Source: an uncultured virus (IMG/VR IMGVR_UViG_3300032291_002419) (lineage: Duplodnaviria; Heunggongvirae; Uroviricota; Caudoviricetes). Taken from it: 63,890 nucleotides of DNA. Below, one piece after another: positions 1 to 63,890 of the stretch; positions within the stretch are counted from its first letter, which is position 1; every line of letters begins with the position of its first letter. Below the pieces are notes generated by a model. That model had not been told where the DNA came from and did no database searches. It was given only the letters and a program-made list of their open reading frames with translations. The stretch lies in IMG/VR virus record IMGVR_UViG_3300032291_002419. The stretch is one strand, 5' to 3'. The position numbers and the translations under genes were made by a program.

Positions 1-2
1 AT

Positions 3-1118
3 ACCGATGTAGACTTTATACGCGATGGGCCAAAAACGGCAGTATGGTGTGCAAAGCGATTGGGATATCCAATTGTTGATGTTGAGATAATTGATGAACA
101 ATTTTACGCATGTTTTGAAGAATCGGTATCGGAATATTCAGCACAAATAAATCAATTTAATCTTCGTAATAATTTAGATATTCTAAAAGGGCAGCCAAAA
201 ACTGCTAGAAGTAATTATTCGCAAACATTGGTAGATGGTTCGTTTTTGCCAACTACAATCAGAATGTCGCAACAATACGGAACATTGGCGGGAGTTGGTG
301 GTAATACGCCCATTAAAAAGGCATACATTGAGTTAGTTGCAGGTCAGCAGAAATATAACTTAATGAGTGCATCAATTGATATAGACCGTAGTGCATCATT
401 TCAAGCACTATTTAGTGGTTCATCTACAATAGATGTAACTCGTGTATATTATGAAGCTACACCTGCTATTCAAAGATTTTTTGACCCATATTCGGTTGGA
501 GGACAAGGAACATTGAATTTATTGGATGAAATGGGATTTGGTTCATATTCACCAGCTGCTCAATTTTTATTAATGCCACTATATGAAGATGTGTTAAGAA
601 TACAGGCAATCGAATTGAATGACCATATCCGAAAATCACATCATACCTTTAATATTGTCAATAATATAATTGAAGTATTTCCATTACCGCAAAATAATGG
701 TATATCTAGGCTATATTTTGATTATATGAGTAGAGATGAGTTTGAGCATAATTCTCAAATTATACAACCCGAATCACTTTCAGATTATTCAGATATACCA
801 TACGATTTTATCCAATATTCCCTTATAAATGATGTGGGTAAGCAATGGATTAGAAAATATACATTAGCATTGGTAAAAGAATTATTGGGTGCTATTCGTG
901 AAAAATATAATTCAATTCCAATACCCGATGGTGAAATCAGTTTAGATGGTGGAGCATTACGAGCGGAGGCTCAAGTTGAAAAAGAAATGCTTGTAGCCCA
1001 ACTTAGAGAAAATTTGGAAGAATTGAGTAGAAAGAATGTGATGGAAAATAAAGCACACGAATCAGACCATCAGCAGGAAATGTTAAGAAAAGTTCCGTTA
1101 AAAATATATGTAGGATAA
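3..1118 (+). CDS. Neck/head-completion protein (T4 gp13-like), 5'-truncated by window edge
   Basis: Frame is open from base 3 (TDVDFIRDGPKTAVWCAKRLGYPIVDVE...); RLGYP.VDVE..DEQ and WIRKYTLAL..E.LG..R.KY motifs are typical of gp13; first gene of the neck-tail block. Confidence 0.75.
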   Translation, partial: TDVDFIRDGPKTAVWCAKRLGYPIVDVEIIDEQFYACFEESVSEYSAQINQFNLRNNLDILKGQPKTARSNYSQTLVDGSFLPTTIRMSQQYGTLAGVGGNTPIKKAYIELVAGQQKYNLMSASIDIDRSASFQALFSGSSTIDVTRVYYEATPAIQRFFDPYSVGGQGTLNLLDEMGFGSYSPAAQFLLMPLYEDVLRIQAIELNDHIRKSHHTFNIVNNIIEVFPLPQNNGISRLYFDYMSRDEFEHNSQIIQPESLSDYSDIPYDFIQYSLINDVGKQWIRKYTLALVKELLGAIREKYNSIPIPDGEISLDGGALRAEAQVEKEMLVAQLRENLEELSRKNVMENKAHESDHQQEMLRKVPLKIYVG

Positions 1119-1119
1119 T

Positions 1120-1575
1120 ATGCCAAAATTTATATCAGATAGAGATGTAGCCTTTTTTAAAGGATTGGCTAGGGAAGTAGTAGATACAGTTGTTGAAAAC
1201 GTAATCGTATTATTCAAAGTGAATTTGAATGAAACGAAAGTGAATTTGTACGGCGAATCGATTAATAAAACGTGGTATCCGGGCGTAGAACTATACGGTT
1301 TAATTAATAAGGAAGCAGAAACTGCCAATTATGAGGGGTTTGGCTCGGATACCAGTCAAAACATAGAATTCAGATTAGATAGATGGATGTGTGAAGAAAA
1401 AAATACATACCCAGAAATTGGAGATGTTATACTATTTGATAATTCATATTATGAGATAGATAATACAAACGAAATACAATTTGTAGGAGGACAACCTAAG
1501 AATAACTTTAGCATAGTATGTAGCACATTTATGATACGTAAATCTACATTGAATATACAAGAAAGAATTGATTAA
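1120..1575 (+). CDS. Neck/head-closure protein (gp14-like)
   Basis: Lies between gp13-like and gp15-like genes; LYGES and PEIGDVILFDNSYYEI motifs. Confidence 0.55.
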   Translation: MPKFISDRDVAFFKGLAREVVDTVVENVIVLFKVNLNETKVNLYGESINKTWYPGVELYGLINKEAETANYEGFGSDTSQNIEFRLDRWMCEEKNTYPEIGDVILFDNSYYEIDNTNEIQFVGGQPKNNFSIVCSTFMIRKSTLNIQERID

Positions 1576-1577
1576 AT

Positions 1578-2696
1578 ATGGCAATAAATCCGTTAAAGCT
1601 CGATTTAAATAGAGCAAGAGAAGTAAAATCTAACATTGGCGATGTCAAAAAGAGTGTAGGTCTATTTGATATAGATTACGCAATGATGACATATTTGGAA
1701 GATGTTGCGTTGCCGAAATTGGATTATAATGGAAAATCGGTAAGTATTCCGGTTATATATGGTAATTCCGAAAGATGGAAAGGGGCAAGACGTGAGGGGG
1801 TTTATAGAGATGCAAAAGGGCAGATTCAATTACCATTAATGATGCTTCGTAGAACATCAATTGCCAAAGATGATACGATGCCAATGCAAAATAGACACGT
1901 ATCATATCCTACTATTACCAAATATTCAAAAGATAATAGATATGATAGGTTTACTGCGCTTGGTTCAAATGTACAACCTAAGTATGAGTTATACAACATA
2001 GTAATGCCAGATTATGTGGAAATTAATTATGAATGTATGGTTTGGACTGATTATACGGAGCAGTTAAATTCAGTAATTGAACAATTAAACTTTACATCAC
2101 AATATTGGGGAGATAGGGATAAATTTAAATTTAGAACATCCATTTCGGATTTCAACGTAATAAATGAAGTTGGCGAAGGTTCTCAGCGAATAAATCGTGT
2201 TGAATTTAGTTTAAATGTGAAAGCACATTTACTTCCTGATAAATTTGATGGAGAATCTACTACAAGAAAATCGCTATCAATAAAGCGAATTGTAATTGCA
2301 ACCGAAACCGATGTGACAAGTGGAACAGGTCGATTGGAAAATATATTAATAACTCCATCACCATACTATGATAATAAAGATTTAGTTGATTTTTTATCAT
2401 TAAATGGTAGTAGGAATCAATCTACGATAGTAAATAATACCATAACATTTGGTGATATAAAGTTAATAAAAACACCAGCAGCGTTATCATCAATTGTAAC
2501 AGGTACAATGAATATTGGAAGTGATGTATATGATGTTAAAGTATATATAAATGGTGTAAGATATCAGCAATTAAACCAATTCACAGCATCTTTGGTGGGA
2601 AATTCACTTATTATAAATTTTAATTCTGCGGAGTTAGGGTTTGAAGTTGTTTCCGGCGATGATGTGAGTATAACTGGTAAATTTATTGATTTATAA
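1578..2696 (+). CDS. Tail terminator/sheath stabiliser (gp15-like) with C-terminal beta-rich extension
   Basis: IPVIYGNSERW, LPLMMLRRTSI and PDYVEINYE motifs; position before the sheath gene. Confidence 0.6.
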   Translation: MAINPLKLDLNRAREVKSNIGDVKKSVGLFDIDYAMMTYLEDVALPKLDYNGKSVSIPVIYGNSERWKGARREGVYRDAKGQIQLPLMMLRRTSIAKDDTMPMQNRHVSYPTITKYSKDNRYDRFTALGSNVQPKYELYNIVMPDYVEINYECMVWTDYTEQLNSVIEQLNFTSQYWGDRDKFKFRTSISDFNVINEVGEGSQRINRVEFSLNVKAHLLPDKFDGESTTRKSLSIKRIVIATETDVTSGTGRLENILITPSPYYDNKDLVDFLSLNGSRNQSTIVNNTITFGDIKLIKTPAALSSIVTGTMNIGSDVYDVKVYINGVRYQQLNQFTASLVGNSLIINFNSAELGFEVVSGDDVSITGKFIDL

Positions 2697-2793
2697 TAAA
2701 ATGCTATATATGATATATCTATATACAATTTTAATATTTATTATATTTATATGAGAACGATGTAATATGTTATACTATATAATTTAAAATAAA

Positions 2794-3183
2794 ATGAAAA
2801 TGAAATTAATTCAACCCATATCTATTTGGGAAAATGGAGTAACACTTGAGGCAAAAATACTAACCGCACATGCTGCTCATGTGAATTTAGAACACAGTGC
2901 AACATTTTACTACGCATTGCATTCGGAAACGGCAGATGGTAGGTTGGGACAAATGGTTAGAAATGGTAATGTATCAATATTTGGCGATGAATACGCTCAA
3001 TGGGAGCAAGATGAATATGTTTGGAATTGGATAGCATCTAAACTCAATCTAACTATCACTGGAGATTTTGTCGAATCGCCATATACGATGGAGATGCCAT
3101 ATACGACTGAAATTGATACAACATACGTGGAAACCGAAGTTATCTCCAACGATGAAGCTACTCCAGAAGTAGAAACAATTTAA
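2794..3183 (+). CDS. Hypothetical protein with acidic C-terminal tail (possibly tail-associated)
   Basis: 129-aa ORF preceded by ATATTTATA motif at 2743-2751. Confidence 0.5.
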   Translation: MKMKLIQPISIWENGVTLEAKILTAHAAHVNLEHSATFYYALHSETADGRLGQMVRNGNVSIFGDEYAQWEQDEYVWNWIASKLNLTITGDFVESPYTMEMPYTTEIDTTYVETEVISNDEATPEVETI

Positions 3184-3386
3184 TCATCGGTATTAATATA
3201 TCATATTTACTCATTTTTTAACGTCTAATAAACCATATACATTTTATTGGCAATTTTATAATTTAAAATTTATAGAGATATTATATCTATTCCGAAAAAC
3301 ATACAGAATAGATATAATAAATTGTTGTTTTGAAATAAAATATTATATTTATAGAAAGATAATAAAAATTTAAATTAATATATAAA

Positions 3387-5579
3387 ATGGCAGAAAAAAT
3401 AGTATCACCTGGCGTATTTACAAAAGAAAATGACCTTTCATTTTTACAACAAGGTGTAGCAGAAATAGGCGCAGCATTCATTGGTCCTTTTAAAGAAGGT
3501 CCTTTAGTCCCAACCATCGTTAATAGTCAAACGGAGTTTGAAACAATGTTCGGCACAGTAGATGATACATACTACACTCCGTTAGCAGTTCAATCGTATT
3601 TGAGAGAAGCAGGAAGTGCGACAATTTGCAGAGTAGCTGGTGTAGGCGGATATGTAGCAGGGCAACCCCTATTATTAGTAGCAACATCGGGTTCAGTATC
3701 ATCTTCGGTTGGATTTATATTTCCAACAGGTTCATCTGCAACGGGATTAAGTGGCTCATCTATAATAGAAAGTATTGTAAGTAAGAGTATATCTTTAAAT
3801 CCAGAAGATGTAAACGATGTTGAATCTACATTTGGAACAAATCCATTAGGGTCAAAAGCAGGATATGTATATGGATTCTTTAAGAACACCAATATTGGAT
3901 TTGGAGCAAGCACTACTCAAAGTGTATTTGCATTAGGAACTCAGAATTTCGGATTTGATGCACAAGCCGCATTAACTCCAATGATTCAATCTCAAACAAT
4001 TAGTGGCGAGAGATTTAATCTTTTCCAATTTGAAACATTTGGTGCAGGAAATTTGGCAAATACAAAAATCAAAGTTGGTATTACAAATATCAAATCGGCT
4101 GGTTCAGTAAATGGAACAGATTATGGAACATTTACCGTAGTTGTGAGAAATTATACTGATACAAATAAAAGAAAATCAGTATTAGAAACTTGGTCAAATG
4201 TAAATTTAGACCCTAATTCTCCAAACTACATCGCAAAAGTAATTGGTGATAGAAAATTGACAATTGATGCGAGTGGTAAAATTACAGAAGAGGGTTCGTG
4301 GGTAAATAACTCAAAATATATTAGAATTCAAAACTTAAATGAAGTAGCACCGGTTCAAGCAGTTCCATTTGGACATGCAGCATATCAACTACCTGTAAAT
4401 GGAGGAATATATGCAAACTTAATTCCAGCAGTATCATTTGTAACCGCATCGGCTACCCAATATGGTGGTATTGATTTGGATTTTAATACGGATAATGCAA
4501 TTTATATGAAGCCAATTCCGCAAAGTGCTGGAAATGGGGCTAACGTAGTATTTGGATTAGATTCAGCAAATGGTGGAAGTTTAACAGTAGGTTCAACTTC
4601 GGCACAATTCGTTGTAGGTTTCCAAGAAGGATTTGATGGAATGGCACCTACTACACCAATTTATACAGGCGCAGTTATTGAAACTGGAAATTCGCAAGGA
4701 TTTGACTTGACAAATTCAACTTCAAGTGGCTCGGTATCATATATGAAAGCAATTAACGCTTTATCAAATACGGATGAGTGGGATATTAATATGGTAGTAG
4801 CACCTGGAGTTATTCAAAGATTACATTCTTACATTTCGACCGCATTAATAGATTTAGTAGAACAAAGAAGTGATGCATTCTTATTATTAGATAGTATAGC
4901 AGCTGGAGATACAGTCGCACAAGCGGTAACGCAGGCGGGTAACATTGATAGTAATTATGCGGCATCATATTATCCTTGGATTAAAACAATAGATATAAAT
5001 ACAAATAAACTAATCACAATTCCACCATCAGTATTATTGCCAGGAGTATTTGCGGCAAATGATAGAATATCGGCAGAATGGTTCGCACCAGCCGGTTTGA
5101 ATAGAGGTGGTTTGACTGGAGCAGTTAGCGTATTGAATAGATTGACACAATCTGAAAAAGATACACTATATGAAGGAAAAGTAAATCCAATCGTTCAATT
5201 TCCAGGACAAGGCATTGTAGTATTCGGACAAAAGACATTACAAGATAAACCATCTGCATTGGATAGAATTAATGTAAGAAGATTACTATTAACTGTTAGA
5301 AAGTATATCGCATCGACTTCTCGCTACTTAGTGTTCGAACAAAACACTTCGGAAACTAGAAATAGATTTTTAAATATTGTTAATCCATATTTAGAATCAA
5401 TTCAACAAAGACAAGGGCTTTACGCATTCAGAGTAGTAATGGATGAAAGTAACAATACTCCAGATGTAATCGATAGAAACATAATGCAAGGAGCTATATA
5501 TTTACAACCAACGAAAACCGCTGAATTTATTCAGATTGATTTCAATATTTTACCAACAGGTGCGGCTTTTAGCGGATAA
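3387..5579 (+). CDS. Contractile tail sheath protein (gp18-like)
   Basis: N-terminal VSPGVFTKENDLS; C-terminal WFAPAGLNRG, GQKTLQ..SALDRINVRRLL, YLQPTKTAEFI. Confidence 0.95.
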   Translation: MAEKIVSPGVFTKENDLSFLQQGVAEIGAAFIGPFKEGPLVPTIVNSQTEFETMFGTVDDTYYTPLAVQSYLREAGSATICRVAGVGGYVAGQPLLLVATSGSVSSSVGFIFPTGSSATGLSGSSIIESIVSKSISLNPEDVNDVESTFGTNPLGSKAGYVYGFFKNTNIGFGASTTQSVFALGTQNFGFDAQAALTPMIQSQTISGERFNLFQFETFGAGNLANTKIKVGITNIKSAGSVNGTDYGTFTVVVRNYTDTNKRKSVLETWSNVNLDPNSPNYIAKVIGDRKLTIDASGKITEEGSWVNNSKYIRIQNLNEVAPVQAVPFGHAAYQLPVNGGIYANLIPAVSFVTASATQYGGIDLDFNTDNAIYMKPIPQSAGNGANVVFGLDSANGGSLTVGSTSAQFVVGFQEGFDGMAPTTPIYTGAVIETGNSQGFDLTNSTSSGSVSYMKAINALSNTDEWDINMVVAPGVIQRLHSYISTALIDLVEQRSDAFLLLDSIAAGDTVAQAVTQAGNIDSNYAASYYPWIKTIDINTNKLITIPPSVLLPGVFAANDRISAEWFAPAGLNRGGLTGAVSVLNRLTQSEKDTLYEGKVNPIVQFPGQGIVVFGQKTLQDKPSALDRINVRRLLLTVRKYIASTSRYLVFEQNTSETRNRFLNIVNPYLESIQQRQGLYAFRVVMDESNNTPDVIDRNIMQGAIYLQPTKTAEFIQIDFNILPTGAAFSG

Positions 5580-5626
5580 TTTGAAAAATAGATATTTATA
5601 TATAAAAACAATTAAAGAGAAATAAG

Positions 5627-6115
5627 ATGCCAGAAATATTAGAGTTCGATAAAATGTTCTATACCAACTTTGAACCAAAGTTAGGTAATAGATTCATAAT
5701 GGAAATCAACGGAATACAATCATATATGATTAAAACCGCAAGTAGACCAACGTTTACATCGGAAGTAGTTGAATTAGACCATATTAACGTAAAAAGAAAG
5801 ATTAAAGGTAAATCAACTTGGGATGATATTAGTATTACTTTATATGACCCAATTGTTCCATCTGGAGCACAGCAAGTTATGGAATGGATTAGAAGTTCGC
5901 ATGAATCATTAACAGGACGTGATGGATACGCAGCGTTTTATAAAAAAGATATCACATTCTATCTATTAGGCCCAGTTGGTGATAAAATTGAACAATGGAC
6001 TTTGAAAGGAGCATTTATTAATTCAGCAAACTTTGGAGAATTAGATTGGGCTTCAAATGACCCGTTATCAATAGAATTGGGTTTAAGCTATGATTATGCT
6101 ATTTTAGAATATTAA
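5627..6115 (+). CDS. Tail tube protein (gp19-like)
   Basis: 162 aa directly after the sheath; WDDISITLYD, EQWTLKGAF, LSYDYA. Confidence 0.9.
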   Translation: MPEILEFDKMFYTNFEPKLGNRFIMEINGIQSYMIKTASRPTFTSEVVELDHINVKRKIKGKSTWDDISITLYDPIVPSGAQQVMEWIRSSHESLTGRDGYAAFYKKDITFYLLGPVGDKIEQWTLKGAFINSANFGELDWASNDPLSIELGLSYDYAILEY

Positions 6116-6180
6116 CCTTAACACATAAGTGAACAAATTTGAAAAGTTAATTAGTAAATTCTGAAAAACTAAAAAAAATT

Positions 6181-6213
6181 AAAAACCTCTTTATAATATA
6201 AGGAGGTTTTTTT
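6181..6213 (+). terminator. Intrinsic terminator after tail tube gene
   Basis: AAAAACCTC...GAGGTTTTTTT inverted repeat with T-tract. Confidence 0.7.
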
Positions 6214-6266
6214 ATTTATAATTTTTAAAAAAAATGAATATATATATTAAATATTAAGTTATAAAT

Positions 6267-7085
6267 ATGGAACAATCAAACGTAGAACAGCAAGTTACAA
6301 GAGGAATGGGGACATATCCAAGTCACGAATCAAAAAATTATCCATTTCCAACGGAAATCATTAGTTTACCATCAAAAGGATTGGTATATCCTGAAAATAA
6401 CCCATTATCATCCGGAGAAATCACAATAAAACTACTAACGGCAAAAGAAGAAGATATCCTCACTTCAACTAATTTAATTAGGAAGGGGGTTGTCATAGAT
6501 AGGCTATTGGAGTCAATTGTGGTCGATAGTAATGTTAAAGTTGGTGATTTAGTAATCGGAGATAAAAACGCTATATTGGTAGCAACTAGAGTATTAGCGT
6601 ATGGTCCTGAATATGCGGTTACGATTACAGACCCAAGCGAAAACGAGCCAGTTGATGTAAAAGTTGATATGTCAAAATTAAAAATCAAAGAAATTCCTGA
6701 TGAATTATTAAATCGTCAAAACGAATATGAATTCAAATTACCGAAAGGGAATACCACTATTAAATTTAAATTACTAACTCATGCAGATGAATTGGCGATT
6801 AATAAAGATATTGAGGCTAGTGAGAAAACATTAAAGCAAGGAAACGAAGTAACGACTCGTTTAAGGCGTATAATAGTTGAAGTTAATGGTAATAGAGAAG
6901 TTGGATATATTAGTAACTTTGTAATAAATCAATTACAAGCTGCCGATTCGAAGGCTTTGCGAAAGTATATGCAAACGTTGACTCCCGATATAGATTTGAC
7001 TTTTGAATACACATCCCCTTATACAGGTGAGACGGAGGCTCTCCGAATCCCTATGGGGATTGACTTTTTTTACCCTGCCGATTAA
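6267..7085 (+). CDS. Baseplate hub/tail assembly chaperone (T4 gp26-like)
   Basis: LPSKGLVY, LTAKEEDIL and terminal IPMGIDFFYP; lies between tube and tape measure genes. Confidence 0.75.
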   Translation: MEQSNVEQQVTRGMGTYPSHESKNYPFPTEIISLPSKGLVYPENNPLSSGEITIKLLTAKEEDILTSTNLIRKGVVIDRLLESIVVDSNVKVGDLVIGDKNAILVATRVLAYGPEYAVTITDPSENEPVDVKVDMSKLKIKEIPDELLNRQNEYEFKLPKGNTTIKFKLLTHADELAINKDIEASEKTLKQGNEVTTRLRRIIVEVNGNREVGYISNFVINQLQAADSKALRKYMQTLTPDIDLTFEYTSPYTGETEALRIPMGIDFFYPAD

Positions 7086-7296
7086 TTACGGAATTACATT
7101 ACATAAGCAGATATTTAGTTTAATTTATAATTCAAATGGAGGGTTTAACTGGCATGATGTTTATTTTATGCCAGTTAAACTAAGAGAATTTTATTGGAAA
7201 GAGTTAATAAAATCAAAAGAAGCCGAATCCAAAGTATATGAAGATGCCTCTCGCAAAAATGCATTACAAACATCAAATACAGTTAAGCGGCGATAA
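7066..7296 (+). CDS. Overlapping +1-frame extension of the chaperone (gp51/gpGT-like), probably made by frameshifting
   Basis: Open frame overlaps the T7 run at 7065-7071; encodes HKQIFSLIY...WHDVYFMPVKLREFY; no ATG upstream of the conserved part. Confidence 0.6.
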   Translation, partial: FFTLPINYGITLHKQIFSLIYNSNGGFNWHDVYFMPVKLREFYWKELIKSKEAESKVYEDASRKNALQTSNTVKRR

Positions 7297-7334
7297 AAAA
7301 TTATATTTTATATTTATTAATATAGATTTTAATA

Positions 7335-9866
7335 ATGGCAAATTCCAATAATCGTAATAGAAATGTAATCGATAATGTAGAAAGAAGTATCGGTACTCTT
7401 AATCAAAATATAATAAGTTTTGAGAGAACTATCAATACATTAGTTAATAGTATAAATGCATTTCAAAACTCAGTAGGAACGAATTCACCATCACCTACAT
7501 CTTCGAATGGAAATACCAATTCCAATAGACGAACTACTAGCGCAAGGCGTGGATATGCAACTGAAACCCAAAAGCAAATGTCTAAATTTGATAAAGATGC
7601 GGCTCGTCTGGGAATGCAGCGTATTAACGATTTTACTAATAATGTGTTTGGCAAACGAGCCACCGAAAAGATGAATAGAGCTATGGCTCGTGGGTTGGGA
7701 TATATAAATCCACGTAATGCAACCGGCGGTGGTGGTATAGGGGGTGCAATGCGTAGTGCAGGAGGTAGTATGGGTACAATACTTGGTTCGGCACTTAGAA
7801 TGGCAGGCCCTGCTGCCGCAATATTAGGTGTTGCTAAACAGGCATTTGATTTTTGGGATAGTGGTGGAATAGCCAAATTAAAGATTGGTGCAAAAATGCT
7901 GACCGGAAATAAAATGACGGGAGTAGACGATATTGCCAGTGTTCAAAAAGATTTGGAAGGAACGGAGCAAATGCGTAAATTGAATGCGGAATATAACTAT
8001 AAAATTCCATTACAATTAAAACAGCAAGCAGCCGATGATATGTTTGATTATAATAAGGGAATTGAGCAGGACCAACTTAATTATCAACAAGGATTAGTTA
8101 AAGATAAATTAGATTATCAGCTGGGATTAACAAAGGATGCATTGAATTTTCAATTACAACAAGCTATGGAAACATTAGATGCGGAATTGGAAAAACGAAA
8201 AGCTATTCAATCTTCTGGAATGAAATTTATTAGTAAATATTCAACTATATCGGAAAGAGCATTAAAAGCAATTGGTTCTTCAACTAAAGCTATAATAGAA
8301 GGTATTAGTAAATTTCAATTCGTATTCGGTGGTAGTGTAAAAGATAGCTTTAAATTAAATGAACAAGCTGCGGGTTTATCTTACCACCTTGGGGGTTCAG
8401 CCGATGATGTTATGAATATGACAAATCTTTTCCGTTTAATGGGAAACACATCAGCTGAAATGGCACAAAATTTGATAGGGGGTATAGAAGCTTTTGCAAA
8501 ACAAAACTTATTATCACCCCAAGCAATATTCAATCAAATCAAAGATGCGGGAGAAGATATATACAAATTTAGTAGTGGTACTGCTGATAATTTTGTAAAA
8601 CAAGCTGGCCTACTTACTAAAATGAGTGTATCGATGAGTCAAATGATGAAGGCATCGGATTCAATGGTATTAAATTATCAAGATAGTATAAAAGCCGAAA
8701 TGAGTTTATCAGCAATGCTTGGAAAAAATGTAAACCTTTCCGAAGTAAGGGCTAGACTAATGAGTAACGACACACCAGGTGCAGCATCGGCACTTAAATC
8801 TGCATTAAGTGGTATCGATATTGGTTCTATGAACGCATTCCAAAGGCAAGCATTAACACAAGCTACCGGAATGGATATCTCCGCATTAATGGGATTACAA
8901 CAAGGCAAAGGTGGTGTATTGACTGGTGAGTTGAAAGCTGAGAAAGATAAAGGAAAAGCGTTCGCAGATGCAGCACTTAAACAAGATATATCAAACGCCG
9001 GTGCGAAACTTAGATTGGAACAAGACCAAAGAGCCAAATTATTAGCATTCGAACAGAGACAGCGGTTGATAATGTTAAATCTGGAACAGGCTCAAAGATT
9101 GGATGGCATATTCTTGGAACAAAAATATAGAGCATTGGCCGCAGATAAGGATTATGCACAGTCAAAAGAACTGATGGCAATAGAGATGATGGCCGATGTT
9201 GCGGCAAACTTCGCAGTAAACTTAAAATCAGGAACCGCTAGCGCATTTGACTCAAAAAACTTACCTAATGTAACATATTTCAATCGAGCCGTTGGAAAAT
9301 TCGATGATAAGGTTACTGATTTAATAAGTAGTGGAGCTATAAAAGGCACTGATATGCGATTGGCAGATTATCTTTCTAAAAAAGATAGTATTATGGCAAA
9401 TGTATCCAAAAAAACCACTCCTGCTGATGTTGAAAATCGGATGCAAAAATTATATACGGATATATTTGGCTCGACAATATCAAATCAAAAAAGTAAACCC
9501 GTAGACTGGTTGGCGCCTATGAAAAATGTAGGTATGCAATTGGGAAAAAATAGTTCTATGACGAAAGAACTTATGACAGGCGTAGTATCTAACAATAAAG
9601 TATCTACCAAATCAACGGTTACGGCGATAGCTAGTACAGGTCAAAAGCAAATTAGTAAACAAACCGAATCATTAACGGAATCGCAATATTCAAATAAGAT
9701 ACAAAATGAAATGGTAGCTCTTTTAGCAGTCAATGCGACAATATTAGAGAGAATCGCAATCAATACCAACCTTGCCAATGGTGTAATGTCAATTAATTTG
9801 GATGGCGCTACGCTTAATAAAAAATTATTAGCAAATACTCGAAAAAACTACTCAGTAAATAGATAG
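7335..9866 (+). CDS. Tape measure protein
   Basis: 843-aa Ala/Gly/Met/Gln-rich helical protein after the chaperone; C-terminal INLDGATL motif. Confidence 0.8.
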   Translation: MANSNNRNRNVIDNVERSIGTLNQNIISFERTINTLVNSINAFQNSVGTNSPSPTSSNGNTNSNRRTTSARRGYATETQKQMSKFDKDAARLGMQRINDFTNNVFGKRATEKMNRAMARGLGYINPRNATGGGGIGGAMRSAGGSMGTILGSALRMAGPAAAILGVAKQAFDFWDSGGIAKLKIGAKMLTGNKMTGVDDIASVQKDLEGTEQMRKLNAEYNYKIPLQLKQQAADDMFDYNKGIEQDQLNYQQGLVKDKLDYQLGLTKDALNFQLQQAMETLDAELEKRKAIQSSGMKFISKYSTISERALKAIGSSTKAIIEGISKFQFVFGGSVKDSFKLNEQAAGLSYHLGGSADDVMNMTNLFRLMGNTSAEMAQNLIGGIEAFAKQNLLSPQAIFNQIKDAGEDIYKFSSGTADNFVKQAGLLTKMSVSMSQMMKASDSMVLNYQDSIKAEMSLSAMLGKNVNLSEVRARLMSNDTPGAASALKSALSGIDIGSMNAFQRQALTQATGMDISALMGLQQGKGGVLTGELKAEKDKGKAFADAALKQDISNAGAKLRLEQDQRAKLLAFEQRQRLIMLNLEQAQRLDGIFLEQKYRALAADKDYAQSKELMAIEMMADVAANFAVNLKSGTASAFDSKNLPNVTYFNRAVGKFDDKVTDLISSGAIKGTDMRLADYLSKKDSIMANVSKKTTPADVENRMQKLYTDIFGSTISNQKSKPVDWLAPMKNVGMQLGKNSSMTKELMTGVVSNNKVSTKSTVTAIASTGQKQISKQTESLTESQYSNKIQNEMVALLAVNATILERIAINTNLANGVMSINLDGATLNKKLLANTRKNYSVNR

Positions 9867-9924
9867 GATATATTAAATCCTATAAATTTACAATATAGAT
9901 ATTTATAGTAAATATAAACTATAA

Positions 9925-11319
9925 ATGGCAACGCTTTTAGACCTTTTCAAATCACAAAAGAACGAACTTTACGGTGGAATATCAGTAAAAACCTATATTG
10001 AAAGTAGAGGAGTAATCAATCCATCGAGGGTAGCTGCATTAGCCACATCATCTCCAAATCAATTAGGTGATTTAATAGGTAATCAAGTCGGAGGAATATT
10101 ATTAGGGTCAGCAAATAGACCATCGGATACTATATTTCGTAATCAATCGGCTATTAGTAAGCCCGTATCATTAGGAAAGACGCAAGAGGGTTTAAAAACG
10201 GCAACCGATGCCAATACATCTTATTATGTAAAACAATCACCAGCCCCATCATCTCTATTAGCATCATATAAGCAAGGTGCAACTACTATTGGTGGAATGG
10301 CTATAAATACTGCTATTAATAGTATTACGAAAGGTGGGTTGGCAAAATTGGCTGAAAATTTGAAAGAAAAAACAAATGATACTAAATTATACGGCGTTAA
10401 ATATTTAAACGGTAAAACCGAAAATAGGAAATTTTCCGAGTATTATAGAAAATTAGATGGCGTACTTATCGAACGAACTAACGATATGGGAGTAAATTGG
10501 GAGGTTGGGCAAACTAACCTATTAGAATCATACAATATTTCCACTGATGATTTAAAAAAACCTGAATATCAAAATCATGTAATAACAACATTTGAATTAA
10601 TTCCAAATCAAGGAGAGACGATAAAAAAAGTTCCATTCATCGGAACAATTACTGGAATAACCGAAGATATATCGCCTGAATGGGATTCATTTAAATACAT
10701 TGGTTCGCCATTTAATATATATAGATATAAAGGAGTTGAGAGGACATTGCAATTTGATTTAAAATTATACTACACAACTTCAAAGGAAAGAGATATTATG
10801 ATTCAAAAAATTAATTATTTAAAAGAATTGGCATTTCCTGATAGAAATATTAAAACTATAAAATTTGTCGGTAGCTCTGATTCACAATATGCTATGGCTC
10901 CAAATTTGGTCAAAGTATCAATTGGAGAATTATACAAAGGAGTATCCGGAATCATAGATAATCTATCCTTTACCATAGATGATAACACGTCTTGGCCACG
11001 ATTCGATGATGGCGATAAGTATATAATCGACAACCCATCCAACGGAACGGATAAAAACTCACAGAGTCATTCTGATAAAATAGGAGTTGGCTTTAGAAAA
11101 ATGGATAAATCCACTAATTTTATGTACCCAAGTGTTATAGATGTTTCGATTTCTATGAAAATTATTGAAACATATGGGATTACTACAAAAGAGAACACAA
11201 AAACATATAGTTATAATTTTGATGGAAAAACTCCACCAATCCAAAATATACCACCAAACCAACCGCGACAAATACCAACCAACTTCGAACCGCTTGGAAA
11301 TCGGATACTTAATGTTTAA
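9925..11319 (+). CDS. Baseplate/tail-tube initiator-like protein
   Basis: ITEDISPEW..FKYIG....YRYKGVERTLQFDL is typical of contractile-tail tube initiators; position after TMP. Confidence 0.6.
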   Translation: MATLLDLFKSQKNELYGGISVKTYIESRGVINPSRVAALATSSPNQLGDLIGNQVGGILLGSANRPSDTIFRNQSAISKPVSLGKTQEGLKTATDANTSYYVKQSPAPSSLLASYKQGATTIGGMAINTAINSITKGGLAKLAENLKEKTNDTKLYGVKYLNGKTENRKFSEYYRKLDGVLIERTNDMGVNWEVGQTNLLESYNISTDDLKKPEYQNHVITTFELIPNQGETIKKVPFIGTITGITEDISPEWDSFKYIGSPFNIYRYKGVERTLQFDLKLYYTTSKERDIMIQKINYLKELAFPDRNIKTIKFVGSSDSQYAMAPNLVKVSIGELYKGVSGIIDNLSFTIDDNTSWPRFDDGDKYIIDNPSNGTDKNSQSHSDKIGVGFRKMDKSTNFMYPSVIDVSISMKIIETYGITTKENTKTYSYNFDGKTPPIQNIPPNQPRQIPTNFEPLGNRILNV

Positions 11320-11334
11320 ACTTTAAACCCAATA

Positions 11335-11637
11335 ATGGCAAATAGATATACATACGCAACTATACAGGTAGAACCATCTACTAAACGAAAATATTTAGGT
11401 AGTATTATTTATCCAAAAATAAAACCTACGGATAATGATTTATACGTAATTTCCGAAGCAACCGATAGATTGGATTTGATGGCACATAAATATTATGGCG
11501 ATAGAGCGTTATGGTGGATTATTGCAGTAGCAAATAACATTAATGATGCTTCATTTTATGTAACCGAAGGATTGCAACTTAGAATTCCATCTAATATATC
11601 TCAAATTTTAAATGATTTACAAAATATAAATAAATAA
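11335..11637 (+). CDS. LysM-like baseplate wedge protein (gp53/tail X-like)
   Basis: DRLDLMAHKYYGDRALWWIIAVANNI...GLQLRIP. Confidence 0.85.
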   Translation: MANRYTYATIQVEPSTKRKYLGSIIYPKIKPTDNDLYVISEATDRLDLMAHKYYGDRALWWIIAVANNINDASFYVTEGLQLRIPSNISQILNDLQNINK

Positions 11638-11640
11638 GTT

Positions 11641-13863
11641 ATGCCATTTCCATTTATAGCCCCATTAAAACCTTGGATTGAAACTAAATTAAAAAATAGG
11701 GAAATAGATTCATATACAACACATAGGTTATCACCTTTTGTCATCATGTCATCCGGAGCAATCGTTACAAATGATACTTCCAAAGGTATTAACGAAATTA
11801 TAAAAAATGGAACATCTGGAGGTAAAACATTTAAAGGTTGTGTAATTTCAAATCAAAGTGAATTTTCAAAATTATACCAAACATCGGAGACTATATTGGG
11901 CTATGATTTGGATGGAAATCCAATCACAATAGAAGGCGAAGCTGGTAGAAAAATATCTACACCAATAATACAATCTGTCGAAATTGATACAGATGGTGGA
12001 AATAATACCTTGAAAACTGCTCAAATAAAAATTAAATGCTTTTCATTGAAGCAGTTAGAAATGTTTGATTTATTTTTTCTTCGTCCATCAATGCATGTAA
12101 TGTTAGAATATGGTTGGAATGCTGATATCATTAAACGTAATACCGAAATAGATACTAAGCTATTTGCAAAAAAGAACCATAAAGAGTATATATCGGCATT
12201 TTCGGAAATATTTATAGATGTTAAAAAATCAAAGGGTACATATTTAACTACATTAGAAAAGACCGATGGTAATTATGATTACATGCCAGGTAAAGTTACC
12301 AATTTTACATACAGTCCTGCCGAAGATGGTACATATGATATAGATTTGGAATTATCAGCAGGAAATGAGTTACAATTGTGGATGCCAATCAAACAATCAA
12401 ATACACACTCTACTACTAAAACCACAGGAAAACCAGATGTTAGTACGTATGCTGAATGGATACAACGAATTGCAAGTGATTTTGAACAATCTTCACTGTT
12501 AGGAACGCTAAAGAATGAGGGTATTTGGAAAAAGGAATTTTTTAATTGGGGGATACTAAATGATAGAGATGATACTAAAGTAGTATCGTTTAATGAGTAT
12601 ATTTCTTTTAAATTAATTTTAGAATTAGCTAAAACCAATGAATTATTTAAATCGAATGATACTATAATATTAAATTATACCGATTCGACGGGTAACTTTG
12701 TAATACCGATGAATTCGGATAAATATATGATATCAACTTCGGAAGATATTATAATTCCAAATAAAATGCCGGAATTTAAATTTGCAGATAAGAACTCAAG
12801 CCTTTTAGTGATTGACGATATAAAAAAAGGTGCAGGTTATAATGGGATGGTGAATGGCAAAATATTTAATTTAAACGATAATAAGTTAACGGCGCAAATA
12901 GCAGGCTCAAACTCTCCGCTAATAAGCGACACTAATGTTAAATATGGGAATTTGTTAAATATGTTTTTCAAATATAAAACAATATTGCAGATATATAACG
13001 AATCGTTTACTCAGGCTGATTTTATAAATGGCGTATTATCTATTGTAAATGATAATACCTACGGATTATGTAGAATGGAATTAATGGCATTGGATGATAC
13101 ATCTGATTCAACTGGAAAGAGCTTACACATAATCGATTATACGTTATTACAATCGCCACCGCCAAATGAAAAATCTGTATATAGATTTAAAATAGGACCA
13201 ACCACTAATGTCGTACGTGAATTAAATTTTTCAATGGAACTAAGTACATTGGCACAGTCGCAAGCATTATATCAATCTCAATTAAATTTCGATAGTATAT
13301 TAGATATCAATGCATTTACTTCGGGTTCACAGCCTGAATTGACTTTAAAAGATGATAGATATTCATTATTTGACATGAGCTACGCGAAAAATTCAGATGG
13401 GTATTTTTCAATAAATGAAATAGAAAAGAAGGTAGTAATTACTACCGCACAGCGACGTATTAAGAAACAACAAGAAACAGGCCTGCAACAAACCACCTTA
13501 CCGAAAGCCAATGATGGTGATGCAACCATCGATAATAAAGAAGAAGTATTAAAGTCTAAATCAATTAAATTTAAAATTGATAAAGAAATTAGGACTCTTA
13601 TATTTTTAGATAGAGGTGTAATTCTAAATAAACTAAAAAAAACACAAAAAAATGCATCCGCTTTAACATTTTTCGAAATAACTCTAGCAATAGATGGAAT
13701 TGCTGGATTAAGTTGTGGTGAATATTTTAAAATAGATGGCATACCTGAAATATATAATAAAAACGGTATATTTCAAATTACAAATGTAAAACACGGTATA
13801 GATGAATCTGGTTGGAAAACGACAATAGAAGCGGGTTATCGAATTAATACAAATACAATTTAA
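11641..13863 (+). CDS. Baseplate hub protein (gp27/gp44-like)
   Basis: MLEYGW, NYDYMPGKVTNFTY, C-terminal FQITNVKHGIDESGWKTTIEA; follows the LysM gene. Confidence 0.65.
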   Translation: MPFPFIAPLKPWIETKLKNREIDSYTTHRLSPFVIMSSGAIVTNDTSKGINEIIKNGTSGGKTFKGCVISNQSEFSKLYQTSETILGYDLDGNPITIEGEAGRKISTPIIQSVEIDTDGGNNTLKTAQIKIKCFSLKQLEMFDLFFLRPSMHVMLEYGWNADIIKRNTEIDTKLFAKKNHKEYISAFSEIFIDVKKSKGTYLTTLEKTDGNYDYMPGKVTNFTYSPAEDGTYDIDLELSAGNELQLWMPIKQSNTHSTTKTTGKPDVSTYAEWIQRIASDFEQSSLLGTLKNEGIWKKEFFNWGILNDRDDTKVVSFNEYISFKLILELAKTNELFKSNDTIILNYTDSTGNFVIPMNSDKYMISTSEDIIIPNKMPEFKFADKNSSLLVIDDIKKGAGYNGMVNGKIFNLNDNKLTAQIAGSNSPLISDTNVKYGNLLNMFFKYKTILQIYNESFTQADFINGVLSIVNDNTYGLCRMELMALDDTSDSTGKSLHIIDYTLLQSPPPNEKSVYRFKIGPTTNVVRELNFSMELSTLAQSQALYQSQLNFDSILDINAFTSGSQPELTLKDDRYSLFDMSYAKNSDGYFSINEIEKKVVITTAQRRIKKQQETGLQQTTLPKANDGDATIDNKEEVLKSKSIKFKIDKEIRTLIFLDRGVILNKLKKTQKNASALTFFEITLAIDGIAGLSCGEYFKIDGIPEIYNKNGIFQITNVKHGIDESGWKTTIEAGYRINTNTI

Positions 13864-13880
13864 TAAATTATTTACCAATT

Positions 13881-14255
13881 ATGTATAAAGATTTAGTAGC
13901 TAACAACGATACATTTTCATTAAATACACCGAATACAATTGTTCCGACTCCATCTAATAATGATTATGCTCAATCGTATTTAATTAGATATTTCATACAA
14001 AGAGTAAGCGATTTAAACGGATTTGTATATGAAGTATCGAAATCCGATTATGAAACCTATTTGGAAAACCCATATTGGAAAGCAGATAGTATGCGATGGA
14101 GAATTTCAGGCCCAATCGATGAAGTGTATGATTTGAATGGCAAATTGATAGATAAGGGAGTTGTTAATTCAAATAAAGCATCTTTATCATTAATTTCTTT
14201 GAAAATTAAAAATATTTCATTATATTTACCAAATTTACGGCAATTTTATAAATAA
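13881..14255 (+). CDS. Hypothetical protein (end of baseplate block)
   Basis: 124-aa ORF. Confidence 0.5.
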   Translation: MYKDLVANNDTFSLNTPNTIVPTPSNNDYAQSYLIRYFIQRVSDLNGFVYEVSKSDYETYLENPYWKADSMRWRISGPIDEVYDLNGKLIDKGVVNSNKASLSLISLKIKNISLYLPNLRQFYK

Positions 14256-14337
14256 CCAATTCTATTCTATTAGATAATTTTAAAAATATTCTTAAAATAT
14301 TTTGAAATTTGAAAAAAATGTATTATCTTTACAATAT

Positions 14338-15603
14338 ATGAACCTAATAGAAACAAATACCGAACTACTATCATTCTATAAAGCATCCATAGACGTGGTT
14401 TTAGCCGTTCCTGTATGGAGTTCTCGTCGTGCGCATCAATATGATACACCAATATCCTTTTTGTATCTTAGAACGAACGTTTCGGACTATATTATAAACT
14501 TCAATCATATAGATGCTCAGCAATGCAATCTTATTAATTTCGATAAACTAATTTCAAATGATACTTTAGTTTATGGGAATCGTTATTTAAATACGAAAGG
14601 ATTGGATTATGAATTGGTGTATTTTGAAGAATATGGAGAAGCATTTATTTTAAATGAATTTGTAGATGAGATTTATAAAGGATATCGTAATAATTTTAAA
14701 TATCTAAATGATTGCGTTCCATTAATGAAGTGGTATGAAATCTTAAAAAAAATACCAATAATATCAGATATCAAAAGTTGGTATAGAAAATATTCAGATT
14801 CTATTAACATATTAGGTAGGTTGGAATCATCCGGTGTTAGAGTACAAGAAGAAACATTTATAACTAAATTCAACTTTGATAGAGAATATCTTCAAAATGG
14901 GCTAGTATTTACACAATATAATCCATATACTACGACGGGTAGACCTAGTAATAGACATCTCAATGTGAATTGGGCTGCTATGAATAAATCGGATGGCAGT
15001 AGAGCAAATATAATAAGTCGTTTTGATGGAGGAACACTACTACAATTTGATTATGAATCGTATCACATTCGTATTATTGGAAAAATGATAGGGTATGTAT
15101 TTCCAGATGGAGAAACTGCGCACGAACATTTGGCAAAATACTATGGAGTTACAACCGAAGAATCCAAAGCTCTTTCATTTCGATATTTGTATGGTGGATT
15201 AGATGAATTTGCCAAAACAATTCCATTTTTTCAAAAAGTAGATGAATATATTCAAACGATTTGGAAAGAGTTTGTAATTTCTGGCAAACTAACAACTCCT
15301 ATATATAAGCGAGATATACCATTTGAGAGAATTGAATCGGCTACGGAGCAGAAAGTATTTAATTATCTAATACAGGCATTGGAAACAGAATTAAATTATG
15401 TAAAAATAGATTCGGTATTAAAATTTTTGAATGGAAAATTGAGTAAAATGATACTATATACATATGATGCATTTCTGATAGATACACATCCAAACGAACG
15501 AGATGAAATTTTAAATTCGCTGAAATTGGTAATGGAGAAAGGTGGGTTTCCCGTTAGAATAGAAGAGGGTAAAAATTATGATAATTTATCCATAATAAAA
15601 TAA
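14338..15603 (+). CDS. Compact family-A DNA polymerase-like protein
   Basis: TTTGRPSN, motif A QFDYESYHIRII, motif B SKALSFRYLYG, FNYLIQA, motif C variant YTYDAFLID; ATG at 14338 follows a promoter-like element. Confidence 0.8.
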   Translation: MNLIETNTELLSFYKASIDVVLAVPVWSSRRAHQYDTPISFLYLRTNVSDYIINFNHIDAQQCNLINFDKLISNDTLVYGNRYLNTKGLDYELVYFEEYGEAFILNEFVDEIYKGYRNNFKYLNDCVPLMKWYEILKKIPIISDIKSWYRKYSDSINILGRLESSGVRVQEETFITKFNFDREYLQNGLVFTQYNPYTTTGRPSNRHLNVNWAAMNKSDGSRANIISRFDGGTLLQFDYESYHIRIIGKMIGYVFPDGETAHEHLAKYYGVTTEESKALSFRYLYGGLDEFAKTIPFFQKVDEYIQTIWKEFVISGKLTTPIYKRDIPFERIESATEQKVFNYLIQALETELNYVKIDSVLKFLNGKLSKMILYTYDAFLIDTHPNERDEILNSLKLVMEKGGFPVRIEEGKNYDNLSIIK

Positions 15604-15663
15604 AAAATTATATTTATACTATATATAGCGTATATATAATTAAAAAATGTTGATTAAGACTAA

Positions 15664-16626
15664 ATGATTTCATTACAATCCATATTATATGAAATAACTA
15701 ATAGCCAATTTCCTGCAATATCAAAGGAAAGTGGTAAACTTGTATATTTCAAAAGTAAAAAGGGATTAGAATCTGCTATAAGCACCGGTTCACACATTTC
15801 ACCAAAATCAAATTCAACAAAAGGAAATGCAGTATTTGATAGGGGTAGTAATGTATTCGCTAATACGAAACGACCATCATTAAAATCTGCGATAAGTTCC
15901 ATTATAAAAAAAGATGGTAAAAATTCAAATAAAAGAAGTGAACTATCTCAAATGAATGCGCAGAATCAAGGTAATTGGGCAAGAACTAAATCTAAAGAAG
16001 ATTCATACTATGCCGAACATATGATGCGTTGGCAACGAATGATTGATAAGAATAGTTTAAATACAATAGATAAATTATTACAACGAGACCCACCACCACC
16101 AATTAAAACAGATTTACCATTAATGCGTGGTATGATTATGCATGAAATGGATGCTTCGAAATTTTTATCAAATTTTAAAAAAGGAGATGAGGTAAAATTA
16201 CCAATTGGCTCATATACATTCGATTCACAAATCGCATTAGATTTTGCCAATGGAAGTAATACTCCAAATAAACAAGTTGATAATACTGGAACGCATTCCA
16301 TTATAATACGAATTACTGGTGAAGATGAAATTATTGATGGATTTTGTATGAATGCCAATGTTGGACGAGTAACCGAAAGAGATAGAAATCACAGATTTAG
16401 TAATTGGGCATTGCAACATGAGGTATTATTACCATCCAACCAAACTTATAACGTTATGAATGTGGACACTAAAGAATTAGATAAAGGAAAATCATTAATA
16501 ATATTGGATTTAATGCAAAATCGTTCTTCTAAAGATAAACTATCCGAATTAATTGATGTAACGAATTCGAATATACTAAAAAAATATTTACAGTATGGCA
16601 TGTATAACGAAACTATAAAAAAATAA
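15664..16626 (+). CDS. ADP-ribosyltransferase (R-S-E type, Alt/VIP2-like), probably head-packaged
   Basis: LMRG, GSYTFD and QHEVLLPSNQTYNV motifs; N-terminal SLQSILYE leader; late-type motif at 15610-15618. Confidence 0.65.
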   Translation: MISLQSILYEITNSQFPAISKESGKLVYFKSKKGLESAISTGSHISPKSNSTKGNAVFDRGSNVFANTKRPSLKSAISSIIKKDGKNSNKRSELSQMNAQNQGNWARTKSKEDSYYAEHMMRWQRMIDKNSLNTIDKLLQRDPPPPIKTDLPLMRGMIMHEMDASKFLSNFKKGDEVKLPIGSYTFDSQIALDFANGSNTPNKQVDNTGTHSIIIRITGEDEIIDGFCMNANVGRVTERDRNHRFSNWALQHEVLLPSNQTYNVMNVDTKELDKGKSLIILDLMQNRSSKDKLSELIDVTNSNILKKYLQYGMYNETIKK

Positions 16627-18659
16627 TGACTCCAAATTTTGAAGAAATATTATTGGAACTAAGTTACAGAGTGGATAGTGGAATCCCAGATTTAACTAAT
16701 GAATATCATATTGAACATTTAATTGATATTTTAAGAGAAAATGGGATTCCTAATACAACTAAATTGGCTAAGACGGCTCAAATTCATTTTTCACAATTGA
16801 ACGAAGCTAGCACCAAAGGACCGACATTTACAGCAATCAAAAATGATAGTGGAAATCTTAGTCACTTTGATAGTAAAGAAGCAAGGGATGCTGCAATCGA
16901 AGCAGGAACTCACTCAGACCCAGCCAAACCTACACAACAATCTCAACCAAAAAGCGATAAAAAATTAAGTGGTAGTGATTACATACCATCTGCCGAAAAA
17001 AAACCAACTACATCTAAAGAAGTGGATGTTAATAACGGAGTAGCCGTAGCCGCGCCTAAACAAAAATATGGTACTAAAGGCTCTAAACAATTAGACCAGA
17101 AAAAAGCAAATAATAGATTAAAAGTACTGCCTCCTTCGGGCATTTCAACTGATAAAGCTGTTTCTAATTTTACCAAAACATATCCAAATGGAATAACTAC
17201 TGATTACCAATACCCATCCGAATCAGATGAGATGTTAAAAAGCAAATTACCACCAGCTGGATATGATGCTTTAAAAAGTATTTTACAAATGTCTAAGCAA
17301 GGTGATTTCGAACCACCTATTAGTATGATTACCGACCAATATGGTGCAGGTAAAATATCAGCACAGTCAAATGAATTGGCATTACAAGCGGTATATTCAT
17401 TTCCAAATACACCAAAAGGAATATCTGCTAGAAATAATTTTATTAATTCATTGGTGCAAAATGCAAATGAAATTGAAGAAGCGGGTGGTATTCCTATTTT
17501 AGATAAAACATGGATTAAAGAATTCTCAGGAGCACATGATGCGTTCATTAAAAATATGAACAGACAGTATGGTAACGGAAATTGGGAAGTTACTGGTATG
17601 ACTTGGGATGTAAGAGTACAACAAACAGCATTAGGAGCAGATTATAATTCAAAGGGGAATTCAACCGATATTAATGCACAGGTTAAAATAAAGGGACAAA
17701 TTGAAAATATTGAAATAAGTTGTAAAAAGAATTGGGATATTTTCTTATTAAACGCAGGATTGGGTGAAGCTAAAAACTGGTACTATACATTAGGTTTAGA
17801 AAAAGAAATGAGAGCCAATGATTTGCAAAATATGAAAGATGCAAAAGACCCTCGATATGGTAAAGTAGAGGATATGGAATTAAGAGAATATTCAAAACAA
17901 GCTGTATCAAAAGCTCCTATTAAAAATAAAGAATTACAAGATGCACAACTTCAAAGTGCACAAAGAGGATTTGAATTAATTATAGAAATTCCAAATAAAG
18001 ATATGGCAAAAGTACTTCAAGATTGTACAAGCCGTAAGAAGAATGACCCACTATATATGGATAAGAACGAAGCTGAATTGGCAAAAACAGTTCAAAACTA
18101 TCTAAATGATGTTAAAACAATGGATATGGAAGAGTTTGCAAAAACCATTGGTGGTGGTGCAAAAGATTTCAAAAAAGCTGTAATGGTTTATCACAAAATG
18201 TTAGGAGCTTATTCCGGAAAAACCGGTTGGTTGGAATCTCATAAAGAAATTACATATGCATTTATGCAACAAGCTGCTAAAAAAATGGCAACTAATAAAG
18301 AATTCCAAGGAATGTTATTAAGAAAATTACAAGAGGCAATTCCTGTTAAAACTATGGTTGAGGGAATTGAAACAATGCAGATTGATAGTATGTATATTAC
18401 CCAAAAACATATGCAAGAAATGTTTGGTACTGATAAATGGGATAGCATTAAAGAATTTTTAAGTATCAAAGTTACAAACGGAGTAGCATCATTAACATAT
18501 TCAGCAAAAGGAAATAATACAAAACCATTAAAAATAGCTAATATACAAATGAGAGAGAAGGGGGTTGGATACAACGGTGCAGTTTCTTTAGAATGCAAAC
18601 CATCGAAAGAATTCCAAGCAGTTTGTAAGGAAATCGATAATAAAATAAACAAAGAATAA
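16626..18659 (+). CDS. Large probable internal head protein with PD-(D/E)XK nuclease-like domain
   Basis: STDINAQV...IEISCKK motif; LNE processing-like site; shares short modules with the 15664 and 60029 proteins. Confidence 0.5.
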   Translation: MTPNFEEILLELSYRVDSGIPDLTNEYHIEHLIDILRENGIPNTTKLAKTAQIHFSQLNEASTKGPTFTAIKNDSGNLSHFDSKEARDAAIEAGTHSDPAKPTQQSQPKSDKKLSGSDYIPSAEKKPTTSKEVDVNNGVAVAAPKQKYGTKGSKQLDQKKANNRLKVLPPSGISTDKAVSNFTKTYPNGITTDYQYPSESDEMLKSKLPPAGYDALKSILQMSKQGDFEPPISMITDQYGAGKISAQSNELALQAVYSFPNTPKGISARNNFINSLVQNANEIEEAGGIPILDKTWIKEFSGAHDAFIKNMNRQYGNGNWEVTGMTWDVRVQQTALGADYNSKGNSTDINAQVKIKGQIENIEISCKKNWDIFLLNAGLGEAKNWYYTLGLEKEMRANDLQNMKDAKDPRYGKVEDMELREYSKQAVSKAPIKNKELQDAQLQSAQRGFELIIEIPNKDMAKVLQDCTSRKKNDPLYMDKNEAELAKTVQNYLNDVKTMDMEEFAKTIGGGAKDFKKAVMVYHKMLGAYSGKTGWLESHKEITYAFMQQAAKKMATNKEFQGMLLRKLQEAIPVKTMVEGIETMQIDSMYITQKHMQEMFGTDKWDSIKEFLSIKVTNGVASLTYSAKGNNTKPLKIANIQMREKGVGYNGAVSLECKPSKEFQAVCKEIDNKINKE

Positions 18660-19054
18660 TGAACACACAACTACTTTGCTTATTTACTACAAAAGCGGAA
18701 TTAGATAATTCCGTTAATTTTGTATTAGATAATTATATATTAACAAATCCAAATGTTTTTATATTAGAAAATAAAACAAAACCCGAAGAGACTTATATTA
18801 CATTCAATATAGAGAAAGGTATATCTGCCATAGATTCTATTTGGAAAACTATTTTAGTTCATAGAAAAAAGCAATCTAATACTATATATACCATTAATGC
18901 TCTAAACGAAGTTATAAAATACAAAACGGGTGGACATCTCGATACATCATACATTATCGATTGGGATGAATTCCGAAATTCTATAATCACTACATCAAAT
19001 CAGGGGTATAAGAAAATTCCAACAAAAGTTTATAAAAATTTAAATATATCTTAA
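18659..19054 (+). CDS. Hypothetical phage protein
   Basis: 131 aa; VHRKKQSNTIYTINALNE. Confidence 0.55.
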   Translation: MNTQLLCLFTTKAELDNSVNFVLDNYILTNPNVFILENKTKPEETYITFNIEKGISAIDSIWKTILVHRKKQSNTIYTINALNEVIKYKTGGHLDTSYIIDWDEFRNSIITTSNQGYKKIPTKVYKNLNIS

Positions 19055-19076
19055 AATAAAAATTTATACGTTTTAA

Positions 19077-19108
19077 TTTGGAAATTCAAAATTAATTTAT
19101 TACATTTG
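19077..19108 (+). promoter_or_regulatory. Bacteroidota-type sigma70 promoter
   Basis: TTTG (19077-80) - 20 nt - TACATTTG (19101-08). Confidence 0.7.
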
Positions 19109-19143
19109 TTCTAATATAAATAGAAACAATATAATAAACAATT

Positions 19144-19497
19144 ATGTCAGAACCAAAACTCCAAACCGCAATAGAATATTGCGAAGATGCATATCCACAG
19201 ATGTGCGAAGAATTCAAAAACATTTTACATGAAATGTATGTTATGTTTTGTAAGAAACAAAGAAACTACGGACCGGGTAACATTTCAGTAGGAACTTCGC
19301 TTGAAACCAAAGAAGATGTCAAACTATCATTAACCGGATTATGGTTTAGGAAATCGGATAAAATAAATCGATTAAAACAATTAGTTGTACTAGGAGAATC
19401 GGATGAGGTAGGTGAATCGGTAGAAGATACATATCAAGACCTCGCAATCTACTCAATCATCTCACAGTTAGTGCTTAAAAATAAATGGGCAAAATAA
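19144..19497 (+). CDS. Nucleotide-modification-associated domain protein (Nmad1/DUF1599-like)
   Basis: KKQRNYG, RKSDKINRL, EDTYQDLAIYSII. Confidence 0.7.
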   Translation: MSEPKLQTAIEYCEDAYPQMCEEFKNILHEMYVMFCKKQRNYGPGNISVGTSLETKEDVKLSLTGLWFRKSDKINRLKQLVVLGESDEVGESVEDTYQDLAIYSIISQLVLKNKWAK

Positions 19498-19529
19498 TTT
19501 GGAATTTTCAAAAAATAGTTGTATATTTG
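19498..19529 (+). promoter_or_regulatory. Bacteroidota-type sigma70 promoter
   Basis: TTTG (19498-501) - 20 nt - TATATTTG (19522-29). Confidence 0.75.
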
Positions 19530-19628
19530 TAACACCAAAATAAAAAAGGTTATATTTAGATATAAGGATATATCAATATAAAACCTTAAAACTTAAAACA
19601 ATTTTATAAAACTTAAACAAAAAAGCAA

Positions 19629-20468
19629 ATGGACATCGGATTAGCATTAAAACGATTTAACTCGTTACAAAACACCTCCAAACAAACAGATTCACTTTGG
19701 AAGGCAACCCCTGGGAAACATCAAATCAGATTAGTTCCCTACAAGTTCAACAAAGATATTCCTTTCATTGAACTTTATTTTCATTACAATATTAACAACA
19801 AAACTTATTTAAGTCCAATTTCATTTGGCAGACCTGACCCAATAGTTGAATTTGCGGAAAAACTTAAACGTACAGGCGATACCGATGATTGGAAATCGGG
19901 TAAGAAGATGGAGCCAAAATTGAGAACATTTGTACCTGTTATAGTGAGAGGTAAGGAAAATGAAGGTGTTAAATTTTGGGGATTTGGTAAAACTGTCTAT
20001 CAAGACATATTAGGTTACATCGCTGACCCGGATTACGGAGATATCACCGACCCTATGGGTGGAAGAGATATCGTATTGGAAGTCGTTTCTGCGGAAGAAT
20101 CAAACGCATCGTACCCAACAACTACAATTCGTGTTAAGCCATCGATTACAAAATTGGCAGATACAGCTGATATGATTGAGACGCTTTTGGAAAATCAGAA
20201 AGATATTACTGAAATATATTCGGAATTATCTTATGATGAGTTAAAGGGTGTATTAGAAAATTGGCTAAATCCATCATCGGAAGTAACGAAAGATGCGGTA
20301 GTTGAGGCACTTGAAGCACCTAAACAATCGCCAAAGGTTAAAGCACCTAGCATCAGCAATACCGAATCCGACACATTACCTTGGGAAAAGGAAGCACCAA
20401 ATACACAAACCGCACAATCTCCAAAAGATGATGTAGCAGCCGCATTTGATGATTTGTTTAATACTTGA
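19629..20468 (+). CDS. Single-stranded DNA-binding protein (gp32-like)
   Basis: IRLVP, GVKFWGFGKTVY, DITDPMGGRD; acidic tail AAAFDDLFN. Confidence 0.85.
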   Translation: MDIGLALKRFNSLQNTSKQTDSLWKATPGKHQIRLVPYKFNKDIPFIELYFHYNINNKTYLSPISFGRPDPIVEFAEKLKRTGDTDDWKSGKKMEPKLRTFVPVIVRGKENEGVKFWGFGKTVYQDILGYIADPDYGDITDPMGGRDIVLEVVSAEESNASYPTTTIRVKPSITKLADTADMIETLLENQKDITEIYSELSYDELKGVLENWLNPSSEVTKDAVVEALEAPKQSPKVKAPSISNTESDTLPWEKEAPNTQTAQSPKDDVAAAFDDLFNT

Positions 20469-20555
20469 TGCCATTTTCTTTTATAGAATAATGTGGGATA
20501 TTGTAAACGAATATCCAATAAATGTAGAATATTATACACAAATAAAAAAAGAATT

Positions 20556-21659
20556 ATGGCAAAGAGAGAAGAAGATTTAGCGAGTATTCTCGCAGATTCT
20601 CTAAATAAACAAAATAAGGATGGTAAAATTGCATATTTCTTAGATGATGATGGGAGCGATGTTCCCACCAATGTTAAAGATTGGTTATCTACGGGTAACG
20701 CAATGTTAGATGTGGCAATTTCAAATAGACCTTATGGAGGCTTGCCGGTTGGACGTATTACGGAAATTACTGGGTTAGAGCAAAGTGGAAAATCTTTGCT
20801 CTCCGCCCACCTATTAGCAGAAACGCAAAAGAAGGGTGGAGTGGCAGTTTTAATTGATACGGAAACCGCAGTAAGTAGGGAATTTTTAGAAGCAATTGGA
20901 GTAGATATATCAAAATTACTGTATGTATCGGTTGATACAGTTGAGGCTATTTTTGAAGCGTGTGAAACGATTATTGAAAAAGTAAGAACCGGTGATAAAG
21001 ATAGATTGGTTACAATCGTAGTTGATTCAGTAGCAGCCGCATCTTCTAAGAAAGAAATGGAAGCAGATTACGATAAAGATGGATATGCAACCGATAAGGC
21101 TATTATCATTTCCAAAGCAATGCGAAAGATTACTAATATGATTGGTAGACAATCGATTGCACTTATATTTACAAATCAATTAAGACAGAAGATGAACGCT
21201 ATGTTTGGAGACCAATGGACTACAAGCGGCGGTAAAGCATTAGCATTTCATGCATCAGTTCGATTGAGATTGAAAAGTATGGGGCAATTGAAAGTTTCAG
21301 ATAGAATCGTTGGAATTAAAGTAAGAACTCAGGTTATTAAAAATCGAATGGGACCGCCGCTACGTTCCGCAGATTTTGATATTTTCTTTGATAGAGGTAT
21401 TGATAACTATGGTGGATGGATTTCAGTTATGAAAGACCAAAAATTACTAAAACAAGGTGGTGCCTGGTATACATATGTTGATATTGAATCAGGAGAGGAA
21501 ATCAAATTTCAAGCAAAAGACTTCGTATCTATTTTACAAGATGAGGATTTAAAAGACCAAATCTATCGTAGAATATGCGAAGCAACGATTTTACAATATA
21601 AAAGTTCAAATTCGGATGAGATAGAAACTACAACAGAAGTGGAAAATGAGTCAGATTAA
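20556..21659 (+). CDS. recA: RecA/UvsX recombinase
   Basis: GLPVGRITEITGLEQSGKS Walker A, IVVDSVAA, FTNQLR, TSGGKALAFHASVRLRL. Confidence 0.95.
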   Translation: MAKREEDLASILADSLNKQNKDGKIAYFLDDDGSDVPTNVKDWLSTGNAMLDVAISNRPYGGLPVGRITEITGLEQSGKSLLSAHLLAETQKKGGVAVLIDTETAVSREFLEAIGVDISKLLYVSVDTVEAIFEACETIIEKVRTGDKDRLVTIVVDSVAAASSKKEMEADYDKDGYATDKAIIISKAMRKITNMIGRQSIALIFTNQLRQKMNAMFGDQWTTSGGKALAFHASVRLRLKSMGQLKVSDRIVGIKVRTQVIKNRMGPPLRSADFDIFFDRGIDNYGGWISVMKDQKLLKQGGAWYTYVDIESGEEIKFQAKDFVSILQDEDLKDQIYRRICEATILQYKSSNSDEIETTTEVENESD

Positions 21660-22716
21660 TAAGAAATATTTAGAAATATTAAAAGAGATAGATAAAGAAC
21701 ACCAAGGTCTTGGAGATTTGCATCGCAATTCTAAGACTTTGGTAATAGATGGACTTAACACGTTTATTCGTTCTTGGTCAACTGCACCAAATCTGAATGA
21801 TAACGGAGACCATATTGGGGGTATAGTCGGTACTTTAAAAAGTATCGGCTATGCAATCCGTTTGATTAATCCTACTAGAGTTGTAGTAGTATTTGATGGT
21901 AAAAATGGCTCTCAAAGTAGAAAAGATGTATATTCTGGATATAAATCCGAAAGAAGTAAGAATAAAATCAAAATGAGATTAAATCGTGCCGCTTCCGTTG
22001 AGATGAATCCAGAAGAAGAGGATGTATCTATGAAACGTCAGATGAATGCATTGGGTGAACTATTAAGTGCATTACCTGTTACTATTATGATATACGATGG
22101 TATTGAAGCTGATGATGCAATGGCTTATATTGCTACCACATTGAGAAAGGATGGTGAGAAGGTAATAATAATGAGTTCGGATAAAGATTTTCTTCAATTG
22201 GTAAATAAAGATGTTAGCGCATATTCGCCATCTAAGAAAAAGATTTATACGATTGATGAAGTTAAAAATGAGTATGGATTTCATCCGCACAATTTTATCA
22301 ATTTCAGAATGATTGATGGTGATAAATCGGATAATGTTGGTGGTATTACTGGTTTGGGTGCAAAAACTATAATAAAAGCATTTCCAATTTTAACAGAAGC
22401 AGAGACGCATACCACCGAAACTATGTTAGATTACATTGAAACTTTGCCAAAGAAATCAAAAGCGCATGAATTATTTAAAAATAATTTGGAAATATTAGAA
22501 AGAAATCGTAAATTGATGCAATTATCAGAACCAGACTTTAGTGGGAATCTTCGATTGAAAATAATGGATAGATATGATGAACCGATTCCAAAGTTTGATA
22601 AGCATTCTTTTTTAAAATTGGGGTTAAAGCATCGTATGTTGGATGCATTTCCTAATATAAATGAGTGGTTGCAATCTACCTTTGGGCATATTTCAAAATT
22701 TGTAGAAAACAAATAA
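21646..22716 (+). CDS. 5'-3' exonuclease/flap endonuclease (T4 RNase H-like)
   Basis: LVIDGLN, EADDAMAY, SSDKDFLQL, DGDKSDNVGGITGLGAKT. Confidence 0.92.
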   Translation: MSQINKKYLEILKEIDKEHQGLGDLHRNSKTLVIDGLNTFIRSWSTAPNLNDNGDHIGGIVGTLKSIGYAIRLINPTRVVVVFDGKNGSQSRKDVYSGYKSERSKNKIKMRLNRAASVEMNPEEEDVSMKRQMNALGELLSALPVTIMIYDGIEADDAMAYIATTLRKDGEKVIIMSSDKDFLQLVNKDVSAYSPSKKKIYTIDEVKNEYGFHPHNFINFRMIDGDKSDNVGGITGLGAKTIIKAFPILTEAETHTTETMLDYIETLPKKSKAHELFKNNLEILERNRKLMQLSEPDFSGNLRLKIMDRYDEPIPKFDKHSFLKLGLKHRMLDAFPNINEWLQSTFGHISKFVENK

Positions 22717-22738
22717 ATTATAATAAAATAAAACAGTT

Positions 22739-23044
22739 ATGGTAGAAAAAGTAGCACATCCAATTGGAGACAGAGTTCTCCTAAAAGAATCAGAACAGCA
22801 ATCCGATAGAACCGCAGGTGGTATCATTATTCCAGATAGTGCCAAATTAGAGGATGTAAAGCGGGCACAAGTTATAAAAGTGGGTAATGGAATTTATACA
22901 CAAAGTGGTACGTTAATTCCAATGACCGTATCGGAAGGTGATGAAGTAATTATACCACCATATCACCAAGGAATTGAAGTAAAAGTGAACGGTGAAAAAT
23001 ATATCCTATTAAGAGAATCGGAAATATTAATGGTATTAAAGTAA
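22739..23044 (+). CDS. groES: Co-chaperonin GroES
   Basis: PIGDRVLL, TAGGIIIPDSAK, YILLRESEIL. Confidence 0.93.
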   Translation: MVEKVAHPIGDRVLLKESEQQSDRTAGGIIIPDSAKLEDVKRAQVIKVGNGIYTQSGTLIPMTVSEGDEVIIPPYHQGIEVKVNGEKYILLRESEILMVLK

Positions 23045-23072
23045 TTTTTTAAATTAAACATGGAGAAAAACT

Positions 23073-23300
23073 ATGAAGTGTATTAAAGCAATAGCAACAA
23101 CAAATTCCTATAAATTAGGAGATATTCTTAGAGTTACAGATGATGTGGCTGATATTAAAGTAAAAAGTGGATTTTGGGCATTCTGTCCGAAATCCGAATG
23201 GAGAGCTCTCCGAGCCCCAGTTGATACTCCGCAAAATGTTGAAAAAATAAATAAAGAAAAATCTAAAAAACAATCTAGGAAACAAAAATTTAAAGAATAA
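23073..23300 (+). CDS. Small basic hypothetical protein
   Basis: 75-aa ORF, translationally coupled to the helicase. Confidence 0.55.
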   Translation: MKCIKAIATTNSYKLGDILRVTDDVADIKVKSGFWAFCPKSEWRALRAPVDTPQNVEKINKEKSKKQSRKQKFKE

Positions 23301-24655
23301 TGGAAGTAATAGATACACTAGTCAAATATGGACCGTCGTATCAAGCAAAAGTTGTAGCTTCCATTATATCAGATGTAAAGTTCTTAGAACAGGTAACTGA
23401 AATAACCAAACCAGCTTTTTTTGAATCGCAGGCTAACCAATGGATTGTCGAAGAAATTCAAAATTACTTCACAGAATATAAAACAGTTCCAACTATGGAA
23501 GTGTTTAAGATTAAAATTGGCAATATTGAAGATAAAATATTAAAGCAGACTGTTATAGAGCAGTTGAAAAGTGTTTATTTACAAATTGGCTCAGATGATA
23601 TACCATATGTTAAAAAGGAATATCTTACATTTGCGAAAAATCAAAAAGTTAAAGATGCTTTATTGAAATCCGTAGACCTGTTAAAAGCGGGAAACTACGA
23701 TAAGATTATCGATACGATGATGGCAGCATCCAAAGTCGGCGTAGAAAACGATTTGGGGCTAGATTACATAGATAATTTCGAACTTATTATGGATGATGTC
23801 AAACGTAATTCAGTATCTACCGGATGGGATGTTATTGATGATTTAATGGATGGTGGATTGGGTCCTGGAGAATTAGGAGTAGTAATGGCTCCATCAGGAA
23901 TTGGTAAGAGTTGGTTTTTGGCTAAAATAGCATGTGCAGCGGTTCAGAAAGGTATGAATGTATTACATTATACATTAGAATTATCGGAAAGTTACGTTGG
24001 GCAAAGATATACGACAATTCTTACAGGCATCCAAACATCGGAACACAAAGAACGTAAAGAGGAAATTATACGTAAAATCAAAAATATACCTGGCAGAGTT
24101 CGTATTAAATACTATCCACCGCAATTCGCATCATCAAAAACGCTATCTGCTCATATTGAAAAATTGAGAGCAAGTGGATTTGACCCAAATCTAATTATTA
24201 TAGATTATGCAGATTTATTAAAATCCAGTAGTAATAGAGATGGATTATATGCCGAATTGGGTGGGATATACGAAGAACTTAGGGGATTGAGTGGAGAGCA
24301 GAAGATACCATGCTGGACCGCTACCCAGACCAATCGGGGAGCAATTGAGCACGAAATCATACAAGCCGATTCGGTAGGTGATTCGTATAAAAAAGTTCAA
24401 ACGGCAGATTTTATTATGAGTGTTAGTAGAAAAACAAAAGATAAGTTATCAAACACTGGCAGAATCCACATTGTAAAAAATAGATTTGGTCCAGATGGTA
24501 TGACGTTTCCATCAAAGATTGATACATTCCATGGTATTATGGATATATTTGCACTTAATTCTGCAGAGGGAGTGATTGCCACAAAAGATTCAAAGAACGG
24601 TGAAAATTTAGAAAAGAAATTATTACACAAAAAGTATGTTGATAATATGGGATAA
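23300..24655 (+). CDS. Replicative DnaB-family helicase (gp41-like)
   Basis: APSGIGKS Walker A, IIIDYADLL, WTATQTNR, KNRFG. Confidence 0.93.
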   Translation: MEVIDTLVKYGPSYQAKVVASIISDVKFLEQVTEITKPAFFESQANQWIVEEIQNYFTEYKTVPTMEVFKIKIGNIEDKILKQTVIEQLKSVYLQIGSDDIPYVKKEYLTFAKNQKVKDALLKSVDLLKAGNYDKIIDTMMAASKVGVENDLGLDYIDNFELIMDDVKRNSVSTGWDVIDDLMDGGLGPGELGVVMAPSGIGKSWFLAKIACAAVQKGMNVLHYTLELSESYVGQRYTTILTGIQTSEHKERKEEIIRKIKNIPGRVRIKYYPPQFASSKTLSAHIEKLRASGFDPNLIIIDYADLLKSSSNRDGLYAELGGIYEELRGLSGEQKIPCWTATQTNRGAIEHEIIQADSVGDSYKKVQTADFIMSVSRKTKDKLSNTGRIHIVKNRFGPDGMTFPSKIDTFHGIMDIFALNSAEGVIATKDSKNGENLEKKLLHKKYVDNMG

Positions 24656-24759
24656 TGGTTAAATATTGTCTAAAATTTTCTAAAGAAAAGGTAGAATTTA
24701 TAAAAAATGAATATAGTTATACCTACATCTTTAATATTACAAAATAAAAATAAACAAAT

Positions 24760-25779
24760 ATGAGTAAACTATTCACAGAGAGAATACCGTATAAACCATT
24801 CGAATATCCAGAATATTACAACGAGGGGTGGTTAAAACAGATGCAAGTATTTTGGCTTCACACCGAGATACCGATGAGCGGTGATGTTAAGGATTGGAAA
24901 GAAAATTTAACGAAAGAAGAGAAGCATTTGGTTGGAAATATTCTTTTGGGATTTGCTCAAACGGAATGTGCCGTATCGGATTATTGGACTGGTATGGTTA
25001 CTAAATGGTTTCCAAAGCATGAAATCAGACAGATGGCAATGGCATTTGGTTCGCAAGAAACAATACATTCGGTTGCATATTCATATCTAAATGAAACATT
25101 GGGATTAGATGATTTCGCAGGCTTTATGCATGATGAAGTTATGAAAGAACGATTTGAATTACTTACTAATACAACCGCAGATTGGACTCCCAAAGATTTA
25201 GACACCAATCATAAGGCTAGAGTTGAGGTTGCTCGCTCACTTGCTATCTTTTCCGCATTTGCGGAAGGTGTAGCGTTATATTCATCATTTGCTGTATTGT
25301 ATTCGTTCCAAATGAGAAATCTCTTAAAGGGTATTGGGCAGCAAATGAAGTGGAGTGTTAGAGATGAATCACTACATTCGAAAATGGGAGTTCAATTATT
25401 CAGACATATGTGTGAGGAGTTTCCAGAATTATTAGAAGAAGCAAAAGCTGATATCTACAAAGCAGCGGAAATAATCAGAGATTTGGAACACAAATTTATT
25501 GATAAGATTTTTGAAATGGGTGATTTAGAAAATCTGAAAAAGGATGATTTAAAGGAATTCATTACAAAGAGAGTTAATGAAAAATTAGCAGAGTTGGGAT
25601 ATATTCCAGTCAAAGGTGGAGACGATTATTTTGAATACGATGAAACGAAGGCATCGGAATTAGATTGGTTTTACAATTTAACCGGAGGAGTTACATGGAC
25701 TGATTTCTTTAGTTCTAGAAGTACTGATTATTCAAAAGCGAATGAAGGAGAAGATTGGGATAGTGGATTGTGGGATTAA
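24760..25779 (+). CDS. nrdB: Ribonucleotide reductase class I beta subunit
   Basis: ETIHSVAYS, EGVALYSSF, RDESLH metal-ligand motifs. Confidence 0.95.
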   Translation: MSKLFTERIPYKPFEYPEYYNEGWLKQMQVFWLHTEIPMSGDVKDWKENLTKEEKHLVGNILLGFAQTECAVSDYWTGMVTKWFPKHEIRQMAMAFGSQETIHSVAYSYLNETLGLDDFAGFMHDEVMKERFELLTNTTADWTPKDLDTNHKARVEVARSLAIFSAFAEGVALYSSFAVLYSFQMRNLLKGIGQQMKWSVRDESLHSKMGVQLFRHMCEEFPELLEEAKADIYKAAEIIRDLEHKFIDKIFEMGDLENLKKDDLKEFITKRVNEKLAELGYIPVKGGDDYFEYDETKASELDWFYNLTGGVTWTDFFSSRSTDYSKANEGEDWDSGLWD

Positions 25780-25848
25780 ATATTAAAAATAAGTAGGTTT
25801 TATTGTGAAAAAATATGTATTTATTATATTTATATAAAAGAATATAGT

Positions 25849-26679
25849 ATGATAGATTGGAAGCGGATATATGATAAACTTATCCAAAAATCAAAAAACC
25901 AAATATTATTGGAAAATGTATATTATGAAAAACATCATATACATCCAAAACATATGGGCGGCAACAATGAACCAACTAATTTAGTATCAATGGATATCAG
26001 ACAACATACTTTGGCTCATTTCATTTTATATAGATTATATAGGCGTGATGGTGATAAAATTGCATATTTGATGAAAGGTGGTCAAACTGAATTAGGAAAT
26101 ATAGAAAGAATAAAATTAGCAGTGTTGGCAAACAGAACATATGGCGGTGGGTTTAAGAATTGGAATGGAGAAAAAAACCCAATGAAAAATAAAGAAACCC
26201 ATAACAAAAGTTTAAAAACAAAATTAAAAAAATATGGAAATGCTGGTATTTTTTCTAATAAACATTATGAAACTCTTTCAACTTTATTAAAATCATATCA
26301 TTTGGATTCGCAAATTAAAACTAAAAGAGTAAATACATTAAATGAAAATATATCAAAATTAAATAAAACGGAGCTAAAAGAAAGATTTGGTAGATTTGGA
26401 GAAACAAATGGATGGTATGGTAAAAAAAGACCTGGCAATTTAGCTGGAAATTATGGTAAAAGTAAAGGTATGTATATTCTCATTTATCCAAACAAAACTC
26501 AAAAAATATACAAAAGTTTTACGGAATTACGTTGTGAAACTAATTTAGATGAGGGCTGGATTAAACGTAATAGAAATAATGGTATATATAATGGAAAAAA
26601 AACTGAAATGGTTGGGTATGAATTGAAATATATTCAAAATGAAAATTACGGAAAATTATTAAATAAACAAAGTTTATGA
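25849..26679 (+). mobile_element. Free-standing HNH homing endonuclease between nrdB and nrdA
   Basis: YYEKHHIHPKHMGG.N...NLV...RQHTLAH HNH core plus basic NUMOD-like repeats; own ATATTTATA motif at 25826-25834. Confidence 0.85.
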
Positions 26680-28457
26680 AAAATTATGGAGAAGAATATG
26701 GGTGGGTGGTCGATGTGGACTACCCAGCCTGGGGAAATAATGAGATATATGTAAAAACTATATCTAAAACATATCTACAAGCTGGAGAGAAGCCAAAAGA
26801 TGCATATTGGAGAGTAGCTACTACGGTGGCTAAGAGATTAGATAAACCACAATTAGCAACAAAATTTTTTGATTACATTTGGAAAGGATGGTTATGCTTA
26901 GCCACACCGGTGTTATCGAATACCGGAACAGACAGGGGATTACCCATATCATGTTTTGGAATTGATGTAGGTGATAGTATTTATGAAATTGGTTCTAAAA
27001 ATTTAGAATTGATGTTGTTGGCTAAACATGGCGGAGGTGTAGGTATTGGTATTAATATGATTAGACCTGCGGGTTCTAAAATTACTGCAAATGGCACATC
27101 GGATGGAATCGTTCCGTTTGCTAAAATATATGATTCAACAGTGCTTGCCACCAATCAAGGTAGTGTTCGTAGAGGTGCTGCCTCAGTAAATATTAAAATT
27201 GAACATAAAGATTTTGAAGATTTTTTAGAAATCAGAGAACCAAAGGGGGATGTGAATCGACAATCGCTTAACTTACATCAATGCGTTGTAGTTAGTGATA
27301 GATTTATGAAAAAATTAGAAGAGGGAGATACCGATGCTCGTAGAAAATGGGGAAAGTTATTACAGAAACGAAAGGCAACCGGAGAGCCTTATATTATGTA
27401 TAAGGGTAATGTGAATAAGGCAAATCCTGATATGTATAAGAAAAACGGATTAAAGGTGCATATGACAAATATATGTAGCGAAATCGTTTTACACACCGAT
27501 GAACAGCATTCATTTGTATGCTGCTTGAGTTCTTTGAATTTAGCAAAATACGATGAGTGGAAGGATACCGACTTAGTCTATACGGCTACCGTATTTTTGG
27601 ATGGAGTATTGGAAGAATTTATCCAAAGAGCTAAAAATATGAAAGGATTCGAAAATTCAATCCGTTCGGCTGAAAGGGGTAGAGCATTGGGATTGGGTGT
27701 ATTAGGATGGCATACGTATTTACAACAAAAAGGATTACCATTTGAAGGATTACAATCTCAATTTGAAACTCGTAAGATTTTTTCTCAAATGAAGATTGAA
27801 TCTGAAAGAGCGAGTAGAGATTTAGCAATCGAATATGGTGAACCATTGTGGTGTAAGGAAAGTGGTATGAGAAATACACATTTAAGGGCAGTAGCGCCTA
27901 CCGTATCAAACTCTAAATTGAGTGGTAATGTAAGTAGTGGTATTGAGCCTTGGGCGGCAAACGTATTTACGGAGCAAACATCAAAAGGAACATTTATTAG
28001 AAAGAATCCGGAGTTGGAAAGTGTATTAACTAAAATTGGTAAAAATACAAAAGAGGTATGGGATAAAATTCTTGCAGATGGTGGCTCAGTCCAAGATTTA
28101 GATGTATTAGATGAGTGGTGTTTTTTAGATGGAAATCTAATATCATTAAATGATATAGATACGCAAATGTATAACGAAAGATGTTATTCTGCTAAAGATG
28201 TATTTAAAACATTCAAAGAAATTAATCAATTAGATTTAGTAAAGCAAGCCGGAATAAGACAACAATACATAGACCAATCAGTTTCATTGAATTTAGCATT
28301 TCCTGCCGTAGCTGACCCAAAATGGATAAATATGGTGCATTTGGAGGCATGGAAGCAGGGAGTTAAAACTCTTTATTATATGCGAACCGAATCTGTATTG
28401 CGAGGTGATATTGCGGCAAAGGCAATGGATGAACAATGTATAAATTGTGAAGGTTAA
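26676..28457 (+). CDS. nrdA: Ribonucleotide reductase class I alpha subunit (no ATP cone)
   Basis: PISCF, TNICSEI, CCLSSLNL, APTVSNS, KTLYYMR, terminal CINCEG. Confidence 0.95.
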   Translation: MKNYGEEYGWVVDVDYPAWGNNEIYVKTISKTYLQAGEKPKDAYWRVATTVAKRLDKPQLATKFFDYIWKGWLCLATPVLSNTGTDRGLPISCFGIDVGDSIYEIGSKNLELMLLAKHGGGVGIGINMIRPAGSKITANGTSDGIVPFAKIYDSTVLATNQGSVRRGAASVNIKIEHKDFEDFLEIREPKGDVNRQSLNLHQCVVVSDRFMKKLEEGDTDARRKWGKLLQKRKATGEPYIMYKGNVNKANPDMYKKNGLKVHMTNICSEIVLHTDEQHSFVCCLSSLNLAKYDEWKDTDLVYTATVFLDGVLEEFIQRAKNMKGFENSIRSAERGRALGLGVLGWHTYLQQKGLPFEGLQSQFETRKIFSQMKIESERASRDLAIEYGEPLWCKESGMRNTHLRAVAPTVSNSKLSGNVSSGIEPWAANVFTEQTSKGTFIRKNPELESVLTKIGKNTKEVWDKILADGGSVQDLDVLDEWCFLDGNLISLNDIDTQMYNERCYSAKDVFKTFKEINQLDLVKQAGIRQQYIDQSVSLNLAFPAVADPKWINMVHLEAWKQGVKTLYYMRTESVLRGDIAAKAMDEQCINCEG

Positions 28458-28468
28458 CCAATATAATT

Positions 28469-29191
28469 ATGGCAGATAATCAATCAAAACGAAAAATGGA
28501 ACTCACTAATACAATACGAGACGAGAAATTAGAAAATCCGAAAGGCCCTATCAAATTTCAAATTCAATTAAATGAGGAGCAGAAGGAGGCAAAGGCAAAG
28601 ATATTAGATAATGCTATAACTATTTTAAGTGGAAAGGCGGGTAGTGGTAAAACTTTATTAGCTTGTAACGTAGCATTAGATATGCTATTCAAAAAGGTAG
28701 TTACTAAAATTATTATAACTAGACCAACCGTTAGCAAAGAAGAGATTGGATTTTTGCCTGGAGATTTACGAGAAAAGATGGAACCGTGGATGCAACCAAT
28801 TTATTCTAATTTTTATCAACTGTATAACAAAGAAAAGATTGATAAGATATTGGAGACTGGGCAAGTTGAAATTGTTCCGCTGGCATTTATGAGAGGTAGA
28901 ACATTTTTAGATGCATTTATTATCGTAGATGAAGCACAGAACTGCACAAACGACCAAATGGAAATGATTACATCTCGCTTGGGATTACGGAGTAAAATGG
29001 TTGTATGTGGAGATTCACAGCAAGTGGATTTGAAGCATAAAGGAGAAAGTGGATTTAGATTCCTATTATCGGTGGCAAAGAAAATAAAGGATATGGATTC
29101 ACAAACGTTATTAACAAATCATAGACATCCAGTTGTAGACTCTTTATTGGATGCATATGATGATTTTAAATTAAAACAAAGTAAAGTATAA
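28469..29191 (+). CDS. phoH: PhoH-family ATPase
   Basis: GKAGSGKT, IGFLPGD, FMRGRTF, DEAQN, GDSQQVDL. Confidence 0.95.
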   Translation: MADNQSKRKMELTNTIRDEKLENPKGPIKFQIQLNEEQKEAKAKILDNAITILSGKAGSGKTLLACNVALDMLFKKVVTKIIITRPTVSKEEIGFLPGDLREKMEPWMQPIYSNFYQLYNKEKIDKILETGQVEIVPLAFMRGRTFLDAFIIVDEAQNCTNDQMEMITSRLGLRSKMVVCGDSQQVDLKHKGESGFRFLLSVAKKIKDMDSQTLLTNHRHPVVDSLLDAYDDFKLKQSKV

Positions 29192-29193
29192 AT

Positions 29194-29457
29194 ATGATAG
29201 AAGTAAAAAAATTCTATGGAGAATGGTGCGTTCCATGTAAAAGACTGGCACCTGTAATCGAAGAAGTTAAATCTCAATTTCCGAATGTTAAATTTGAAAA
29301 TTATGATGTAGATGTGTATTCGGATGTTGCCTCTAAATTTGGCATCCGTTCAGTACCAACGGTGATAATCGTAAAAGATGGAGTAGAAGTTAAGAGAATT
29401 ATGGGAGCGCAATCTAAAATTACATATGAAAGTTCAATAAATGAACATTTATTCTAA
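29194..29457 (+). CDS. trxA: Thioredoxin
   Basis: WCVPCK, GIRSVPT. Confidence 0.9.
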   Translation: MIEVKKFYGEWCVPCKRLAPVIEEVKSQFPNVKFENYDVDVYSDVASKFGIRSVPTVIIVKDGVEVKRIMGAQSKITYESSINEHLF

Positions 29458-29461
29458 AATA

Positions 29462-29573
29462 TTTGGAATTCTCAAAAAAAAGTGTTATATTAGACGTATG
29501 GTAAACAAACTCAATCAATTAACTATTGATTGTTCATAAAAAGTGAAATAATTAAGTTTGTTTCACTTTTTTT
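29462..29573 (+). promoter_or_regulatory. Promoter followed by structured leader and terminator hairpin
   Basis: TTTG-N20-TATATTAG (29462-29493); hairpin CAATCAAT/ATTGATTG (29512-29532); terminator AAAAAGTGAAA/TTTCACTTTTTTT (29538-29573). Confidence 0.55.
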
Positions 29574-29608
29574 GAAACAGATTATACCAAACTTAACTAC
29601 ATTTATAT

Positions 29609-29809
29609 ATGAAATTAATAGGGGAAGCGCATCCCATGCACAAATTAACCGAACAGCAAGTATTTCAAATTAGAGAACTTTGGAAAAATGGTCATAGAAA
29701 TACAAAGGTTTTAGCTAGAAACAACAAAGTATCGCCGGCTAATATCAAAAAAATTGTTACAAATCAAACATGGACACACATGATAAAGTGGCCTTATGAA
29801 AGAAGCTGA
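29609..29809 (+). CDS. Small helix-turn-helix DNA-binding protein (homing-endonuclease C-terminal-type)
   Basis: GEAHPMHKLTEQQVFQIREL...LARNNKVSPANIKKIVTNQTW; overlaps the mom-like start by 14 nt. Confidence 0.65.
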   Translation: MKLIGEAHPMHKLTEQQVFQIRELWKNGHRNTKVLARNNKVSPANIKKIVTNQTWTHMIKWPYERS

Positions 29810-30599
29810 TAAAAATTATTGTGATACATCGAGAGTTTCCGTTAGAGAAATCGGAAGCCATGTAGCAAAGGAGATTATTGTTAAGAAACACTATACACAC
29901 GCTTGGACAGCTTGTAGATACGCATTAGGAATATTCTATAAAATGGATGAAGCAAATGCAATTGGTGATTCTGATAAATTGATTGGATGTATGGTTTATG
30001 GATTTCCCGTAGGTGCAAAAGCACCAACATCAGTTTGCGAAGGACTTACCAAAGATAATATTTTAGAATTAACAAGATTGTATTGCGATGATGGGTATGG
30101 TTCAAATATAGAATCATACGCATTAGGACAATCGTTTAAATGGTTTAGAGAAAATGATAAAAATATTAAAGTTCTAATTTCTTATGCTGATAATGGACAA
30201 GAACATTTAGGTGGTATTTACCAAGCAACGAATTGGATTTATCAGGGGCTAAATACAGATATCGCTTTAATGCCAAATTACGGAATATCTTTATCAAATG
30301 ACCCATACAAATGGATACATAGTAGGACTGTTTTTACAAAATGGGGTAGCGGTAATTTAGAACATCTTAGAAGAGAAATCGGTAAAGATGGTTATAAACA
30401 ATTTTGGAGAAGAGAAGAGCCACCAAAGCACCGATACATTCAGATTATTGGAGCAGATAAAAAGGATAAGAAAGATTTAATTAAAAGATTAAAGCATGAA
30501 GTAAGACCTTATCCTAAAAATGCAAGAGAATATAATAGGGGAGTAGAAGTCCACACAACAATTGAACCAGATTCAGAAATATCCGTAAAGTTTTGGTAA
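29796..30599 (+). CDS. mom: Mom-family (GNAT-fold) DNA modification enzyme
   Basis: KHYTH, LELTRL, ISYAD..QEHLGGIYQATNWIYQG, KHRY motifs of Mu Mom homologues. Confidence 0.85.
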   Translation: MKEADKNYCDTSRVSVREIGSHVAKEIIVKKHYTHAWTACRYALGIFYKMDEANAIGDSDKLIGCMVYGFPVGAKAPTSVCEGLTKDNILELTRLYCDDGYGSNIESYALGQSFKWFRENDKNIKVLISYADNGQEHLGGIYQATNWIYQGLNTDIALMPNYGISLSNDPYKWIHSRTVFTKWGSGNLEHLRREIGKDGYKQFWRREEPPKHRYIQIIGADKKDKKDLIKRLKHEVRPYPKNAREYNRGVEVHTTIEPDSEISVKFW

Positions 30600-30623
30600 A
30601 TCCAAATATTTTTCGTATATTTA
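30592..30623 (+). promoter_or_regulatory. Bacteroidota-type promoter variant
   Basis: TTTG-N20-TATATTTA. Confidence 0.55.
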
Positions 30624-30649
30624 CAATATAACCAATTTAACTAAATAAT

Positions 30650-31870
30650 ATGAAATTTTGGGATTCAGAACCAACTATACCAGCATTTGTATTTGAAGAT
30701 GAGAAGCGAAAGTTGATAGAAAATATGAACTACCTTATGACAATGAGTGTAGAAGAGCAAACTCTATATAAAAAATGGGTAGAATTACAAGATGCATCTA
30801 TGATTAGAGATAAATCGCAGATGGCATCTTTATATGATATGCAATGGCGACCAACTGATATTAATAATAAAGAACTAACTATTAAAGAAATTGAAGAGTT
30901 AGACCCATACGTTCAGATTGTTGAAGATGATGCCATTCAATCAACTAAATGGGGATATCTTAGAAAGATGATTCATACTATGAGTTGGACAGCAAATCCT
31001 GGCAGAAATGTAAAAATGTTTATCAAAGATAGAGTAAGCGGTAAATTATTAGGATTGGTTTCATTGGCATCGGATGTTACATCAATGGGTGTTAGAGATA
31101 ACTATATTGGTTGGACTAAAGATGATAAGTTTAAAAAAGGTAAATTAAATCACACAACAATTGCATCATCAATAGTGTGCACTCAGCCATTAGGTTACAA
31201 CTTTTTAGGAGGTAAGCTAACAGCAATGATGGCTACCGTTCCAGAAGTCAGAGAATTTTGGAAAAATAAATATGGACAAACATTAATAGCAGTCGGCACA
31301 ACATCTTTATATGGAATCCATTCACAGTATAATGGGATTCCTCATTTTAAAACATTAGGAGAATCGGCTGGTAAAATTAGTTTAAAGCCGGATGATAAAT
31401 TTTATGACCCTTGGCATCAATGGATTAAGGAAAATCGTGCCGATTGGTATCAAACTGCTATAACTAATGAAAGAATCAGAAATGGAGCTAATATGGGAAC
31501 TGGCGAAGGTGCTAGTGGGCCCGTAAGTGGTATTAAGCAAAAGATTTTGGGACAGATATTCAAAGAATGCGGTATTAAGGCAACTGAATTTCACCACGGA
31601 TTTAAGCGAGGTGTTTATTTAGCAATGATATATGAAAATGGACCTGAATTCCTACGTTCAGAAATAGAAGAAGATAAATTAGTAATAAAGCCAAAATTTT
31701 CAGAAGGACAGGAATATATTAATAAATGGTGGAAACGACATGCAATTAAAAGATATTCCAAATTACATGATGAGGGAAGATTGAAGCCGGAATGTCTTTA
31801 TTACTTAGATGGAATCGGAAAGAATTGGGAAGATTTTAAAGCTCAGAGGTTGGGCGATGTGGGTAGATAA
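30650..31870 (+). CDS. DUF4338/DruA-like protein (Mom-related GNAT fold)
   Basis: PGRNVKMFI, RDNYIGW, QPLGYNFLGGKL, TTSLYG..SQYN, LGESAG. Confidence 0.75.
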   Translation: MKFWDSEPTIPAFVFEDEKRKLIENMNYLMTMSVEEQTLYKKWVELQDASMIRDKSQMASLYDMQWRPTDINNKELTIKEIEELDPYVQIVEDDAIQSTKWGYLRKMIHTMSWTANPGRNVKMFIKDRVSGKLLGLVSLASDVTSMGVRDNYIGWTKDDKFKKGKLNHTTIASSIVCTQPLGYNFLGGKLTAMMATVPEVREFWKNKYGQTLIAVGTTSLYGIHSQYNGIPHFKTLGESAGKISLKPDDKFYDPWHQWIKENRADWYQTAITNERIRNGANMGTGEGASGPVSGIKQKILGQIFKECGIKATEFHHGFKRGVYLAMIYENGPEFLRSEIEEDKLVIKPKFSEGQEYINKWWKRHAIKRYSKLHDEGRLKPECLYYLDGIGKNWEDFKAQRLGDVGR

Positions 31871-31943
31871 TTCATATTTTTGTGTTAAAAATGTGTAAAT
31901 CGGAATCATTTAAATACGATAATAATTATAATAAATTAAATTA

Positions 31944-33056
31944 ATGAGTTTTTGGGAAACAATAGACTACAATAAAGCCAGAAAAGTATTAGTGATACCA
32001 AATGTTACTAACTCTGGTAATATTGAAAAGGATTCATTTGTGGATGTTATACATAACCACATTAAAGGATTGGAATCGGAGGGTGAGTTCTTTTGGAATA
32101 TCATATTACCACAACCTGTAAAGAAATTGAATTTGATAAATGTGAAGCAACACATTATACCATTTTCAGGTGATATGATTAAGATGAGAACCTACCCGCC
32201 GGATATGAATAGATTATTGGAAACATTGGAATATGATGTAATCTACTCACATTTACCAGATTGGCCGCAAGTTGGTAGATATAAGAATGATTTCAACACC
32301 AAAATTATTGGATATGGGCATTGGTGGGAAATGAAATCATGTAATGCAGAAGATAGAAAAAATAAATGGAGATGGATGCCAATAGAACTATTAGGAGTAT
32401 CTCAAATGGATACTTGCTTCTTAAATACACAAGACCAAAAGAATAGAGTATTGGAGGAAGCAAAATTATGGTTTAATGACTTGTTTATTCAAAAATTAAA
32501 TGATATCTTCGTAGTGTGGAATTTAGGAGTGGATAATTCTAAAATAATAGAAACCCCACAACCAAAGCAAAAAATCATTGTATTCAATCATAGAGCAGCA
32601 GCATATAAAGGATATCCTACTTTCATTAAATTGATGGAAGAGTATAGGGAAAAACGACAAGATTTTACGGTATGGGTGCCGCAATTGGATGGTAAGCCGG
32701 AACATAGTTGGATTGATAATACAAAAGTTCCTAAACACGATTATTATAAAAAACTACAATCATGTTCAGTTGGAATACAAATGCGGCAAACTAATTATGG
32801 ATGGAGTGTAGCTGCAACCGATTGTATGATGAATGGAACGCCTATGATTTATCAGGAATCAGACTGTTATAGAGAGATTGAACCACATGGCTTATTCTTT
32901 AAATATAAGAAAGATTTATTTGATATGTTGGATAATATATTAAATGATGAATTGTATAGATTGAAAATATCAAATAAATCGATAGAAAGAGCAAAAGAAT
33001 TATCATTAAATGATGGTAAGATGATTAAAATATTAAACACCAAATTGAGAGCATAA
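31944..33056 (+). CDS. GT-B glycosyltransferase (candidate DNA glycosyltransferase)
   Basis: VFNHR...YKG, WSVAATDCMMNGTP (GT4-like signature variant); between Mom/DUF4338 and polB. Confidence 0.75.
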   Translation: MSFWETIDYNKARKVLVIPNVTNSGNIEKDSFVDVIHNHIKGLESEGEFFWNIILPQPVKKLNLINVKQHIIPFSGDMIKMRTYPPDMNRLLETLEYDVIYSHLPDWPQVGRYKNDFNTKIIGYGHWWEMKSCNAEDRKNKWRWMPIELLGVSQMDTCFLNTQDQKNRVLEEAKLWFNDLFIQKLNDIFVVWNLGVDNSKIIETPQPKQKIIVFNHRAAAYKGYPTFIKLMEEYREKRQDFTVWVPQLDGKPEHSWIDNTKVPKHDYYKKLQSCSVGIQMRQTNYGWSVAATDCMMNGTPMIYQESDCYREIEPHGLFFKYKKDLFDMLDNILNDELYRLKISNKSIERAKELSLNDGKMIKILNTKLRA

Positions 33057-33057
33057 T

Positions 33058-34863
33058 ATGGCATATCAAAACATATACTATGAAAGGGCAAAGAATTTAA
33101 TTCATCTATGGGATGATACACAGGGATATTCAACTTTTCCGTATCGAAAGTATGCATATAAGCGAGACCCAAACGGACAATATCGTTCAATGTATGGAGA
33201 TAAATTAAGTAAAATTGGCAAATGGGAAAAAGATGATGAAGGAGAACTATTCGAATCAGATGTTCCAGAGACTACTAGAGTATTAGTTGATATATACGAT
33301 AACGATTTACCATCAAAAGGACACAGAGTTCTTACATTTGATATTGAGGTAGAAATGATTTCAGGACTACCAAATACCAAAGAAGCAAAGAATGAAATAA
33401 CTGCAATAGCGGCACACGATGGAGCAACTAAGCTATATGATGTATTTGTATTGGATAAAGAAAGAAAAGTAAAAAACAAAGCCAAAAATTTTAATAAGGA
33501 TGGCAGAGAGGTTACTCTTCATATATTCGATAACGAAAGAAATTTATTACAAGCATTTCTTAATTATTATGAAGAAGTAAATCCAACAATATTGACCGGC
33601 TGGAACATCGACTTTTTTGATATTCCATATTTGTATAATAGATTGAAAAATGTGTGTGGAGAAGGAAATGCAAAACGTCTATCTCCAATAGGGCAGGCAT
33701 TTTGGTCGCCATATAGAGAGAAATTTAGTTTTGGAGGTGTAGCTATTTTAGATTATATAAATTTATATAAAACATATACATATACATTAGAGGCATCCTA
33801 TACATTGAATTATATTGCTACAAAGGAATTGGGTAGAGGTAAAATTGAATATGAAGGCAGTTTAGATGATTTATTTGAAAATGATTTAGAAAAATTCATT
33901 GAATACAATATTGTCGATGTCGATTTGGTTGTATCTATGGATACGAAGTTACAATTTATAGAATTATGTAGAGCAGTATGTCACGCTGGATATGTTCCGT
34001 ATGAAGATTACATTTATTCATCAAAATGGCTAGAAGGCGCTTGTTTGGGATATCTTAAAAAGAAAGAATTAATTGCAACAAATAAGCCAAAAGATAGACG
34101 AGAGAGAATGCAAGCTCTTAAAGATAATAATGAAGAAAAGTTTATTGGAGCATATGTAAAAGAACCTATTGTTGGTAAGTATGATTGGATTTATGATTTG
34201 GACTTAACATCCCTATATCCATCAATCATTATGACCTTAAATATCAGTCCCGAAACAAAAGTTGGTAAGATTCAAAATTGGGATGCGGAAGCTAATATTA
34301 GAGGATTAGATACGACATATCAATTAGTAGGGAAAGATGGTGATACATACTCATATACGACTCAGGAGTTGAAGGAAGTTATTACTGATAGTAATTTAGG
34401 TGTGGCTGCGAATGGAGTTCTTTACACACAAGATAAGAAGGGTCTAATCGCTGATATTTTGAATGACTGGTTTGATAAACGTGTTGAGTTTAGAAAATTA
34501 GAAAAAAAATATGGTGAACTGGGTGATACGGAAAAATATGACTTTTATGCCAAACGGCAGCTTGTTCAAAAAATTCTACTCAACTCCATGTATGGGTGTC
34601 TTGGATTGCCAGCTTGGAGATTCTACGATCGTGATAACGCTGAAGCCGTTACAATTACGGGGCAAATGGTAATTAAAAAAACAGCAGATATGGCTAATAT
34701 CAAATATAATAAGGAATTGGGGGGCATCCCATATCTCGTTGAATTGGAGGATGGTAGTATCAAAGAATATCACCCAAATACCATAGTGTCAGTAAAACGT
34801 GATGGTGTAATACAGCAAATAAAAGCTAGTGAATTGAATACTAATGATGATTTAATTTTTTAA
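33058..34863 (+). CDS. polB: Family-B DNA polymerase, N-terminal fragment (exonuclease + motifs A and B) with intein-like C-terminal tail
   Basis: FDIEV, GWNIDFFDIPY, YNIVDV, DLTSLYPSII, KILLNSMYG; last ~46 aa are intein-like. Confidence 0.92.
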   Translation: MAYQNIYYERAKNLIHLWDDTQGYSTFPYRKYAYKRDPNGQYRSMYGDKLSKIGKWEKDDEGELFESDVPETTRVLVDIYDNDLPSKGHRVLTFDIEVEMISGLPNTKEAKNEITAIAAHDGATKLYDVFVLDKERKVKNKAKNFNKDGREVTLHIFDNERNLLQAFLNYYEEVNPTILTGWNIDFFDIPYLYNRLKNVCGEGNAKRLSPIGQAFWSPYREKFSFGGVAILDYINLYKTYTYTLEASYTLNYIATKELGRGKIEYEGSLDDLFENDLEKFIEYNIVDVDLVVSMDTKLQFIELCRAVCHAGYVPYEDYIYSSKWLEGACLGYLKKKELIATNKPKDRRERMQALKDNNEEKFIGAYVKEPIVGKYDWIYDLDLTSLYPSIIMTLNISPETKVGKIQNWDAEANIRGLDTTYQLVGKDGDTYSYTTQELKEVITDSNLGVAANGVLYTQDKKGLIADILNDWFDKRVEFRKLEKKYGELGDTEKYDFYAKRQLVQKILLNSMYGCLGLPAWRFYDRDNAEAVTITGQMVIKKTADMANIKYNKELGGIPYLVELEDGSIKEYHPNTIVSVKRDGVIQQIKASELNTNDDLIF

Positions 34864-34911
34864 TACATCATACATAAAATTAAAAACTTATATTTATAAT
34901 AAAACAATGTT

Positions 34912-35577
34912 ATGGAATATATACGAAACTGCCCAATATGTAATACTGAATTAAAAACTACCAACAAATATTGGAATATCAAAGCATTAAATGAAAATCG
35001 TAGTTGTAATAGATGTGCAAAAATTGGCAGAGTATTTTCAGATGAACATAGGCGTAAATTGAGAGAAAACCATGCCGATATATCTGGCAAATTAAATCCA
35101 TTTAGCGGTAAATCGCATACCAAAGAATCCATTGATAGAATGTTAGCGACTAGAAGTAATCACCCAACTTGGAAGCAGAATGCATCAAATACAATGAAAC
35201 GAATACGTAGTGAGTATTGGGGTAATGATAATCCAATGAATAATTTGGATAGTGTACATAAAATTAGAATTAAAAGAATTGATGAAATACGGCGTAATCA
35301 TAATGGACAGATATCGCCAAATTATAATGTAAAATCGATACCAATTATAGAAGAAAAAGCTAGAGAATTGGGCATAACCGATATACAGCACGCAGAAAAT
35401 GGTGGGGAATATCATATAAAGGAATTAGGGTATTGGGTAGATGGATATAGTAAGGAAAAAAATATAGTAATAGAATATTATGAAAAGTTTCATAGAACTC
35501 AAATTAAACGAGATAGTATTAGAGAAACTTCTATAAAAAATTTATTAGGATGTGAGTTTATAATAATATACGAATAA
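34912..35577 (+). mobile_element. Free-standing homing endonuclease (Zn finger + NUMOD3 + Vsr-like/PD-(D/E)XK domain) splitting polB
   Basis: CPIC..CNRC, NPFSGKSHTKES, YWVDGYSKEKNIVIEYYEKFH; ATATTTATA at 34890-34898. Confidence 0.85.
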
Positions 35578-35584
35578 ATAAAAT

Positions 35585-36532
35585 ATGAGAATAAAAAAGA
35601 TTACAAAAAAAACTGTTATATTAGATGATACTGGCAATGTAGATTATAATGTGTATATAGATACGGATTCTGTATATTTTTTAGCAGAACCATTAGTAAA
35701 ACATCGATACCCAAATTACAAAGAATTTGACCAAAATAGAATGGCTGATGAAGTGAATGGTATTGCAGATGAAACTCAAACATTCTTAAATTCATTTTAT
35801 GATTTATTAGCTGAAAGATTTTTCTTCATTCCAAAGGATAATCACCGATTGGAAATCAAAAAAGAATACATCAGTAAAGCGGGATTTTGGGTAGCTAAAA
35901 AACGATATGCACAATGGATGATTTTAAAGAATGGCATTCCATGCGATAAGTTAGATGTTAAAGGATTGGATGTAGTTCGTTCATCATTTCCAAAAGCATT
36001 TCAGGACCAGATGAGTGCTATGTTAAAAGATATATTAATGGGTAAGGATAATGAATACGTTGATACAAAGTTATTGGCATTCAAAGCTAGTATGGCTACT
36101 TTACCAGTTAATAAGATAGCTAAGGGTGGGGCAATTAAAGAATTAAGTAAATATGATAATGGCAGTTGGCGAAAAGATGATGGTAATGCCATTGCATCAT
36201 TTGAGAAAGGAACGCCAGCACACGTTAAAGCAGGGATTACCTATAACCGACTATTGAAATACTTCAATGCACCATATAAACATGAACCAATTAGAGATGG
36301 TGATAAAGTTAAATGGGTATATCTTAAAAATAATCCATTAGGTTTGGAGACTTTGGCATTCAAAGATTATAACGACCCAAAGGAGATTATGGATTTTGTG
36401 GAAAGATACATAGATAGAGATAAGCTATACATATCGGATATGGAAAATAAAGTAGATGATTTTTATAGAGCACTCAAATGGCAAAAAGCATCAGCAGATA
36501 CGCAGACTGCAAAAAAGTTTTTCGCATTTTAA
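35585..36532 (+). CDS. polB: Family-B DNA polymerase, C-terminal fragment (motif C + thumb) with basic intein-C-like leader
   Basis: YIDTDSVY, KKRYA, VKGLDVVRSS; first 19 aa MRIKKITKKTVILDDTGNV are not polymerase-like. Confidence 0.92.
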   Translation: MRIKKITKKTVILDDTGNVDYNVYIDTDSVYFLAEPLVKHRYPNYKEFDQNRMADEVNGIADETQTFLNSFYDLLAERFFFIPKDNHRLEIKKEYISKAGFWVAKKRYAQWMILKNGIPCDKLDVKGLDVVRSSFPKAFQDQMSAMLKDILMGKDNEYVDTKLLAFKASMATLPVNKIAKGGAIKELSKYDNGSWRKDDGNAIASFEKGTPAHVKAGITYNRLLKYFNAPYKHEPIRDGDKVKWVYLKNNPLGLETLAFKDYNDPKEIMDFVERYIDRDKLYISDMENKVDDFYRALKWQKASADTQTAKKFFAF

Positions 36533-36564
36533 TTTGGAATATTCAAAAATTATTCATATATTTG
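36533..36564 (+). promoter_or_regulatory. Bacteroidota-type sigma70 promoter
   Basis: TTTG-N20-TATATTTG. Confidence 0.75.
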
Positions 36565-36596
36565 TAACAATAAAAATAAAATTTAAAAATTAGATT

Positions 36597-37310
36597 ATGA
36601 ACAAAAACAATTTACAGCGATTCATTCAAAAATATTCGTTGGGTGGAGTTATTGAATCGGTAGCTTGGAACGCACAAGGAAATACGTTATCCGTTAGATT
36701 TATTTCAGATGATAAGACGATGCTAGGAGAAGTATCTTACAACTCATTTACATCAAAACCATTTAATGTTGGTATTTATACAACATCATTATTGAAAAAC
36801 TTATTAAGTATTTTAGATAGTGATTTATCATTAAATGTTGATATGGCTGGCGATAGAGCAACTGCATTGAAGTTGATATCGGAAGAAACCGAAACATCAT
36901 ATCAATTAGCCGATTTGGGGGTAATTCCAACCGTTCCGGATTTGAAAGAATTGCCAGAGTTTGGTATTAGTATAGAGATGGCATCTAATATGATTGATAA
37001 GTTCATTAAAGCGAAAGGAGCATTAAGTGATGTAGATACATTTGCAGTGTTTACCGAAGCTGGAGATTTAAAAATGGCTATCGGATATTCGACAATATCA
37101 ACCAATAGAGTAACATTCACTTGTGAAAAAGGTTACGCTGGCGAGGTTAAACCAATTTCATTTTCGGCTAAATATCTTAAAGAAATCCTAACGGCCAATA
37201 AGGAAGCAACCTCGGCTAAACTCAAAGTATCATCGGATGGATTGGCTCATGTGGAATTCATCATAGATGATTTTGTATGCAAATATTATCTCGTAGAAAT
37301 AAGTAATTAA
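36597..37310 (+). CDS. DNA sliding clamp (gp45/PCNA-like)
   Basis: 237 aa next to polB and clamp loader; PCNA-like FSAKYLKEIL and terminal YYLV. Confidence 0.75.
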   Translation: MNKNNLQRFIQKYSLGGVIESVAWNAQGNTLSVRFISDDKTMLGEVSYNSFTSKPFNVGIYTTSLLKNLLSILDSDLSLNVDMAGDRATALKLISEETETSYQLADLGVIPTVPDLKELPEFGISIEMASNMIDKFIKAKGALSDVDTFAVFTEAGDLKMAIGYSTISTNRVTFTCEKGYAGEVKPISFSAKYLKEILTANKEATSAKLKVSSDGLAHVEFIIDDFVCKYYLVEISN

Positions 37311-37326
37311 TAAATAAATATAAATA

Positions 37327-37668
37327 ATGGAAGAAGCATTAGAAACTCAGCAAAATTTAACAGAATTTGAAACGGTAGAAAGTAAAATTCTAACCGATAC
37401 AACTACATCAACCGAATCCAAAATTAATCCAGAACCGATTCCAATTGAAGATGCCGAATGGTGTTTTCAATTTTTCAATAATGAACCAACGGTATTTGCA
37501 TATTCGGTAGAGGGTGAGAAGGCAGTTCCATTGGTATTTCAAATTGAATCAGTGGAGACGCAAGGTTTAATTTTTAGCCAAAATGGAATGGAATTTAAAA
37601 TATTCCCAAGACCAATTAGTGAAGCAAGTAAATTAGACAGAGCAAACCCGAAGAAGAATGAGATTTGA
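37327..37668 (+). CDS. Hypothetical protein
   Basis: 113-aa ORF. Confidence 0.5.
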   Translation: MEEALETQQNLTEFETVESKILTDTTTSTESKINPEPIPIEDAEWCFQFFNNEPTVFAYSVEGEKAVPLVFQIESVETQGLIFSQNGMEFKIFPRPISEASKLDRANPKKNEI

Positions 37669-37957
37669 TAGTTTGATAGAAAATGTAACTCAGTGGGCAT
37701 CCGATAGAGATATCTTAAAGAAAGAAAACGCACCAAAGCAATTATTAAAGGTGTTGGAAGAAGTGGGTGAAACTGCTGGGGCACTTTTAAAATCCAACGA
37801 TGCGGAAATTAAAGATGGTATTGGTGATTCATTTGTAACACTTATCATTTTAGCAAAACAGCTGGGACTAGACCCAGCTGATTGTTTAGAAGCAGCGTGG
37901 AATGAGATTAAAGATAGGAGAGGTAAGACAATAAATGGTGTATTTGTAAAAAATTAA
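37658..37957 (+). CDS. MazG-like nucleotide pyrophosphohydrolase
   Basis: KVLEEVGE, DGIGD, AWNEIKDRRG. Confidence 0.85.
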   Translation: MRFDSLIENVTQWASDRDILKKENAPKQLLKVLEEVGETAGALLKSNDAEIKDGIGDSFVTLIILAKQLGLDPADCLEAAWNEIKDRRGKTINGVFVKN

Positions 37958-37998
37958 TATACCAAATGGTTGAAAATTATAAATATAAAAATTAAATT

Positions 37999-38946
37999 AT
38001 GAGTTTTTTCGCAAACGATATTAATAAACGAGAGCATACTTTGTGGGTGGAGAAATACCGTCCCCAGATATTAGCCGATTACGTTGGTAATGAGACCATC
38101 AAAGAAACTATCCAACAATATTTGGATAATAACGATATTCCGCATTTACTATTGTATGGAAAGGCTGGTACGGGGAAAACCACATTAGCTAAGTTAATCG
38201 TAAACACAATCAAATGTGACCATATGATTATCAATGCATCGGATGAAAACAACGTTGATACCGTTCGTAACAAAGTAAAAGGATTTGCATCATCAGTAGG
38301 TTTCTCCGGATTTAAGGTTGTAATTTTGGATGAATTTGATTATATGACTCCAAATGCGCAAGCGATTCTTCGTAACTTAATGGAAACATTTAGTAAGCAT
38401 TGTAGATTCATTTTAACGTGTAACTACATTGAGAAGATTATTGACCCGATTCAAAGTCGATGTCAATCTTTTGCAATCATACCACCAACTAAAAAAGATG
38501 TAGCTTTACAAGTTTCAAAGATTTTAGATAAAGAATCTATTAAATATGAATTAAAAAATGTGGCTGATGTAATCAACTCCCACTATCCTGATATTCGTAG
38601 AATCTTAAATACGTGCCAATTACAATCAGCAAAAGGAGAATTAAAAGTAGACCATTCAATTATGGTTGAATCAAACTTCCAACTAAAATTAATTGAACTT
38701 CTTTCATCGTCAAATGATAAACGAAATCTATTTTTAAGTATTAGGCAGGCTGTGGCTGATAATCGATTGAATGATTATTCGGAAATGTATAGTATGTTAT
38801 ACGATAAAGTGGATGAGTATGCAGCTGGAAATACTGCAAATGTAATACTAACCATTGCGGATGGATTATCGAAAGATGCTCTAGTGGTAGATAAAGAAAT
38901 TGTCTTTATGAGTACGATTATTCAAATTTTAAATATAATAAAATGA
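37999..38946 (+). CDS. Clamp loader large subunit (gp44/RFC-like AAA+)
   Basis: WVEKYRP, GKAGTGKT, NASDE, LDEFD, SRC. Confidence 0.93.
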   Translation: MSFFANDINKREHTLWVEKYRPQILADYVGNETIKETIQQYLDNNDIPHLLLYGKAGTGKTTLAKLIVNTIKCDHMIINASDENNVDTVRNKVKGFASSVGFSGFKVVILDEFDYMTPNAQAILRNLMETFSKHCRFILTCNYIEKIIDPIQSRCQSFAIIPPTKKDVALQVSKILDKESIKYELKNVADVINSHYPDIRRILNTCQLQSAKGELKVDHSIMVESNFQLKLIELLSSSNDKRNLFLSIRQAVADNRLNDYSEMYSMLYDKVDEYAAGNTANVILTIADGLSKDALVVDKEIVFMSTIIQILNIIK

Positions 38947-39176
38947 TAAACGAAACATACCAACAACCTCATATAAATATAAAAGATACACGTGATGTTT
39001 CGTGCGAATGCGGTAACTTAATTTTTATGCCAGGATATAGATTTCGAAAGGCTTCGAAGTTATTAACCGGTGGCGATAAAGATACCGTAATGCCATTTGA
39101 AATATTCTTATGTACTAATTGCGGGAAACCGTTGCAAGAGTTTTTACCAGAGGAACTACAAACTTCAAAAAATTAA
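38943..39176 (+). CDS. Small zinc-ribbon protein
   Basis: CECG...CTNCG. Confidence 0.6.
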   Translation: MINETYQQPHINIKDTRDVSCECGNLIFMPGYRFRKASKLLTGGDKDTVMPFEIFLCTNCGKPLQEFLPEELQTSKN

Positions 39177-39180
39177 ATTA

Positions 39181-39633
39181 ATGGCAGCTAAAAAATTATT
39201 CGACCATTTAACCGCTATCACAGTAGAGCAAGACCCAAATTATTTCGATAAATTAACGGAAGAAGATGTAAAAACGTGGAGCAACTTTATGATTAATAGA
39301 TTTTTATCTATGAAGCCGGAATGGGTCGAGCTAATCGCATCATTATTACCATTGACTCAAACATTACGACCAAATGAAATGTATAAATTATATATTGGAA
39401 TTTTACCAAAAGGTAAGCAATATTTAAAATACACAAAGGGAAAATCAGCCGATAAATATGAAGAGTTTTTAGTAGAATTGATTAAAAGAGAGTATTCTGT
39501 ACCAGAATCACAGGCAATCGATTATATAGATGTATTATACGCTTCGAGAGAAGGTAGAGAAAACATCAAATATATATGCGAGATGTATGGAATAGAAAAA
39601 AAACAAATTACAAAATTGAAATTAAAGATATAA
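39181..39633 (+). CDS. Clamp loader small subunit (gp62-like)
   Basis: LFDHL, FMINRFLS, LPKGKQYLKY; near gp44-like gene; ATG at 39181. Confidence 0.7.
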   Translation: MAAKKLFDHLTAITVEQDPNYFDKLTEEDVKTWSNFMINRFLSMKPEWVELIASLLPLTQTLRPNEMYKLYIGILPKGKQYLKYTKGKSADKYEEFLVELIKREYSVPESQAIDYIDVLYASREGRENIKYICEMYGIEKKQITKLKLKI

Positions 39634-39636
39634 TTA

Positions 39637-39713
39637 TTTGGATTTTTGAAATTAAATTCGTATATTTGTATTAGTATTATTTAAATAAATCCACTGCCGC
39701 ACAGCAGTGGATT
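39637..39713 (+). promoter_or_regulatory. Bacteroidota promoter followed by GC-rich 10-bp hairpin in the glycan-island leader
   Basis: TTTG-N20-TATATTTG (39637-39668); AATCCACTGC-CGCACA-GCAGTGGATT (39688-39713). Confidence 0.65.
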
Positions 39714-39740
39714 CTCAATTTTAAAAAAATAAAATAAGTT

Positions 39741-41123
39741 ATGAAAAAAAAGAAAATACTTCTTTTATCCGATGACCTACGGATGGCAAGTGGAATTGCC
39801 AACGTATCAAAGCAGTTGGTATTGGGGACAGTCGATAAATACGATTGGATTCAATTGGGTGCAGCAATTAAGCATCCCGAAGCAGGTCAAATATTGGATT
39901 TAACAGATAGTGTTATAGCGGAAACGGGCGTTCAAAACGCAAGTGTAAAAATTTACCCGTTCGATGGATATGGTAATGCTGATATAATTAGGCAATTACT
40001 AATGGTAGAAAGACCCGATGCAATTTTACATTTCACAGACCCACGCTATTGGATTTGGTTATACGAAATCGAACACGAACTACGTCAGTCAGTTCCATTA
40101 TTATTTTATCATATTTGGGATGATTTGCCTGACCCAAAATATAATAGAGATTATTATGAAAGTTGTGATTGGATTGGATGTATTTCAAAGCAAACGTATG
40201 GTATTACAAAACGTGTATGGGGGTGGGATACCGAAACCCATTGGACTAAGCCAAAAGATTGGCAGGTAAGCTACGTTCCACATGGTATAAATTCAGAATT
40301 GTATAAGCCAACCGATGTACCTGATGATTTTAAAAAGAGTATCTTTGGTGATAAAGAATATGAATTTGTGTTATATTGGAATAATAGAAATATCCGTAGA
40401 AAGCAGCCAATGGATGCAATGTTAGCATTCGATGAGTTTAGGAAATCGCTTCCAAAGGATAAGTGGGATAAAGTGTGTATGCTAATGCATACTAATCCAA
40501 TCGAAGAACATGGAACTGATTTGGTTACATTCGTAAATCATTGTATTCCGGAATCTACTGTAATATTTGCACCAAATAGATATACAGAACAGCAATTGAA
40601 TTATCTATATAATATGGCAGATGTGACAATTAACGTTGCATCAAATGAAGGATTCGGATTAACAACGGCTGAATCGGTAATGGCTGGAACACCAATAATC
40701 GTAACAGTCACCGGCGGATTACAAGACCAATGTGGATTTAGAGATAAAAGTAGTGGCAAACTATTAACTGCCGATGATTATGTTGAAATTGGCTCGTTGC
40801 ACAATAGGCAATCGAAAGATGTGGTTACTTGGGGAGATTGGGTTAAGCCAATATGGCCAGTTCGCTCAACAACAGGCTCAGTGCCTACACCTTATATTTT
40901 TGATGATAGAGTTGATTTTATTGATATAGCTCCATTAATAATGGAATATTATAATATGGGAAAGGATGAGAGAAATACGGCTGGATTGAAAGGTAGAGAA
41001 CATTTCCTTGGAGAAGGGCTATTGAGTAAAGAAGCTATGTGTAAAACATTAGTAGATGGAATCGAAGGCACATTTGAAAATTGGAAACCAAAAGAAAAAT
41101 TTAAATTAATACCATTAATATGA
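39741..41123 (+). CDS. GT4-family glycosyltransferase
   Basis: NRNIRRK, NEGFGLTTAESVMAGTPII. Confidence 0.9.
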   Translation: MKKKKILLLSDDLRMASGIANVSKQLVLGTVDKYDWIQLGAAIKHPEAGQILDLTDSVIAETGVQNASVKIYPFDGYGNADIIRQLLMVERPDAILHFTDPRYWIWLYEIEHELRQSVPLLFYHIWDDLPDPKYNRDYYESCDWIGCISKQTYGITKRVWGWDTETHWTKPKDWQVSYVPHGINSELYKPTDVPDDFKKSIFGDKEYEFVLYWNNRNIRRKQPMDAMLAFDEFRKSLPKDKWDKVCMLMHTNPIEEHGTDLVTFVNHCIPESTVIFAPNRYTEQQLNYLYNMADVTINVASNEGFGLTTAESVMAGTPIIVTVTGGLQDQCGFRDKSSGKLLTADDYVEIGSLHNRQSKDVVTWGDWVKPIWPVRSTTGSVPTPYIFDDRVDFIDIAPLIMEYYNMGKDERNTAGLKGREHFLGEGLLSKEAMCKTLVDGIEGTFENWKPKEKFKLIPLI

Positions 41124-42388
41124 GACCAACATTAGTATTTCAAGCTCCAATTTCGTGTCGTGCAGGATATGGAGACCATGCTAGAGATGTATTACATTCA
41201 TTATATAAGTTAGATAAATTTGAAATTAAGATAATCAGCACTCGTTGGGGAAATACCCCAATGGATGCACTTAATTACGATAATTCATTTCATAAATGGA
41301 TAGTCGATAATATCATACCACATACTACGGAAAAGCCGGATATTTACATACAAGTGACAGTTCCAAATGAATTTCAAACAATTGGATATTATAATATTGG
41401 AATCACTGCCGCGATTGAAACAACGGTATGTGCATTAGATTGGATACATGGGTGCAATCGAATGGATTTGATATTAGTCCCATCAGAACATTCAAAGAAA
41501 AGTTTAGTAGATACCGTATATAATGAGCAAGATAGGCAAAGTGGAAGAACGATTACGCAGCATAAAGTTCAAAAACCTGTTGAAATTCTATTTGAGGGAT
41601 TTGATGAAATGGATTTCGGAACTGATACGGTAGTACACGTTAGTGATTTAGACCAAATCAAAGAAGATTTTGCATTCTTATTTGTAGGACATTGGCTAAG
41701 AGGTGATTTGGGCGAGGATAGAAAGAATGTGGGAATGATGATTAAAACATTCGCAATGGCTTTCAAAAACGAAAAAGTGAAACCAGCATTGATTCTTAAA
41801 ACCTCCTCAGCCGGATTTAGTATAATAGATAGAGAAACTATTATTAAGAAAATTAGAGAAGTATTGGGTAAGGATTATAAATCAGTTCCAATTTATCTAT
41901 TACATGGTGATTTGACACAATCGCAAATGAATGGATTATACGAACATCCAAAAGTTAAAGCTATGTTAAATTTTACAAAAGGAGAAGGGTTTGGTAGACC
42001 ATTATTAGAATTTAGTTTAACTGGAAAACCTGTAATAGTTTCGAATTGGAGTGGACATTTGGATTTTTTAAAAAATGGAGCAGTATTATTAGATGGTGAA
42101 TTACGAAATGTGCATGAATCAGCAGCTGACCAATTTTTACTTAAAGAATCCAAATGGTTTAATGTAAATATTTCAAAAGCATTACCAATAATCAAAGATG
42201 TTTATAGTAATTATGGTAAATATTTAGTTGAATCCAATAAATTAAAAAAATATAATTTAGAAAACTTCAGTCTAACAAAAATGACAGAACAATTTGATAA
42301 TATTTTAAATCATTATGGTATTTATAATAAGATGCAACCAAAGTTTCAACAACTACAATTGCCCAAATTGAAAATGATAAACAAATAA
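41120..42388 (+). CDS. GT4-family glycosyltransferase
   Basis: GYGDHAR, RKNVG, GEGFGRPLLEFSLTGKPVI. Confidence 0.9.
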   Translation: MRPTLVFQAPISCRAGYGDHARDVLHSLYKLDKFEIKIISTRWGNTPMDALNYDNSFHKWIVDNIIPHTTEKPDIYIQVTVPNEFQTIGYYNIGITAAIETTVCALDWIHGCNRMDLILVPSEHSKKSLVDTVYNEQDRQSGRTITQHKVQKPVEILFEGFDEMDFGTDTVVHVSDLDQIKEDFAFLFVGHWLRGDLGEDRKNVGMMIKTFAMAFKNEKVKPALILKTSSAGFSIIDRETIIKKIREVLGKDYKSVPIYLLHGDLTQSQMNGLYEHPKVKAMLNFTKGEGFGRPLLEFSLTGKPVIVSNWSGHLDFLKNGAVLLDGELRNVHESAADQFLLKESKWFNVNISKALPIIKDVYSNYGKYLVESNKLKKYNLENFSLTKMTEQFDNILNHYGIYNKMQPKFQQLQLPKLKMINK

Positions 42389-42858
42389 TGCGAACTTACA
42401 ATCCAATATATCGTAAATACATAAATGAAAAAAAATATGTATTTCCTGAAAGAATGGTTAGAGCTAAATTCTATCTCATAAAGGAATACGAATATGTGGA
42501 TGGCACTACTGGAACGTATAATGAATTAAATGCACCGATTATATATACATTATTTGTATCTAAATTAAAAAATGTAGTTCATGCGGTAAAAGTTACAAAT
42601 GTAAATCCAAATATCATTAAACGATTTTTTGGTAGATTTGTAAATGAAGATGAAGCCCGTATAGAAATGAGAGGTGGAGCTAAAAAATTCTACGAATCAG
42701 TAGTGTCTAAAATTCCAATAATAACAAATGATTCATATAGAACTTATAAGTTAGATGGATTCAATAAAGTTATTGAATTAAATATGGATATAAATCAGTT
42801 AACTCCTAAATATATGGATGTAGACTCAATAGATAAACAATCACAAAAATTAAATTAA
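42388..42858 (+). CDS. Hypothetical protein
   Basis: 156-aa coupled ORF ending near YRTYK. Confidence 0.5.
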   Translation: MRTYNPIYRKYINEKKYVFPERMVRAKFYLIKEYEYVDGTTGTYNELNAPIIYTLFVSKLKNVVHAVKVTNVNPNIIKRFFGRFVNEDEARIEMRGGAKKFYESVVSKIPIITNDSYRTYKLDGFNKVIELNMDINQLTPKYMDVDSIDKQSQKLN

Positions 42859-42860
42859 GT

Positions 42861-43253
42861 ATGAATGAACATGATTTTATAGTTTGGCTAAAAGGCTTTA
42901 CAGAAGGGGTACATGAATTTAATATCACCCCAAGCCAATGGAATTTATTAAAAGATAAATTGGCAAAAGTTACGGATGAATCAATCACACCATTTCCATT
43001 TGGAGTTCCTAATACTACACCAAATACACACCCGTTCCCAACTTGGCAACAACCACACTTAGACCCACATAATCCATATACAATAAATTGTGGTAGTGGC
43101 TCATCTGGAACAACAATAACAACTACAACTGGTGGTGGTTCTATTACAATTGCCAATCAACCATTTGGATTTGGAGTAACATCGACCACATACGGATACC
43201 CAAGTGGTTCTGTATGGAGTTATACAAATGATGATAATAAAGATATAAAATAA
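42861..43253 (+). CDS. Hypothetical protein with Pro/Thr/Gly-rich tail
   Basis: FIVWLKGF...QWNLLKDKL followed by a low-complexity tail. Confidence 0.55.
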   Translation: MNEHDFIVWLKGFTEGVHEFNITPSQWNLLKDKLAKVTDESITPFPFGVPNTTPNTHPFPTWQQPHLDPHNPYTINCGSGSSGTTITTTTGGGSITIANQPFGFGVTSTTYGYPSGSVWSYTNDDNKDIK

Positions 43254-43257
43254 TAGT

Positions 43258-43881
43258 ATGAAATTAAGTTACGCAATAACTGCCTGCAACGAGGTAGAAG
43301 AAACAATTCGATTACTAACGCAGCTGTTAAATTACAAAGAAGAAAAATCAGAAATCATAGTTTTATTGGATACTCCAAAAGCTCCAACGGAATTAATTGA
43401 ATATTTGGAATTGCAAGCAAACGCAGACCATATTACATTAATCGAATCCGAATTCAATAGTGATTTTGCACAATGGAAGAACTTTTTAAATTCACATTGT
43501 AAAGGAGAATGGATTATGCAGCTAGATGCAGATGAGTATCTATCTCCAGATTTAATTGTAAATTTAGAATCCCTATTAGATGCAAATACGGATAAAGATT
43601 TAATATTAGTCCCACGCATAAATACCGTAGAAGGGATAACCGAATCGCATATTCAAAAATGGGGTTGGAATGTAAATGATAAAGGATATATTAACTTTCC
43701 AGATTTACAAAGTAGATTATATAAACGTAAAGATACGATAGGCTGGGTTGGTAATGTGCATGAAAGAATCGCTGGGTTTGAAAGTTATACAAATTTTCCA
43801 ATGGATGAAATATATTGTATCAGACACCCAAAGACAATTGAAAGACAAGAAAGACAAAATAGCTATTATCAGACATTATGA
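43258..43881 (+). CDS. GT2-family glycosyltransferase
   Basis: LSYAITACNE, WIMQLDADE, VHERI. Confidence 0.88.
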   Translation: MKLSYAITACNEVEETIRLLTQLLNYKEEKSEIIVLLDTPKAPTELIEYLELQANADHITLIESEFNSDFAQWKNFLNSHCKGEWIMQLDADEYLSPDLIVNLESLLDANTDKDLILVPRINTVEGITESHIQKWGWNVNDKGYINFPDLQSRLYKRKDTIGWVGNVHERIAGFESYTNFPMDEIYCIRHPKTIERQERQNSYYQTL

Positions 43882-43958
43882 AAATAACATTTATATACGA
43901 TTATAAAGATGGGGAAGTTTGGTCTACTCCGATGGCTCTTTATTTAGAATCAATATAA
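43878..43958 (+). pseudogene. Abandoned 5' stub of the glycosyltransferase at 44784
   Basis: MKITFIYDYKDGEVWSTPMALYLESI* vs MKFTAIYAY-DGEEWSTPYAIV; ATGA-coupled to the upstream gene. Confidence 0.75.
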
Positions 43959-44008
43959 AATTGTAATTTTTTGTATTTTTTTGTAAAAACATAATACTTA
44001 TATATGTA

Positions 44009-44140
44009 ATGAATAAGACAATTGTAATAGAAAACGAAACCCATAATCAATTAAAGAATTACTGTAAGGAAAATTCTATAAAACTGAATAGTTGGGTTAA
44101 TAACTTAATAAAAAGGGAACTGAATCGTGTCAACAAATAG
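44009..44140 (+). CDS. 43-aa ribbon-helix-helix-like protein (not in ORF track)
   Basis: MNKTIVIENETHNQLKNYCKENSIKLNSWVNNLIKRELNRVNK; strand-helix-helix pattern; overlaps the endonuclease start. Confidence 0.6.
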   Translation: MNKTIVIENETHNQLKNYCKENSIKLNSWVNNLIKRELNRVNK

Positions 44141-44780
44141 ACTAAATACCGCCTACGTGTATAAACATATCAGAAAAGATACTAATGTTGTATTTTATAT
44201 TGGTATTGGGAGTGATATTGGTTATTATAGAGCACATAGTAATCACCATCGAAATGAACATTGGCATAATATTGTAAATTTACATGGATATACAATTGAG
44301 ATAATCGCAGAGAATGTAACCATAGAAGAAGCAAAAGAAATGGAGATATCTCTCATATCCGAATTGGGTAGATGTGATTTAGGTAAAGGACCACTTACCA
44401 ATATGACCAATGGTGGAGATGGGACATGGGGTCATATTCACGATGAACATACTAAGGAATACATCAGTAAACGTCAATCAGGTGATGGTAATAGTTTTTA
44501 TGGTAAAAAACACACCAAATTGACTAAGGAGAAAATACGGAAAAAAGTATCTGGAACTAATAGTTATTGGCATGGTAGAAAACACACCGATGTATCCAAA
44601 CAGAAAATGAGAAAACGAAGGCCAACAATGGGTGGTAGTGATAATCCCAAGGCTAAAAAATGTATTGATTTAGAAACTAATATCATATATGGTTCAATCA
44701 AAGAATTATGTGAATCGTTACATATAACACGTAGTATAGTTAATCGGTTGTGTAGAGAAAATAGATTAAAAATAGTATAA
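44127..44780 (+). mobile_element. GIY-YIG homing endonuclease with NUMOD3 repeats
   Basis: YVYKH....FYIGIG...RA, LTNMTNGGDG, NSFYGKKHT, YWHGRKHT. Confidence 0.88.
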
Positions 44781-44783
44781 TAA

Positions 44784-45668
44784 ATGAAGTTTACAGCAAT
44801 ATATGCATATGATGGTGAGGAATGGAGCACACCATATGCAATAGTTAAAGAATTTGAAAGTAGAGGATGGGAAACTGAAATCATCACCATCGGCTCAAAC
44901 AGAACAGGACAATATGATGATTCTGCATTACAATTATGGATTCAACAAGATATGCAGAGTGATATCGTAATGTTTTTTGATTGGGGTAGATTTGATTCGA
45001 GGTGGTTAGATAAAATCTATAAACCAAATGCATTTTGGATACAAGAAAGTGGTGATGACCCGCAAAATTTTGAAAGAAATTATCCAAAAGCACATCGATT
45101 TCATTATACAATTACACCTGATAAAGTATCGGCCGATGAATATAGAATATGCGGCATTAATGCTGAATGGGTAAATCATTTCGCAGATACTAAAGTTCAA
45201 TTTCCTATGAATTTAGAGCCACAATATGTAGCAGTTACTACGAGAGGATTTGGTAATTCGGAATTTTTAGATTATCTTACAAATTGGGCAGAAGGGGCAA
45301 TTGGTAATAAAAATGGTATGGATGCAAAAGAGCATACTGAATTTCTAAATAGTGGGTTAATGGTTATTCAAAATAGTAGATGGGGCGAGATTACTCGTAG
45401 AATATTCGAAGGAATGGCTTGTGGTAAAATGGTATTGACGGATAATTTATCACCGGAAACCGGATTAAGAGATATTTTTATAGATGGCGAAGATATTGTG
45501 TATTACGATGATATGTTTGATTGTATAGAAAAGATTAATTATTATAATGATAATAAAGCCGAAAGAGAAAGAATTGCACATAATGGAATGATAAAGGTAT
45601 TATATAGATATACACAAGTTCAGGTAGTAGATAAATTAATAGAACAATATGAAAATTATAAAAAATGA
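44784..45668 (+). CDS. Glycosyltransferase (CgeB/Glyco_trans_1_2-like)
   Basis: ITRRIFEGMACGKMVLTD, ERERIAHNG. Confidence 0.82.
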   Translation: MKFTAIYAYDGEEWSTPYAIVKEFESRGWETEIITIGSNRTGQYDDSALQLWIQQDMQSDIVMFFDWGRFDSRWLDKIYKPNAFWIQESGDDPQNFERNYPKAHRFHYTITPDKVSADEYRICGINAEWVNHFADTKVQFPMNLEPQYVAVTTRGFGNSEFLDYLTNWAEGAIGNKNGMDAKEHTEFLNSGLMVIQNSRWGEITRRIFEGMACGKMVLTDNLSPETGLRDIFIDGEDIVYYDDMFDCIEKINYYNDNKAERERIAHNGMIKVLYRYTQVQVVDKLIEQYENYKK

Positions 45669-46231
45669 ATCTTAAAGAATTTTACGAAAGTGGAACGTAT
45701 AAATCCGATAAAGGAACTACACATGATTATATATCCGCGTATTATAATAATGAGTTTACATCAAAAAGATTTGAATCAATTTCTATTTTAGAAATAGGAA
45801 TACACGCTGGCCTATCTTTAAAATTGTGGAAAGATTGGTTTGAAAATGCAAACATATATGCAATAGACCCTTGCGAAGAAGTTAATATTTTACAAGAAAT
45901 ATTCGATGAAGTAAATCAAAGAGAAAATATAAAAATCATAAAAGATGATGCATATTCCGAAAGTGTTTTGAATATATTCGATAATGGTAGTTTTGATTAC
46001 ATAATAGATGATGGACCACACACGCTTAATTCTCAAATATATTCTATTAAACATTGGTTAAAAAAAGTAAAATCTGGAGGAAAACTAATAATAGAAGATA
46101 TACAATCGATTACCGATTTAAATCAATTAGTTTTAGAAGCAAATGATACTGGTATGAAATGGGATGTATATGATATCAGAAATAATAAGGGAAGATATGA
46201 TGATATTATTTTAGAAATCACAGTTAATTAA
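45665..46231 (+). CDS. Class I SAM-dependent (sugar O-) methyltransferase
   Basis: SDKGTTHDY, ILEIGI, FDYIIDDGPH, GGKLIIED. Confidence 0.88.
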   Translation: MNLKEFYESGTYKSDKGTTHDYISAYYNNEFTSKRFESISILEIGIHAGLSLKLWKDWFENANIYAIDPCEEVNILQEIFDEVNQRENIKIIKDDAYSESVLNIFDNGSFDYIIDDGPHTLNSQIYSIKHWLKKVKSGGKLIIEDIQSITDLNQLVLEANDTGMKWDVYDIRNNKGRYDDIILEITVN

Positions 46232-46232
46232 T

Positions 46233-46880
46233 ATGGATAAATACTCGATTGTAATACCTACACTTTGGAAGTCAAACAGAATACACAAATTATTAAGAGA
46301 TTTGATAGATTGTGAATTTGTAGATGAAATTATTCTAATTGATAACGCTGGTAAATACTTTGAATATTATGAAGCGTTGGATAAAGTTAAATTAATACAA
46401 GTGGAAGAAAATATTTATGTTAATCCCGCATGGAATAAAGGAATAGAATTAGCAAGAAACAATCAAATCGCAATATTAAATGATGACATAAACTTTAATC
46501 CAAACATATTTGAAGTAATAACCAACGATATATTAAATCAGTTTGGTATTATTGGAATGGGAGAAGGTAATTACAAATCCCTAAACATAGATAGTGACCC
46601 AATTTTAGAAGTTTGGCAACCTGGTGTAAATGATTGGGGCTGGGGTTGTTTTATTATATTAAACAAAAAGGATTGGATTGATATTCCTGAAAACATTAAA
46701 ATATGGTATGGTGATAACTTTATAAAAGATGTAAACCCATCGCCAAAATCAGTATTAAGAAACTTTAAAGTTGAAACTGAAATGAGTACAACTTCGGATG
46801 AAGCTGAATGGGATGATATAAAAAAGCAAGACCAAATTAATTTTATAAAATATTTAAGAAATGAAAAAGTTACCAATTAG
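46233..46880 (+). CDS. GT2-like glycosyltransferase
   Basis: SIVIPT, EIILIDN, AWNKG, ILNDD. Confidence 0.8.
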   Translation: MDKYSIVIPTLWKSNRIHKLLRDLIDCEFVDEIILIDNAGKYFEYYEALDKVKLIQVEENIYVNPAWNKGIELARNNQIAILNDDINFNPNIFEVITNDILNQFGIIGMGEGNYKSLNIDSDPILEVWQPGVNDWGWGCFIILNKKDWIDIPENIKIWYGDNFIKDVNPSPKSVLRNFKVETEMSTTSDEAEWDDIKKQDQINFIKYLRNEKVTN

Positions 46881-47601
46881 TATAGGAATATTGGCTTGGA
46901 ATAGTGGGCAAGTGTTGGTAGATACGCTGACTACATATTATAATAATGGATTATTTGATATAGTCAATGATACTACAATTCTGTTTCAAGAAGTATCTAC
47001 ACAAGATGTAGAAATTGCAAAGCATTTTGGATTGGATTTCATAGGATTGCAATCTAATATAGGAATAGGAAAAGCATTTATAAAATTGACAGAAAATGCA
47101 CAAACCGACAATGTATTAATATTGGAACACGACTGGAATCTTATCGAAAATGAAGCAACTACGTATATACGATTGCATAGTGGAATTGATATGTTGGATA
47201 ATGGATATGATGCAATTCGGTATAGACACAGACGTGAACCTGGCAATCCACATTTTTCATTTAGACATAGAGGCAATGAATTAAATTATTATGATGATGA
47301 AATTCAATGCACTTCACCACACCTTTTGGATTCAGTTCATTGGTTAGAACCAGCGGTTAAATTTCCAGATAAAATACAAAAAATTGGAGATTATTTTATA
47401 ACTACATCTAGATGGGGAAATTGGACAAATAACCCAACTATGTATAAGAAGCAATTCTATTTAGATACTGTTACACAATTCGCAGGTGATGGCATTGCAT
47501 TAGAAGGTAATATAAGTAAATGGTGGGCACAACAGACTTTCGGAGTTGCGCATGGTGAAGGATTGTTTAAACATAACGATTGGCAAAAATATGGAAAATA
47601 A
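46861..47601 (+). CDS. GT-A-fold glycosyltransferase-like protein
   Basis: NIGIGKA, VLILEHDW, WTNNP. Confidence 0.65.
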   Translation: MKKLPISIGILAWNSGQVLVDTLTTYYNNGLFDIVNDTTILFQEVSTQDVEIAKHFGLDFIGLQSNIGIGKAFIKLTENAQTDNVLILEHDWNLIENEATTYIRLHSGIDMLDNGYDAIRYRHRREPGNPHFSFRHRGNELNYYDDEIQCTSPHLLDSVHWLEPAVKFPDKIQKIGDYFITTSRWGNWTNNPTMYKKQFYLDTVTQFAGDGIALEGNISKWWAQQTFGVAHGEGLFKHNDWQKYGK

Positions 47602-48265
47602 ATTCGCAGTACATTACCAAACGTGGAAAAATGAAAAAGCAACTGAATTTGTAATACAAAAATTTAGAGAGTTTTTTCCAAATGAACAATTGAGGTTAGT
47701 TTCGGATAATGCTTTAGATTATTCTCACTTTATTCCAAAGTATAATATTGATTTTGAATTTTCAAATACCAACATAGGTAGTAGATTTAAAACCATAGAT
47801 GCATGCTATATTTGGTTAGAAAGAGTATTTGATACGTGTAATTTATATGATACAGACTGGATTGTTATATTTGAAGATGATGTTATAACTCAGAATAATA
47901 ATATTACGTTTCCAAACGAAGATAGTGGTGGTATGATTTGTTGGCCATGGCAACCTAGTTTAACTGAATTACTCAAACTGAAAAATGATAAAAATAAAAT
48001 GTTTGGATATGGCATGTGTGGTGGTTCTATTTTTAGAAGAGAAGCATTTATTAATGCATATTTTAGAATACATGAATTTGATTTAAATTACATTGGAGGA
48101 TTGGATGCTAGAGTAATAGGATATACGGATACTCTTATAGGGTGTTTTTTACAATACTTTGGATATAGTTATCAGATTTGGGAAGGCACTGATGATATGA
48201 CTTATCCAAATAGGACGCCATCCGAAACAGCTTGTTTTATCCATGGTTATAAAGAATTATATTAA
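47591..48265 (+). CDS. GT-A-fold glycosyltransferase-like protein
   Basis: LVSDN, WIVIFEDDV, GMCGGSIF; ATG at 47591. Confidence 0.6.
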   Translation: MENKFAVHYQTWKNEKATEFVIQKFREFFPNEQLRLVSDNALDYSHFIPKYNIDFEFSNTNIGSRFKTIDACYIWLERVFDTCNLYDTDWIVIFEDDVITQNNNITFPNEDSGGMICWPWQPSLTELLKLKNDKNKMFGYGMCGGSIFRREAFINAYFRIHEFDLNYIGGLDARVIGYTDTLIGCFLQYFGYSYQIWEGTDDMTYPNRTPSETACFIHGYKELY

Positions 48266-49347
48266 TGTATGATTATCTTATCGTAGGTTCTGGGTTTTTT
48301 GGGTCTATTTGCGCATACGAGCTTAATAAAAAGGGATTTAAAGTTTGTGTAATAGAAAGTAGAAATCACATTGGTGGAAATTGCCATACATCAAATAGAG
48401 ATGGTATCAATGTACATGATTATGGCCCGCATATATTCCATACATCAAATAAAGAAGTATGGGAATGGATAAATCAATTTGTTGAATTTAATCATTTTAG
48501 ATTATCCCCTGTTGCAAACTATAAAGGAGAATTATATTCATTACCATTTAATATGTGGACTTTTTCTCAAATGTGGGGAGTTACTACGCCCGATGAAGTA
48601 AAGGCAATAATTCAAAAACAAAGTAATGAAATTACCGAACCAATTAATTTAGAAGAACAAGCTATTAAATTCGTAGGTAAAGATGTTTATAACAAATTAA
48701 TCAAAGGATATACCGAAAAACAATGGAGGAAATCGGCAACTGAATTACCAAAAGAAATAATCAAACGATTGCCTGTTAGATTTACATACGATAATAATTA
48801 TTTTAATGATAAATATCAAGGTATCCCAATAGGAGGATATACTCAAATATTTGAAAAATTATTAGATGGTATAGAAGTTAGATTAAATACCGATTATTTT
48901 AATGATATATTACCGGAATATAATAAACTTATTTATACAGGTCCAATTGATAAATTTTATAATTATAGATTCGGAGAATTGGAGTATAAAACAACAAAGT
49001 TTGAACATCAAAAATTAGATATAAATAATTTTCAAGGTTGCGCAGTGATGAGTTTTACGGATGAAGAAACACCATACACACGAATTGTAGAACATAAACA
49101 TTTTGAATTTGAAAATACCGATACAACTTGGATTACATATGAATATCCAATAGAATATGATGCCAAAATCACCGAACCTTATTACCCAGTAAATGATTCT
49201 GAAAATAATAAAAAATATAATTTGTATAAAAGCTTGGTAAATTCAGAAAAAAATGTTATATTTGGTGGTAGATTGGCAGAATATAAATATTACGATATGC
49301 ACCAAGTAATTGCTTCGGCATTACAAAAAATCGATGAAATAATATGA
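48265..49347 (+). CDS. glf: UDP-galactopyranose mutase
   Basis: YLIVGSGFFG, HIGGNC, YGPHIFHT, YTRIVEHKHF, GRLAEYKYYDMHQ. Confidence 0.95.
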   Translation: MYDYLIVGSGFFGSICAYELNKKGFKVCVIESRNHIGGNCHTSNRDGINVHDYGPHIFHTSNKEVWEWINQFVEFNHFRLSPVANYKGELYSLPFNMWTFSQMWGVTTPDEVKAIIQKQSNEITEPINLEEQAIKFVGKDVYNKLIKGYTEKQWRKSATELPKEIIKRLPVRFTYDNNYFNDKYQGIPIGGYTQIFEKLLDGIEVRLNTDYFNDILPEYNKLIYTGPIDKFYNYRFGELEYKTTKFEHQKLDINNFQGCAVMSFTDEETPYTRIVEHKHFEFENTDTTWITYEYPIEYDAKITEPYYPVNDSENNKKYNLYKSLVNSEKNVIFGGRLAEYKYYDMHQVIASALQKIDEII

Positions 49348-50198
49348 AAGATGTGGTTATTGGATGTATAACAAATTATACATTTGAAAATATTAAATTA
49401 TTTGTAAATTCCATAGATAGGAGTGGATTCACTGGATATAAAGTGATGATAGTTTACAATGTTCCATTTTCAACGGTGGAGGAATTAAAAAAACGAAATT
49501 GGATTGTAGTTGCATTTAATGAAGATACTCAAAATCAAAGATACACTTACAGAGATAATTTTATAGTAACCGTTGATAGACACCTACACTACTACCTTAC
49601 TTTAAAGCAATTAGCCGAAGAAACTCCAGAAGGATTACGATATGTGATGGCATTAGACCCAAAAGATGTTATATTTCAATACAACCCATCGGAATGGTTG
49701 GAAAAAAATATAGGTGATAAGAAAATTAATGCAGGTCGTGAAAGTGTTAAATACAAAGATGAGGTATGGGGAAGAAGTAATTTGATTGAAAGTTTTGGAG
49801 AAGTAGTGTATGATAAATGCAAAGAAAACATAACTGTAAATGCAGGAACAATATCAGGAGTATGGGACACTATGAGTGAATTATTTTTAAATGTTTACTT
49901 AATGTGTCAAGGAAGCCCAAATGCAACTCCGGACCAAGCAGCATTAAATGTTGCTTTATCATTTTCACCATATAAAGATTTGACTAGATTTACAAATTCA
50001 GAAGAAGGTTGGGCTGCACAATGTGGGACAACCGTTGACCAACGAATGGTTAGACAATATGGTGATAATCTATTAGAACCCGCTCCTATAATGGATGGTG
50101 ATATTGTTAAAACTAGCACTGGTATTCCATTTGCAATAGTGCATCAATATGATAGAATACCTGCTTGGAATGAAATTATAACAAAAAAATACGAATAA
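49344..50198 (+). CDS. Nucleotide-sugar transferase-like protein (GT-A fold)
   Basis: LDPKDVIFQYNP, NAGTISG, DQAALN, IVHQYDR. Confidence 0.72.
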   Translation: MKDVVIGCITNYTFENIKLFVNSIDRSGFTGYKVMIVYNVPFSTVEELKKRNWIVVAFNEDTQNQRYTYRDNFIVTVDRHLHYYLTLKQLAEETPEGLRYVMALDPKDVIFQYNPSEWLEKNIGDKKINAGRESVKYKDEVWGRSNLIESFGEVVYDKCKENITVNAGTISGVWDTMSELFLNVYLMCQGSPNATPDQAALNVALSFSPYKDLTRFTNSEEGWAAQCGTTVDQRMVRQYGDNLLEPAPIMDGDIVKTSTGIPFAIVHQYDRIPAWNEIITKKYE

Positions 50199-50689
50199 TG
50201 ATTATAGGAGGTGGTGATATAGCATCTATCGTGAATGATAGAGATGGGGCAATATTTTTTTTATCCGGAGTTTCAAATAGTAATGAGACGCGTAATTCGG
50301 AATTCATACGTGAAATTGAATTATTAGAAAAGCAAGATAAACATAAATGTTTATTCTATCTAAGCTCTATTTCATTAGATGATATCCATAAAGTCGATAA
50401 CAATCTCTATCTACAACATAAGAAAAATATGGAATCATTAATTAAAGCCAATTTTGAAAACTATAATATTATCAGAATTGGTAATATATCGTGGGGGTCG
50501 AATCCAAATACTTTTATAAATTATATTAGAAATAAAATAAAAAATGGAGAACCTGTCCAAATCAAAGATGAATATAAATATATGATTGATAAAGAGCAAT
50601 TGATTTTACTAACCGATAATTTGCCATTATTGGGACAAAATACAATAAGTGTTTTTGGTAAAATGGCAAAAGTAAAAGAACTGATATGA
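50198..50689 (+). CDS. Short NAD-dependent epimerase/SDR-like protein
   Basis: IIGGGDIAS, SGVSNS, YLSSIS, YLQHK (YxxxK). Confidence 0.7.
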   Translation: MIIGGGDIASIVNDRDGAIFFLSGVSNSNETRNSEFIREIELLEKQDKHKCLFYLSSISLDDIHKVDNNLYLQHKKNMESLIKANFENYNIIRIGNISWGSNPNTFINYIRNKIKNGEPVQIKDEYKYMIDKEQLILLTDNLPLLGQNTISVFGKMAKVKELI

Positions 50690-51585
50690 TTGAAATAGTA
50701 ATTTGGATATCGCCAACCGATATAGATGATTTAGAAAAATCTTTGAATAGATTAAATATCGGAAAAAATTATTTAACAAAAGAGCAATGTGATAATATAA
50801 AATTCAATGTTGTCATGTGCATTTCCGATGATATAATTGATTGGAATGCAAGTAGTGTTACCCGCAGTGAATGTATTGATTCCTTTTTAAAATTAAAAAA
50901 ATTAACGGATTGGGCGGGTAAGAGCGAATTGACTACATCTACCACTATAAACGGATGTACATCTATGCGAAGATTAGCATCTTATTCGAATTCCAATTAC
51001 TACTTATGGTTAGATACGGATATAATATTTGACCCACAGACTTTGGCACATTCTATAAATTCAATAGAAGTAATTGAAAATAATGGATTTACTAAATTCG
51101 TATCTATACCTGAAATCGTAAGGCAATGGGATTCGACGTGGGATTGTCTAGTGAATAAAAAATTTATAAATAAATCAATTGGGTATCAAGCGATAAATAA
51201 CCCATATATTGATACAATTATAGATAATAATACCTATCCCGAATTGGAAGAGGTTCGTAATACAGTTTCAGGACAACCGTATATGAAATTCGCAGGAGGA
51301 TGGTTTGCACTAATTTCAAAAGAATTATTAAAATCTATACCATTTCCTACAAATTATGGACATTATGGATTAGATGATACCTATCTAATGTGGGGAGCGC
51401 AAGTGCTGCAAGACCCTATGATACGGCAATTTAAAATAAAAAATATTGTAGTTTGTGAAAATTACTATGATAGAATCACTACGTATGATGGAAAAATACA
51501 ATTCATAGATAGGAGAGAGGAATATAAACAATATAATGAACAATTATTTAATATTGGCATAAATAATTTACTAAATACGAAATAA
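50686..51585 (+). CDS. GT2-like glycosyltransferase
   Basis: LWLDTDIIF, GGWFALIS, YGLDDT. Confidence 0.65.
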   Translation: MIEIVIWISPTDIDDLEKSLNRLNIGKNYLTKEQCDNIKFNVVMCISDDIIDWNASSVTRSECIDSFLKLKKLTDWAGKSELTTSTTINGCTSMRRLASYSNSNYYLWLDTDIIFDPQTLAHSINSIEVIENNGFTKFVSIPEIVRQWDSTWDCLVNKKFINKSIGYQAINNPYIDTIIDNNTYPELEEVRNTVSGQPYMKFAGGWFALISKELLKSIPFPTNYGHYGLDDTYLMWGAQVLQDPMIRQFKIKNIVVCENYYDRITTYDGKIQFIDRREEYKQYNEQLFNIGINNLLNTK

Positions 51586-51622
51586 TTTAATATTTATATA
51601 AATACAACCAAAATATTTTAAT

Positions 51623-52240
51623 ATGAAGTTCGAAGTAACGCATCCCAAAATTTGGAAAAAGCTAGCTGAAAAAAAAATGCCGATGAAGCATAAAGTCCAA
51701 ATATACGAAAAATTAGGAGGAGCATATCGTTTAGGCAAAGATGAAGGTGAGCAGGTTTTCAATAAAATGACCGAATTACTTAGAAGCCGAATGAATGAGG
51801 GAGATGAAAAAACACCCGAAGAAACTCTTAGTGGTTTAAAAAATATGGCAATGGGTGATTTGGAAAGAATCGCTGATTATGCAAATATGATTGAAACCCG
51901 AATGAAGGAAGGACAGCAATTAAGTTCTTGGATGTATTCTCAAATCACATTAGCAGTAGACCAATTGAATTCGGTTCACGACGCAATGGATGGTAAAGAT
52001 GGTAAAAGAGAGCCAATAAAAGAATCAAAGAAATACGATATTGGTTCTGGATATATGGGAAATGGTTTAACTATTTGGAATAGAGCAGAAGAAGAGAATC
52101 GTGATTATAAAATAATTGCACATATTTCTCCACAAGGTAAGTTATCTATTAGAGATAAACAATTACCTGCTGATTTAAAGAAGACGTTCCAAATTTGGGC
52201 AGATTCTATGGCTAAAGGTAATATGGGACCTAAATACTAA
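51623..52240 (+). CDS. Modular late protein, probably head-associated
   Basis: Late-type motif at 51590-51598; modules separated by MNE/IKE sites. Confidence 0.5.
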   Translation: MKFEVTHPKIWKKLAEKKMPMKHKVQIYEKLGGAYRLGKDEGEQVFNKMTELLRSRMNEGDEKTPEETLSGLKNMAMGDLERIADYANMIETRMKEGQQLSSWMYSQITLAVDQLNSVHDAMDGKDGKREPIKESKKYDIGSGYMGNGLTIWNRAEEENRDYKIIAHISPQGKLSIRDKQLPADLKKTFQIWADSMAKGNMGPKY

Positions 52241-52247
52241 TAAAACT

Positions 52248-52553
52248 ATGGAAAACGTATATTCAGTATTAATAACCGCTATCAGTATATTAGGAGGAGG
52301 AGCAGCTTGGAGATTTTACGAAAAACGAGCAGTGAATCGAGAAAAAGATGAAGAGTTCATTAGACACGATTGTAAAGATAGAATTTCAAAATTAGAAGCA
52401 CTATTGGATACATCATCAAAAGAAAAAGATGAATTACGTAATATGGTATTAGGCCTTACTAAAGAAGTAGCAGCACTAACAGTTAAAGTTGAATATTTGA
52501 CATTAGAAAACCGAAAATTATCAGCAAATGGTAAATCACTATTATATGATTAA
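52248..52553 (+). CDS. Membrane-anchored coiled-coil protein (holin-like)
   Basis: N-terminal TM helix (VLITAISILGGGAAW) followed by a coiled coil. Confidence 0.5.
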   Translation: MENVYSVLITAISILGGGAAWRFYEKRAVNREKDEEFIRHDCKDRISKLEALLDTSSKEKDELRNMVLGLTKEVAALTVKVEYLTLENRKLSANGKSLLYD

Positions 52554-52570
52554 AAATAATCATTAAAATA

Positions 52571-52602
52571 TTTGTTTATTTCAAATAAATTATGTATATT
52601 TG
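52571..52602 (+). promoter_or_regulatory. Bacteroidota-type promoter
   Basis: TTTG-N20-TATATTTG. Confidence 0.65.
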
Positions 52603-52605
52603 TAT

Positions 52606-52692
52606 ATGAAAAGAAAGCCCCTATTTTTAGAAAATAAAAAACTACGTGTGTATGGATTACAAAAAACATTATGTCAATTTAATACAAAGTAG
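52606..52692 (+). pseudogene. Abandoned 5' stub of the HAD phosphatase at 53236
   Basis: MKRKPLFLENKKLRV|YGLQ...* vs MPLARTIFTENKKLRV|FDFDD. Confidence 0.75.
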
Positions 52693-53245
52693 AATTGATA
52701 GAAATATTAAAACCGATGTTTATTACGAAAAACATCATATAGTACCAAAATGTTGGGGAGGTACTAATTTAAAAAATAATATAATACATCTTACTGCTAG
52801 AGAGCACTATATAGCACATTGGTTGCTTCATAGAATGAGACCAAATTCAACTGGAACAGCTTTGGCATTTTGGAAGATGACATTCTCCGGTGGTAAATTC
52901 TTAGAAAAAAGAGATTATAAGATATCATCAAGAATGTATGCGGAGGCTAAAGAAGCTATGGCAAATGCTAATAGAAAACTAAACACAGGTAAAAAAGTAA
53001 AAGCACATCATTTGGTTAAGTGGACTAAAAATAAAAATAATTCAAAAGTAATTGTTAATATAAAAACCGGGGAGGAATTTTCAAACTCAAAACAATTATG
53101 GAAAGATAGATATCAATCATATGTAACTTACTCAGCTTTTAATTATTATTTAAGAGGAAAAATAAAAGGTACATACACAAATCGTAAATGTAATAATCCT
53201 GATATTTATAATTGGAAATATAAAAATGAAACAAAATGCCATTAG
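52652..53245 (+). mobile_element. Free-standing HNH homing endonuclease (same family as 25849)
   Basis: YYEKHHIVPKCWGGTN...NIIHLTAREHYIAHWLL. Confidence 0.88.
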
Positions 53246-53763
53246 CAAGAACGATATTTACAGAAAATAAAAAATTGAGAGTGTTTGATTTTGATGATGT
53301 TTTAGTTAAAACTAACTCATTTATATACATTACTCATAAAGACGGTAAGAAATCAAAACTAACACCAGGACAATACGCAATTTATAAAGAACAACCTGGC
53401 GATAAATTCGACTACACAGATTTCCAACAGGTAACGAATCCAAAGATTATTAAAGCATATGTGGAGTTATTACGGAGAATGGTTAATAGTGGGGGTAGCA
53501 GGGAAGTGTATATATTAACGGCTAGAGCGGCTGAGAAACCCGTATCCAATTTTATAAAAGATTTAGGAATATTCGGCGTAACGGTGGTAGCATTGGGTGA
53601 TAATAATCCCGAAAAGAAAGCCGATTGGATTGAAGATAAAGTAAAAGCTGGATATAATGATATATTTTTTATAGATGATTCTGAAAAAAATATAAACGCA
53701 GTTAAAAATAGATTAAAGAAATACGATATCAAACAAAAAATTCAACAAGTAAAACACTTTTGA
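53236..53763 (+). CDS. HAD-superfamily phosphatase
   Basis: VFDFDDVLV, ILTAR, KK, FIDDSEKN. Confidence 0.88.
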   Translation: MPLARTIFTENKKLRVFDFDDVLVKTNSFIYITHKDGKKSKLTPGQYAIYKEQPGDKFDYTDFQQVTNPKIIKAYVELLRRMVNSGGSREVYILTARAAEKPVSNFIKDLGIFGVTVVALGDNNPEKKADWIEDKVKAGYNDIFFIDDSEKNINAVKNRLKKYDIKQKIQQVKHF

Positions 53764-53794
53764 ATATCTTACACTAAACGGTTACAAAAATAAT

Positions 53795-54244
53795 ATGGCA
53801 ATTTATCTATTTACAGGTCAACCTGATACTGGCAAAGCTGCATTGGCTAAGAAATTACATTATTGGTTACAAGCTGATAAAAAAAACTGGCGTAAATCCG
53901 TATTTCATATAGATGAGAATAAAACGAGAGAAATATTTGCAAATACCGATTATACTAAGGAGGGTGAAATTCACAACATCACAAAAATATTTGATTTGGC
54001 AAAGTATTTAGATAACTACGGTAATGATGTAGTGATTAGTATGGTTTCACCATATAGGGAGTTGCGAGAGAAATTTAAATCGGAATGCAAAGTACAAGAA
54101 ATTTATTGCTACAATAAGAAAATGCGAGGAAATGAATCTACAATAGTATTGGATTACGAACCACCAATACAATTCTATATACCATTAGACACATCCGCAT
54201 CTATTGATGATACTTTTGTAAAATTAATGAAAATGATTGTATAG
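53795..54244 (+). CDS. Adenylylsulfate-kinase-like P-loop protein (degenerate Walker A)
   Basis: LFTGQPDTGKAALA, VISMVSPYRELR, DYEPP. Confidence 0.7.
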   Translation: MAIYLFTGQPDTGKAALAKKLHYWLQADKKNWRKSVFHIDENKTREIFANTDYTKEGEIHNITKIFDLAKYLDNYGNDVVISMVSPYRELREKFKSECKVQEIYCYNKKMRGNESTIVLDYEPPIQFYIPLDTSASIDDTFVKLMKMIV

Positions 54245-54290
54245 AAATATTAATTTTTAATATTTATAGTATATCAAAATAAAGTTACAC

Positions 54291-54878
54291 ATGGAAATTG
54301 AAAACGAAGAAGAGTTTTTTCCGAATCTACATGAACCCATTACCAAACGAGGATTGGGGGCAAAAATAATTTTAGAATCACAAATCAAAGCCGCACAAGC
54401 GAACGCCAAATCGGCTGGAGAAGCCGCTAGAATATTGGGCATAGCATACAATACTTATAAGAAGTATTCGCAATTATATGGCATATTTGATGATTTAAAA
54501 AATCCACATGGGCGTGGGATTAGTAAATCATTTGGACCAAGAATGAAGAAATATCCTGCGGAAGAATTATTAGAAGGATTGCATAGTGAAATTCCACTAT
54601 GGAAATATAAAAACAAAATATTTCAAAGTGGATTAGTTCCGGAAGTATGTAGTTGTTGTGGATATTCGGAAAAACGATTTACAGATAATAAAACTCCAAT
54701 AATTTTAGATTTTTTAGATGGGAATTTAGAGAATAGACACATTGATAATGTTAGAGCACTATGTTATAATTGTTATTTCTTATTAGCCGGTGATAATAGA
54801 ATTAAAATTAAAAAGATACCATTAAGACGACCGTATCATACAGACGATGTTAGTATAGATGAACAGTTGCAGGACTAG
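54291..54878 (+). CDS. HTH + zinc-binding HNH-like protein
   Basis: SAGEAARILGIAYNTYKKY; CSCCG...LDFLDGN..N....N...LCYNC. Confidence 0.65.
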   Translation: MEIENEEEFFPNLHEPITKRGLGAKIILESQIKAAQANAKSAGEAARILGIAYNTYKKYSQLYGIFDDLKNPHGRGISKSFGPRMKKYPAEELLEGLHSEIPLWKYKNKIFQSGLVPEVCSCCGYSEKRFTDNKTPIILDFLDGNLENRHIDNVRALCYNCYFLLAGDNRIKIKKIPLRRPYHTDDVSIDEQLQD

Positions 54879-54896
54879 TTTAAAAATTAAAGAGTT

Positions 54897-55097
54897 ATGA
54901 GTAAACCGGTTATTAAAGAAAATTCCACAAATATAAAATCTCTAAGAAAATTCGAATATACCTATGGAGACGCGGATTGCACATCAATTTGGAAATATGA
55001 TTTGGATAAATCTCCCAATGGACCAATTTCGGTTGAAATTAAATGCACGTCAAAATATCTAAAAGAAGAAGAACTTAGAAAAAAAAGAGGTAGATAA
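54897..55097 (+). CDS. Hypothetical protein
   Basis: 66-aa ORF. Confidence 0.5.
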   Translation: MSKPVIKENSTNIKSLRKFEYTYGDADCTSIWKYDLDKSPNGPISVEIKCTSKYLKEEELRKKRGR

Positions 55098-55129
55098 TTT
55101 GGTAATTTTAAAAAATATTCGTAAATTTG
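55098..55129 (+). promoter_or_regulatory. Bacteroidota-type promoter for the TonB-dependent receptor
   Basis: TTTG-N20-TAAATTTG. Confidence 0.65.
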
Positions 55130-55286
55130 TTTAATTAAAATTCAAAACTATGGTTAATATGAGAGATGCTATCTTTCAAATAAAAAAACAATTTTGGTAA
55201 ATACTCTAAAAGAATTTACAAACAGACCGGATACTCGGTAATATATTTTTAACAATTAAACAATTTTTTAACAAAACAAAAACAGT

Positions 55287-58200
55287 ATGAAAAAAACGAT
55301 TCTATCGTTAATCCTTATGACAATTGGATTTATGGGATTTGGACAAATCACCTCATCTTCAATTTCAGGAATTGTAAAGGATGAAAAAAATGAAGTTTTG
55401 GTTGGAGCAACAATCCAAGCAGTTCACACGCCGACTGGAACGAAGTATGCAGCGTTTACAAATAAGTTTGGAACATACGCATTACCTGCGGTTAGAGTAG
55501 GAGGGCCCTACACAATTCAAGCTACCTTTTTAGGAAAAAAAATGGATGTGGCTAGAGATGTTACCGCTCAACTGGGTATAACATCAAATATCAATTTTAA
55601 ATTAATCGAAGACGGCAAAACGTTGGATGAATTGGTTGTATCATCTCCTCAAAACAATCTTATATCGAGAGAAAGAACAGGAGCATCCCAACAATTTACA
55701 CGTAGAGATTTACAATCAATTCCAATTACCGGAGCAAGAACAATCGATGGTATTACTAAATACAATCCAAATGGAAATGGTAGTTCATTCGGAGCACAAG
55801 ATTCTCGTTTGAATAACTTTACAATTGATGGTTCGCAATTTAACAATGGGTTTGGATTGGGTTCATCGGCACAAGCGGGTGGTAGAACCGGCGCATCTGC
55901 TATTTCTTTAGATGCAATCGACCAACTTCAACTCAATATTGCACCATTTGATATTCGTCAAAGTGGATTTACGGGAGCAGGTATTAACGCAGTTACTAGA
56001 AGTGGAACAAATGAAGTGGAAGGTTCTGTATATCAGACGCAGAGAAACAATAGTTCTACATACGTTGGTAGTATGGCAAGAGGCACGGAAGTAACTTCAT
56101 CTAAATTCGATGAAACAGTTAGAGGTTTTCGATTAGGTGCACCGATTATTAAAAACAAATTATTTATTTTTGGTAATTATGAAGAACTTGGTAGAACGGA
56201 GCCTGGAACAACTTGGATATCCACCGGTTCACCATTGACAGGTTCGCAAATTAGTAGACCAACGTTTCAACAATTAAGCGACCTTTCTACATTTATGAAA
56301 GATAAATTTAATTATGAAACAGGTCCATTTGAAGGATATTCTAATGCAAATACATCAAATAAGTTTTTAATTAGATTAGATTGGAATATCAATGATAAGC
56401 ATAAACTAACTACTAGGTATGTTTTCCACAATTCAAATGCAGAAATTAATATTTCGAATTCAACATCAGCCGGATTTGGTAATAGGACAGGAAATCAAAA
56501 CGCAATGAGTTTTCAGAATAGTGGATATACTATTATGGATAACACTCGTTCTTATGTATTGGAATTAAATTCCAAATTATCAAATACGTTACATAATGAC
56601 TTGATAGTTGGATATGATAGGCAAATCGAAGATAGGGGATATCGTTCGCAAATGTTTCCAACAATAGATATTAAAGATGGAGCAACAACACTTACATCGG
56701 TTGGATTTGACCCGTTTACTCCAGGAAATAAATTAGATTACAATACATTCCACATTACGAATAATTTAACAAAATACGCAAATAAGCATACGTTAACTAT
56801 TGGTTTTAATGGGGAAGCATACCAATCTAATAATTTATTCTACCCAGCATCAAATGGTGTTTATATTTTCAATAGTTTGGATGATTTCTATACCGCAGCT
56901 AATCAATCATTGGCAAACAACGGTGCACCATCCACATTTACACCAGCTAGATTTCAATTTCGTTATTCAGCATTGCCCGGAGCAGTTGACCCGATACAAA
57001 CTTTACAAACATATAGAATAGATTTATATGGACAAGATGAGTTTCAAGCCAATGAGAAGTTAAAATTAACTTTGGGATTAAGAACAGCAACAATTGGATT
57101 TAATCAGACCGCATTAGAAAATCCAGCAGTTACTGCGATGACATTCGCTAATGGTGAAAAATTTAATACCGGTAGATTACCAAAGACGCAAACATTATTA
57201 GAACCTCGTTTTGGATTTAATTATGATGTATTCGGTGATAGTAAAACCCAATTTAGAGGTGGTAGTGGTATATTTACTGGCAGACCACCATATGTATTCA
57301 TATCCAATCAAGTGGGTAATAATGGAGTATTAACTGGATATGTTGATGTGAGTGGAGCAGCGGCTACGCCATATGGATTTACTACAAATCCAAATAAATA
57401 TTTTATTCCAGATACACCAACATTACCAACCACATTTGACTTAGCATTTACAGATGAGAATTATAAATTTCCGCAAGCATGGAAAACTAATATTGCAATT
57501 GACCAAAAATTGCCATTTGGATTTATCGGAACTGCTGAATTTATTACAAATAAGAGTTTAAACGCAGTTCACTATTATAGCGCTAACTTAGATGCACCAA
57601 TTGGAAAGTTTGTAGGAGTTGATAATAGAAATGCATATGCGAGAAATGATAACGGTGTTAGAATTAATGATAACGTTTCAAATGCTGTTGTATTAACTAA
57701 TAAAAGTGATGCAGTATTTAATTCATTGACATTGAAATTAGAATATCCATATAAAAAGGGAGTATTTGGTTCATTTGCATGGACAACTTCGACCGCAGTT
57801 GATTATATGAGTGCGGGTTCAATCGCTAGTGGGTCTTGGACCGGCGCGAGAAGTGTAGATGGTAACAATAGTTTATTATTATCTAATTCAGATTTCTTAT
57901 CACCCAATAGATTAGTTGGATTGATGGGTTATAAATTGGAATATGGTAAAGGTATGGGTGGTGCAACTTCATTCACATTGGGATATGTTGGCAACCAAGG
58001 TTCACCATTTTCGTATAACATCGCAGGTGATATGAATGGGGATAGAATTCCCAATAATGAGTTGATATTCATACCGAAAAATGGTTCTGATATCAAATTC
58101 GCACCATTGGCGGTTGGAAGTAGAACGTATTCGGAAGCTGAACAACAAGCGGCATTTGAATCGTATATACAACAAGATGCATATTTATCATCACACAGAG

Positions 58201-58556
58201 GCGAATATGCAGAAAGAAACGGTTCATTTTTACCAATGTTACATAGATTTGACTTATCAGTAGTTCAAGACATTTATGTAAAAGTTAAAGGTAAGAAAAA
58301 TACCATTCAAATTAGAGCAGATATTTTGAACTTTGGCAATATGTTAAATGATAGTTGGGGAGTTTCGCAAAGAGCAACGAATCCATCAATCTTAAACTAT
58401 TCAACTACAACGAATGGAGAGCCAGTGTATAAATTGGCAACTCAGAAATTAGTAGATGGTTCTACCACATTAATTAAAGATACACATCAATATAATTCAT
58501 CGGTATTCGATGTATGGACTGCACAATTAGGAGTTCGTTATATTTTTGGAAAATAA
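55287..58556 (+). CDS. TonB-dependent outer-membrane receptor (Oar-like, carboxypeptidase-regulatory N-domain)
   Basis: Signal peptide ending FG|Q; ISGIVKDE..LVGATI; LDELVV TonB box; plug NNFTIDG...SGFTGAGINAVTRSGTN; barrel EPRFGFNYD; terminal QLGVRYIF. Confidence 0.92.
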   Translation: MKKTILSLILMTIGFMGFGQITSSSISGIVKDEKNEVLVGATIQAVHTPTGTKYAAFTNKFGTYALPAVRVGGPYTIQATFLGKKMDVARDVTAQLGITSNINFKLIEDGKTLDELVVSSPQNNLISRERTGASQQFTRRDLQSIPITGARTIDGITKYNPNGNGSSFGAQDSRLNNFTIDGSQFNNGFGLGSSAQAGGRTGASAISLDAIDQLQLNIAPFDIRQSGFTGAGINAVTRSGTNEVEGSVYQTQRNNSSTYVGSMARGTEVTSSKFDETVRGFRLGAPIIKNKLFIFGNYEELGRTEPGTTWISTGSPLTGSQISRPTFQQLSDLSTFMKDKFNYETGPFEGYSNANTSNKFLIRLDWNINDKHKLTTRYVFHNSNAEINISNSTSAGFGNRTGNQNAMSFQNSGYTIMDNTRSYVLELNSKLSNTLHNDLIVGYDRQIEDRGYRSQMFPTIDIKDGATTLTSVGFDPFTPGNKLDYNTFHITNNLTKYANKHTLTIGFNGEAYQSNNLFYPASNGVYIFNSLDDFYTAANQSLANNGAPSTFTPARFQFRYSALPGAVDPIQTLQTYRIDLYGQDEFQANEKLKLTLGLRTATIGFNQTALENPAVTAMTFANGEKFNTGRLPKTQTLLEPRFGFNYDVFGDSKTQFRGGSGIFTGRPPYVFISNQVGNNGVLTGYVDVSGAAATPYGFTTNPNKYFIPDTPTLPTTFDLAFTDENYKFPQAWKTNIAIDQKLPFGFIGTAEFITNKSLNAVHYYSANLDAPIGKFVGVDNRNAYARNDNGVRINDNVSNAVVLTNKSDAVFNSLTLKLEYPYKKGVFGSFAWTTSTAVDYMSAGSIASGSWTGARSVDGNNSLLLSNSDFLSPNRLVGLMGYKLEYGKGMGGATSFTLGYVGNQGSPFSYNIAGDMNGDRIPNNELIFIPKNGSDIKFAPLAVGSRTYSEAEQQAAFESYIQQDAYLSSHRGEYAERNGSFLPMLHRFDLSVVQDIYVKVKGKKNTIQIRADILNFGNMLNDSWGVSQRATNPSILNYSTTTNGEPVYKLATQKLVDGSTTLIKDTHQYNSSVFDVWTAQLGVRYIFGK

Positions 58557-58574
58557 AATTAAATGAAGTAAATT

Positions 58575-58606
58575 AAATGGGAGAAGAAATTCTTCCATTT
58601 TTTTTT
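58575..58606 (+). terminator. Intrinsic terminator after the receptor gene
   Basis: AAATGGGAGAA-GAAA-TTCTTCCATTT + T-tract. Confidence 0.8.
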
Positions 58607-58635
58607 GGTAATTTGAAAAAATATTCGTATATTTG
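58604..58635 (+). promoter_or_regulatory. Bacteroidota-type promoter
   Basis: TTTG-N20-TATATTTG. Confidence 0.75.
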
Positions 58636-58668
58636 TAAAAATAAATAATAATTAATAAATAAACAGTT

Positions 58669-58875
58669 ATGGCAAAGTATTATTCTGTATTAGTTGCAGT
58701 AGAAGTAGAAGATGCGAAGGGTAAAGTAAAAAAGAACAAAGAAAACTATTTAGTTGATGCGCTATCGGTAACAGAAGCAGAAGCTAAGTTGGTGAAAAAA
58801 TTCGTAGCAGATGGGGTAAGATTGGAGTATGAAGTTGTTCGTGTTATGGAAACAAAAATATTAGAAGTATTTTAA
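58669..58875 (+). CDS. DUF4494-like protein (Bacteroidota family)
   Basis: GKVKKNKENYLVDALSVTEAEAKL. Confidence 0.7.
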   Translation: MAKYYSVLVAVEVEDAKGKVKKNKENYLVDALSVTEAEAKLVKKFVADGVRLEYEVVRVMETKILEVF

Positions 58876-58876
58876 T

Positions 58877-59116
58877 ATGGAAACACATCCTAAAGAAGAA
58901 AAACAGATTGCTCTTAGAAGAGTTCCGCCTGGCGATAAATGGGTGTTTGATAAAACGCCAAACGAGATATATCCAACTCTTACAGATGCATTAGAAGCTT
59001 GGTATCAAGTATACGATGATACTGAATTTTATATTGATGCGAGGGAAGGGACGGTCGAAGTTGTGGGTATAATGGAAGTTCCTATAAAAAGATTTTCACT
59101 ATATGGCGAAGATTGA
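58877..59116 (+). CDS. Hypothetical protein
   Basis: 79-aa ORF. Confidence 0.5.
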   Translation: METHPKEEKQIALRRVPPGDKWVFDKTPNEIYPTLTDALEAWYQVYDDTEFYIDAREGTVEVVGIMEVPIKRFSLYGED

Positions 59117-59223
59117 ATTAATAATTTTTAATTCATAAAATTTTATTTTTATGTATTTAACTTTAACTAAAATTTTTTATATTTATATTTAATTAAAACG
59201 TTTAATAAAACAAAACAAAAATT

Positions 59224-59862
59224 ATGGGCACATTTTTATTAATAGCAGTTATATTAACTGCGATATCCGGTGGAATTATTTATTTTCTAATGAAAAAAGG
59301 AAAAATTACGGATGTAAATCAAAATAATATTCCAGATGTAATTGAAGACACAATTGAAAAGATAGAGAAATTTGCTGAAAAGGTAGAAAACGTAGCTGAA
59401 ACGGTGGGTGAAGTGGTAGAGAACATTACTGATAAAGTAGAAAAAACTACTAAAAGAGTAACTGATAAAGTAGAGAACATTGCCGATAAAGTAGAAAAAA
59501 CTACTAAAATAGTAACTGAGAAAGTGGAGAACATTACTGATAAAGTAGAAAAAACTGCTGAAAAGGTTGTTGAAAAAGTAGAGAACATTACTGATAAAGT
59601 AGAAAAAGTTACTGAAACCGTATCGGATGCCAGTAAATCATCAATTGATAAGGCAAAGGCAGCCATCCAAACCGTAGAAAAAACCACTGAAAAGATTGTT
59701 GAAAAAGTGGTAGATATTGCACAAAAAGTAGAAGCTACCGCTGATAAATCAGTTGATTTAGTGGAAGAATTATTTGAAAAAACGGAAGAAACTGCTAAAA
59801 ATATAGCTGGTAACGTTACAAAACGAGTTAGAAGTAGAAAACCACGCAACAAGAATAAATAA
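59224..59862 (+). CDS. Membrane-anchored amphipathic repeat protein
   Basis: N-terminal TM helix, DVNQNNIPD, 18-aa repeats VENITDKVEKTTK.VT(D/E)K. Confidence 0.7.
   Translation: MGTFLLIAVILTAISGGIIYFLMKKGKITDVNQNNIPDVIEDTIEKIEKFAEKVENVAETVGEVVENITDKVEKTTKRVTDKVENIADKVEKTTKIVTEKVENITDKVEKTAEKVVEKVENITDKVEKVTETVSDASKSSIDKAKAAIQTVEKTTEKIVEKVVDIAQKVEATADKSVDLVEELFEKTEETAKNIAGNVTKRVRSRKPRNKNK
59416..59610 (+). repeat. 54-bp coding tandem repeat (~3.6 copies)
   Basis: GT(A/G)GAGAACATT units begin at 59416, 59470, 59524, 59578. Confidence 0.85.
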
Positions 59863-59898
59863 AATAACAAACCAATCAGAGAATAACTAAATTTTTAT

Positions 59899-60027
59899 AT
59901 GGCAAAGCCAAAATCCACAAGTAATTCGCAAAAAGTTTCATTTGGAAAAAAAAGAACAGGTAAATATAAAAAATCTTTTGGACCAAAAGAAGAGAAACCA
60001 AAAAAATACAGAAAACAAGGCAGGTAA
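59899..60027 (+). CDS. 42-aa very basic protein (not in ORF track)
   Basis: MAKPKSTSNSQKVSFGKKRTGKYKKSFGPKEEKPKKYRKQGR; stop is 1 nt before the next ATG. Confidence 0.65.
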   Translation: MAKPKSTSNSQKVSFGKKRTGKYKKSFGPKEEKPKKYRKQGR

Positions 60028-60028
60028 T

Positions 60029-61522
60029 ATGATAAAATTAAAATCTTTATTAACAGAAGAATCTGTTATTAAAAATAAAAAAACGGGCAATGTATATGTG
60101 GTTAAAAATTTTGACCCATCTAAACATGATAAACCAACTCCTGCTGAAATTGAAAAAGCTAAACAAGCTAACAACGGACAAGTTCCAAAAGGAGAACCTC
60201 AACCCAAACAAACTCCACAAAATACTGCACCTACTAAATCAGGTCAAAAATTAGGTGGTAGCGATTTTACATCATCTGCTGAAAAGAAATCAGATGGTAT
60301 GGCAACTGTAAACGCAATTGCAGCCGGAACTGGTTTACGGCCACAAGCGGTAGCGGGTTGGGCAGATGAAAATGGTATTAATTTATCAAAAGTGGCAGCT
60401 GATTTGAAATCCAAAAAGTTAAAGCCAATGGATTTAATGACCGCTGTTAGTGGTAATCCAGGAAACAAATACGCAAAGCAAATCATAGATAAGTATTCTC
60501 AAAATCAAAGTGCAAACATTACTCAATCAAAATTAAGTCCTAAAAAAATAAAAGATGATTTAGCTGACTTAGAGGGCACAAAGGCAATGGATGTTGCGAA
60601 TGCAATCAAACGGGGCGATGCAGACCCACAAAAATCATTAGGATTGGGTGATAGCCAATATGATAATTTATTAAAAAGATTAGCAAGAATTGGTGGCGAA
60701 AGTGAGCATGAGGCTAAGTTTAGAACTAATAATTTTTCAACTGCCGAATTGGAAAACTGGGCAAAGGAAAGATTAGATGTAGTTTCAAAGTATTCTCAAA
60801 ATCAAACTAGACAAAGTAATGCAATGCCCAAATTGAAAGAGTTGATGCCGGGAATCGATACATCATCAAAACCACTTTCACAGGTTTCTTCAGTCGAAAG
60901 ACAACAAATATCCACTATAATCGATAAGTTGGCTGAATTGGGTAATAGAGCAAAGCAAAGTGGAGAGAAAGCACCAAATTACAATCTATGCCAAGTATCC
61001 ATTCCAGGTACTAACTTATATTGCGATGGTAATAAAGGAATTGAAAGAGCGGATATGCCACAATTTAAAGGAACACCGCAACCCGGTTCACCAGCCGATA
61101 AACTACCAAAAGATAATAATGGGGAAGCCGATACCGAAGAATTTTTCAAAGAAATGTTAAATAAGAAAGGTATTAAAGTTTCAAATCCAGTAGCAGTTCC
61201 ACCGGACCGGTTAAAAGCAACACAAAGTGAGCTTGTAGGGGTTAAAGTTGCGGGAATGAGTAAAGTATTAGATGATAAAAATCACCCTGCCTACGGAAAG
61301 ATTACGGCTCCAATATATGTATCAAATGATGGGTATGTATTAGATGGACACCATAGATGGGCAGCGGTTGTTGCACATAATGCTGCGAATCCAAAGAATC
61401 AAATTCCAATGAATGTTAGGGTTATCGATGAACCAATCATACCGTTAGTAAAACGTTCAAACTCATTTGCTGAAAAAATGGGAATTAGAGCAAAAGCAGC
61501 CGATACGGGTGCTAAAGGATAA
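60029..61522 (+). CDS. Modular probable internal head protein with C-terminal ParB/Srx-like domain
   Basis: Starts MIKLKSLLTEE; LKATQSE, IYVSNDGYVLDGHHRWAA. Confidence 0.7.
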   Translation: MIKLKSLLTEESVIKNKKTGNVYVVKNFDPSKHDKPTPAEIEKAKQANNGQVPKGEPQPKQTPQNTAPTKSGQKLGGSDFTSSAEKKSDGMATVNAIAAGTGLRPQAVAGWADENGINLSKVAADLKSKKLKPMDLMTAVSGNPGNKYAKQIIDKYSQNQSANITQSKLSPKKIKDDLADLEGTKAMDVANAIKRGDADPQKSLGLGDSQYDNLLKRLARIGGESEHEAKFRTNNFSTAELENWAKERLDVVSKYSQNQTRQSNAMPKLKELMPGIDTSSKPLSQVSSVERQQISTIIDKLAELGNRAKQSGEKAPNYNLCQVSIPGTNLYCDGNKGIERADMPQFKGTPQPGSPADKLPKDNNGEADTEEFFKEMLNKKGIKVSNPVAVPPDRLKATQSELVGVKVAGMSKVLDDKNHPAYGKITAPIYVSNDGYVLDGHHRWAAVVAHNAANPKNQIPMNVRVIDEPIIPLVKRSNSFAEKMGIRAKAADTGAKG

Positions 61523-61527
61523 TAGAT

Positions 61528-62298
61528 ATGCATGCAGTTAGAGGATATCAAAAGCCAGAAGCAACATTTCACACCATACGTGAATGGGAATCAATTGCGT
61601 ATGAGTTTTTGAAACTACAAAAGCAAGGGTATGATGTTAGAGGCGGTATGGTTGATGATAACGCCGAATTGGTTGGGTTAATAAATAAATACTTCGGATA
61701 TCAATTATATGTTGAAACCGAATTATATTCAGACCTTACAAAAAAGAATGTATTAGATTTCATAGAAGATTTCATAAATCATAGAGTTTGGGGATTATCG
61801 GATGAATTTTCTAAATACATTGTTAATATAGAAAACGATAAGATATCATTTTTTCAAAGTAGAGGAGCAATAGAACCTTATATCTTATTGGATAAACGAT
61901 TCACCAAAGATACATATGGTGATACTAATATGGAGGTTGTAACGATGCATTGGACTTCGCCGGAAGGTATGAAGAACTTAGTAGATAGTTTACAATCAGG
62001 TTACAAATACGCAATATCAACTTTCACCACACAGCAGAAAGAATTTTTCAGACCAGAAAGTAATGTGTTGGTTAAACTGAAAGGTAAGTTGGTAGCAGCA
62101 TTTCAATCGGATGTGAAATCATTTGCAACCGATACTGGAAACAGAGCAGCTAATTTATTTAGATTCTCTTATCCAGATAATGAGAATAATCTTTGTAGAA
62201 ATTGGAAAGAATGTAAAGAAAATAAAACATCTTTATGGAATGAAATTATAGTTACGCCAATATCTATACTTGATTATAAAATAGTAACCAAATATTAA
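61528..62298 (+). CDS. Hypothetical protein, possible ADP-ribosyltransferase-like fold
   Basis: MHWTS...ISTFT...WNEIIV spacing resembles an H-S-E ART core (weak). Confidence 0.35.
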   Translation: MHAVRGYQKPEATFHTIREWESIAYEFLKLQKQGYDVRGGMVDDNAELVGLINKYFGYQLYVETELYSDLTKKNVLDFIEDFINHRVWGLSDEFSKYIVNIENDKISFFQSRGAIEPYILLDKRFTKDTYGDTNMEVVTMHWTSPEGMKNLVDSLQSGYKYAISTFTTQQKEFFRPESNVLVKLKGKLVAAFQSDVKSFATDTGNRAANLFRFSYPDNENNLCRNWKECKENKTSLWNEIIVTPISILDYKIVTKY

Positions 62299-62310
62299 AT
62301 TCATAAAACT

Positions 62311-63147
62311 ATGCTACTTAAAAAAGGAGATAATAATGAAAATGTAAAATTAATGCAGCAAAAGTTGGGTATAGACCCGGCTGTAACTAATTTTGGACCA
62401 AAAACCGAAGCGGCTGTAAAAGCATGGCAATCGGCAAATGGATTACCGGCTGATGGCATCGTTGGACCAAAGACTTGGGAAAAATTGATGGGAAAATCCA
62501 CACCAAAACCAGCCGAAACCGCTACACCAATAAAACCGGTTGGTGGATTAAAATTGGATAAATTGAAAGGACATATTCCAGATTCAGTAATAGCAATGAT
62601 TCCAGATACGGCTGCTAAATTTGAAATAAATACACCAGTGAGGTTAGCACATTTTCTATCACAATGTGGACATGAAAGTGCTGGATTCAGAGTAACTCAA
62701 GAAAACTTAAATTATACTGCAAAAGGACTAATGGGTATATTCAAAAAATACTTTCCAACGGAAGCATTAGCAAACCAATACCAAAGAAACCCACAAAAGA
62801 TTGCTAATAAAGTGTATGCTAACAGAATGGCAAATGGGAGTGAAGCTAGTGGGGATGGCTACAAATTCAGAGGAAGAGGGTATATTCAGTTGACAGGAAA
62901 GGATAATTATACGCAATTTTCTAAATCAATTGGTGAAGATATGGTAGCCAATCCAGATAAGGTAGCATCAACTTACGCATTATTATCAGCAGCTTGGTTT
63001 TTTTCTAAAAATGGTTTGCATAAATTGGCAGATGAAGGAGCTAGTGATGCAGTTGTAACAAAAATAACAAAACGAGTAAATGGCGGGACCATAGGATTAG
63101 CCGACAGGATAAAACATTTTAAAGAATACTATTCGTTATTGGTATAA
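62311..63147 (+). CDS. Endolysin: peptidoglycan-binding domain + GH19 catalytic domain
   Basis: FGPKTEAAVKAWQ..NGL.ADGIVGPKTW; LAHFLSQCGHES, FRGRGYIQLTGKDNY, TKRVNGG..GLADR. Confidence 0.92.
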   Translation: MLLKKGDNNENVKLMQQKLGIDPAVTNFGPKTEAAVKAWQSANGLPADGIVGPKTWEKLMGKSTPKPAETATPIKPVGGLKLDKLKGHIPDSVIAMIPDTAAKFEINTPVRLAHFLSQCGHESAGFRVTQENLNYTAKGLMGIFKKYFPTEALANQYQRNPQKIANKVYANRMANGSEASGDGYKFRGRGYIQLTGKDNYTQFSKSIGEDMVANPDKVASTYALLSAAWFFSKNGLHKLADEGASDAVVTKITKRVNGGTIGLADRIKHFKEYYSLLV

Positions 63148-63162
63148 TCTAATTAGAAATTT

Positions 63163-63192
63163 AAAAAAAAAAGCCTATTATGGCTTTTTTTT
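63163..63192 (+). terminator. Bidirectional-type intrinsic terminator after endolysin
   Basis: AAAAAAAAGCC-TATTAT-GGCTTTTTTTT. Confidence 0.7.
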
Positions 63193-63203
63193 ATGTCAAA
63201 GAA

Positions 63204-63235
63204 TTTGGAAAATACAATAATTTATTGTATATTTG
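63204..63235 (+). promoter_or_regulatory. Bacteroidota-type promoter
   Basis: TTTG-N20-TATATTTG. Confidence 0.75.
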
Positions 63236-63267
63236 TAAAATATAAACAAAATAAAATTAATAAAATT

Positions 63268-63450
63268 ATGAATGATAAATTAAAAATGCTCATCACTATT
63301 ACAGCTGTAACGTGTATAATCGGATTAGCATTATCCTATGTTACACAACTTGCACATACTCCCAAACAATTGAACTTTTTGGAAGCAATCGGAGTGTATT
63401 GTCTATTAACTCCTATTTATAATTACTTTTTTACAGAGCAGCAAGATTGA
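63268..63450 (+). CDS. Small two-TM membrane protein
   Basis: Two hydrophobic segments; ATG at 63268 downstream of the promoter. Confidence 0.55.
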   Translation: MNDKLKMLITITAVTCIIGLALSYVTQLAHTPKQLNFLEAIGVYCLLTPIYNYFFTEQQD

Positions 63451-63482
63451 TATAACTACTAAAATTTAAGAATAAAGATTCA

Positions 63483-63674
63483 ATGGAAAACGAAAATTAT
63501 AAACTATTAATGAGAATTCTAATTATCTTTGTAATACTATTAAGTATAATATCAGCTCATAGTAGACTAATTCAATATTCAGTAAACGTATTCATGGTTA
63601 CAAATTACCTATTGGTAGTATCAATTATAACGACATTGTTGGTATATACATCAAATAAAAAGTTTAAAAAATAA
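63483..63674 (+). CDS. Small two-TM membrane protein
   Basis: Two hydrophobic segments, basic C-terminus. Confidence 0.55.
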   Translation: MENENYKLLMRILIIFVILLSIISAHSRLIQYSVNVFMVTNYLLVVSIITTLLVYTSNKKFKK

Positions 63675-63780
63675 ATTAAAATGTGGATAACTTTTTAATA
63701 AAAGACTTGACTCGTATCGCATTATTTACTACCTTTATATTATAGTGAGAGAGATATTAAAATTTAAAACCTAAAAAAAT

Positions 63781-63890
63781 ATGAAAGAATTTTGTGAAAA
63801 ATATGGAATTACGAAAGAGCAATTCCTTGGAATCGACCCAATCGAAAGGAGTTTATACCTCGATTCCGTAACCGAACTACCCGCAGGATT
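63781..63890 (+). CDS. Partial ORF, probably a leucine-rich-repeat-like protein
   Basis: MKEFCEKYGITKEQFLGIDPIERSLYLDSVTELPAG..., runs off the window. Confidence 0.45.
   Translation, partial: MKEFCEKYGITKEQFLGIDPIERSLYLDSVTELPAG

What the first reader, a model, noticed from the sequence alone, without database searches (positions are those of the whole stretch)
34720..35670. DNA polymerase B split in two and tagged with non-splicing split-intein remnants around a homing endonuclease
Seen: polB is broken between motif B (KILLNSMYG) and motif C (YIDTDS) by a free-standing Vsr-like endonuclease. After ...KYNKELG the N-half has a 46-aa foreign tail (IPYLVELEDGSIKEYHPNTIVSVKRDGVIQQIKASELNTNDDLIF*, ~34726-34863). 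The C-half starts with a 19-aa basic leader (MRIKKITKKTVILDDTGNV, 35585-35641) before DYNVYIDTDS. Known: fractured phage genes with split inteins flanking Vsr-like endonucleases exist. The tail resembles the distal lobe of an N-intein (Y.I.LEDG...KASEL...D.L), and the leader resembles the first strand of a C-intein (M.IKKI.K). However, every splicing residue is absent: no Cys1/Ser1, no TxxH His, no terminal His-Asn and no +1 Cys/Ser/Thr. Inference: only the acidic/basic capture elements of a split intein were kept, as a non-covalent dimerisation tag. That would give a two-subunit polymerase whose active site is assembled in trans, letting an endonuclease occupy an essential gene with no RNA or protein splicing.
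Basis: partly seen in the sequence, partly recalled or inferred. Interest (0 to 1): 0.9.

Follow-up and report, generated by a model that had tools for sequence, protein, structure and literature searches.

The report
Polymerase split by spent split intein
A freshwater phage's DNA polymerase gene is cut in two around a selfish endonuclease gene, and each half carries a leftover piece of a split intein that can no longer splice but probably still holds the halves together.

Summary
polB is two ORFs (33058-34863, 35585-36532) around a free-standing endonuclease gene (34912-35577). The break lies between motifs B and C. A 45-aa tail and a 19-aa leader are absent from uninterrupted relatives.

The intein-remnant reading is supported on origin:
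- A profile of 32 tails finds inteins first among solved sequences (best E 5e-4).
- An AlphaFold model of a rare fused tail+leader matches only Hint folds in its top 24 rows, across the endonuclease-insertion point (Z 8.2).
- A related viral contig has a real split intein with the same endonuclease family. Its N-intein end and C-intein start resemble the tail and leader.

No splicing residue is present.

The tags are conserved in 51 of 120 listed relatives and are under purifying selection. They persist where the endonuclease is missing, and their charges are opposite. The window's polB nests among unsplit polymerases, with donor-type residues beside the junction, so the cassette came in laterally.

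That the tags act as a non-covalent tether is inferred, not shown. I rate this a new variant of a known kind.

The parts
33058..34863 (+). polB N-half (601 aa): exonuclease domain, motif A, motif B, then the tail; stop TAA at 34861-34863
   Evidence: ORF. Pfam DNA_pol_B_exo1 and DNA_pol_B. phrog_262 positions 11-567 of 856.
34570..34596 (+). polymerase motif B, KILLNSMYG (residues 505-513)
   Evidence: Read from the sequence.
34500..34725 (+). Junction-proximal polB flank with donor-type residues, a likely co-conversion tract. A sharp recombination breakpoint against contig L046 lies near 34500.
   Evidence: L046 differs at 13-41 of every 100 nt upstream of 34500 and at 0-1 of 100 downstream. 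9 of 45 residues differ from the nearest unsplit relative, against 37 of 511 elsewhere, p 0.0075. C514, W520, R525, D544 and G556 occur in 0-1% of 67 unsplit and in 15-94% of 48 split sequences.
34726..34860 (+). 45-aa acidic tail (residues 557-601): remnant of the distal (N2) lobe of a split N-intein, from block B to the split point
   Evidence: Absent from unsplit relatives. The tail profile hits inteins. The tail HMM hits the real N-intein of L016; BLASTP 38% identity, E 4e-5. dN/dS is 0.02-0.23. Net charge is -4.
34864..34911 (+). 48-nt spacer between the tail stop and the endonuclease start. A predicted hairpin at about 34888-34921 covers the endonuclease ATG.
   Evidence: strand folding on 34840-34930 gave z -3.0. 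No terminator-like site, and promoter-like sites below the shuffle mean.
34912..35577 (+). Free-standing homing-endonuclease-like gene (221 aa). It has an N-terminal CxxC...CxxC module, a NUMOD3 motif (residues 39-77, 35026-35142) and a C-terminal PD-(D/E)xK / Vsr-like nuclease domain (residues 136-221, 35317-35574).
   Evidence: NUMOD3 scores 25.3 bits against a cut-off of 20.4. AlphaFold model. VIA-align: I-Bth0305I catalytic domain Z 7.4, Vsr Z 6.9. 38 viral loci carry relatives, two of them between real split-intein halves.
35585..35641 (+). 19-aa basic leader MRIKKITKKTVILDDTGNV: remnant of the first strand of a split C-intein
   Evidence: Absent from unsplit relatives. 32 of 117 C-side proteins start this way. 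The leader HMM scores 16.1 bits on residues 1-13 of the real C-intein of L016. Purifying selection. The first 10 residues carry +5.
35585..36532 (+). polB C-half (315 aa): leader, motif C, rest of the palm, thumb
   Evidence: ORF. phrog_262 positions 565-851 of 856. Pfam DNA_pol_B at 22.3 bits, just under the cut-off of 23.
35654..35671 (+). polymerase motif C, YIDTDS, uninterrupted in the window

Best explanation
The window comes from a T4-like phage of freshwater lakes. Its family-B DNA polymerase gene is interrupted in the surface loop between motif B and motif C by a three-part cassette: tail-coding DNA with a stop, a free-standing Vsr-like homing endonuclease gene, and a start with leader-coding DNA.

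The tail and leader are what is left of a split intein. The tail corresponds to the second (N2) lobe of the N-intein, from block B to the split point. The leader corresponds to the first strand of the C-intein. The first roughly 70 residues of the intein (with residue 1) and the last roughly 30 (blocks F and G) are gone. Block B has lost its Thr and His, and the +1 residue is Asp. Protein splicing is therefore impossible (shown).

The two polypeptides are made separately. I infer that they assemble non-covalently into one polymerase whose palm is built in trans: motifs A and B come from the N-half and motif C from the C-half. The acidic tail and basic leader would zip into the same beta structure that they form in a split intein during its capture step. 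That would give the halves affinity and register.

The cassette is not ancestral here. The window's polB belongs to an otherwise unsplit clade and carries donor-type residues on both sides of the junction. It was most likely imported by endonuclease-driven recombination (homing with co-conversion) from a phage of the split clade (inferred from tree and mosaic patterns).
For: Anatomy: (uninterrupted Mel-JY01).

Hint origin:
- The profile of 32 tails against 177,635 solved sequences returned 14 hits at E<=10. At least 7 are inteins. The top hits are the Pab PolC intein (E 5.4e-4) and the Aes123 PolB1 split intein 9hth (E 1.5e-3). All of them align tail positions 8-52 to intein residues about 77-127.
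- An AlphaFold model of the fused tail+leader of P0008 has pLDDT about 90 over the tail.
- VIA-align against 48,161 chains returned only Hint folds in the top 24 rows. The best is 5bkh, Z 8.2, rmsd 1.9 A, 56 residues. In endonuclease-bearing inteins the aligned ranges span the endonuclease domain, for example PI-PfuI 73..428.
- Nearly all of the best-ranked Foldseek rows are inteins or hedgehog domains.
- Contig L016 has a real split intein around an endonuclease of the same family. The N-part ends in an N-intein that starts CISGDS, has TPNH and ends ELTEYDELKIV*. The C-part starts MKIKSIKRVKNVETCYDIQVPDRHCYYANGILVHN|T. The tail HMM hits that N-intein at E 8.7e-7, BLASTP gives E 4e-5, and the leader HMM scores 16.1 bits.

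Functional constraint on the tags:
- 51 of the 120 listed relatives carry the tail.
- Tail dN/dS is 0.02-0.23 in the 10 close pairs with unsaturated dS, against 0.02-0.07 for the flank.
- The leader shows 8 nt differences of 57 with 1 amino-acid change.
- Tags are kept where the endonuclease is absent. The gap between the tail stop and the leader ATG is 8 nt in L052 and 19 nt in L055.
- Tags are also kept in a 484-kb phage with four unrelated ORFs between the halves.
- Charges: 31 of 32 tails are net negative (mean -4.2). 23 of 24 leaders are positive over their first 10 residues (mean +3.3).

Lateral origin:
- In the tree of 111 rows the window sits in starred clades of 12 unsplit + 2 split rows (SH-aLRT 99) and 26 unsplit + 2 split rows (97).
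- Divergence from the nearest unsplit relative is raised beside the junction on both sides (p 0.0075 and 0.013), with split-clade residues there.
- Sharp identity breakpoints lie at or near the cassette in L046 and L052/L048.

Precedent: tails that came with a mobile endonuclease are essential for a split phage RNR. Those authors speculated that the tails might be intein remnants (PMC3045599, abstract and Discussion).

The capture step of split inteins is electrostatic and involves the N2 lobe and the C-intein (PMC11923092, passages).
Against: - No result here shows that tail and leader bind, or that the polymerase needs them.
- Pfam finds no Hint family in the tail, the leader or the fused insert at E<=10.
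- Foldseek gives no match at E<=0.001. VIA Z values of 5-8 are in the range that the tool itself calls middling.
- In the model the leader part had no alignment depth and scores lower, pLDDT 76 then 61.
- The fused form rests on one predicted protein from one contig, and its DNA could not be fetched.
- In the RNR precedent the tails were not needed for the two fragments to bind each other. They were needed for a higher assembly.
- Other split polB genes work without such tags. Aeromonas phage 25 43A/43B is broken upstream of motif B and shows no Hint-like ends.
- In at least 8 related loci a 5- or 7-nt insertion inside motif C separates the leader's reading frame from the rest of the C-half. 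If that is a true third break, the leader there cannot tether the C-half.
Confidence: 0.62

Rival explanations
1. The tags are intein debris with no tethering role. The two halves find each other through the large native polymerase interface. The tags persist only because they must not interfere: they may be needed for folding, solubility or termination and initiation signals, or they may not have decayed yet.
For: Split polB in Aeromonas phage 25 has no Hint-like ends. In the split RNR of phage Aeh1 the tails were not required for the fragments to form the heterodimer (PMC3045599, Discussion). Tail dN/dS (up to 0.23) is somewhat more relaxed than that of the flank (0.02-0.07).
Against: Length and sequence pattern are kept across clusters only 40-60% identical. 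dN/dS is far below 1 in tail and leader. Charge polarity is conserved. The tags are retained in loci that lost the endonuclease or gained other inserts.
Confidence: 0.2
2. Tail plus leader form a small inserted domain with a job of its own in the replisome, such as a docking site for another phage or host protein or a regulatory module. Its split state is secondary.
For: A contiguous version exists (P0008, 914 aa) in which tail and leader are fused in frame with no extra residues. It is modelled as a compact beta unit.
Against: Only 1 of the 52 tail-bearing proteins among the 120 listed is fused. That protein sits on a long branch inside the unsplit clade. The domain is a fragment of a Hint fold, with no known partner. 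No evidence for any partner was looked for or found.
Confidence: 0.1
3. The halves are joined covalently after all, by an unorthodox protein ligation, by RNA splicing, or by ribosomal bypass of the whole endonuclease gene.
For: None positive. The related loci do show an odd recoding-like feature, at a different place, inside motif C.
Against: There is no nucleophile at the tail start: the position after ELGG varies (I, A, Q, S, D, K, G, T, N, R, E, H, C). There is no His-Asn at the leader end, and the +1 residue is Asp. No Rfam family matches at E<=1. In loci without the endonuclease the two ORFs are 8 or 19 nt apart and out of frame. No joined contig was seen in the 4 runs laid, which are contigs only and therefore weak evidence.
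Confidence: 0.03

Closest known systems
[quoted passage not shown] 2009, PMC2677866; abstract, passages and section 13 read)
   Same: The layout is the same: N-part with an intein-N end, a free-standing endonuclease, and a C-part with an intein-C start. It occurs in phage-like DNA and in a DNA-synthesis enzyme. An endonuclease of the same family as the window's sits between real split-intein halves in L016 and L015/L018.
   Different: Only about 40% of the Hint fold is left here and every splicing residue is gone, so the product cannot be ligated. B-type polymerase is not named among the host enzymes in the passage seen (gp41 helicase, IMPDH, DnaE, NrdA, NrdJ, DNA ligase, terminase). That paper does describe one SbcD-like gene split by a Vsr-like ORF with 25-aa and 9-aa extra ends and no intein. 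That may be the same phenomenon, but it was not interpreted as intein-derived in the text read.
Split class Ia RNR of Aeromonas phage Aeh1: NrdA-a and NrdA-b with tails that came with the mobE endonuclease (Crona et al. 2011, PMC3045599; abstract and Discussion read)
   Same: An essential phage gene is split by a free-standing homing endonuclease. C- and N-terminal tails absent from intact homologues have opposite charges. No RNA or protein splicing is involved. The authors raised the idea that the tails are remnants of a degenerate intein.
   Different: No homology of those tails to inteins was shown there. Here it is shown by profile, by fold and by a living relative. The polarity is reversed: the Aeh1 C-terminal tail is basic, while the tail here is acidic. 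In Aeh1 the tails serve dimerisation of heterodimers, not fragment pairing. The function here is untested.
Naturally split inteins and their capture-and-collapse assembly, such as Npu DnaE, gp41-1 and the Aes123 PolB1 intein of T4-like Aeromonas phages (PMC11923092, passages read; Shah et al. 2013 known only through that text)
   Same: The tail equals the N2 lobe and the leader equals the start of the C-intein. These are the charged, disordered parts said to drive association. The Aes123 PolB1 intein (9hth) is the second-best sequence hit of the tail profile.
   Different: There is no N1 lobe, no residue-1 nucleophile, no block-B Thr or His, and no block F or G. There is no ligation and no excision, so the tags stay in the mature enzyme.
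Split gp43 (43A/43B) of T4-like Aeromonas phages such as phage 25 (record NC_008208 as annotated; Petrov et al. 2006 known only through Dassa's text)
   Same: A T4-type polB in two adjacent genes with a homing endonuclease gene between them.
   Different: That break is upstream of motif B, in the fingers. The 43A end and the 43B start show no Hint-like tags. PHROG families phrog_2062 and phrog_1918 also point to that other break point.

Membership tests
Intein (protein-splicing Hint domain) | Hint fold | tested here: inconclusive
   Only a fragment is present. The model of tail+leader superposes on intein residues about 73-138 of a 170-residue mini-intein (Z 8.2, rmsd 1.9 A, 56 aligned), and the top 24 rows are all Hint folds. 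The tail profile hits inteins, best E 5.4e-4. Pfam reports no Hint family at E<=10.
Intein (protein-splicing Hint domain) | Cys, Ser or Thr nucleophile at intein residue 1 | tested here: not met
   The first roughly 70 intein residues are missing. The residue after ELGG is Ile in the window and varies across 32 tails.
Intein (protein-splicing Hint domain) | Block B TxxH | tested here: not met
   In the alignments to 2lcj and 9hth, TxxH aligns to Y-P-N-S/T in the family and to H-P-N-T in the window. The catalytic His position is Thr or Ser.
Intein (protein-splicing Hint domain) | C-terminal His-Asn (block G) and a +1 Cys, Ser or Thr | tested here: not met
   The leader ends GNV and is followed by Asp20. 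The 24 aligned leaders end variably before an almost invariant Asp. The real relative in L016 has ...VHN|T.
Intein (protein-splicing Hint domain) | Endonuclease or split point in the conserved loop of the C-terminal half of the fold | tested here: met
   The aligned ranges jump over the endonuclease domains of PI-PfuI (73..428), PI-PkoII (72..512) and the TliVMA intein (66..346), and cross the fusion point of split inteins.
Fractured gene (Dassa et al. 2009) | Conserved enzyme gene broken into two adjacent ORFs with a free-standing endonuclease ORF between | tested here: met
Fractured gene (Dassa et al. 2009) | Functional split intein on the two ends | tested here: not met
   See the intein rows above. 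Only the middle of the Hint fold is left.
Vsr-like / I-Bth0305I-type homing endonuclease | Vsr-type PD-(D/E)xK catalytic fold with N-terminal DNA-binding modules such as NUMOD3 | tested here: inconclusive
   NUMOD3 is above the Pfam cut-off. The model of residues 136-221 matches the I-Bth0305I catalytic domain at Z 7.4 and Vsr at Z 6.9, tied with many other PD-(D/E)xK nucleases; the best row is a mitoribosomal protein at Z 9.4. The family profile finds no solved sequence. Catalytic residues were not mapped.
Vsr-like / I-Bth0305I-type homing endonuclease | Site-specific cleavage of the endonuclease-free allele | not testable with these tools
   Indirect evidence only: presence/absence polymorphism at one site (L052 against L048 and L050) and identity breakpoints at the cassette.
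Split gene held together by tails derived from a mobile element (Aeh1 NrdA type) | Tails on both fragments, absent from intact homologues, oppositely charged | tested here: met
Split gene held together by tails derived from a mobile element (Aeh1 NrdA type) | Tails required for assembly or activity | not testable with these tools
   Needs co-expression and assays. Purifying selection is the only proxy.
Family B DNA polymerase, T4 gp43 type | Exonuclease and polymerase motifs present over the two halves | tested here: met
   Pfam and PHROG coverage. FDIE, DLDLTSLYPS, KILLNSMYG, YIDTDS and KKRYA are read.

The most novel reading that the evidence does not exclude
Tail, endonuclease and leader together form a self-contained, laterally moving gene-splitting cassette. 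It is a split intein that has given up splicing and kept only its capture module. A homing endonuclease can therefore turn an intact essential polymerase gene into a working two-subunit enzyme in a single recombination event. The tags are the antidote that travels with the cut. This would be a third way for a mobile element to be harmless inside an essential gene, beside RNA splicing and protein splicing, and a natural source of small orthogonal heterodimerisation tags.
Probability: 0.45. Interest if true: 0.8.

Novelty: new variant of a known kind. Interest (0 to 1): 0.68.

Why it matters
This locus links two known things that had no demonstrated connection: splicing split inteins in fractured phage genes, and non-splicing tails that rescue genes broken by homing endonucleases. 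The idea that such tails are degenerate inteins was raised in 2011 without evidence.

Three forms are available side by side: a tail and leader with detectable Hint homology, a living split-intein relative next to the same endonuclease family, and a fused form. That makes the idea directly testable.

If the tags do tether the halves, several points follow:
- Intein decay can end in a stable two-subunit enzyme rather than in loss of the element.
- An endonuclease can invade an essential gene without any splicing.
- Nature may offer very short capture peptides (45 and 19 aa) of use in protein engineering.

The form is common. It makes up 51 of the 120 listed relatives. This very sequence is held in 16 lake, freshwater and unlabelled metagenome runs from about 15 studies, one of which may be its own source.

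Tried and rejected
- Complex prediction on the tags alone (alignments A1 and A3) gave no verdict: score 0.24 against a mark of 0.32, and the controls were not run. It says nothing either way.
- Pfam at E<=10 found no Hint or intein family in the tail, the leader or the fused insert.
- Foldseek against PDB found no row at E<=0.001 for either model.
- The profile of the endonuclease family found nothing meaningful among solved sequences. PHROGs found nothing for the endonuclease at 0.01.
- tblastn of the 53-aa tail stretch against 50,697 phage records gave only chance-level hits, E 3-9. megablast of the locus against the same records found no match.
I made a narrower alignment (A2) and used that instead.
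- Alignment A4 (tails, leaders and P0008 together) misaligned the tail ends onto the leader. It was dropped in favour of A5.
- Looking for more fused forms failed twice. The search for homologous proteins with P0008 residues 548-640 returned only P0008. phmmer of the 88-aa stretch over 1.84 billion representatives gave 4 hits: a TPR/CHAT/TIR protein, a 57-aa tail fragment, a 5189-aa protein that I did not examine, and a repeat protein. None was a fused polB. P0008's own DNA was not found in viral contigs.
- RNA splicing or joining: no Rfam hit. No joints appeared in 3 RNA-labelled runs and 1 DNA run, all contigs. RNA-library contigs cover only parts of the stretch (one in the N-half upstream of the tail, others inside the endonuclease and the C-half) and may be DNA carry-over. 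This is not evidence of absence.
- Promoter and terminator scans found nothing above shuffles.
- Earlier findings of this scan were not open to the session.
- I considered whether the Aes123 PolB1 split intein sits at the same site. I could not find its insertion site in the passages read. Phage 25 of the same host has its polB break elsewhere.
- Literature searches found no description of Hint-derived non-splicing tags in a polymerase. The library holds open-access papers only, so this is no proof that none exists.

Full report
WHAT IS THERE

The region holds three same-strand ORFs:
- a 601-aa ORF at 33058..34863
- a 221-aa ORF at 34912..35577
- a 315-aa ORF at 35585..36532

Pfam places the family-B exonuclease and polymerase domains in the first ORF and the later part of the polymerase domain in the third. 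The PHROG DNA-polymerase profile phrog_262 (856 positions) matches the first ORF at 6-555 to positions 11-567. It matches the third at 13-313 to positions 565-851. The two halves therefore abut and no polymerase sequence is missing.

Motif B (KILLNSMYG) lies at residues 505-513 of the first ORF. Motif C (YIDTDS) lies at residues 24-29 of the third. The neighbours are a glycosyltransferase-like gene, a clamp-sized ORF without a Pfam family, a MazG-like gene and an RFC/clamp-loader ATPase. This gene order matches Microcystis phage Mel-JY01.

THE TAIL AND LEADER ARE EXTRA

Mel-JY01 is the closest named phage (51% and 44% identity). It has one uninterrupted polB. Residues 1-557 of the N-half and 20-315 of the C-half map 6 nt apart on it.

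A search of the 5.8-billion-protein collection with residues 470-601 gave 1256 hits. The 120 listed break down as follows:
- 67 are uninterrupted polymerases with 58 residues from motif B to motif C. Their junction reads KELGTK(D/V/I)DYNVYIDTDS.
- 51 are N-halves that stop after a homologous tail.
- 1 (P0008, 914 aa) has tail and leader fused in frame.
- 1 is truncated.

On the other side, 32 of 117 listed C-side proteins begin with a leader of the MKIKKI type. The tail is 45 aa (residues 557-601) and the leader is 19 aa.

ARE THEY INTEIN PIECES?

Four independent lines say yes, although Pfam's own Hint models do not see them at E<=10.

(a) Sequence profile. A profile of 32 tails was searched against all solved sequences and returned 14 hits at E<=10. 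At least 7 are inteins: Pab PolC (5.4e-4), the Aes123 PolB1 split intein 9hth (1.5e-3), PI-PkoII, Mja KlbA, two PolII inteins and Pho RadA. All of them align the tail to the same place, intein residues about 77-127. That is block B and the strands up to the split or endonuclease-insertion point.

(b) Fold.
- The 88-residue stretch of P0008 that holds tail and leader was modelled with an alignment of 17 tails. The tail has pLDDT about 90. A long strand runs from the tail's end through the leader.
- VIA-align, which does not lean on Foldseek, compared the model with 48,161 chains. Ranks 1-24 are all Hint folds (inteins, hedgehog, a BIL domain).
- The best rows are the Pho PolII mini-intein (Z 8.2, rmsd 1.9 A, 56 residues, chain 73..138), PI-PfuI (Z 7.8, chain 73..428) and gp41-1 (Z 6.6, chain 39..102).
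- In inteins that carry an endonuclease domain the aligned range jumps over that domain. The tail-leader junction is therefore the canonical insertion and split point.
- Foldseek gives the same families at the top, but with E of only 0.04-0.5.
- The Z values are middling by the tool's own note. The argument rests on the exclusiveness of the list and on its agreement with (a).

(c) A living relative.
- Searching viral contigs with the endonuclease gave 38 loci.
- In L016 an endonuclease of the same family (57% identical over window residues 103-219) lies between two parts of a ligase-like gene (motif EK|...|TDG).
- The upstream part ends in a complete N-intein that starts CISGDS, has TPNH and ends ELTEYDELKIV*. 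The downstream part starts with a complete C-intein, MKIKSIKRVKNVETCYDIQVPDRHCYYANGILVHN|T.
- The tail HMM hits that N-intein at E 8.7e-7 in the six-frame set. BLASTP of its last 40 residues against the window's tail gives 38% identity and E 4e-5.
- The leader HMM scores 16.1 bits on the first 13 residues of that C-intein. Several leaders share its first seven residues, MKIKSIK.
- A second real split intein, with a short N part, flanks another member of the endonuclease family in L015/L018.

(d) Topology. Tail, free-standing endonuclease and leader stand in the order and at the point where an intein has its N part, its endonuclease domain and its C part.

WHAT IS MISSING

Against a 170-residue mini-intein, roughly the first 70 residues and the last 30 are absent. 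The residue after ELGG is Ile in the window and varies freely in the family. Block B TxxH aligns to Y-P-N-S/T in the family. The window reads H-P-N-T, so its His sits at the Thr position and the catalytic His position is Thr. The leader ends GNV before Asp20, so there is no His-Asn and no +1 nucleophile. Protein splicing by any known route is excluded.

No Rfam family matches the region. In relatives without the endonuclease the two ORFs are 8 or 19 nt apart and out of frame. An intron or read-through is therefore not the answer either.

ARE THE TAGS KEPT FOR A REASON?

- They occur in clusters only 40-60% identical to each other, with a fixed length and pattern.
- I computed dN/dS over the 45 tail codons and judged 10 close pairs to have unsaturated dS. 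In those pairs it is 0.02-0.23, against 0.02-0.07 for the 60 polymerase codons before it. More distant pairs are saturated and were not used. A few rows (L043, L044, L030, L057) were offset by one residue in the flank and were ignored.
- Leaders of L052/L048 and L050 differ at 8 of 57 nt with one amino-acid change.
- Twenty-two related loci were examined: 5 from viral contigs (one is the window's own contig), 15 from metagenome contigs, plus L005 and L030.
- In those loci the space between the halves varies. It holds a relative of the window's endonuclease (L044/45, L048, L049/51, L050, L054, L056 and the near-identical L041/L046), nothing at all (L052, L055, about 50 nt in L057), or other DNA (L043, L058, L030). 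In a 484-kb uncultured phage (LR756508.1) it holds four unrelated ORFs.
- The tags are present in all of these loci that show the relevant ends.
- 31 of 32 tails are net negative (mean -4.2). 23 of 24 leaders are positive over their first ten residues (mean +3.3). The window has -4 and +5.

This is the charge segregation described for the capture step of split inteins, which involves the N2 lobe and the C-intein (PMC11923092, passages). None of this shows binding. It shows that the peptides are made and matter.

HOW THE WINDOW GOT THE CASSETTE

A maximum-likelihood tree was built from the region upstream of motif B. It has 111 rows: 62 unsplit, 48 split and 1 fused. P0046 was left out because of an intein in its exonuclease domain, and the junction-proximal part was excluded.

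The window and its near-copy P0002 sit deep inside the unsplit clade. The starred sets that contain them have 12 unsplit + 2 split rows (SH-aLRT 99), 26 + 2 rows (97) and 61 unsplit + 3 split + 1 fused rows (99). Starred branches force at least three changes of state.

Against the nearest unsplit relative (P0112) the window differs as follows:
- at 9 of the last 45 residues before the junction, against 37 of 511 before that (Fisher p 0.0075)
- at 16 of the first 81 residues after the leader, against 18 of 215 later (p 0.013)

Five of the junction-side residues (C514, W520, R525, D544, G556) occur in 0-1% of 67 unsplit sequences but in 15-94% of 48 split ones.

Two natural mosaics show breakpoints at the cassette:
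- Contig L046 is identical to the window from about 34500 through the tail, endonuclease and C-half. Upstream it differs at 13-41 of every 100 nt.
- L052 (no endonuclease) is 98% identical to L048 (with endonuclease) downstream of the junction and 85% identical upstream. The endonuclease insert lies exactly between the tail's stop and a point about 6 nt before the leader's ATG.

The simplest reading is endonuclease-driven recombination with co-conversion of flanks. The tags travel as part of the flank. This is inferred; cleavage was not tested.

THE ENDONUCLEASE

Pfam sees only NUMOD3, above its cut-off. The family alignment shows an N-terminal CxxC...CxxC module, variable NUMOD-like repeats and a strongly conserved C-terminal domain.

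The model of that domain (residues 136-221) matches PD-(D/E)xK nucleases. The I-Bth0305I catalytic domain ranks third (Z 7.4, rmsd 2.6 A, 72 residues) and Vsr ranks fourth (Z 6.9). They follow two mitoribosomal proteins and are tied with many other nucleases. Sequence profiles find no solved relative.

The label Vsr-like is thus reasonable but not proven. Most of the 38 related loci carry the gene between ordinary genes, not inside one.

HOW IT MOST LIKELY WORKS

Shown:
- There are two separate ORFs with their own stop and start.
- No splicing chemistry is available.
- The tags are Hint-derived and constrained.
- The cassette is laterally acquired.

Inferred:
- The halves are translated separately.
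- The acidic tail and basic leader pair as they would in a split intein's capture complex. This brings the end of the N-half and the start of the C-half together at the loop that normally joins them.
- The palm closes with motifs A and B from one chain and motif C from the other.

I put this at about 0.6. The main rival, at about 0.2, is that the native polymerase interface does the work and the tags are tolerated baggage. The split RNR of phage Aeh1 warns that tails can be essential for a reason other than fragment pairing (PMC3045599, Discussion).

COMPARISON WITH WHAT IS KNOWN

The layout is that of the fractured genes of Dassa et al. 2009. Membership fails, however, on the defining functional split intein. 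The outcome is that of the Aeh1 NrdA tails (Crona et al. 2011), whose authors speculated about a degenerate intein without evidence of homology. Split gp43 of Aeromonas phage 25 is broken at another place and lacks such ends.

My searches of the open-access library found no report of intein-derived, non-splicing tags on a polymerase. Subscription papers and supplements were not seen. I therefore rate this a new variant of a known kind, not a new kind.

OCCURRENCE

The exact stretch is held at 87-99% of sampled words by 16 DNA runs from about 15 studies. Most are labelled lake water or freshwater, and one may be the source sample. A 2.6-kb contig of an independent lake run covers 34300-36000 with 5 differences.

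A SIDE OBSERVATION

In at least eight distinct related loci, though not in the window, motif C itself is interrupted by 5 nt (7 nt in one locus). The insertion places a stop right after the Thr codon of YIDT. In six of the eight it repeats a Thr codon just before GAY-TCN. This is listed under Noticed in passing.

Noticed in passing
Related loci, not the window: L005 804, L044 3833 (same as L045), L049 5654 (same as L051), L054 2895, L056 1157, L057 1194, L058 4748, L061 (minus strand, match 1501-1531). L030 shows the same type by translation only.: Inside motif C of the C-half, extra bases put a stop codon directly after the Thr codon of YIDT and shift the rest (DSVFF...) into another frame.

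The insertions found:
- ACT|TGACT|GAC in two loci
- ACG|TGACG|GAC
- ACC|TAACT|GAT
- ACG|TAACC|GAT
- ACC|TGACA|GAC
- ACG|TAATG|GAT
- a 7-nt form, ACG|TAAATCA|GAC

In six of the eight a Thr codon is repeated 5 nt on. That fits a short translational hop: take-off Thr codon, stop in the A site, landing Thr codon, as in T4 gene 60 in miniature. The comparison is recalled, not tested here.

In five of the eight an ATG, GTG or TTG overlaps the stop. That fits a third break of the polymerase between the two catalytic Asp residues. Neither reading fits all cases.

The site coincides with a real intein insertion in L001 (YTD|intein|TDS).
   Followed up: partly
L016 2228..6571: A textbook fractured gene in a viral contig. 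A ligase-like gene (KxDG motif split as EK|...|TDG) carries a complete split intein with Cys1, TPNH and HN|T. A 282-aa endonuclease of the window's family lies between the halves. This is the living counterpart of the window's remnant.
   Followed up: partly
L015 about 1397-2300 and L018: Another real split intein around the same endonuclease family. This one has a short N part (...C|LWGKSIITVKNKLTGKIKNINLGDLYSEL*) and a long C part ending ...DGIISHN|C. It resembles the atypically split inteins described for phage terminases (recalled).
   Followed up: no
L001 (LR756508.1, 484-kb uncultured phage) 1364..9288: Its polB is split at the same loop, with a homologous tail and leader, but with four unrelated ORFs (about 3 kb) between the halves. 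It also carries two apparently complete inteins. One is in motif B (KILIN|CFTPG...NLIGQ|SVYG, ending in Gln rather than Asn). The other is in motif C (YTD|SCPGF...VVHN|TDS).
   Followed up: partly
window 30650..31870: A 406-aa ORF two genes upstream of polB matches Pfam DruA (Druantia defence protein A) at 75.8 bits against a cut-off of 27. This is unexpected in a phage replication module. A homologue also stands next to endonuclease copies in L005.
   Followed up: no
window 34888..34921: A predicted RNA hairpin covers the start codon of the endonuclease gene (whole 91-nt stretch z -3.0). This is reminiscent of the structure said to hold down MobE expression in phage Aeh1 (PMC3045599, legend of Figure 5).
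   Followed up: no
L005 (viral contig, 8.4 kb): Four copies of the endonuclease family lie within 8 kb. One is upstream of a polB C-half and the others stand between unrelated genes. This suggests a very active element in that phage.
   Followed up: no
P0046 (956 aa, metagenome protein): A tail-bearing polB N-half that also carries a full LAGLIDADG intein in its exonuclease domain (Pfam families as precomputed). One polymerase gene can thus host both a live intein and the spent one.
   Followed up: no
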